DNA of 64,000 bases from Tubiluchus corallicola (lineage: Eukaryota > Animalia > Priapulida), in assembly GCA_030141605.1 (NCBI GenBank), contig JAQGDQ010000043.1:682001-746000 (forward strand), in the 5' to 3' direction. Every line of letters begins with the position of its first letter. Within the stretch, counting starts at the first letter, position 1. Of this stretch, positions 1 to 64,000 are shown one piece after another. A model generated the notes under the pieces. The model ran no database searches and was not told where the DNA came from. It saw only the letters and a list, made by a program, of their open reading frames with translations. Made by a program: the position numbers and the translations under genes.

Positions 1-327
1 TCTTCCTGGTGTTTTAATTTTAAACGGAAACTTAAAGTGTATAATCAATGCGTTAAAAATTGTTTTGTACATGTCGCTGCACCTTGCTTTATGTTGCTTG
101 CTCCCCCTAACTCTAGAACCTGACTATGTTCCTGCCCGCTTTTAGATTTCTTTCTACACTCTACAGATACCAAACACAAAAGTTATGCTAATTCTGAATC
201 TTTCCTAGTACAGCTAATGTTACTGTCTGGCAGTGTTTGTTTAAACAAAACGACACGTCACTAATTACACGTGGATAAAAATTCAAGGAAATTCTGTATG
301 TTGTAATAAAAGTTTTTTTTTCGCTAC

Positions 328-3300
328 CTCAGAAGTTTGCAATGTTTTCCAATGGATGCCATTACATTGTCAGTCACACTACTAACTAAGGAAAGATCCA
401 AGTACTCCAATTTGAGCAAACATGTCAAATAATACAGGTGCGACTCCGTCACTGTGAACACAAAATAATAAATTTATAATAAGAAAATAAAATTTCCACA
501 CTGTATGTTTCCAAACATACATGAACTTAAAAAAATATTGTCATTATTATTATTATTTATTCGAACATATTCCTACATAAATATTATTAGAAAAAAGTAT
601 ATCTAAATTCTAAAGTATATATAAAATTACGATTTCATAACATACGAATGTAGTACAGGTGGTTGTCAATTTACGACTACAGTTTATTCTGCAGGATTGG
701 TCGTAAGATGACTTGGATGCAAGTCAGATCTGTGTGTTCGAGCACTGTGCTGTTACATATAAGATGTTGTGTGCACACTAAGTATGCCTACATATGAATT
801 TATCAAAACGGATAGTGTTTTGAAATGAATCTGCTTAAAAATAGACGGAAATATGAGTTACAATTTGTTCTTATAAAGTTGAGCAGTCATTCAGTTACAT
901 AGGTTGTAAGTCGATGACTATCTGTAGTGTACTTTGTAATGTATTTTTATAATACACATACAAATATGAAATAATTTTAATTGTATGTGTATAACTTTAG
1001 TTACTGTTTTCCTGCTTTATAAACTACCAAATTTATTATATCACATAAATTCATGGTTTTAAAAACTATAAGGATATCAAGCCATTATCTTGACATTACA
1101 AGATCACAACATGTTAATACAGTCGAATCCCGGTAGTAACATTCGGCTTATAACGAAATTTAGTACGACAAATTTATTATGTCCCTGCCAAGGTTATAAT
1201 AAAACCTATCTAATCACATTACTACGAAACTCGTTATTACGAAAACCCCATTTATACGACATTCCCAAAGTCCTGCCAGTATAATTTTAATACAAATAAA
1301 CACTTGTAATACAATTTCTGCAGTGGTCCACGCCATCTAGACTCTAGACACTCTTCGCCTGTTGTCACAGTAACCACAGCTACGTTTTTTACAACAATTA
1401 TGTGTCATAATGTAATGCAAACGCAATTTTTTGTCATAGCTTAGTTTAAATTAGTCAATACGTTCAGCAAAGTATTCAAAGTTTAACTGGCCTCATTAAC
1501 AAATTTTGTTTATAAGAACGTAAGAAAGTAAAATTACTGATTTATTCAAGCAATAAAATGTGAGTTAGTTAATTACAGCACATTTTTACTTTAAGGGAGT
1601 TTTTGAGGTTAAAAATTGTTACAATTTAAAAATTATTCATAGAAATGAGTGTACAAACAACTACCTGCAGTCAAATTGATTGCCAAAAGTCTTCTCACTG
1701 TCATAAAAATTGGCCATTACAGTTTAAAATAGTACATGTTACTGCCTGGCTTCCCATCCCTAAACAACAAGGCCTCGCTTACATATATCCAAGTGTAATA
1801 CCACAGCAGGGGCTGTATAGTAACGTTTTGTTGGGTAGGTTGTGATGTACAGTACATTACAGACTGTACATTCGCGGCAAAAACGTACTGCTGACTCTCT
1901 GGCACCACTAACCCCTTGCTTACTTTAGAGTTTAGACTAACCAGAGCAACTGACTGGTGACACATTGATATAACTTTGCAGTTTGTACTTATGTGAAACA
2001 GGGGGTTAAACAAACTTAAATTATGCTTTCCGACAAAAGAAAACCAAGGAAGAGGCTGTAAGTCTGTTAACTGCCATTTTACATTAGAAAAAAATTCTGT
2101 TTAATGGATAGTACAAAACCCGCTTGATATGAAAAAATATTTTGGTCCATGCAAAAATCGTATTAACGGGATTCGATAGTAGTTTATAATATCTTATGAG
2201 TTACGGATACTTACTCAACTAAATAAATGCACATAAGCAACCCAAATTATAAAGTCTAAAAAATTTTGCACCTTCCCCGGGACTCGAACCCAAGACCATC
2301 TGCTTCCCGGGCAACTATACAAACCATTATGCCACAAAGGCACTCGCAAATCAAATTATTTGGATTTATACACTTACAGTTAAAGATTCCGGCTAAGCTC
2401 ACTTTCTTCAGCTCGGTGAATCCCCATTTCATTTTAGTCAGAGAATGATCAGTGAGTGCCACACAATCCTTCAAATAAAGTTCCTGTAAACAAATTAATT
2501 AACCTATACTTCGTCAAAAGAAAAATGTTTTGAAACAAAAATTCAATTATCAGAACAATTTTAGTATTTTAGCAGAAATTTTTTTGTGCTTAAATTTATT
2601 TTAGTGTTTATAACATGTTGAATAAAAACAAGCATGTTCCACTGACTTATATTTAATCACGAACACGAGAATGCTTCACCTGCTGAGGCCGTTTGCCGGG
2701 TCAACCCCAAATTTATTAAAATTATAAGCAGAGTTTCAGAGCTTCATAACAGACTTAAAAACTGTTTCACTATGCACTGTTTTGAAAGTAGTTTCCAGTA
2801 TTTTTTGCGGTGTTCCCATCGTGGCACCTAATCATTGCAAAACTAGTTTTTGTTATATTTTAATGTGTTATTGAGGCCCCCAACTGATGCTGTCAAGTTG
2901 TTACTTGCAAAATACTGCTATGGTTTTATAAGTGGAATACACAACATATGGTGGTTTATCAATAATTTAAATTACTTATTAAATTAAAATGCAGCATTAT
3001 TTTGTTTGACTAAATTTTTCTCTAAATTTATATTTACATGTGTAAAATATTACACCTACAATATTAAGTTATTAATAAATTACATACCTGTAAATTTGGA
3101 ACACGTCGTGTGATATTGCTGATGCCTTCGTCCGTCAAGTTACTGCAATTATTCAATACCAAGCACTGCAGCATTGGTCGTAGTTGAAAGAAACACTGTA
3201 AAGTGCATAGCTTATTAAAGCCAAAACAAACCAAAAATTGCTATTGTGAACAAGCAAAAAATTTTCTTCAACAACATAGGAAAGTCTTCATAGTAGTAGT

Positions 3301-3504
3301 ACTTACCTTGCCCTTTAAGCGTCGATTATTAGTCAGGTTGACATACTTAAGTGAACGACAATTATGAAACAAGCTCCATAGTCCATTCTTATCAACGGAG
3401 TAGCAGTTTTCCAAACTTACTGACTAAAATACAAACACGTTGCAATTTTTAGTACATGTTTTGACATAACATATTAGCTATTAAGAAACACACTGCTACA
3501 CAGC

Positions 3505-3545
<41 letters not shown>

Positions 3546-6500
3546 CTGTGTAGCATATATATATCATTAATACACTACAGAGGTAAGTAAATATAAATAT
3601 AGGTAATGAGTAACAACAAAAATACATATACAAAACAATAAACAGTATACACAGTTTTGAATTAGTAAATACAAAAACATGTCACTCAGTCCATTTCTAG
3701 TGAAACAATCAATAAATAATCTATGTTGGCAGGTCCAGTAGATTTCATAAACTAGTTTTTCTTCTGCACTATAATTTAAATCCATTTCTTTACTTTCACT
3801 AAAAAAATCTATTTTTAAATAGTTTGCGGTTAGACTTCAGCAACAGTCAAAATTAGACTGGACCATTCAGAATGTTCAGTGACAATAGAATTTTGCTATT
3901 AGTTTGACTAGATGCGCATATACATCTTTAATGATCTTTTACAAAAATGTTAAGAAGGGGTATAGTTTTGGCTATGCAACAAGTCGTATTTGAATGGGAG
4001 TTGTACAGAATAGCTAAAATTCGCGGCAAAGATTTTCTAAATTCCACTGTTGTCAACTTAACGTTACTATTGGGTAGACAAAAGTACCACTTTCCACTAT
4101 ATTTGTTGTATATCAACTAGTAAATTGTATAGTATGCCTACAACTTACTACTACTAAATTAGATACAAGAATTCTGAAAAGAACAACCAATGAGGTAGGT
4201 TACACTATTACCTTACCTGTAATTTTGTGCACTTTTGACTGAGACGTGTGAGAGCAGCAGAACAGAATCTGACATTATTCAAGTTAATACATCGCAAGTT
4301 TGGACAAACATCTCCTAAACACAAGCGATAATATGAAAAAACATACGAAAAACTAATAAAATCACTATTCACATATGTTACATGTGGGAATGTTGTGCTT
4401 GATAGGGATGTAAGCCATTTAAACAATTACTGTGTCTAATAAAATGTGAGTAGATGGGCATGAAATTTTGATGCAGTGTTTTATACGGACTGAGAAAAAA
4501 CTTCTACAAATAATAATTAGAGTTCTTCAACCCATTACACAACTTTGCCAAGAGCCTTCCACTATGAGGTCAATTGCTATGATAGTTAATAGAGAATGCA
4601 TGCAGCTTTCCTTCTAAAACAATTCAACTTCACAACTAATCATATTCTTTAAAAATTATTTCAATATTCAGCAAAAACCAGAAATAACTTGTTTTGTAGA
4701 ATAATTTTGTGGCTTCATACAATTACACAACAGACCATAATATATAACCCATATCTCATTACTATGGTTCAACCCTACATGATCAAACTCTATGATGTGG
4801 ATACTTAGAAAATCACAAGATGGATGTTAAAGCTATCGCTATAATATCAAACCAAGAAAACTGTCTGTCATTATTTATGAGCTTTATCATCAGCAAACAA
4901 AGTTACCATAGCACAAACAAAGTTATAACAAAAATGTAATTTGATAAGCAGTAAAACCGTGCATGTGTTACTGCAGTTCCAGCATGTTGCTTTCACAGAT
5001 TTATAGCATGAAGTTTATAATTTTCAAGAGAAATTTATACCAATGATAAGCAGACTAGCAGACGTGAGAGCATATGGAGAACCTGATATATCAAGCTTCT
5101 GCAAAGAATTGCCACATTTCAACAAGAAGCTCTTCAGAAGGGCATCTGTTAAAGCTGAAAAGTCAATACAATAAGAGACATCTATTATCTGTGACACACA
5201 ACAATTATAAAATTGGGCTATCGTGCATCAATGTTCAGTAGATATTTTACATGGCATAATTAATGAGAAAAAGGTAATTCTCAAAAAATTGACAAATTTT
5301 GAGACTAAAATTGACAAAGCTTATGAAAGAAAACTATAAATACATTATATTTTAGAAAACATATTTGGAAAATGAATGGGCATAAATTCCAATAAAGCTC
5401 ACAAGAAACCCGTCATAGTTGCTGACTAGCAAGGCCATGCAGAACTTTTACGGTATACCACAAATATGACCCATTGCAATCACTAATCGCATTATTGTCG
5501 TCATAGCTATCATTGTCACTGTCGCCATCATTGTCATCAGACTTATTACCATCAGCTTTTTTCTTTTTGCTACCGTTATCATCATCTTTGCCATAATCTC
5601 CATTTTTATCACAATTATCGTAATCATCTTCAATTTTCATAAACAGCAACAATAATGACAAATGACATAATGATTACCATAAACAGTGACAATAAAATAA
5701 ACAAACAGCAGCAACAAGAAAGACAATAGTAACAGCACAAATGCATTAATAGTACAAACACATTTGTAACAACATGGCCTGCATTTGAAAGTGAAAATGC
5801 CACAAAATACACTGTGGACAAAAGAGATTAATTCAAATTATACTGGAACTGCCATACTGCCTCCCCCTAGTTCTCTTGTTGAGGAAAGTTATATACGCTG
5901 TGGAATGATACTAAGACAGCTTTGTCACATCAGTGTCTCACACAATCATCTTTAATATTAAGTACAGTTCCAGTCCCACCACAACACTACTACCATTTAA
6001 AACAATGTGAGTTTACTACTGAGAGCTAGGTAGCTTGATAACAAAAAAGTATCCTCTTAATGATATTGTTTGTTTCTTAGGTATTCTAAAGAAATTTTGC
6101 TTAAGCACAATACATACGGTACTTATCAAAAAGACTGAACATGCCGTTGAAGCTAAGAGATTTATCGCTTCTCCACATGGCTAGGGATAATGTATGCCAA
6201 CGATGACAAACCATTCCTATTCTTACTCTATCCTGAAAAAATATTTTCAAAATAGCACTTTAACATTTGAGCTCACGACACAAATTGCATTAAAATTATT
6301 TAAACTGTTCTTAATCTACAACTATTACCTACTAAAACAGTACTAAATTCCTATGATACCATAGGCCTGCATAGATGCAATTGGTATATATAAATATTGT
6401 TGCTAAGCAACGTATAACATACAAATTATTAATATGTGAAATATTATGTTGCAGTTTACCTTTAAGCACAAGAAACTAAATGTGTACATGAGCACATCAT

Positions 6501-8439
6501 CCGGGAGCATTTGGACGGGTGCCCAATCTTCAACATAATCAGGAGAAACTGATACCATGTTTGACTTCTGAAACCTTGTGTATTCATGCTTGAGGTCTAT
6601 GTGCCGAGATCGTTCTTGTGCAAATGCTTGATCTACAGAGACAGATCTTTTCTGATGTGCTGGAAGTTTTTGGTCTGTTGGCAGTGATATTCCCCTTCTT
6701 CTTACGTTAAAGCTATTCTTTCTCTGCAATATAAATATTTAAGCAAAGAACTATAATATATTACAATCACCGGTATGAGTTTACAATTCCTCACACAATC
6801 TAAATACCCTAACCCATCCTAACCCTAACTCGAACCTCATCCTTAATCCGCTTCACCAACTAATTTCTTTTGTGTTGGAAATTGTAAATTATAGTGCAAT
6901 CTTCTAAAACTTTTAGTCTAAAATGTTTCTATAACATACCACTGTCAATGTTATCACAAGCAAAGCATTATTATGAGAATTCATATAAAGAATGTGCTGA
7001 TTAACATACTCATTCTTTAAATGCTTAATACAAGTATCCATTTGACGCAAATATAATCAATTACTCTATTAAAATAAAATTTGAAAAAATGTCTTTAAAA
7101 GCAATTTGCCACTGAGTTGTTACAACGCAGGTGTTGCTAGTCATATAAATGGTAACTTATTTAAAACGAATACATTGGGCAGCTCTTTCTAAAAAAGTGA
7201 GAAGAATTCACAGTCCTAATGAAAAAAAAACCATGAAACAGATCTGCAATACTAGAACATTTAGCGTTTGTTGAATACAGTGTTGGCTTTCAGAAAACAG
7301 AAACTGCTGTGTCTTAAACATGGCAAAAGTCACATTTGTTGTATCTTATTGTGTTTCACATCCTCCAATGTAAAAAATTCAAGTTTTTTTCTGTCATATA
7401 ATCATTAATTAATACAAGTAACTCACATTTGAAACTTGTTTAGAGGTAGGCCTGAATGCTAACTGCACATGAAGAGTATGTCCTAAAAGATTCAATTCAG
7501 AATTTGGTAGGTTAATTACAGTCAAAGTGCTCTCGACATCAGCAAATGTCACAAAGGCGTGCCTAAAACATAAAAGTTGCACCATGCAATAGAGCCTTCA
7601 AGGAGTCCAGAGACTGACTGAAGCCAATCTGAGATCAAAATCAAAAAGTGAGTGCATTTCTGAATAGTTTTGTGTCTGGAAATTTTACTAATGACTAAGC
7701 AGAACTACAGGGACTGTATTTTCTACACTGCTATCAAGATAAAACTATCAAAAAAATGATGTTAAGCAATATCACACCTACCCTTTATGCCTCAAAAGAT
7801 GTCTGTTTTGCGGTATCCAAGCTCCAGAGACTCTTCCAAATTTTTCAAAAAATTTAATCAGATCCCGCATGTTAGCTTTGAAAGGAAAATTCCTGAAATA
7901 ACAAAGAAAAAACATCATGTCAATATGCCTAAGTACTGTAGAATGAATGTGTGTTTCCAATTTGCTTAGTTCAGCTCCATTGTTATCATTATGTCTAGCG
8001 CTAAACCTACGAACAGTCTGATTTAGATAATTTTCTACTGCGCAAATTTTAATGGTTTCCTTAATAGCTTTATACACAATCTGCATTAATGCACACAAGA
8101 CAAAAATTATAATGCGGCATCTGATAACAAGACAATTTGACTAACATGAAAGTAATCTAATGATAATTACTTTACGTAAATTCGATGTGAATCATATACA
8201 ACTGTGTCTTCATAAGTCTTTGTCAGCTGTGTTGACTTAGACGCCTCTGATGAAGGTGGGTCACAATTAGTTTCAATGGTACTAGATGGCAGTGAGGCCA
8301 TGAGTTGTGCTTCGGCTTCTAAACGCTTGAGGCGAACAACTACCTTAGGATCCTTGCGGTAATCATACTTGTAAGGCCTGGCTTTAATTCGGTCATTGCC
8401 CCAGTCTTCGTCTTCTTCATGGTTTTGATATTCCTCCAT
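328..8439 (-). CDS. RRM + F-box + leucine-rich-repeat protein (architecture like 'putative RNA-binding protein EEED8.10'); 3' end continues beyond the window start
   Basis: Frame-consistent GT-AG exons: 8439-8171, 7892-7782, 7562-7427, 6723-6460, 6232-6123, 5154-5041, 4314-4217, 3423-3307, 3195-3088, 2483-2378, 451-328. RRM: RNP2-like IYVRNFP and RNP1-like KGHAFVTF. F-box: LPDDVLMYTFSFLCLKDRVRIGMVCHRW. Cys-containing LRRs: CGNSLQKLDIS, CPNLRCINLNN, CRSLKYVNLT, LQELYLKDCVALTD, LEYLDLSLVSSVTD. Confidence 0.88.
1120..2179. mobile_element. Non-autonomous Tigger/pogo-type (Tc1/mariner) DNA transposon
   Basis: TA-flanked inverted termini CAGTCGAATCCCG ... CGGGATTCGATAG, with subterminal TATAACGA/TTACGA-like repeats; lies in an intron of the F-box gene. 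Confidence 0.7.
2266..2343 (-). repeat. tRNA-derived SINE head or tRNA pseudogene
   Basis: Minus strand has A-box TGGCATAATGG (2334-2324), B-box GGTTCGAGTCC (2290-2280), partial acceptor, anticodon and T stems, then a T-run. The D-stem is poor and the anticodon position reads GGG. A related degenerate copy lies at ~52930-53045. Confidence 0.6.
3505..3545. repeat. (TA)n(GA)n compound microsatellite
   Basis: Directly visible. Confidence 0.95.
5480..5745. repeat. Degenerate trinucleotide (CAT/CAA/AAT) low-complexity tract
   Basis: Visible tcatca/aacaat periodicity; it generates the spurious Asp/Asn-rich ORF 5413-5661. Confidence 0.75.
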
Positions 8440-9239
8440 TGTATTCCAAGCACCTGAAACAATCTGCAATTTATTAACATATTCTCTGAGCTTATCATCA
8501 TTGTTGTAATCCGCTTTCTTTTTCTATTACATTCAAACTTTAGTAATTAGTTATCTTCATATATAAATTCTAATTTAATTCATTTTCTCCATTAGTTTGC
8601 AATTTTCAAAATGATTTTTATACCGATTGCCCAAAGACAAACCAAATGGCACTCAAATTAGGGAACCATTTTTGAAAGTGAAAAAAATTAGTGCAGGTCA
8701 AGAAGAATAAAATTTTTATAACTGATTTGCTAGTGATAGGATACTTGTATTTGCTGATGATTTTCTTAAGACAAATAAGATTATAGTTAACAGAAAAATG
8801 TGTACTGTTTTAGCTTAGCGGCAATAATGTCATTATGAAAATTAACTGTTACTGAATATCTTGCCTTTCAAAATGCATCAATCAATTGACGATAAGTACT
8901 TCAGTTGATATAAATAAATAACATATGTTTAATTAAACAATTTCCAAAGTCTATAAGCAGGACCTATTCAATGGTCAGGGTGTTAGTTTCATAAATGTTT
9001 ACTTAAATATTACCATTTACATGAATAGCATAATTATCACAAGTAGCACAATAATCACCTAATAAGGCATAATATAAATTCAAGTTAGGTGCACCATAAT
9101 TTAGCATTATAGGTCTACATAAAGGGACTGGCTCTGTTAGCCAGTGAAAGCTAAGAGAGTCGTCCTCGTTGCTCACGTCTAGCAGCCTTATATAAATGTT
9201 TCCTTCATAAATTAATCTGAATAGTGGGCTTCATGCAAT

Positions 9240-10850
9240 GCATACTTGTACGGTCTGGAACTACCTACAGACCTATTCTAAGGACAAATCTAGGTTTACC
9301 ATTCAAGGCTATATTATAAGACTGCAGTTAAAGGAAAATTCATTAATAACAAAAAATGCTGGAGAAATTTCTTGGCGATTTTATAGATTAACACAAAAAG
9401 TAATTTTAACTCTGCGAACATATATGCGATTTCCCGACATTTTTGCTGATATTGCTCAATTCTTCTTCACAAATTAACTCATTATGGAATCTGAGGCATA
9501 CTTGGTTTGAGGCATGGCCAATACAGGGTTCCATATTGGGATCTCTGTTGTTTTTACTTTACATAAATGATCTAAGTAATTTATTACATAACTCGAACCT
9601 ATTTCAGTTTGCTGATGATACAACTCTATTTTTTAATCTCTCTTCTTATTTTATAGATGAGATGAGATGCTACCTGGAATTGCAGATTGGTTCACATCTA
9701 ACATGTTATATCTTAACCCCAACAAAACAAAATGCATGATTTTTCATAACAAAAACAAAAAACTTCCAAATGATATAAACATATATTATGATGGATCCTT
9801 GATTGAACTTGTAAATACTTTCAAATTTTTTGGAATAAGTCCTTCACGAAAATTTAAACTGGAAGCCTCATATAAACATGATAAGTCAAAAAATTGCAAA
9901 AACATTGTAATAATTTAATTTACCAAAAACAAACTATGTAAATTTCATTTATTATCTTTATATAATACATTAATTTTGCCTTACTTAACTTACTGTTGTG
10001 TGTTATAGGGCAGAACTTATCCTATGAACCTGGCTATCTTAAATAGACATCAAAGAAAATTTCTCCGCAACATGAATGGTCTCTCAAAATATACAACAGT
10101 ACAAGAGTAAATCATTATTTCGAAACAGTAGTATTTTAATTTTAGAAGATTTAATTTTATTTAACCTCTCTACACATATGTACAAAACGCATTTCGGTTT
10201 ATTTCCAACTACTTCCATTAATCCAGTATTACGTAACCAAACACAATATAGCACACGTTTTAATGAATATCGTAGAACATTGTAGAACAAATCTTGATAG
10301 ACATTTTTTTAAATTCACAGCCTCTTACAATGGAAAAATATTCCTCCAAATATAAAAAGCCGCAAATCTATAAATATTTTTTAAAAATCTTTGAAACGTC
10401 ATGTTTTTGTCTTGTCTAATATATACTTATAGTGAATAATTCACTTAGTTGGTGATTCGTATCGGTTGTTTACCATCATCCACTGATGGTTTCTTGTCAA
10501 AAATCAGTTGCAGCTAATGTGAACATGGTCATTTTCTTATTTTATGTTTTCTGTCCCTTCTTCTTTCCTTCTGTTTTCTTTCTACTAACTGCAACATAGC
10601 TCTTCTTTATTCTCTTCTTTTCTCATCATCTAGCTTCTTCATTCTTTATTTCACATTTCGTGGTGGCTTAACAAGGTCCCCTTTTTAGCTACCATGCGGA
10701 AAACTTCAACACCTTAATATAGTATTTCTAGGGAGTCAGAACTTCTTTTATTTTTTGCTGTTTTCAATTATACAAGAAGTTGTACATGTATATTTGTATT
10801 ACTATTAGTTGTTTGCTGGTGAAATAAACTGAATTTAATTTGAATTACTA
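9240..10850 (+). mobile_element. Decayed L2/CR1-group LINE, 3' part (RT and 3' UTR)
   Basis: QGSILGSLLFLLYINDL...FADDTT (RT core); WFTSNMLYLNPNKTKCMIF; multiple frameshifts; ends with AATAAA and GAATT-like tail near 10825-10850. Confidence 0.85.
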
Positions 10851-12489
10851 TGAATGTCTACTAGTTTAGTATTGCTTCTGCACTCCCTATATGCAGCTTG
10901 ACTTGGTGGAAAATTGCCATTCAATCTTTCACGTATACGTCTAATCATGCATATAGCCAAAATTTAGTATAATTGGTCCAAATCCAATAGCCCAAATTAT
11001 AATCACTAGTAGCAAGACGGGCATTCTTTCACAAACCTTCGTAATTTTTATGAAAGTTTCCCACGTTGAACCTGGCGGAACTAGAAAGTGGCAGAAACAG
11101 TAAGTTTTTTTAAACGAAGCTGAAGAATTTTCAGGTTTTTAACATTTTTATGGGTAAAAGTCACTTATTTAAGTACTTGTTGTATTTGATCATGATTGCG
11201 ATAGAAATTTTTGAAATAAGTTCTTCACTCTTGAAATAAACAATCTTGAAACGTCTTCCTTGAAGTTGTTTTATAAAATTAAAACAGGCAGGCGACTATT
11301 AATTAATACTAAGTATTAGTATTATTAAGGACTAGTAGTATTATCACAAATAATCGGCATATTAATTAATTTTAGGAGAGACATAATTGATAATTAGGAG
11401 ACAAATTAAAAAAGAATATGTGTGTGTATACGAGCTTTTAGCTTTGTCGTAATTATGCCTTACCTAAATAAATAGGTAGGTCATTTATTTCGCACATATA
11501 GTTGAATACAGTAATTACAACAACAACTAATGAAAACAAGCCAAATGCGAGTGCAACGTACGACCATGTGGACCTTTACACGCAGTGCTTAAAGTGTATT
11601 TATTTAGGTAAGGGGTCTCATGGCGAACAGAACAAGCAACAGCTAAATGCTTTTGGGGGAGCGTTATAAGCTGTGGGGCTTATACTTTCCTTGATTTTAC
11701 ACTTTTGAGACCTTTAATGGTGGAAAAAGGTCAGTTTAGTAAGCAATTTTTCAACCATTTTTCGACATTAAGGATACAAAATTTAGGTGTCAATTCAAAA
11801 ACAGCAATTGCTTTTTAATCAGTGAATTAAATAGTTTTCATCCACTAGCTTTTATACTTTACACGCTATCAGTCTTGGTCTATCCACGTCATTTATCCAT
11901 GTGGAATCACGGAGCAAACAAAATACAGCAAGGTGTATGTTTGTGAATATGTGTAAGCAGTTAACTATTTCCTATAAATAAGTTTTGGTTCTCAATATAT
12001 GTTATGTTATTTATGAACAAGATACATCTTACATAAATAATCTGATTTTGTATTTCCCACGATGAAATATGATATTTTTAAGTATTGCATTGTATATTAC
12101 AAATGGATGATTTTACGTTTACAATTTTCGTGTGCAATGCCTTATGTTTAACCATCTAAGGATGGTTTGCAATTTAGTTGAAGGATTTCTGGATGTATAG
12201 CCAAATCCCGATTGTCATTCATCTTTAATACATTGTTCATGAATATCGTTGAAACTCCTACTAGTGCTAGTGCTAAAATTACTTATCAAAACAATGTTGT
12301 TAGTGTTCTACACAAGTGTTGTACATAGTTATTATAATATTAGTAAGTCACTACATTGAAAGTACAAGAGTGTAATGAGTTTAGTTAACTTAGTAACTGA
12401 TATTGATAATTTAAAGAATTATTAATTAAAAGAGATTTGAAACATTACAGGATAAAATGTAGTATAAAGTACAAACAAAGACAGCAACA

Positions 12490-15400
12490 ATGTCAACGAT
12501 ATTAGAAAAAATTGCGGCCATCGAAGCTGAGGTATGCACTTTCGTAGTTTTGTGTACATGTAATTTTGAATTTAAGCAAGGTGACAGTCCTTGACATGTA
12601 GTGTTGCATTTATTATCTGATTCGTTATGCCTTTTTAATCAGTTGCTATTAGTTTACCATTGCTTTGATGGTAAATATTAAATAATTCATTTTTATATAT
12701 TGCTTATGACCCTTATGTTTACTGCAGATTTTGTTCATTTTTTATGTAAAGACTTGTGTATATATATATATACTATATATACTGTTCATTTCGAATTATT
12801 GTAAATAACTTATTGTAAACTCGTTATAACAACATTGAGTAAGCCTTAGCGTAATGTTAAAATAACAACACTGCTTAAGACAAATGCATCCAGTGCTGAC
12901 TAACAAAATTAAAGTGCGAAACTAAGGTCTAATTATTTACAATAACAATACATATTTACAAACACGATATTAAAACATATTTACAAAACAATACTACATA
13001 TTTGATTTGCCCTCTGTTCTTCCTCATCTACATTAACGACTTGCCTCTTTGTTCTAACTTAAACACTCGATTCTTCGCCGATGACACATGTTTCTTTCTA
13101 TCAGACACCAATTTACAGTCTCTCCAAAATTGAACTAATTCTGAATTACTAAAAGTCAATAATTGGATGTTAGCCAACAGCTTGTCAGTAAATTTAGCAA
13201 AAACCAAGTACATGTTAATTGGAAGGAGATCACAAAATGAGAAATTGGGGTTTAATTTAAAAATAGGTAACCATGATTTAGTTCAAACCAACTGCATTAA
13301 GTACCTTGGCCTTCAAATTGATAGTAATATAAAATGGAAAACTCATATTAATACTATAACAACAAAACTAAGTAAGACTGCAGGTGTATTTGCAAAACTA
13401 CGTCACTTTATTAATATGCCAATCCTCATAATGATATATTATGCTTTAGTGTACCCATACCTACAGTACTGTGTGCTATGCTGGGGAAAAACTAAGCAAT
13501 ATATACTACAACCACTTACCACCTTACAAAACAAAATTGTTAAATTAATTACATTCTCTCATTACAAAGCACATGCTACACGTATAAACTTCGTATAAAC
13601 AGTTAGATATACTAAAAGTTTGCGATATATACAGTTTGGAACTCTTTAAGTTTATGTGCAAGTACAAAACAGGCAATATATAAGAACTATTTTTTAAAAA
13701 TAAACGAAGTCCATTCATATTCCACGAGATCCTCAGAAAAAGGTTTCTACTTTCAAAATAGGTACAAGACTCAATATGGCTTGAATTTTCTACACCATAA
13801 TGGTGTCAAACTTTCTAATAGTCTCCCTCATGAAATCTTAGCTTGCCAAACATTGCACACTGCAGTTAAAAAATTTCGCCTCTATTTAATCGGCAACTAT
13901 TCAGTTAATTAATGGATTTAGGAAAAAAAAAATTCAAATCTTAGTTTCGAATTTATCTCTTAGTTATCTTTCGGTTCGACATCTATTTCACTGAATATTC
14001 ACATAGTTTAAAAAAAGATTCAGCATTATCCTTATTGTTTATCGCTGACCTACTTTAATTATTTTTACTGGAGTTATATTTTGTTCAATGTATTTGTAAT
14101 TTGCGTAACTTCGATATTGCTTTAGTTTTTTTTGTTTTTATATTGTTTCTTATGTCGGTTTGAGTTCTTGATTTATATCTAATTATTAGTTTTGTTTTTG
14201 ATGAGTTTAAATTTTCCGTTTTGTTTGCTAATTTAAATCTTGCCTCTTCTCATAGCCAAACTTATTTACTGTCTCTAAATTTAAACTTATTTGAACTTGT
14301 TGCCTCATTTATTGTTATTTATTTTTATTTATTTTGTTAAGTTGCTTATTATTTTCATTTGTACATACCTCACTTGACAGGTCATTTAATTTTCTTTAGT
14401 TTGGATAGGGGTGGTTGACTTGGTGACCCTTGGTCTTTTCGCCACCCCGTCTCTTTTCCGTCTTTATTTTAGTTTTTACCTTTTGTTTTTGCTTATTATG
14501 TAAAATTCAGAGACAAATAAATTTTTTACTTACTTACTTACTTACTACAAATGTACATTAAATTTTACATGACATTTATATTGTGTATACATTTGACATG
14601 ACACAATTAACAAAACATGCTTTACATTACATAAATTTTGTATTCTTGATCATTTTATATAGATCAGGGTAGGTATAATTGAAAGTTGAGTCTGTGTAAT
14701 TAGTGTCAGATGAATAATATTGAATTTGGTTTTACATTGCAGAATCACAAATTATTCGCAGATTGTCTAAAAAGGAAAATCACTTCTGGTTAAGTCATTT
14801 CAAACATCTTTAACAAATGATATGAAAAAGTAAGGCTTTAAGCCCGTGTAAGCTCTCTAGCTTTCTTACATGTCAATCTTTTAATTTTTAAATAATCACA
14901 TTTGCCATAATTATCATTATATTTACATTTAATGAACTGCAGATTGTAACCTAATGTTAACTGCACTGAGTATTCTGCATTTCTATCAAAAAAGTTCCCA
15001 AGCATATTACTGCTATTAACATATGACATAAATAATTTTACGAATCTGATTTCAATTTGGGTATTCAGACAAAGCACACTTGGTAAATGAGGTAACAAAA
15101 ACCTATGAGTTTGGTATGGTAAATGCCAAAATTTACATACGCCTATGTTCTAGGAAGTATCAAGGTTATTAATAAGAGTGTTGTCAAGCTTCCTTATTTG
15201 CGAGCCATAAACGCTATGACGGTACAATTGAGATATTTTAGTCTTAATACAACTATTAAGAAACAAGAACTCACACAACACTGTTTACCCGACAAATGAA
15301 ATCTCCACATTTAAGTAGAATTTCAGCAATATCCGACAGATTAAATGTAAGATAGAGCACGTTGTCACAAAAAGACATCGGTGTGTTATTACTGTGGGGT

Positions 15401-18400
15401 GTATGTTCCAGAGAACATTCCTATGAGAATAGAAAATTATACATTTGCTCTTTACTTTGTGACAACTTATGTTTATGAAATCAGTATCATAATTTCTGGC
15501 ATACTCTTCACAATTTTTTGACATGGCCTGGAGAGCCTGTATATTCGAAGCCAACAGACTAAAGTCGTCAGCATATGCGATATTGCTACAGTACCTGCTA
15601 CCCACCATACATCCATTTTTAGAATCCCACAGTTTAGATAATAGTCCATCTAAGTACACTCCAAATAAAATGGGGGATAAAGGTGTCTTGGACTCGTGGC
15701 ACTCCAGTTATCAGTGCATCTTTATTAGTTCCAATCATGTTCTTTTCCTTCTCTGCTCCACTTTCTTCTGATGGTACTTCGGGACCTTAAATTTGGCTGT
15801 GGCAGAACCAGCACTCTCCTTTTTTCGTTAAAGAACTGATAAAAATGATCTCCACTTGTCAGTATTTTGGTTCTCCTCTTCTGCACACTCACTGTTTGAT
15901 GTAGTCACACTTTTCACCTTTGCTTGACGATTCTCGATCGCCGACGAATTATTTGTCTCAGCATCATTTTCTATAGTCCTCATCGTAACAATTGCCTTTC
16001 TATTCTATTTTTCAGACATGCTCCTCTGACCTTAGCAGGTTCATGTTCAACTTTTGACTAGGCGGTCTTCTACAGCACACATATTCACTTCCTTGGAACA
16101 TATTTTGGCAATTGGTCTAAGTTTTTCGCCACAAACTGAAATAATGCACGATCGTCACTTGTGTCTAGATATTTCATGGTATCAAATATGTCGCAAAAAT
16201 CTGCTTTATGTGCTGATCTAACTGCAGTTGAACGTCTATTTGGTATTGTAGGCAAGACTTGATGCACTCATCCCATAAATCACATTTAGCTTTACTGATC
16301 TTATTTATTAAGTAAAAGCTTAGTAAGACTGTTTTAATGCATCATTAGAAATAAATTGTGCATGGTGAAAGCAGTATGCAAGCACCTCATTACTTTGTGA
16401 TAATGTACGTTATCAGGCGCATCGTCAAAAAAGTCGCTGGTCATTCTCCTCTTTGACAAAAGCCTCCGTTATTTGTTACAGGCACCTTTTCTCGGCAGGA
16501 TAACGAGGTTGTTGCCCTACTGACTACTGTTCCTACAACTCTTCACAGACCATTCAGAAATACTGAATATTAGAGTATTTTTCAATTTTTTAAATCTGAC
16601 TTCAAGATTTACCTTCAATCATTTGCAGCTGTCAAGTTCTGCATTCCTTTATGGTTATACTTATATAACTGCTAGTGTCGCAATTGATAAATACCTTAAA
16701 TTACAAGAAATTTGCACAAAACACATACATACAAGAAAACACATACATACACAATATAAACATAAGTTCTAATTAACTGCAATTTTTCAATAATTCAGAT
16801 GGCAAGGACTCAAAAGAATAAGGCTACTGCAGGTCATCTGGGATTACTAAAGGCACGTTTGGCAAAACTACGCCGAGAATTGATTGCTCCCAAAGGTGGA
16901 GGTGGAGGTTCAGGAGAAGGGTTTGATGTTGCTAAAACAGGAGATGCACGGATTGGATTTGTTGGTATGCTGAAAATTGAAGCTTGTTTGTAGAAATCAG
17001 TTGAATCACAAAATTATGATTGTGGGTGTGCATTCTAATTGACACATTATGGGTTAGTTGTACTAACTGGGCTTTATGAATTTATTAATAACAATAATTG
17101 TTATTATTATTAATTTTTGTAATTTTTAAGGGTGAGTTTAGAAATCGGGATAAAGAGCTGACCAGTATACAGTTGTGGCCAGAGTTGTTATTGCAATGCG
17201 GGCAGTGTTACTTTGTTTGAAAAAGAATTTCAAAAGCCCTTTTTGTACGTTCTCAAGCAGTCAAAGGTCAGCTCCTTGATCTTACAAGTTTTCTTGCTTT
17301 GAATTCTAGTTGTGTATCAGTCAAGCTAGGGTTGCTTTTTTTTATACAAATTGTCTGAGACAGACCCAGCAAGCTAAAATCCAGTATTTGACAATTGTAT
17401 TAAAGTCAATGTAGATGGTTTTGGCAAGACCAGAATTGGCTGATTGCCAAGCATGGGTTTCTAAGATAAGACACTGAACTAGCAGTTGTGTCTTTGTCGC
17501 ATTCAGGTATTGCACAATGTTGTATTGTGTAATAATTTCAGGCTTTCCTTCAGTTGGTAAATCAACATTGTTAAGTAATCTTGCTGGTGTATACAGTGAA
17601 GTTGCTGCTTACGAGTTCACCACTCTCACAACAGTGCCAGGAGTAATAAAATATAAAGGTGCTAAAGTACAAGTAAGTTTTTTATTGTTTTGGATGAAAA
17701 TGTGTTGTGAACTCAACAGCATTGAACAACTCGTTGTGTTTTTTTTACTTGAGAGGACTAATTTTTAATTTCACTTGACTTGAATGTTGCTACAGGTGTT
17801 TGTCAAACAAACATTGGTGACTTAGTTCTGAAATCAATTTAGTGTTGAAAAATGTTTTACATTTGGCTGAGCAAACCCGCGTTTGTGCTTAGTGCTTACA
17901 ATGCGTGCTTTCCCTAAAGCAAAGAATGACATTCTGTTCCAATTTGACATTATTTCCACTTTAATGACATGGTAATTTGTTTGCAGTTACTTGATTTACC
18001 AGGGATCATTGAAGGTGCAAAGGATGGTAAAGGTAGAGGAAGACAAGTCATAGCAGTTGCAAGGACATGCAGTCTGATATTTATAGTGCTAGATGTACTT
18101 AAACCTTTAGGTAATTGTAGGTCATTTTGTTCACAATTGACAGGAGTAAATACCAGATAGTTGATTATCCAGCAACATATGTTGTAAGTCTTCTTATTTC
18201 ATCGAAAATCTCTTCAGTGACGACTAAAATTAGTCACAGTTCCTGGAGTTTGACAATCTATATTCCTTTGCAATAATGCAATATATTAAGCAGCGAGTTA
18301 ACATAATCCGGGTAGCTCATACTTTCCAAAAGAATTTTTGTAATGATTTAATAAAATTGATCCATACAGAAGATACAGTCAAAGTCATTATTGGTAGTGA

Positions 18401-21400
18401 CATATTTTTGAGTACGTCTTGTCAATGAGTTGAAGTTACAATTATTTTCAATTTGAGTAGTAAGTACATGACATCACATCACTTGTATTTGTGATTACTA
18501 AATTCTTTTTGATAAATGTAGGTCATAAAAAACTTATAGAAAAAGAATTAGAAGGATTTGGCATTCGGTTAAATAAGCGACCACCAAACATCACATTTCG
18601 GAAGAAGGATAAGGGAGGTGTAAATTTAACATCCTTGGTAAGCAAGACTTTTCTAATGCTTTGTTACATATAGTTCTTCCAGTAAAAGCACTCATAATTT
18701 GTACTAGTTATTTAAAAACTGGATTTCAGTTTTACGAAGAGCACGTAAGCTTATTTTAGTTTGTTTTACTTATATGTTGTGCATCCAGAAACTGTTATTT
18801 AATTGCAATTACCGTATTTTCCCATGTATAAGAGACCCTTGTGTATAAGAGACCCCTTCAATTTTTAGGCAAATATTCTGGAAAAAAGTTTTTTGGTAAT
18901 GAATAACTTTATTCATCATAGAAACCAGTTAATGTGTTGTAGAAAAAGAGTACTGGTATATATTAAAGTGCGTACCTGCAAACCTGTAACAGGAAGAGAA
19001 AACGAGGAGATAATGCCTGTGTCACGATGCTTGTATTGCTTACAACCGCTTCATAGTCGAACGCGGCACGCCTTGCTTAGGCTGACTCATCTGGTTGACC
19101 TCTGCCGACGTATCAATGACATCGACGGGCATGCAGAGAGCTTATGCAGATGCGTTGATTGGCTGCAGAACAATCGATTTCTCTCCAATACCAAAGAGAC
19201 ATTTAAAAAAATAATAACTTACCCGGTACATTAATTTTATCATTAGAATTTAGCCATGGAGAAGATTTATTGAAAGGAAACTATAATTATTCGAAATAAA
19301 ACAGTTGTAGAGCACTTATTTCTTTAAAATCATTAGTGTCACAATTTATGCATCTTATTGAAAAGACTTACTCCCATGTATAAGAGACCCCCTATTTTTA
19401 AAGTGAAAATTCTGAGCAAAAAAGGGTCTCTTATACGCGGGAAAATATGGTATTTATTATACAACAGGTCACCCAGTCGGAACTCGATCTTGATATGGTT
19501 AAAACAATTCTTGGTGAATACAAAATTCATAACGCGGACATAACACTCAGGTATTGTAAACATTTTTTTTATCAAAAACTGCCACTTTTTTGTAAAGAGA
19601 TTTGAATTTGAAATGACAATATGAAATGACGGTTGCTAGACTACAGTCAAACTTCATTATACCACCCCCGTTGTACTGCCAAATTCATTTACCGTCTGCA
19701 ACATGGTCGGGAATGAAATGGCAATTTTCAAATTGTTTATTTTTAATGAAGCATTACGGTCTTTAAACATTAATCATTAAGGATACTTAAATTCAAAAAC
19801 ATTGTAACACATTCATTTTTCTAAGGTAAGCCACTCCATCAAACTTGAGGTTCTATACTCAAAACCTCCTTGTGTTTTTGTATTAGAATTCTTTATCAGC
19901 AATTTTGCATCACAGCAGATAAAAGCGAAAAAACAAAATATTGTACTTATTTTAACTTTTTTTACAGTTTTAATAATAGTTGGTTTTGCAAAAATGTTTC
20001 GGTTCAGTATCGGTTTCCTGTGTTTCATAAATTTCGGTTTTAGTTTGTAAATTCAGTTTCGGTAACATCCCTGATTAGCGTGAGCGGCTTCTCGATATAA
20101 TGCTAGCTGTACATCAGTACGAGGCTGCTACACGCTCTGCTGAGTCTCTGACACTGACCAGATGTCACGTTTTGTGTAAAATAATGCATGTTATCATGTT
20201 TCGATTGTTAGCAAGCTGTACTGTACATTTCACAATCACAATAATATTATTGTCAATACCGTGCAGTTATTGTATCAACTGAAAAGAAAACACTTTTTTC
20301 ACCAACAAGATGCATGATATTTGTTTGTTTTCTAAGATTCATTCAAGCTAATTGTGGCAAGAAATTTGTAGTTATGACATAACCTTTTTACACATGTATG
20401 TTTAGTCGTGTAGTAGGTCTAAGGTACTCAGTCTGTTACATAGTTAAGTATACGTTTATAATGGAAACAAAAAGTTCTTAACAAAGATAACTGATTTCGA
20501 GAGTCATTAATTAACAAATGATTAATTTAATAATTTTCTTTTAACTAATTAACATTTAGAATATAAATTGAGGATTCTAATTTGTGTACACTTGTTTGAT
20601 TGCTTTGTGATTCATCTATGACAAAATTTAACACACCCTTTATAACACCACATGCTATATTGCCAACTTTTTCTGGTCCCAATGTGAGCAGCATAAAGAG
20701 GTTTGACGATACTACGATAAAAAGTGCACGTCATCAGTATGTTAACATAGATTAAAATTGAATTAAAGCAAATAAATGAAATTTTGTAACATTTTGCTAA
20801 TGAATTCTTACGACTCTTGGGCTAATTTTAGTTATGCAGCAGCATCTATATTATTAATACGATTTCGACTTTTTAATAGGTACGATGCAACTCCAGATGA
20901 TCTTATTGATGTTGTCGAGGGCAACCGGGTCTACATCCCCTGTATTTACATACTGAACAAAATTGACCAAATTTCAATTGAGGTGCTTGTAACAATAATA
21001 TCAAAATCATGTGTCAGTTTATTTCTTTTTTTGTTCCATAATTTTTTATCTAAATATTGGTTCCGTGCTGTGTCAGAAAGGAAATGGTTTTATTATTGAC
21101 TTTTTTATAGTGAAAAAGTTTAATGCTGCTATTGTCTAATATAATTGTTGTGCTTATTATATCTAATCATACCCAGACTATTCAAATTATTAGCACTTGT
21201 AAAATCTGGGAGTTTAGTACCTTGTGAAGTTAAATAATTTGTAGTTTCATGTATCTTTCAATTTCTGATTTATTGCTAATTTCAGTCTAATTTATTGTTG
21301 TTTTATTAGTACACATTAAGTCCTCGCTTAACGACCCCACTTACTTAACTCAGATCACAGTAGCACTACTAAACTGACAGCAGACAATCAGCTACAGCTA

Positions 21401-23509
21401 TAGGCAGACCAGGATGATTCACTGATTTCCCACCCACAAACACAAGACTAGTAATATTTCTTAAGTGTCATGGCCAGTGCTAAACAAAACAGAACAATGT
21501 TAGAGACAAAACTGGACATTTTGAACCGTTTTAATGCTGGTGAAAGATTAGTAAAGCTCTAAATCTAGTGAAGAGTGATGAAGCGAAAGCAATGCAATGC
21601 TATAAAGAAGTGTCAGCAGAAAAAAGAAAAAAATCAAAACAACCTACAATGGATTATTTTTATAAAAAAATGAAAGAAAAGGAGGAAGAGGAAAAAATGA
21701 CTGAAGGAGAGAAGGCTACTTTTCAGATTTAAATTTTACCAGTAATATTTTGTTTACACAGTACACTGTAGCATATTAATTAAAGAAACACTGTAGAACT
21801 CTAAGCAATAACCAAATAAAGTATTTAATTTATAAGCCAAACGCCATTGATTTTGCTCTTGCAAGATAACTCGGTGGTTTTTGCCTCGCTGCAAGCAACT
21901 GAACATTTTTATGTGCCAAGCACTACTGATTTTTGCTCCTGGAATGGAACTGAATGCTTCTACGTTGTTTCTTATGGAAAAGCGACATTTTGCTGGAACG
22001 CATTAGAGTCGTTGAGTGAGGACTTAATGTATGATCATATTGTTTGAGCATAAATGCGTTATGCAGTACTATAACGACTATTTTAATTCAAAAAAACTGT
22101 TATTTTTGCATTTTTGTTTTTACATGTCCTGAATTGCATCGATGTGATTTTTCAGGAACTGGATATAATTTACAAGATTCCACACTGTGTGCCGACCTCT
22201 GCTCACCACAAATGGAATTTTGACGATTTGTTAGAAAAAATGTGGCTGTACCTCAATTTAATACGAATGTAAGTACAGCTTCTTGTCAGAAAATGTCAAA
22301 AAGCTTCTTGTCAAAAAATTTTTTTCTTAGTAGTTCGCTTTTTGCTCTTTATGTTAGACCGTTGATTTGGAAGCTCCCGAAGACTCACAAAAACCGGTTA
22401 GAACTTATCAACAATGCCAAACTTGCAGCAGACGGTAACAATGTATGAGATAATTGTGCCTGAGAAAAAGAAAGTCTGTTGTTTAGAAAATATGATTTGT
22501 GTATGATACAATATGCTTATGTGCCGTTAAAGAATCCAACTGATTGCATTTGGGGCTTCGAAGTGTCTGTTATTCACGGGGGGGGGGGGGGGGGGTGTTG
22601 TCAAGTGTAAACAAATGCATTGCTTTGTTCAGAAAACGTTGTTGGGTTCACTTAACCTTTGATCTTTTCACTATCAGCATTAATCGCAGGAACTGTGAAA
22701 AGACTTATTCTTCTGCGGTAATTACCAGTTTTGTGAAGCTTGTTTGTCAGATCTGAAAAATGAAATGTTTTTCTGGCACTCGAAACTTATCTTAGCAGGT
22801 GTTTTGGAGAGACATTGTACCTGTTAAGGTCAGTTTTAGCCCCTTCAGTGGCCAGGTGAAAGTATCAAGTTCAATGTAGATGAACTCGAGTGGATGTGCT
22901 GTTACTTTAAATCGTATTTGCATCGTAAAAAAATATTCTTTTTACAGTTATACAAAGCCAAAGGGCCAGCTCCCTGATTATAATGCTCCTGTGGTACTAC
23001 AAAGCTTCAATAACTCGATAGAAGACTTTTGTAATCGGCTACACAGGAATATCATTAAAGAATTCAAATAGTAGGTCAATTTAACTGCTATTAAAAAAAC
23101 TCAAGACAGCCTCTTGTTAATTAAACAATTAGTTATTTTGTTTCTCTTTGGAATATTTCTACAAAGGCAGTGTTACCATTGTATATTTTTTCCAGAATTT
23201 CATTATTTTACAGTGCTTTTTGGGTTTAAATATTTACATCCTTTTATTCTTCATGAAGAGGAATTAAGTGTAACTAACAACAAATTATATCAAATATACA
23301 GTTCTGAAATTATCCAAGATATTAAAATGAGATACCTCATAGTAGGTGCAATATAAGTCTGCACATTACATAAAAAGTCAAAGTTTTTTGTTTCATTCTA
23401 TTTTAGTGCTTTAGTTTGGGGTTCATCAGTGAAGCATAACCCACAAAAGTGTGGCCGTGAACATCTACTCAATGACGAAGACGTCGTGCAAATTGTTAAG
23501 AAGACTTGA
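12490..23509 (+). CDS. DRG1: Developmentally regulated GTP-binding protein 1 (OBG-family GTPase with TGS domain)
   Basis: Exons 12490-12531, 16799-16964, 17542-17672, 17987-18110, 18522-18637, 19468-19550, 20880-20982, 22156-22268, 22948-23070, 23407-23509, all GT-AG and in frame. Motifs: [32 protein letters not shown] (G1), YEFTT (G2), DLPG (G3), NKID (G4), C-terminal [14 protein letters not shown]...[10 protein letters not shown]. The residues [15 protein letters not shown] and KTGDARIG favour DRG1 over DRG2. Confidence 0.96.
13120..14548 (+). mobile_element. 5'-truncated L2/CR1-group LINE in DRG1 intron 1
   Basis: ORF 13167-13598 ([17 protein letters not shown]...IKYLGLQID...W...[12 protein letters not shown]) matches the post-RT region of this group; the 3' UTR ends in AATAAA and a (TACT)n tail at ~14516-14547. 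Confidence 0.85.
14550..16550 (-). mobile_element. Decayed, internally deleted LINE (ORF1 remnant joined to RT remnant)
   Basis: RT: [14 protein letters not shown]...[11 protein letters not shown] (15285-15690). ORF1-like remnant [10 protein letters not shown]...[12 protein letters not shown] (16085-16267). No endonuclease region was recognised between them. Confidence 0.7.
18812..19450. mobile_element. pogo-type MITE (Zaphod/Tigger-like termini)
   Basis: TA|CCGTATTTTCCCATGTATAAGAGACCC ... GGGTCTCTTATACGCGGGAAAATATGG|TA, with internal repeats of TATAAGAGACCC. Confidence 0.85.
19643..20709. mobile_element. Degenerate Tigger-like non-autonomous element with a nested hAT-like end
   Basis: Termini CAGTCAAACTTC ... 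GAGGTTTGACGA. Internal TTCGGT repeats ending in AACATCCCTG (~19995-20073) resemble a hAT terminus. Confidence 0.5.
21314..22029 (+). mobile_element. Internally deleted Tigger (pogo) transposon
   Basis: 22-bp TIRs CATTAAGTCCTCGCTTAACGAC / GTCGTTGAGTGAGGACTTAATG. Retains a transposase N-terminus ([23 protein letters not shown]/psq-type HTH) and C-terminus ([24 protein letters not shown]). Confidence 0.8.
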
Positions 23510-24017
23510 CACTTTCTTCAATCTTTATGTTGTGTTAGCAGTAATTGGCAGCGGGAAACAAATAAATTACAGAACTTTTACTAAGTTGGTTTCATAAGCA
23601 ATTTTATTAAAAATGGGAAACAGCAAGTATGATATATTTCATAATATTCAAGTTAGAAATTAATTTGGCATCAATTTCTATATTGTTTGGCACAATGTCT
23701 ACATTTCATCATACATTCTGAAATACAATATAATTTATACAATAAATCCATAATTAACTGGCTACATTTTTGCTTCTTTTCAATTTGCAAAAAACTATTA
23801 AATTAATTCTGAATGGACAGCCCATACAAATCTAATAGATGTACCACTGATTAGTATATATGGCTGTCTCAAACAAGGTGAGAAAAAAATGGGGTGGACA
23901 TGCTTCTACTAACACTGCTGGTATCGGTCTGTTTGATTTTAAAACAGATGGTACTTGATAAATGTCATGTGTAGCTTGTCTGAAACTAGCCAGCAATTGA
24001 GCATGGAATGTTCTTGT

Positions 24018-27000
24018 TTAGACTTGAGACAAGCACTCTGCCCAATGAGAAGCCGTCTTATCACAATTGCCTTTACCTTCATCGCTATCCTATAAAAAAT
24101 CATTCAACCAATGTTGATGATGAAGTCAAATTACACCGCATATTGTACTTAAAAAATCAGGCATAGACTATGAAACACACATTTATTAAAATGTCAAATT
24201 TATATGCAGGTTAATGTTTAGTCTTTCAGATAATGATTTATCAGCAAAAATTAGCAATAAAGATGAATTGAATGGTTAATATGGTTGGCAAGCTTTTACA
24301 TAATCCAAAAATCTACAACAAAATTTTCTATTTACCTCCAGTTGTTTGTAGCACCCTTTTTTGTGTTTGATGAGGTCTCCCCACAGAACTATTGTTTTGC
24401 AAACTGGGCAGTATCCATCTACAGGGATTAAAAATTTCCTGGTTTCTTCATTGTTTCCCAAAAAGTGTTTGGCCAAACATATCATGTGACTTTTGCTAGT
24501 GCAGCTTGGCAACAAGCAGTTAACTATGTGTTCTGGTTCCTGTACAAGGAAAAACAGTCCCACTGTAACTAATCACGGAATTTAATTACTGGCACATATC
24601 AAATGAAAACCTTTGGTTTACAAAAATATTCTTAAGGTCCCCGGGAAACAGATACAGTATGTATTGCAAAAATTAAATCAATTCTTTACAGATGTATGCA
24701 ATTAAGAGGCATTTACTATTTGATGCAGTCCAAATAATTGGATAATTTTGATTAGAAATACAGTTTATCATTTCTTTACCAATTATGCAGCGCAACTGCA
24801 GCAATGTTATATAGCAATAGTAAGACTGCAATCATTTTCCAACAGATTTACACATAATAATAACATAACAAGTGTTTACCACAGTAAAAAATGCATGCAA
24901 TCACAAATATTTTTATCATTATACCACTTGTTTATTTTTAGGTGCTAATTTGATAATCTGATTTTCACAGATTATTTATTTTTAATTATGGAAATAATTG
25001 TTTCTGCATGAGTTTCTGCAGCTAAGTTAACTTATACAATGTTACAGTATATATCAATAAACACTACACACTAACTCATTATAATAAGCTTGCGCTCCTG
25101 TAGCAGAATAATTTGCACATTTCTAACTTTTTTTGTACAGGCGCTTTTGCTTGAATTTGGATCCTCTCTCGAATTTGGGTCCCCACAAGGCAGCTACACT
25201 ACAGCAATCAAGAGGAAATATATTGTTGACTACAGTGTTTAATTTGACAAACCTTCAATGCTTGTTGACATATAGAGCACAACTGTTGCTCCTGCAAATC
25301 CTTGTCTTTATCAATTCTCTTCTCAAAAGTATCTATAGCAGTAACCTGAAATCATCAAAGTACATATTAGCTGCCTATTTGGAGGCTATAAACATGGTTC
25401 TAATAAAACTGATAAGCCTACTAATGCAATATGTGTGTGAATTTCAGATTGCAAAACAATCCTCACAATTATCACTGCAAGTTAAAGACACCTTACATTA
25501 TTTTTCTATAGTTTCCATGAAAATTGCAAGAAAAAATGCATGCCTTTTTGCTCTTGACCAGTCCATAAGATATGCACATATGACTCGGTGGGTATAAACC
25601 TGCCGGAAAATCTAACTGATATTCTTGTTTAATCCAGCGGATTGTTAGTGGAAATCGGCACCACGGACCTGTTCGTAACATAATGCATGCTACACGAAAC
25701 AGGTATTCGTATTTCTTTTCGGGGGCTTTCTTCTTGACTCCAGATATCTTTTGTAATCGTCGAGACTTTTGAGGATGCTGCCAAGCCCATTCAAACTAAA
25801 TTTCAGAAGCAAATTCAAATGTATAAAGTTCTATTATACATACAAAATCAATAGGTTGTTACAAGTATAAGCGATGCACAAAATATATTATCTGGAAAAA
25901 AGCACAGAAGTAATTTATTACCATAAACCATAATTTATTACACCAATGAAGCTGATTACAAAATTAGAATTATTTTGAATGCCAACTTCTATTAGCACAA
26001 TTTTTTTTCAAATTATATTTTCCTTTTTTTTGTAAAATAAGACTGTTTGCGTAATTAATGCGGTTGGTCGAATCCTTTATTTCAGGAGAAATATTTCGTT
26101 ACTTCTAAGCAGCTGTTTGCTTGAAATTTGTGTAAATCCTTATTTTCCACACATTACACAACAGCAGCAGATGTACATATAATGATTTAGTATCTAATGA
26201 GAAAATTAGTGCCTCGCGTAGGTTGGCATAGTACATTTATAAGTGATGCAAAAATGACTTCATCATACCCTTAATGCAGATATTTCATTAGGAAAACCAT
26301 GTATAATTAGTATCATCTCCCTAGAAAACAAACCATAGCTGATTATAAAACTGGGTTCTGAATCAGAGCAAAATTTCCAGCTACATATTAAAATATTTCC
26401 AAGTTTGAAACTCCTGCCATATTGGTCAGTATGTCGCATACAATAATGACGTTCATAAAAACTAGTTGGTCAAATGCCAGGAAATTTAATGCTATACCTA
26501 CCAACCTATTAAGTTTTTCAATTTCAAATTTTAGATCACATAGTAAATTTAATGTAGAGGAGAATTAGAGAACTGCTTTGAATGTTTTTTCCTATACAAT
26601 TTAAATCACATTCTAAACAATTACCAGCAGAATTTAATGACTAAACACTCCTACGATTCACCTTTTCTTCATTTACAATGTGCATGTTAAGTGAGCTATA
26701 CTGACAGCTCGGTTGTTGCTCGCACTTCCTAATCTTATTGACGATGCTAATCATTTTTGATTAACTTCCTAAATTCCTTTTGTGCCTTGGTATGTTACGC
26801 TCAATTGTAGAGTCTTACCATGGTCCCCGTCCACTCGTCCTGTAGGCTCCTCCAGCTTTTTTGCCTTTGTTGTGCTGTCTGATGCGTCGATTTGGGTTAT
26901 TAGTGAAGCCAATATATGTAAGGCCTTTGTATTTAGGATTTGTGCAAATTAACAAGTAACATCCAAAAAAGTTCTCCACAGTATTGACATCTGCCATCAT
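24018..27000 (-). CDS. SLX1: Structure-specific endonuclease subunit SLX1 (GIY-YIG plus RING-like zinc domain)
   Basis: Exons 27000-26819, 26320-26269, 25795-25544, 25345-25253, 24539-24336, 24089-24018. Motifs: FFGCYLL...[17 protein letters not shown]...[28 protein letters not shown]; CSIC...C..PSC...H..CLA..F...LIP..G.CP.C...WGDL. A probable 5' UTR donor lies at 27473. Confidence 0.95.
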
Positions 27001-27099
27001 TACTAAAGTACCCAACAAAATTTGTCTCAGAAAATATGAACTACAGTATTTTCAAAACTGAAAACTTAAGAAAAACGTTTTTCAGTTAGCTTATTATTT

Positions 27100-27400
27100 A
27101 TACTGGTGGACAATGGTACACATCCTTACATGCATTGGTGAAATGACAGAGTGACAAAGTGATACCCTGGTGAAATGTACCTTTACCTAAATGTATATTG
27201 CACTATATGTAGTACTCATGGCGAAATGACAAACGGGCCTATACCACTATCCAAATGTGTTTTGCACTACTGCTAATGCACACTAATGAAGTGTACTACT
27301 GTCTAAATGTGTAGACTAAGTAGAATTAGAGTAAAATGAGACTGGCAAAGTGGTACACTGCCGCAATGTGAACTGACAAATTGATACACATAATCATAAT
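27100..27400. repeat. Degenerate tandem repeat (GGTGAAATG/GGCAAAGTG-like units)
   Basis: Recurring CTGGTGAAATG(A/T)AC-type motifs at roughly 30-60 bp spacing in the SLX1 5' intron. Confidence 0.45.
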
Positions 27401-30400
27401 CATCATGCACAAGTCACATTAAATACCAAAACTGCAGCGTCATCAACCAAGATGTACAAATACTGTAACTTACCAAAGTTATTTCCACAAAAAAACATAT
27501 TTGAATGTAAATTACATAATTTAAAATCGACTACTAACATTAACACAATTTAGTTATTAGTTCTTTTACTTCTGACTATTATTTTGATGTGGAACATTTA
27601 TGCACTTTTTGAAGATGCAGGTAACAAAATATATTACTTTGTCAGCGTCAAGACCTAGATTTACCTATGGATAGTTGTTTAATTTTCAGCTCAGCACAGT
27701 AACCTTTGCCGATACTAACGTTGTCAACAGAGGGCAGTACCAGTACCTATTTTATCTATGTACTCTGTATTTTTTGCATGTAGTATGTGAGCTTCCAAAC
27801 ATTTAATATTTCCTGTATTCTTGTTTTAGATCACAGTGTAATGTATCTGCCACGCCTCTTTAATTTATATATTTCAGGTAGACCATTGTTTTACATGCAA
27901 ACACCTTAGAATGAACATTACTTTAGGTTATGGTCCACCAAAAGTTTCAACGGTCACTCTAAATGAGATTTCCATTTCTAGACTTACTTGTATTAAATTG
28001 TTATCACCTACTTTTGCTGACATTTTCTACTTGACATTGATTCTGTCAGCTTATTTACTGCCATTTGTCTCTGGTACAATATTTCTGTAACCTCAACACC
28101 CAACACAACCACCATAAAAACAAAACACTAAACAAATGAGTTAAACTATAAAAGCTCCCCACTTAATAACTTTAACGAAGAAAAAGATCAGAACTTCGAA
28201 AGTGACGTAAGAAGAACTCCAACCATTTACAAAAATAATACAGACAGTTGAAAATGATAATTTTGACAGTGCTAAACTTTAGATAAATGTTACAGTGATA
28301 AGACACAGTGATTTAGTGAAGTTAAAGGTTTGAAGCAATTAACAGAAGTTGATGTAAAAGCGAGTGTATAACACACAGCTGCCAAACACATAATACTACA
28401 CGTATCATGCAGTTCACAAGAGAAATGGCAAAAAGGCTTACAATAATGTTAATATTGATATTGATTATCATACATCCTAGCACTTAGCTCATTAATTTAT
28501 CTGGCTGTTTTCATGTTCTGGGAAAGCGTAAACAATAAAACAATGCATTCTACGCCAGTTTCTTCTAAAGCACACTAATGTGCACATTGTGTATTATATA
28601 CGCTGGCGCATATTGAATATTGTATACGATATTTTACGGTATACGCGACACTAAATTTTGTCATGTATCTAGTTCTTTTGTGACGCACATTCCTGTTGTT
28701 TACTGACTGGTTTCCTGTCACATACTATATTTCTGAAATAAAATTTTACATGTTAAATGCAGTTACATTCTAATAAAATGCTAATCTGAACTTACAGTGT
28801 GTTTGTCTGCTTAATTCACTTTAATTCAGTTTTAAAAATGTAATAGTTGCTATTTTTCACAAAAATATCTCGTTATTTGTATGTATACTTGCTTCCACTT
28901 CTGCAGAGAGTCAAGCTGCTACAGTTACATTGTCTGATACCGATTCTGAATTTGTCAGTATCGCGACGGCACTATCGTGTTATTCTATTTACTGCCTTTC
29001 CAGACCTAAAAGTTATGCTAGTTTGATGCCAGATTGCTTAGTCATTTTTTGGCTTCTTTTTTGCGACCTTTGACCTCTCGCGACTGGATGCACAACACAA
29101 GACGAACGTATTTTTGAAACTTGAACCTTCTGTGCTCGAATTTTGCACTAAATGGCTCTGGGCTGACGCTCTCAATAGCTTCCCTCTGGCGTGTAGAAGT
29201 AACTTGAAAATCACCTATTTCCTTTTACTCGTAATGCAGGCTGCTGAAAAATACGGATTCAGCTACAACACACAAAATCCACAGTTTTATCTTTAAGACA
29301 AACCTAACGTTTTCAAAAACGAAAGGGGAATAAACAACAGAACTGAAATTCCCGCGGCTATAATAACACTAGCAGCAATACAAATTACACAATGAGGGCA
29401 ATCTTTCTTTAAAATGAGCATCATGTGCACCAGTACGACTCTAACAGGGCTTAAGAAAAAATACTACATTTACACATTTTTCTCAGTGGAACACATCGCG
29501 CAAGACATAATAATGTGTTAACAAGAATTTGCAGTTAACCATGTTTGTGGATTTCGCTATCGTCATGCTGTCTAATTGACTGCAGCTTCTTCAAATCATC
29601 AATATTATTGACTTGAGCAGGGTCGGAACTAGATGTGGCAAGCAGGGGGGGGGGGGGCGCTTGAGTCAGCTCAAGTCACTTGAGATCAAATGAATATAAT
29701 TATAGCATCAGCAAATAACAACGATGGATTAATAGAAACGATAGGCCAAGGCCTACTTTGTTGAAGTCTGGTGTCAACCATAGAGAAGTATGTGAACCAA
29801 GAGAGTGCACTATCTCAATGGTTAACAGATCTGCCAATTTCATGATTAGGGTATAATGCCAATTGCTGAATCAGAAAACGAAGCAGACTGTGCTGTGACA
29901 AAAACCAGAATAAGGTTGCCATAAGTGCTACACTAGCTGGAATCTGGGCATGGCGGAATAACTGTTCTAGCCTAGTCCTGGTACTGGAATCTGGACAGGA
30001 CGAAAGAATGGACGCAGTGGGACTAAGCAATGAGAAGTACAAAACTAATGTTGATGTGGATCACATTCTAAAAGAATTTATGATGAGCAGAGCACATACA
30101 TTAGCGATTTGATACAATACAACACAATGCAATGTAATATAGTATGAATATAGCAAATATAAGTGACTTAGAGTGGAGTCCCAGCACACTGAGTGCAGAT
30201 GTAAAATGATACATTAGGACCTTAAAGAACAAGAAAAGGGGTACCTGAAGTGGTTTCAGAAAAATCGCCTTAAAAATTATGTTACTTTATAGCAACTTTA
30301 TGCGTATATTGTACTCCCATTAAAAGGATTTTTTATTTGTTTTCATTTTAAATTTCCCACGACACTGTTTCGACCACGCCATTACATGGCGTCATACACG

Positions 30401-31204
30401 CACAACGTAAATCAGGGGAAGAAAAGTTATTGTTAAACTATGTCCCAAAAAACTTTCCATGCAAGAAAGAAAACTATTAATCATTTGAAATGCTTTCATC
30501 AATTGGTAAAATGTTGCTGACTCACCCTCACATAACTTCGAGAAAGGCAAAGAGAGGGAAGTGAGTGCGTGCGTGCGTGTGTGCATGTGCGTGAGGGTCT
30601 GTGTGTGGGTGCATGTTTGTTTGAATGAGTATGTTTTTGCATACAATTACATAAACATATGATATATAGCCCATCGCACAATTTACCACATACTTATTCC
30701 TAGAATTATAGTATTATACAGAAAAAGTACTGTTCACATAGGTATGTATAGTATGCAAAAGTTTATATTTATGTATAAATATTGAATTTCTGTCGTACAC
30801 AAACTACAAATCCTAATTAAAATACGCGACATATATAAAAAGATTAAAAACATAAAATACAGTATTAAAAAACATGCACGGACTACTAACATATTTACAA
30901 GAGAAAATTAATTTGTAGGTAAATAATTTAAAACACATTATTATTAAAAATGGACAACCTATTTTAGACTAATGTAAAATTAATTGCATAGCCATAAAAC
31001 TCCTGTGCACATTTGTTTCATACAAATTTTTAATCACTGTAATTAATTCATACTTTATTTTGCACACTGTTCAGAAAGTTACGACTGACTACAGATTTGA
31101 CAAATTTTATAATTGAGTTACCAGTTATTAAATCATACTTATATGTAAAGTTCCACACATTCTTCCAAAACTTGCGATACCCATGATAATAATGATTATA
31201 AACA

Positions 31205-32579
31205 GGCAAATCCGTGGATGTGTCTGGTTCCGTTACTCGACTCCCTGGTGATAGGGTGTCGAGGAGCCGGTTTAAAGTTTCCTCCGGTGAACTGGTTAAT
31301 TTACCGTCTTCTTTATACACACAGCTTAACTGCGCTGCTTTATTTCGGCGGAGGACCTTTACCAACCTAGCAGTTGGTGCCTGATCTTCCATCTTTTCCG
31401 TGAAACTCCGCCAGGATTGGCGTTTCGCCTTCCGGACGGCGTTTTTGAATATAGACTGGGTTAGCTTTCTTGTTTCCCAGTCTCGTTGATTTTTAGTCTT
31501 AGTGGCTCTCCTGCAAGCCCTGTGCACCTCCTTGCGGAGACGGCTTAGCTCCGGATTCCACCATTTGTTCCCATCCTTCTTCCTCTGCCTACGTAATTGG
31601 CAAGCAGTTTCATAAGAATGAATAACAGCAGCCTGAACTTCATCAGCCAAATCCTCAATATCCTCATTGGAGGACACCTTGTATTCCCGGTTCAGTTCTG
31701 GAAGTTTATGCTCAAGTTCTTCCGCATACTTTTCCCAGCAAGTACGGCGGATGTTCCTGATAAGTGGGTTTTCTTTTGAAATACTGCTTTTCACTAGGAA
31801 TCTTATATACATGTGGTCAGACAGCGATGGCACGTCACTGACATACCAATCGCATACTATGTCCCCTGCATGCAGATTCCTCAGTGTCAAGTCTAGCACC
31901 TCTTCTCTTGCTTTTGTTCGGAACGTTGGTTTACGGCCAACATTACAGAACTCAAGATTAGCGCTTGCACAATACTCCAAGAGTTCCTCACCCCTGTCGT
32001 TGACATCGGTGGAACCCCATAACGTATGATGCGCATTAGCATCAGTCCCCACAATAATTGGAGTTTTATCACCGTCCCCGAATGATATCAGTTCCCTGAG
32101 TAACATAGGGGGAGCCGGTTGATCATGCACCATGTATGCCGAGGCGAAAATGAACTCATCTCCATCCCGGCACACATTTTTGCTTTAACCACCACAATGT
32201 CTGTATTCGAGAACACTGGAAGTAAAAAGCATTTTAGGTTAGGAGTGGCATAAATGCACGCCCGAGGCCTTTCTCCATTCCGGTTTCCCTGGAACAGATC
32301 CCATCCTCGGAGTTTACCCCTAACTTCCCCACCATGCGTCCAGGGTTCCTGTACAAAGACTAACCCGGTACGTATGTGTTTTACAACATCCTGCAAGTTG
32401 TAACTCGCAGCTTTGCTTTTGTGAAGATTGATTTGCCAGCACTCAATACCAGAGACACTTTGTGCTGGCTTCTCACCTATTTTATCCAAATTGTCCCCGG
32501 AAATAACATTCAATCTACCGTGGGTATTTCCACCGAAGACTGTCTGCGGCCGGGATTTTACTTTAGCCCCTGTTCCCAT
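31205..32579 (-). pseudogene. Retrotransposon ORF2 endonuclease, frameshifted and truncated
   Basis: Split between ORFs 32088-32579 and 31048-32175. One missing base in the A-run at ~32177-32181 explains the frame change. Confidence 0.85.
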
Positions 32580-32591
32580 ACTTTTCTGTAT

Positions 32592-33953
32592 TTACGTTTC
32601 CATACTGGACTCGGGTGCCTTCATCTGCGATTGCTCGACAGACGGCAGCTCCTTTGTTCCAGTGGCAACGTCGGGGGTTTTTCCACCCTCGGTACTCACT
32701 TCTGGACCCTTATCCACCGTTTGAACAGGTGTTTCCGGTTCCTTGGCTTTCCCTTGGTTTTTCTTTTTCTTTTTGGACTGGAACGTGACTCGTTTGCATC
32801 CGGCGTACGGAGCAAACTCCAGTCGTTCCAGACCTGACAGGGACGGTTCCCAGACCGCTACTACGTGTAGCATTCCGCCGACCCCTTTTGACCCACCGCG
32901 GACCTCCATGTGCTTCCGTTGGAGTTCCGAATTACATCGGTCCACCAACATCAGCAGATCCTCGATTTTGATATCATCCTCATCCGGAATCCAAACCCCG
33001 AAGGTCCTTGCTGGCGGAAGATCTTTCGGTCCTCTCGCCTCGTACCCCGGGTGGCCCACAGATGGGTTTTCAATGTCCAGGACAAGCTGTTTTGCCCACT
33101 CCAGGGTTTTCTCGTCCTTGCACACGACATGGACTTTACCTTCATGTAGGTAGGTCCTCTCAATGCGGACAAGAAACCCCGGATCTGTTCTGAGAAGGAC
33201 ACGGTTGATCCCCGACTGTATTGCCCGTAAATCCGAGCCGTCCAGAGGGTCTTCTCCCGCGTCCTTTTTTGTAATTTTAAGGTGTTGGCCGCCAGACTTC
33301 ACAGCCTTGGCGTATGAGGCCTTACTGCTTCCTTCTGTGCCTTCACCCTTTTGACCTTCCTCTCCCTTACGCCCCGCTTGCCCGGAGTCACCCCGGGGTC
33401 GCTTCACGTTCGAGATCGGACTTGGAGTTGAGAGAGCGCTGCTCGTTCTCTTTTTCACCACCGATGGGTTAGGAGTGGGAGCCTCCTCCTGATTGGCGAT
33501 CGACATAGCGGACACACCTTTCAGAAGTCGTCTCTTTTCCTTCTTCCGCCGTTTTTTTTCATGATTTTTCCCCATCGGTTTCGATTCCTCGGGCTTGCTG
33601 GGCTCATTTGGAGCACCAGGATTCCGGGTATCTACTCCTTCTGGGGCAGGTACGGTGTTCAGAGTATACTCTGACGATGCCGAACCTTTACTGGTCTTTG
33701 TAGTCCATGGATTCCCTTTTTCAGAGACTTGCATGTCCTCAGTTTTCGTTTCTTCCAAGAACTCCGTAATTTTCGGCTGTTCTGGTTTCAAATCTGGTTC
33801 ACGGGAAGATCCGGCTTTCACCGGCTTGTTCCCTGCAGCTTCGTTTAAATTTTGATGACGGGAAGATCCGGCTTTCACCGGCTTGTTCCCAGCAGGTTTT
33901 AATTTTGTTAGGGTAGGGAGCCGTGCTGGACTCGATTTTTCTTTCTCGTTCAT
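32592..33953 (-). CDS. Retrotransposon ORF1 (gag-like nucleic-acid chaperone)
   Basis: Long open frame (first ATG 33953) with a Lys/Ser/Pro-rich N-terminus, the SYAKAVK motif, and G...VVCKDEKTLEWAK (reminiscent of the DUF4780-type ORF1 of LOA-like elements). Confidence 0.8.
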   Translation of the reverse strand: MNEKEKSSPARLPTLTKLKPAGNKPVKAGSSRHQNLNEAAGNKPVKAGSSREPDLKPEQPKITEFLEETKTEDMQVSEKGNPWTTKTSKGSASSEYTLNTVPAPEGVDTRNPGAPNEPSKPEESKPMGKNHEKKRRKKEKRRLLKGVSAMSIANQEEAPTPNPSVVKKRTSSALSTPSPISNVKRPRGDSGQAGRKGEEGQKGEGTEGSSKASYAKAVKSGGQHLKITKKDAGEDPLDGSDLRAIQSGINRVLLRTDPGFLVRIERTYLHEGKVHVVCKDEKTLEWAKQLVLDIENPSVGHPGYEARGPKDLPPARTFGVWIPDEDDIKIEDLLMLVDRCNSELQRKHMEVRGGSKGVGGMLHVVAVWEPSLSGLERLEFAPYAGCKRVTFQSKKKKKNQGKAKEPETPVQTVDKGPEVSTEGGKTPDVATGTKELPSVEQSQMKAPESSMET

Positions 33954-34463
33954 TTCATAAGTTTGTTGGTTTTTAAAGCGGGTAAACTCCAACCCAGGAG
34001 CCGACTGGCACTCACCAGCCCCCTCCGACCGGAAGAGATCAGGGACCTAGTACTGACGGACTTGTCAACGAAAGGTGGCCTCGGGAATGCCCCCCCAACG
34101 CACTCGCAGGCCCCTATCCAGTCGCCAACTGGAGCTACGAGTGCGAGGAGATTTTCACGAGTTGACGGAGGCAGCCCTCCCAGGTGGCTAGACCAGGAGC
34201 GGGCCTCTAGAACTACCTCGTGGCCGCGGCACGGAGCGCGTTTTAGACCTGTACCCTCCTTCACGATGAGATTCCGTCATAGGTTCCTTTCCCTCCCCCG
34301 CCTTTAGAGACAAGGTTCATGACAGCCGGTGGCCTTTGGAGGACAGACTCAGATTACGGAATGGGGAAGACTTCGGAGAAAACAGGCTTCTCGCTTTCGC
34401 TTGTTCCTGAGTTCCTAATTCTCCCACCACGCCCCATCCTTGTTCATTCCCCAGCAGCCAGGG

Positions 34464-34554
34464 TGTTCCTAGTCAGCCAGAATCATTTGATAACCCTCGG
34501 GTCCATCATCTGTTGCCCGCGCGACACCACGTGGAGGTCAGGAACATGCCACGC
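34464..34554 (-). ncRNA. HDV-like self-cleaving ribozyme at the retrotransposon 5' end
   Basis: Minus strand: P1 GCGUGGC/GUCGCGC; J1/2 A; P2 UGUUCCUG/UAGGAACA; P3 ACC/GGU with L3 UCCACGU; GG for P1.1 followed by GCAA; P4 CAGA.UGAU..ACCC-GA-GGGU.AUCA..UCUG; J4/2 GCUGAC with candidate catalytic C. Confidence 0.85.
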
Positions 34555-35437
34555 TGACTTGAAGGGTAAATACAAAGTATTTGTTCATGGAGATGAGAAA
34601 AGCTCACATACGGGTGTTGGTTTTGCTTATTTGTCAGATTTCTCGTGTACGTTTGATAATACAAGTTCCAGAATAGTTGCACTAAAGACAACAGTTGGCA
34701 AGAAGAAATTCACAATTTTGAATGGCTATGCTCCAACATTAATAGCTAGTGAAAAAGATCCGAAAGTAAGAGAAAATTTCTATGATGACCTGGATAACTA
34801 TATAAATACTGTGCCAAAAACTCATATTTTGATCATCTGTGGAGATTTCAAAGCTAAAATCGGAGTACTACATAGCAAACTTCCAAATCACATTGGTAAA
34901 TAGGGAAAAGGCAAAGAGAACAGAAATGTAATTCGATTAGCAGAAACTATAGTAACCAGAAACCTAATTGTAAGCAACTCAGTATTCCACCACAAATATG
35001 CGTATGTAACAACTTGGCAAACGACACATAAGAATAAAAAATCATGGAACAGCGAACCAAGGAGAAATCCCCTCAGAAACCAAATAGACTTCATACTAGT
35101 CAGAAGAATACATATGAGACTAGTAACCAACTCAAGATCATACTCCGTCACACTCTTTGCCATTACTATGGACCATTCCCTAGTAATTGCACAGATGTCA
35201 CTAAAGTGGGTAAACATAAGGCACAAAAAACATCAGATAAAGCACTAGATGTACAGAAACTAAAAGACTCGAATGTTTTAAACGATTATCAGACCAAGCT
35301 TAATGAAAATTTAAGTGACAAGCACTTTGAAACTGATGCTGCTCAACAATGGGAACAATTGAAAAAAATCAATGAAGAATGCTGCTGCTGAAACCATTGT
35401 TAATTCGACATGTGACTCCAGAGATGATGATGATGAT
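34555..35437 (+). mobile_element. RTE-like LINE remnant (endonuclease part joined to a (GAT)n tail)
   Basis: GVGF...SSRIVAL...YAPT...ENFYDDL...ICGDFKAKIG...TW...RNQIDFILV, with a stop at ~34900 and frameshifts; ends in GATGATGATGATGA at ~35423-35437. Confidence 0.8.
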
Positions 35438-36510
35438 AGAAAACAATGCTAAGCAACTCTAACGTACCACAAATTGTTTGAGGAAAGTATGTCTATATAT
35501 AAATAAGTTTTCGGTTTTGTAATAAGTGGGGATGAAATCTGTGATAGAATAAGTGATACGACAGGGCTCTCGGTTGTGAAACCTCCATCGGGTGGAACAG
35601 TACCGCCGAAGAATACTAAGTACGATAGCCAAAAACTGGAAGATATTGTATGATTAGTTATGTGGCTGTACAGTATACGATAAAAATGCTGCATGGAGCT
35701 GGCCCAGAAGCTTGTGGTATGACCCATCTGAAGGGATGAGTCCTATTTAGCAAAGTTAAATTTTGGTTTGAAAGCTTATACATCTCGAATTTGGACCAGA
35801 ATTATGTTTAAAAATTTGTAAAATCAAAATTGAAATTTTTTTGAAGACCTAATTTTTTTCTGGAAGTTTGGCATGCAAACAAGCATTAGATATTACATGC
35901 AAACTATAGACATTTTTTGAAATTTTATACACTCTTTAGTTTTAAAAAATACCTTAAATTACCAGTAAAACCATATTTCTATTTTGTGTCTGTGATGTCA
36001 CAGGCTTTAAAATGGCAGACCAATGAAAGAATATTCAAGATTTGCAAGGCTGGTGCTCTCTTTATTAAAACAACTACAAGCCTGGCAGTAGCAGTATATC
36101 ACCATCCAGCTTTTCACTCTTTTGCATTTAATAACTAAAAGTAGTTCACTGCACGTGAATGCATGAAATCAGCGTGGCCATAAGTTCGAGTGGCTTGCAC
36201 TTGCTTTCTAGCCTCGGTCATTTTGCTGGAAATGCGTGCTTCATAGTATTCTGCACTTGAAATTTTATGCATTAATACTGTGCTTACGTACAGTTAGCTG
36301 TGCACAGCAAGTCTGCCAATAATTTAGAAATAATTAGTCTAGTTACACTGCAAATTCTGCAATTCTTTGTAGCTACAGTGAATGATTAGTGATTTTGCCT
36401 ATCTCCACGTTTAAGTTAAAACATAAAAAAAGAATACGTACACTAGGTCTGTTTGCCTCTACAAAAAATTATATATATTAGGTCTAGTTGGAGAAACGCG
36501 ATTGACGCCC

Positions 36511-37878
36511 TGTCGTGAATAAATTTATGAATCGATAATTTGGTGATAAATTAATGAAATTATCAGCTGAATTAGATTCAGTTGATAAATCCGATACCTC
36601 CCAGATTTGATAAGATAAATTTATTGATTGATAAGAGGAACTCATCCAGCTGATGAGCACGGATTTAATGCGATGCAAATTATTCCACAGGTGTGTTTTT
36701 TATCGTTTGCTGAAGGTAAACAGGTGTCTGTTAAGTGAGGACATAATTGTTCTTTATAGCCTTATGCAGAGTTGCACTTAGTTAACAAAAAAGTCGGCAA
36801 TAGGCAAATGTCTTTGGAAGAGGATTTTATGGCCACCGCCAAAGCCTGTACCGGCGCTCGAAGAGATCGAGGACACGAAGTTCTGAAGAATCGCCGACAA
36901 TTGGGATCTTTCCCCACGGAGCGAAGGAATTCGAAGGTCACCTTGCTGATCGTAAATTGCGTGGCAGGGGATACCAGGGTAATCCAGGGATGTCACCTGT
37001 CGCCTGATTGCATTTGGCACGAATTTCGCAAGGCCAAGCTCTTCAGGATATAAGCTCTGAGTTTGAGAACACGGGGCGTCATTGGAGTTCTTTGAGTTAC
37101 TCAGGAGCGAGTCAGGAGAAAGAGGGGGAGAGACGACACTAAGTCACAGAGAATCTGACAGGGAATTGAGACCACATCGTTTGACACCAGCGTGGAAAGT
37201 TCTGCGTTCTCAGCAACAGACTGAGCACTGGATCAACGAGAGTCTCATAATACCATTGGAGTTGACCAAGTGTACTGGGTGCATTGTGGTCATTCCACCG
37301 AGTTAAGTAATCTTACAAACTCTGCATAACTGTAGTTCACATTGTATTAAGCACCTTAAGTGCAGCATATTGGATAATTGTTAAGTGAATTGCTTGAGTA
37401 TCTTTCTGGAGCTATACATTAGTTGTAAACGCCTACAAGCGTGTAAGGACAAATCTTGTGCAGCTTCCTAGATAGAAGTAAATTCTGTAAATGAATAAAG
37501 TTGATTCACTTTAACACGTAACTAGTGAGTTCATGTATGCTTTAGAGTGTTCAAAGTTAAGCAACACTAAATCCGAGATACGATCCTGTAGATTCGCAGT
37601 GAATTAATTAAATAAAGCTCAATTGCGGGAGCAACGCTAGATAGCTTGAGGGAAGAAGACCTTACTCACAACGCGAGGTCGAAGTGTCAGTCTTGAGGGA
37701 CAAAATTATTGCCCGATAGACTCATCTAAAGCCCTCGGAGCCGGGTGATAAATCACCTTGTAGCGATCAATTAAATAAAAAGCGAATCGATTAAATTAAT
37801 ATACAATCTATACAGATATAAATCACTATTATACTATACGATCAGAAAGGAAAAGTGATAGCCCCATCTTCGCGAACA
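36511..37878. mobile_element. Possible solo LTR
   Basis: Compositionally distinct non-coding block bounded by TGTCGTGAA ... TTCGCGAACA (TG..CA, imperfect inverted ends), with an internal TATA-like motif (~36753) and AATAAA (~37494). No clean TSD. Confidence 0.4.
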
Positions 37879-38428
37879 CCTATAGTAAAGCTCTCAACGT
37901 TTCAATAAAACATTACAATTAAACAAAAGTGTTAGATTTAAAAATAAGGTTAAATTATAAAACAAAAGTTGAAAAACGAGGAAACAAAAGACTTACGCAA
38001 GTCGTACTGACCCTGTCTTCTGAATTCTCGGCGCCATGAAAAGTGCTTTCATTTTACAGTAGGTCACTATATTTAATCTTATAATACCCGATTCTATCAC
38101 GAAACACTTGGTAGTGAAAAAGTGCAGAATACACAAGAAAAGTAATATCGATTTATCGACGCCTGGATCAAATTTATGTTCAATCCCACGCTCTAACGTT
38201 CAAGTGACCAACGAGACAAAATTAATATTTATTAAATTTTATTTCAATGCATTTCCAAATTATTGCATGACAGACATGATAATAATCAAACATTCGTAGG
38301 ATATATAAAAGTTTATAAGTTTGGCAGCAACCGCAGTCAACCATAGACCACGGTTCACAATTTTCCTTGCACTACTGGCTACTGTTTTGCAGCCACAGGA
38401 TAGGAAAACTAATATTGCATAAACAGTA

Positions 38429-38439
38429 GCGCCTGCGCA
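38429..38439. promoter_or_regulatory. NRF1-like site in a CpG-containing putative promoter
   Basis: GCGCCTGCGCA matches the NRF1 consensus; it lies ~390 bp upstream of a candidate minus-strand first exon (38037-37997). Confidence 0.35.
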
Positions 38440-39821
38440 AGCCGCGGCGCTTTTGATGTTATACTCACGTTGTAGTTCATTATAAATTAGATTATTTGCA
38501 CGGTTTCGACTAATATTAACATTGCGTATAGTGTTTGTAAAAAAATTATAGATTATTTCCTGGTTCTACTAAACAAAAACCATTTTACATTACTATGTTT
38601 TGCAAGTTATAAATACAACATATATACAGCGAAAAATTAAGGCTGACAATTGTCAATTTAATTCATTTCGCACTTTCAGTCTCTTTCGTGTGTGTTTGTG
38701 ACTTTGCTTTCATCTCTCTGTTGCCCATGTCTTTCATCATCGTCATTATAGCCATGATCGACAAGCTCAGCATCATCACCATAATGATTATTATTATTAT
38801 TGTTATTATTACTCCAAATTACTTGGCAAATTCTATTAAGATTTTGTCTAAGGCATGCAATTTGACCTAAATTGATAACTTGAAACAAAAAGAACAAATT
38901 TATATAGCTACACTGTGATTATGCATTAACTGAAAAATCTTACATGCAGACATATTACGGTTTATGTTTGTAAGAAAACACCCAGGATAAAGTGATCTGA
39001 ACTTCATATCATTCACACATTCGGCAGTACAACAAAAATAAAAATAAAATATCTTCGATATGGTATAAACGACAAAAACGTTTGTAGTTACATTTTTTCT
39101 CCACAGTTGTATAAACGCACGCTATAAGGGATTCTTTCTTTTTTTAAACAGCCTAAAGGCATTCCTCACGTTTCAAGACCACATGAAATTCACTATTTCA
39201 GCTATGTTTATAGTGATACATAATAATCCAGTAGGCTTCTCACATAATCATATATTAGTCGCTCATGCTTCTTCATTTGTTCGTTCATTCGCATATTCAT
39301 CCTTTTGATTAATCTATTCACTCATTCATTTCTTCTTTCGTTCGTTTGTATGTTCACTTCTTCCTTCTTTGCTTCCTTCACTGGTTCAGTTGTTTATTTG
39401 TTCGTTCATTTATTCATTCGTCCTTTTGGTCATTTCCTTGTCGGTATTTTTTTTAAATGATAATGACTGTTCGTGCTTTCTGGATAGCCGACGTGAGTTT
39501 CACAGTGTATATAAGACGTAGCTACTTACAATCTGACTATTAAAATCACACTCTTAAAAGAAAGGCTCGGCTCAGGTCAATGCCATTGTGTTCATATCTG
39601 TAAGACTTCTCACAATCATACAATATGTTTGTTGGTTAGACATTCTCATAGACAGTGACACTTATTTTCTAATACGTCGTGTAATACCAGACACGTGGCG
39701 GTCAGACAAAGGGATAATTTATTTCTTCTGTGTCGGCACAAAGCAGGTGTCAATGCTTGCATGAAAAAAACAATTTCTATGAGAAGGTCCGTGTCAACCA
39801 ACTCGTCTGTCTGTCAATCAA

Positions 39822-39902
39822 TCTGGCTTGGCATTCTTGACGTTCTTGGTAGCGTGGCATTCTTGGCAGCGTGACGTTCTTGGTGGCTTGGCCTCCTTGG
39901 TT
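39822..39902. repeat. Short minisatellite (TGGCATTCTTGG/TGACGTTCTTGG units)
   Basis: About 5 imperfect copies visible. Confidence 0.7.
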
Positions 39903-41322
39903 TAGAGCCTCGATAAGGCACAGCGATGCAGTGATGAGAGTGTGTGTGATGTAAGCCTCAATAAGAGTTGCAAGTCAGTCCTTTGTGTGTGTTCCACATG
40001 TCATGTTAGTACATTATAAGTTTTCCAATATTTCGTGATGTTCTTACACGGAACTCCTACCAAGTGATGGCAGTAAAATACACCCAGCTTGCTAAATGAC
40101 TTGTCCTTTCCTTTAAGCCGTATTTCAACCTCGGTAACCTATTAAAACGCATTTGTTAAGCCTAACGGAGGCGAGCGGCATTTCATCTTCAACTTTTTGT
40201 AGCTGGATGGTAACTACAGGTCCAGAGCCTGTCTCTACAGTGGGCTACTTTTATGGCATTCTGTAATATAGTAAAAAATAAATGTTTTCCGGCCGTTTAG
40301 GTGGCAGCACCTCATAATATAATCAGCATTTCATGACATTATAAAAACATGTAGTTTATAATTGAGTATGCTATGTTATTAGCTTTAAACGTTTTAAATT
40401 AGCTAAAGAAATTGTTTTTAGCTTTAAATCTGAATACTTCCAGCATTTGTTTTTATCTAACGATGCCATATATCAGTTTTCTATCATTATTAATGTGTGT
40501 CTCAAAAGTCAGTGTCTAATGTCATATCTTGCACTTTGTTGGAATTTACATAGAGTATTTCATTTGACCCAATTTTCAATTTATCTGGCTCTGGAACGTT
40601 ACCCTTCCAAGCTCCAATTAAAAATTTATTTGGCAAATTATTAATTTTTAGCCTCCATTTTTAATAAATAATATATAGATATGTATATAGATGTATGTAG
40701 AAATAGATGTGTGTAGTGAAGTGTCCGCGTCTTGTGGTGCATTTGTAAACATGTCAGCAGTGCTACTTAACGTGATTTTTCCATCCCTGGTCAAATTGCT
40801 CAATGGGCCAAATGATCGAGAGAGACGTTCAGGTCCTAGACCGTTGTGTGCTTGTACTGACAGGTCTTTTGTCCTAGGTTTGGTGGTCTAGATTTCGGGC
40901 TGCATCCAAGCAGTCTTCAGTTGGAGTTTAGCGCCAACGCCTGGACATAAACTCTGCATGGTATTGAATGTAAGCGTATGACTGTAATTCGCTAAAATAA
41001 TCATTAGTACTAATGTGGTCTGTTAAAGGAGCGACGTACATAAATGTTGTCTTTTGTATTATGACATTTGCAACAGAGAAAGCACGTGCACGGTATTTAC
41101 GCCGCTTACTGGTGAGCCTGCTAGCCTTTTCGGAAACGCCGTACGTAGCGCTACGGGCATGCGCCGTTTGCGTTCATCGTGGTATAGCTCTGATGATAGC
41201 GGCAAGTTTGTTGTGCTTCTGTGCCCACGCTGTCATCTTGATTACAGTTGCATTCGGTAGCTCCAAGGCTCTTGTGTTTCAGCACCGCTAATTGTTTGAT
41301 AGAGTATGTATAGTGTTGTAAG

Positions 41323-57940
<16,618 letters not shown>

Positions 57941-59514
57941 TTAATATCTAATTAGCCTATCTTCTAGTGGGTGATATGTAATCATGTTGTAAATATATGA
58001 ATTTGCAATCAGCAATGTACGAAAATGTTAGCACCATATTATGTTGCTGTTTCTAGCTTTGCAGTGTATTTTTTCATTACTGGGCAAGACAACTATGACC
58101 ATTGACTCCTACAAGCATGGTTATATTATTTAATTAAAATTATTGTAATTGGTGTACATTCTTTTTTTGATTTTTCTTAGACAATTATTGAATGCAAATA
58201 TATTGTTTTGGTGTTATCTTTATTTTAAATTTTATATTTCTAAGAGTGAATAAAAATAATGACGAGGGACTATCATTTCAGTAGCTAAAGGAAATTTAAA
58301 GGAAATGCACAGTAATACATTTAATGCATTTCGTTAGTACAAAGTGTCAGGAAATAATTGATCTTCCTGTATGGAAGAAGCCCTAGTGATTAAATAACAG
58401 CTGACAAATCACAAGAAATAGCATTTAACTTTTGAATCATAGTACACTTATTTTAATACCTGGTTTGTCAATTATTCAAAATGTGCTGAGTATTACATAA
58501 TCAGAAAAATAAGGAATTAGTATAATTATTATATTAAAGAACAACAATTTATATAATTGCTTAATTGCAATACCTTTTAAGCCTGCTGAGCAAAGTGGAA
58601 CAATGTTATCCATTCTAATGACATGCTGAACTGAATTGAGCAACGTTTGAATTAATCATTAATGTTTTCGTTCCTGGTTTTTGGCTTTCTCTCATAATTT
58701 TGGTGAAAAGTGTGCCACTGGTGTTTGAAATGAAATAATGGTTTATACGCTTCACAATAATTTATTCGAAACTTCGTAAATTTATTATGATCATCATTAT
58801 CTCTCAAATGTTGATGCTGCTGTTTAGTTTTTAGTTTTTCCTTGCCGTAGATGGCAGCACGACCTTGTTACCATTTACGCAATAGATATATAGGCGTTTT
58901 AGTTAACAGACAGACCCAAAATACCCTAACATAATTAACAAGTTTCAAAAGTTTTCTATTTGCTAATAGGAACACCGAAACAACAAATTACTTACTAGTC
59001 TTAACCCGTATAACTTTATTTTGTTAAAAATCTTGTGTTTCAATTATTAACTGTTCCTTTCGCTTTTTGGTCTACAGTCTAACTGACACTGTTTGATCAT
59101 TTTTAGCGCTAGTGCAAAATATGCAGTTTCACCTTGAAAGATTTCTCATTATAATTTGAAGAAAATGATTTGTGAACGTGTGTTGTATCATTTATAATGC
59201 ATGTCAAGCATTAATTGTTCACGCGTTGAGCTGAAATTGTATCTTGCCCTCCGGTTATTTCTGCTTTAATTGGCTTCATTTAGGAGGCGCTGTATCGACT
59301 TGCGTTTATAAGAACCAAGTTTAATGATGATATTTCAGCATAGTGATAAAGCAAGTAGGAGCTTGCAGAAAACGACTTGCAAAGGTGATCACTTGAAATG
59401 CGAAAGCTAAAGTCACAATCATGTGGCTGATAGATAGTCTAATATTACTTGTGTATTAAAACAAGGGATTGTTTCTTAATTTTGAAGCTAAATTTGATTG
59501 AAATGAAACCTATG

Positions 59515-59835
59515 CGAAAAAAACAGGAATTGAACCAGAGACCTTTGGATTACAAGCCCGATGCCATAATTACTAGATCAGCCAGCATAGCACCTTATGA
59601 TAATAACATGTCTTAATCCAACTCTAAATCCTAAAATAATCCTTGGGTAAATAATTAGTTATTTATAATAATAATAAGAAGAAGAAAAAGAAGTTAAACA
59701 CTATCGATTACTGATAGAATAAACACACAATTATTTCTTGAAACTAAAGCTGCACTGAAATTTGAGAAAATCAGAACTGAGGTCATGACGATTGAAGCCA
59801 AATCAAAAGGTTCCTGGTTCGAATCTAAATTCAGT
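59515..59835. repeat. Degenerate tRNA-like (SINE head) fragments in opposite orientations
   Basis: GGAATTGAACC...TTACAAG... at ~59526-59585 (minus-strand B box) and GGTTCCTGGTTCGAATCT at ~59809-59826 (plus-strand B box). Confidence 0.4.
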
Positions 59836-62733
59836 AGTGACTTTTTACATTTATTTTCTCTCAGTAAATTTTGGTTTAAAAAACGGAAGATGTTGAAAAA
59901 GCTGTATAATTTACTTCGTCTTAGAAATGAAATTTACAAGCTCTTACATCTTTCTCATCGCTGCGTAGGTTGAACCAACAATTAAAACTATTATACGTGT
60001 GATTTTTTTTCTCGCACTTATACGTTTAAGTTTATTGGCATAAAAAACATTCAGCAGTACATTCAATACCGAATTTACGTTAGTAAATATAAATAAAAAT
60101 AAAACTGAAAATGAATGCGTTAGGCTGTTAATAAGTAAAGAAAAAATTTCTATAAAAATACAGATCTGATCAATAGAATACTTTACATCATTTTCATAGT
60201 ACAAATTATGGCTGACCACGAAGTCACCGGACTTATAAGGCTAAATTCATTAAAATAATTACAAAAAATAAAGCTGAACTGAAATTTGAGAAAAGTCAGG
60301 AGTGGGGTCACGATGCTTGAAGTCAAATGATGTGTTCACATCATTCGAATATTATACTAGCGTCCTAAGAACAGATTGCAGAAGAGCAGTATATTGATAC
60401 CCGTTTCTAGATCCAGCTGACAGTAATTTCCATAAATCACGGAAGCTGATAAAAATTTCATGAATAAGATCATGCAAGTGTGTCGACGATACGTGGTGTA
60501 AACAGCATGAGAGTGGATGCATAAACAGTGGGAAAAAATCACGCTGTCTGAATTTTTTATTCTCTTCTATTGTCCTGCGGCGCTTGTGAATTTACGAAAA
60601 ACCGAGGTGCACGCTCATTGAATTGAGGCCTCACTGCAGGTGCAGTCTATAATTGAAACGTTGTTTCTGTATTACAACAACTAATCATCTACATGTTTAA
60701 TAATAGTTGTCCATTAAGTATTACTAAATAATACTAAAGAAATTTCGTGTTGTCTTACTTTGTCCTGGCCTATTCTCGCCTGATCTTTCTTTGGAAAGCT
60801 TGAAATAAATTAGTGCTCCTGTCAATGTCCTAGATCAAGATTCTACATCAAGATTCTACATCAAGTTTGTCATTTAAGTTTTTGTTTCTTAATTAGTAAC
60901 TTCAGTATTTTTTTAATTCAGCTTCGTAATGTTTCTTATTAATTGTGTCTCTTAATGACGACATATTTTTATTTTATTTGAAGATTTTTAACACTTTCAA
61001 CTTTTTAAACAATAACTTTGGTAATTTTAGTTGTATTACTTTAAGCAGCTCCGTATCCGTGAAGGGCGAAAATTTCTGGAGAAATAAAAGCACATTTTGA
61101 TATTTTGTTCTTTTATTTCCTTAGGAAGTCTTGTCTTCCTCTTTCCTGCTTTGCCTTTTTCTGCCTTGCCACGCCATGAACGATTAGGTGCTCCAGGAGA
61201 TCTAATTTTTGCGATGCTGGCTTCTCCTCGAAGGATTTCCCGCGGTTTTTATACATGTCCAGAATCCGAAAGTTTACACACATGTAGCAATTGCCTGCTT
61301 TACAGTCCAGTCGAGGCACAGTACTCCCTTTTTCCCCTCCCCACGTACATAGACGCCCTCGGGCTGCACTGATAGGGTACGCGAGTTCGATAAACTCTTT
61401 CCTTTGCCACCCGTTGACTGGGCTTCGCCCTTCTAGAAGCCAAAGCTGCGTTGCTGACTTCTTGCTGCTACACTGAGCAGTTATATAAAACTTCTAGATA
61501 GCGCAGAGATGGAAGCTTATACGAGTTTTACAACTGGGTGGCATTGATGTGATTCTCGCAAATTGGTGTTGCATCGATTCCTGCTGACTCTATTACAAAC
61601 AGTAAGTAATATTTCTTCATTTCATTTTGTTCTGGGGTAGGAACCTAATATCAGCTTCCTTGCTGATAGCCACGCGTTATTGCATTCACAATAGCTACTG
61701 TTACTAAGACTATAATAATTATGATCACCCGCACGAAGTGAACTGCAAAGCATAGAGCGTCTCTAATGCAGTACTTGTGGTTAATATGTAGACAGTTATT
61801 AAGGTACTAGTCGCTCTGGGAAAAATGATTAGTCTCGCATTGCGTTTAATACTGATTGTACTTGTGATGTCAAATAACTTTAATTTTTTAGTAGTCACTA
61901 GTAGTTTCTTACTATTTATTCTATTATTATAATGGCAAGAACAACATACTGAGAATTTTGTGTTGTTAAATTACTGTAAAGCCACTCCATTGTCTTTGCG
62001 TGACACGTTTCAGGGTGCTCCAGTTAACACTGTAAAACACTTTTAAAAAACTTGTTGACGTACATCATGCCATTAATATGAAAACCAACTGCCAACTTAT
62101 TCAGTTCAAGGTGGTAAATGCAGGTTTAGCACAGAAGAAATCATGCATTAAACACAGAGATGGAATCTGCAAGCTCGCCTTATTTGCAGTTTCCCTGTTT
62201 TTGGACATGTTGGCGCAGAAGAAGTGTCTCTAAATTATATTATTTGCCATAAGGGAAAGAGTTTAATCCTTGTTAAATTGGTAGACCTTTCGCTGGCATT
62301 CTAGACTTCTTTTTACGTGAAAAGCTTGAGAATTAGCTTCCTATTTTTTAAAACAAATAATGCCTGGCAGATTGTACAAGACAAGGGCAAAACGAAGTGT
62401 TACCTCTACAAAAGGTACCGTGCAAGGCGATTGGTTCTATTGAAATAACGAGAAACTCGATCCACAAGTAGTACGACTAATTAATATAGTTAGATAATCG
62501 TAAGAGCACGTGCTTCCCTATTCAGATGTTGTAAATTGTATACTGACACCTTCTGCGAAGCCTAATGGAGTCAGCATTCATCTCACATCACATGTATAAC
62601 ACAGGTAACTTATACAGCCTATAAGTCTTAGAAAGAGTTTCTGATAATGTTGTTCGACAGAGTGTCAACACGCTATGTCAACTATTCCAACTAGTAACTT
62701 GTGAGCGTTTGAAGTGGTTAATAGAGCGCAATA

Positions 62734-63158
62734 GGGCGTTGTGAAAAAGTTTTTCCACCAATATTTTTGGAACCCCACCCACTATGAAGATTTGTGAAAA
62801 CATGCTCAAAAGGAAATGTTAGCTTCTTCACATACGAGGGCGTATTATGGAGCCTCATTGTATATCACAAAAAATGAACAGTTTTGGGCAACTGCTTTAG
62901 AACTTTATTCATATGAAGGGTTCACAAGAAAATGTTATTGTGCAAAATTTTATCTACATGATGATGGTACATTTTGCAATACTTTATGTGTAAGAATAGG
63001 CAATTATACAGCACAACTGATTCTGAATCATTGTTTTGAGACAGGTGTTCCCAACATCCAATAAAGCTAAAAATTTGCAGGTGAGAATCTTTTCACAAGC
63101 CTTCATAGTGGGTGGAGTTCAAAAAAGACTGGTGAATAAACGTTTTTTCACTACGCCT
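62734..63158. mobile_element. MITE with ~75-bp terminal inverted repeats
   Basis: GGGCGTTGTGAAAAA...CCACCCACTATGAAG..TTGTGAAAA at the left versus TTTTCACAA..CTTCATAGTGGGTGG...TTTTTCACTACGCCT at the right; TA-flanked. Confidence 0.8.
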
Positions 63159-64000
63159 TAATAGTTAATCAGAATCATCATTGTCTATTTAAAATTAGTC
63201 ATCTTGAAATCGGCTTTTCGCGTTGGATACGTGCGATACCGTGTAGCTAGGTAATTGAATCATCTGAACCGCAATGGCTAATAAGTTACAGCCAATTTCA
63301 GAGTAAACAGTTCGATACAAACCGAGTCCCCGAGCAAACATTTCAGTAACCATTCAAGTGTCAGAAGCCAGAGGGGAAGCTTACAGTATCGTGTACACAT
63401 TTCAGTGGCTATACATGTTTGCCTCATTAGATGCTTTTAGTTGCAAATAATTTGTCTTAGGCTGTTGTCACATTTATTACCAAAATCAGCCTAAAATGAC
63501 AACGAAATTCGCCAGCAAAAAATACTGCAATCCCGTAATGGACGTACGATTTCTGTCGAGCATGAAGGCCGTTTACTGTTTGATTTTCTCAAATTTAGTC
63601 AAAGTTAGGCGATCATGGCACGGTGTTGATCTTGCCTGAAAAAAGCAGCTTTAATTAGACGACAATAATTCGTAATGAGTACGGTCATCATAAACATCAA
63701 GTGGTGGCTTGCAAGTGGTGGAATTGCTGAAAGATGCTGTATTACAAGGGCAGGTGGGCGACCCTCATTGTAATTGACAGTAGAAACTGAACTGGCAATG
63801 GCATTGAATGTAAAATAAGGTCAAACTGGGTTTCAGTACAAACTACGGGTAATCACATCAAGCAACATTAAACACAAGCTTTTAATTTCAGTAAAACGTA
63901 CAGAAAGCATAGTGATTCCATAATACTATAGTGGTGCAGCAAACGTTTGGAAAGCTTTCCACTCTTCATAGTAGATACTACGCAGCTATCATGGCAGCAA

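What the first reader, a model, noticed from the sequence alone, without database searches (positions are those of the whole stretch)
34464..34554. HDV-like self-cleaving ribozyme marking the 5' boundary of a LOA-like retrotransposon
Seen: the minus strand folds into all HDV double-pseudoknot elements. These are a 7-bp P1 GCGUGGC/GUCGCGC, an 8-bp P2 UGUUCCUG/UAGGAACA, P3 ACC/GGU, L3 UCCACGU, P1.1 GG, a hairpin P4, and J4/2 GCUGAC. Unrelated RTE endonuclease sequence resumes right next to the predicted cleavage site G34554. Known: HDV-like ribozymes process the 5' ends of R2, RTE, LOA (Baggins) and other non-LTR elements, mostly described in insects. Inference: the element's RNA 5' end is made by self-cleavage of a read-through transcript. 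This copy may be an undescribed ribozyme variant (G-C first pair, 1-nt J1/2, atypical J4/2) in a non-insect animal. If still active it would cut any minus-strand transcript crossing it.
Basis: partly seen in the sequence, partly recalled or inferred. Interest (0 to 1): 0.85.

Follow-up and report, generated by a model that had tools for sequence, protein, structure and literature searches.

The report
Self-cutting RNA heads a young retrotransposon
The first 91 bases of a multi-copy jumping gene in this animal genome contain every part of the hepatitis-delta type of self-cutting RNA, which likely trims the element's own transcript to its exact start; this is a known trick of such elements, not a new kind of RNA.

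Summary
Observation confirmed. Minus-strand 34554-34464 holds all HDV double-pseudoknot parts; it is the only descriptor hit in the window (2 hits in 300 shuffles). It starts exactly where a GC-rich two-ORF non-LTR element (DUF4780 ORF1; endonuclease 60% identical to EN-RT-RNase H proteins) abuts an interrupted RTE-like endonuclease. In DNA runs, contigs of RTE paralogues stop matching at 34555, and one contig of another copy shares the ribozyme but has a different flank. This copy is dead (frameshift, cut off at 31200); other copies continue into the RT. The 'variant' claim fails: G1-C is in a published descriptor, and the 1-nt J1/2 and GCUGAC J4/2 each occur in 4 of 14 fully folding metagenome RNAs with the same core. 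LOA is already listed among LINE clades with 5' ribozymes. Cleavage, LOA membership by tree and the host phylum are untested; the one full-length relative with flank shows no canonical fold. The scan noted HDV heads on RTE and Vingi elements in other genomes, none resembling this 5' UTR. Verdict: new member of a known kind.

The parts
34464..34554 (-). HDV-like ribozyme, 91 nt; predicted cleavage 5' of G34554
   Evidence: Sequence, descriptor and shuffles, Rfam HDV models sub-threshold, element map
34548..34554 (-). P1 5' strand GCGUGGC (G1 = first base of the element)
34539..34546 (-). P2 5' strand, preceded by the 1-nt J1/2 (A34547); fraying of the top U-A pair would give 7 bp plus a 2-nt linker
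   Evidence: one search lists the 5-8 bp registers
34526..34538 (-). P3 (ACC/GGU) and L3 UCCACGU, with U20, C21, C22, C24, G25 of the catalytic core
   Evidence: required positions from PMC6326823 passages
34517..34525 (-). P1 3' strand GUCGCGC and P1.1 GG
34478..34512 (-). P4 hairpin region
   Evidence: fold -7.8 kcal/mol, pair probability 0.56-0.91 once transcribed
34464..34477 (-). J4/2 GCUGAC (candidate general-acid C34476) and P2 3' strand UAGGAACA
   Evidence: C at this place in 13 of 14 natural look-alikes
33954..34554 (-). 5' UTR of the element, about 600 nt, with nine upstream AUGs
32592..33953 (-). ORF1, 453 aa, intact, DUF4780 (PF16012)
   Evidence: Pfam E 3.7e-07, above cut-off; 18 relatives at 39-49% identity
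31200..32591 (-). 5' part of ORF2 (APE-type endonuclease), frameshifted near 32176 and cut off at 31200; RT and RNase H are missing in this copy
   Evidence: Pfam PF14529 E 4.3e-19; 58-71% identity to full EN-RT-RNase H proteins in two frames; loose ends at 31200 and a contig running 2312 letters further
34555..35391 (+). Older RTE-like endonuclease fragment into which the element inserted; lacks its first 50-60 residues
   Evidence: 717 relatives at E<=0.001, six long ones are single EN-RT proteins of about 1000 aa without RNase H; paralogue contigs match from 34555 only; GC 0.37 vs 0.58 across the junction. The label RTE rests on that layout and is recalled, not from a named hit

Best explanation
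The 91 bases are the 5' end of a young, multi-copy two-ORF non-LTR retrotransposon and contain all parts of an HDV-like ribozyme that likely cuts its own RNA just before G34554, so that the template RNA would start at the element's first base whatever lay upstream. Shown: the structure-compatible sequence, its orientation with ORF1/ORF2, and its start at the element boundary. Inferred: co-transcriptional folding (P1 first, then P3, P1.1, P4, P2), Mg2+-dependent cleavage with C34476 as general acid leaving a 5'-OH on G1, transcription by read-through from host DNA, and possibly help with cap-independent translation across a 600-nt leader with nine upstream AUGs. Because the ribozyme stays on the downstream product, each full-length new copy inherits it. 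This particular copy can no longer move on its own: it is frameshifted and lacks RT and RNase H.
For: Only descriptor hit in the window, 2 hits in 300 shuffles. Same 21-base fixed core in 57 metagenome loci; 28 of 43 distinct ones have 6 of 6 free P1 pairs against a swap control of mean 2.3, max 8; 15 different P1 and 11 different P2 pairings, C at the catalytic place in 13 of 14 when any base was allowed (the loci fall into related groups, so they are not independent). Boundary: RTE paralogue contigs in two studies (X2 record 13, X3 record 22; 24 differences in 221) match from 34555 and leave 72-77 letters unmatched beyond; X4 record 31 matches 34296-34555 with 1 difference and then has 31 unlike letters, read as another copy with another flank; X2 record 12 begins at 34550 with 0 substitutions and 2 gaps. 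81 of 97 protein alignments of RTE-like relatives start no more than 3 residues before the junction, and GC steps from 0.37 to 0.58. Element contigs are deeper than flank contigs (X3: 122 in the 5' UTR and 150 in ORF2 vs 8-17; X2: 46 and 110 vs 10-18), read as roughly ten near-identical copies (inference; the tool warns depth is no copy number). P1 forms with probability 0.82-0.99 before P2 is transcribed in 7 of 8 leader/length settings. [quoted passage not shown]
Against: No cleavage or RNA data. Rfam scores are below gathering. The shared 5' end rests on one contig of another copy plus one branch point; no listed contig bridges this window's own 5' junction, and 5754 pieces were not shown. 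Copies are too alike to show covariation. A single-nucleotide J1/2 gave little cleavage in engineered Agam-2-1 ribozymes (PMC4908430, part 1 of 4). P1 has two G.U pairs, and the full-length minimum-energy fold pairs the P1 3' strand with J4/2 instead (nested folding only). The one full-length relative with flank, L058 (DUF4780 ORF1, ORF2 36% identical to P0056), shows no canonical HDV fold at its 5' end. 16 of 97 protein alignments run 5-41 residues into the ribozyme's antisense frame.
Confidence: 0.8

Rival explanations
1. The fold is a real HDV-like ribozyme but slow or vestigial; the element is transcribed from an internal promoter at +1 and the ribozyme at most trims occasional read-through, as in the dual promoter-ribozyme end of L1Tc.
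For: L1Tc's first 77 nt are both promoter and ribozyme, and downstream sequence can switch the ribozyme off (PMC3383444, abstract and section 3). Short J1/2, two wobbles in P1 and a competing P1'/J4/2 pairing. This copy sits antisense in an RTE-like fragment, so the family does not target one transcribed site. L058 lacks a canonical fold.
Against: All core nucleotides and all five helices are intact, and the collapsed contig of several copies has no substitution over 34550-34020, which fits retention in the active lineage. The same 1-nt J1/2 plus GCUGAC build occurs in natural look-alikes such as L040 and L026.
Confidence: 0.14
2. The ribozyme's main effect is on host RNA: it cuts minus-strand transcripts that cross it, for example a long SLX1 leader or an antisense RNA.
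For: SLX1 lies on the same strand, with its start codon near 27000, about 7.5 kb downstream. An active ribozyme cuts any RNA that contains it (established mechanism).
Against: No host exon was found upstream on the minus strand; the FOG-type zinc-finger gene is on the + strand. The motif is shared by dispersed copies with different flanks, so it belongs to the element, not to this locus.
Confidence: 0.04
3. The motif is a chance pattern, or the antisense of the RTE-like endonuclease coding sequence continuing past 34555.
For: The + frame stays open through the motif, and its translation resembles the endonuclease motif that belongs there: 16 of 97 alignments and a profile (posterior 0.5-0.7) extend into it. 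Rfam E-values 0.3-0.7, folding z 0.18.
Against: RTE paralogues at 89% DNA identity stop matching at 34555; another copy carries the motif without the RTE flank; GC jumps at the junction; descriptor hits are about 0.007 per shuffled window; the residues that mimic the motif are dictated by the fixed ribozyme core, which unrelated metagenome RNAs share.
Confidence: 0.02

Closest known systems
5' HDV-like ribozymes of LOA-clade (baggins) and RTE non-LTR elements (Ruminski et al. 2011, not held; seen only through PMC6765202, PMC5786205 and PMC3774820 passages)
   Same: HDV fold at the exact 5' end of a dispersed non-LTR element, in sense with the ORFs; relatives have EN-RT-RNase H as LOA elements do (PMC2790886, passage).
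   Different: Host is an unidentified animal; no sequence comparison with baggins ribozymes was possible; activity untested; clade not confirmed by a tree.
R2 ribozymes (PMC3774820, parts 1 and 4 of 7 and passages)
   Same: Same double pseudoknot; 6-7 bp P1, P2 of 5 bp or more, variable P4; cleavage at the element's 5' junction as in Drosophila, sea squirt and tick R2, with slightly ragged junctions.
   Different: R2 is single-ORF, rDNA-specific and Pol I co-transcribed, and many R2s borrow P1 from 28S rRNA; here P1 is wholly element-encoded and the target is a dead RTE-like copy.
L1TcRz / Pr77 of Trypanosoma cruzi (PMC3383444, abstract and section 3)
   Same: Ribozyme in the first 77-91 nt of a non-site-specific LINE, cutting before +1.
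   Different: L1Tc has a proven internal promoter in the same bases; none was tested here; different clade and host.
Rfam RF00094 (HDV) and RF02682 (F. prausnitzii HDV-like), and metagenomic HDV-like RNAs
   Same: Near-identical P3/L3/P1.1/J4/2 core; 57 metagenome loci share the 21 fixed bases.
   Different: Scores below gathering; those RNAs are not in non-LTR elements (1 of 57 loci had any RT match, 27% identity). [quoted passage not shown]

Membership tests
HDV-like ribozymes | P1 of 6-7 bp beginning with G1 paired to C or U | tested here: met
   7 bp, G1-C, two G.U; G1-Y in the descriptor of PMC6326823
HDV-like ribozymes | 3-bp P3 closing L3 with the conserved U, C and G; two-pair P1.1 (CC/GG) | tested here: met
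   ACC-UCCACGU-GGU and GG at 34518-34517
HDV-like ribozymes | P2 of 5 bp or more and a P4 hairpin | tested here: met
   P2 8 bp; P4 -7.8 kcal/mol
HDV-like ribozymes | J4/2 with catalytic C followed by N-R-A | tested here: met
   C-U-G-A-C; the stricter CRRA of PMC6326823 is missed at position 2, but U there is the Rfam consensus and GCUGAC occurs in 4 of 14 look-alikes
HDV-like ribozymes | Score at an Rfam gathering threshold | tested here: not met
   29 vs 50 bits (RF00094) and 25.3 vs 44 bits (RF02682); these two models describe the viral and one bacterial RNA, so this bars those Rfam entries, not the structural class
HDV-like ribozymes | Covariation of the stems among homologues | tested here: inconclusive
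   Strong among unrelated RNAs with the same core; none possible among this element's near-identical copies
HDV-like ribozymes | Mg2+-dependent self-cleavage lost in the C-to-U control | not testable with these tools
   bench assay needed
Retrotransposon 5'-end ribozymes | Cut site coincides with the element's 5' end, in sense with the ORFs | tested here: met
   Boundary within 1-4 nt of G34554 from paralogue contigs, one other copy, protein homology and GC step
Retrotransposon 5'-end ribozymes | Element RNA begins at G1 with a 5'-OH in vivo | not testable with these tools
   needs stranded RNA ends from the host
LOA clade (I group) | Two ORFs; ORF2 with APE endonuclease, RT and RNase H | tested here: met
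   Closest full ORF2 relatives (57-60% identity) carry PF14529, PF00078, PF00075; RNase H in known LOA elements per PMC2790886. Not unique to LOA (recalled); RT and RNase H are lost from this copy
LOA clade (I group) | RT groups with LOA, TRIM, bilbo, Lian, baggins in a tree | not tested
   No named LOA reference came back from three protein searches; named hits were hypothetical proteins of a moth, a ctenophore and a psyllid. That DUF4780 ORF1 marks LOA is recalled; two papers mention DUF4780 in the library (listing only)

The most novel reading that the evidence does not exclude
This is an active 5' HDV-like ribozyme of a LOA-type LINE outside the insects, in a family that is still moving, has no promoter of its own, and uses the ribozyme both to free its RNA from random host transcripts and to start cap-independent translation past nine upstream AUGs.
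Probability: 0.3. Interest if true: 0.45.

Novelty: new member of a known kind. Interest (0 to 1): 0.3.

Why it matters
It adds a compact, fully element-encoded HDV-like ribozyme on a young, dispersed LOA-like LINE to a list drawn mostly from R2, RTE and trypanosome elements, and would widen the host range of LOA-type ribozymes if the host is not an insect. With about ten near-identical copies it is a clean test case for whether non-site-specific LINEs live off read-through transcription plus self-cleavage. It does not change what is known about the ribozyme class or its mechanism.

Tried and rejected
No whole genome is held for this window, so copies could not be collected and aligned; a closer read-level view of the junction was not obtained, and the 5'-end evidence is what one search shows. 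No RNA holder listed. Searches for related loci with the ORF1 alignment found none in metagenome or viral contigs, nor with the ORF2 alignment in viral contigs; the prokaryote genome collection gave 79 loci, of which 7 were non-LTR-like and examined, 1 (L058) with ORF1 and 5' flank; a relaxed HDV scan found 0 hits in the 7, and Rfam and a looser parse found no credible fold in L058. No second copy or RT remnant of this element elsewhere in the window. No target-site duplication can be read because the 3' end is lost. A MAFFT alignment of 13 look-alikes put P1 and P2 out of register, so pairs were counted by register in scripts instead; there 59 matches were reduced to 43 by collapsing identical contexts and dropping those under 30 nt from a locus end. 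Bacterial promoter scan: nothing, and not informative for an animal. Antisense-coding origin rejected (see rivals). 'Undescribed variant' rejected. Paper searches for a LOA ribozyme outside insects found none: 'HDV-like ribozyme'+'baggins' gave 3 papers, 'self-cleaving ribozyme'+'LOA'+'LINE'+'invertebrate' 0, an RT motif 0; the key paper (Ruminski 2011) and its supplements are not held and may already list such cases. PMC11203168 (passages) mentions neither LOA nor ribozymes. Host phylum was not determined.

Full report
Observation. The minus strand from 34554 to 34464 reads as a complete HDV-like double pseudoknot: P1 34554-34548 with 34525-34519 (7 bp, G1-C, two G.U), a single A as J1/2, P2 34546-34539 with 34471-34464 (8 bp), P3 ACC/GGU around L3 UCCACGU, GG for P1.1, a P4 hairpin, and J4/2 GCUGAC with the candidate general-acid C at 34476. 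My descriptor, written from the general consensus after seeing the sequence, finds this site alone on both strands of the window; 300 shuffled windows gave 2 hits and 3000 shuffles of the GC-rich element 1 hit. Two of Rfam's four matches in 28-40 kb are HDV models at this place, both below gathering score and with E 0.3-0.7. Nested folding energy is ordinary (z 0.18). In a growing transcript P1 forms first (0.82-0.99 in 7 of 8 settings before P2 is complete); once the chain is complete the nested model favours P2+P3+P4 in most settings, and its best fold pairs the P1 3' strand with J4/2, a possible misfold.

Is the core a real ribozyme signature? A scan of metagenome contigs for the 21 fixed bases of P3-L3-P3', P1.1 and J1.1/4 returned 57 loci with 59 matches. 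After collapsing identical contexts and dropping matches near locus ends, 28 of 43 have all six free P1 pairs within 24 nt upstream, against a mean of 2.3 (max 8) when P1 strands are swapped among loci. With a 30-nt reach 29 of 43 have P1, 14 of those 29 also have a perfect P2 of 5 bp or more, and 13 of the 14 have C at the catalytic place though any base was allowed; 15 different P1 and 11 different P2 pairings occur. The loci come in related groups and are not copies of this element (1 of 57 had an RT match), so this supports the fold class, not the element's history.

Is it a variant? No. G1 paired with C or U is fixed in a published descriptor, along with the L3 U, C and G and the CC/GG pair, all present here (PMC6326823, passages). 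G is the first base in 23 of the 29 look-alike P1 helices, opposite a C that my pattern forced; J1/2 is 1 nt in 4 of 14 and J4/2 is GCUGAC in 4 of 14. The descriptor's CRRA is missed at position 2, but U there is the Rfam consensus. One caution: in engineered Agam-2-1 ribozymes a 1-nt spacer gave little cleavage (PMC4908430, part 1 of 4); here fraying of the top U-A pair of P2 would give a 2-nt linker and 7 bp.

The element. About 600 nt downstream, after nine upstream AUGs, lies an intact 453-aa ORF1 with DUF4780, with 18 relatives at 39-49% identity. ORF2 follows directly; its endonuclease is 58-71% identical to proteins with endonuclease, RT and RNase H, the layout of known LOA elements (PMC2790886, passage) though not of them alone (recalled). 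This copy has a frameshift near 32176 that the deep contigs of other copies lack, and ends at 31200, where contigs of other copies run on, one for 2312 letters. Element contigs are several to fifteen times deeper than flank contigs and differ from the window by 0-10 letters per contig; I read this as a young family of about ten copies, with the 5' UTR nearly as deep as ORF2 in run X3 (122 vs 150) but less so in X2 (46 vs 110). LOA membership was not tested by a tree: no named reference came back.

The boundary. On the + strand from 34555 lies an endonuclease fragment whose long relatives are single EN-RT proteins of about 1000 aa without RNase H, RTE-like by recalled layout, lacking its first 50-60 residues. 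In one search, paralogues of this fragment from two studies match from 34555 and leave 72-77 letters unmatched beyond it; one contig matches the element from 34296 to 34555 with one difference and then has 31 unlike letters; another, at about four times flank depth, begins at 34550 with no substitution. GC rises from 0.37 to 0.58 across the junction and 81 of 97 protein alignments start within three residues of it or later. So the element begins at G34554 within 1-4 bases. Limits: one contig of another copy, no listed contig bridging this window's own junction, most pieces not shown. The 16 alignments that run into the ribozyme reflect a chance likeness of the antisense core to an endonuclease motif; the DNA evidence excludes a coding origin.

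Mechanism. By the established chemistry of the class (PMC6326823 and PMC10879173, passages; PMC3383444, section 3), the RNA would fold co-transcriptionally and cut 5' of G1, with the J4/2 C as general acid, leaving the ribozyme on the 5'-OH downstream product, which is the template for new insertions. That explains why boundary and predicted cut site coincide. Read-through transcription and IRES-like help for translation are proposed for such elements (PMC6765202, passages) and are inferred here. An internal promoter in the same bases, as in L1Tc, remains open. A role on host RNA is unlikely: SLX1 starts about 7.5 kb downstream on the same strand, the FOG-type gene is on the other strand, and no host gene was seen to span the site on the minus strand.

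Against generality. The only full-length relative with 5' flank, L058 (DUF4780 ORF1; ORF2 36% identical to P0056), has a GC step and a 6-7 bp helix at about position 237 but no canonical HDV fold by my scans or Rfam. The ribozyme may be patchy in this lineage or too divergent there.

Comparison and novelty. [quoted passage not shown] The primary LOA paper was not held, so I cannot say whether non-insect LOA cases are in it; my searches found none. The host is an animal (FOG-type zinc-finger gene, own knowledge); another note of this scan calls it likely non-arthropod, which I did not test. The scan has noted HDV-like heads on RTE and Vingi elements in other genomes and a tandem HDV array in this genome, and no look-alike of this 5' UTR. 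Verdict: a real, well-formed, probably functional HDV-like ribozyme at the start of a young LOA-like LINE; a new member of a known kind; interest 0.3.

Noticed in passing
window 17478-21096 (+), 24279-27051 (-), 55270-57940 (+), 7781-8140 (-): Host genes: exons of a DRG-type GTPase (PF01926, PF16897), SLX1 (GIY-YIG and SLX1_C), a FOG/U-shaped-type zinc-finger gene (PF25445) with a 2-kb exon, and a weak RRM exon.
   Followed up: partly
L001-L057: Many unannotated HDV-like RNAs with the identical catalytic core in metagenome contigs, with compensatory P1 and P2; L016/L017 hold two such motifs about 1.16 kb apart on one strand, and L030 has one near an RT-like gene.
   Followed up: partly
L058:237-295: A full-length DUF4780 / EN-RT-RNase H element binned into a bacterial MAG; its 5' end has a 6-7 bp helix enclosing a hairpin and an L3-like stretch but no complete HDV fold; possibly a decayed or divergent ribozyme.
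   Followed up: partly
window 34500-34554 (+): Read antisense, the HDV core translates to a peptide that mimics the endonuclease motif expected at that very place of the interrupted RTE-like frame; judged chance.
   Followed up: yes
window 30400-30586 and 30774-31199: Very deep repeat with many loose ends at 30400-30586, and an AT-rich repeat abutting the element's 3' break at 31200.
   Followed up: no
window 29870-30112 (+): 80-aa frame that resembles the C-terminal dimerisation region of hAT transposases (recalled; no Pfam hit).
   Followed up: no
window 9410-10005 (+), 12936-13595 (+), 15288-15707 (-): Decayed RT fragments of other non-LTR families.
   Followed up: no
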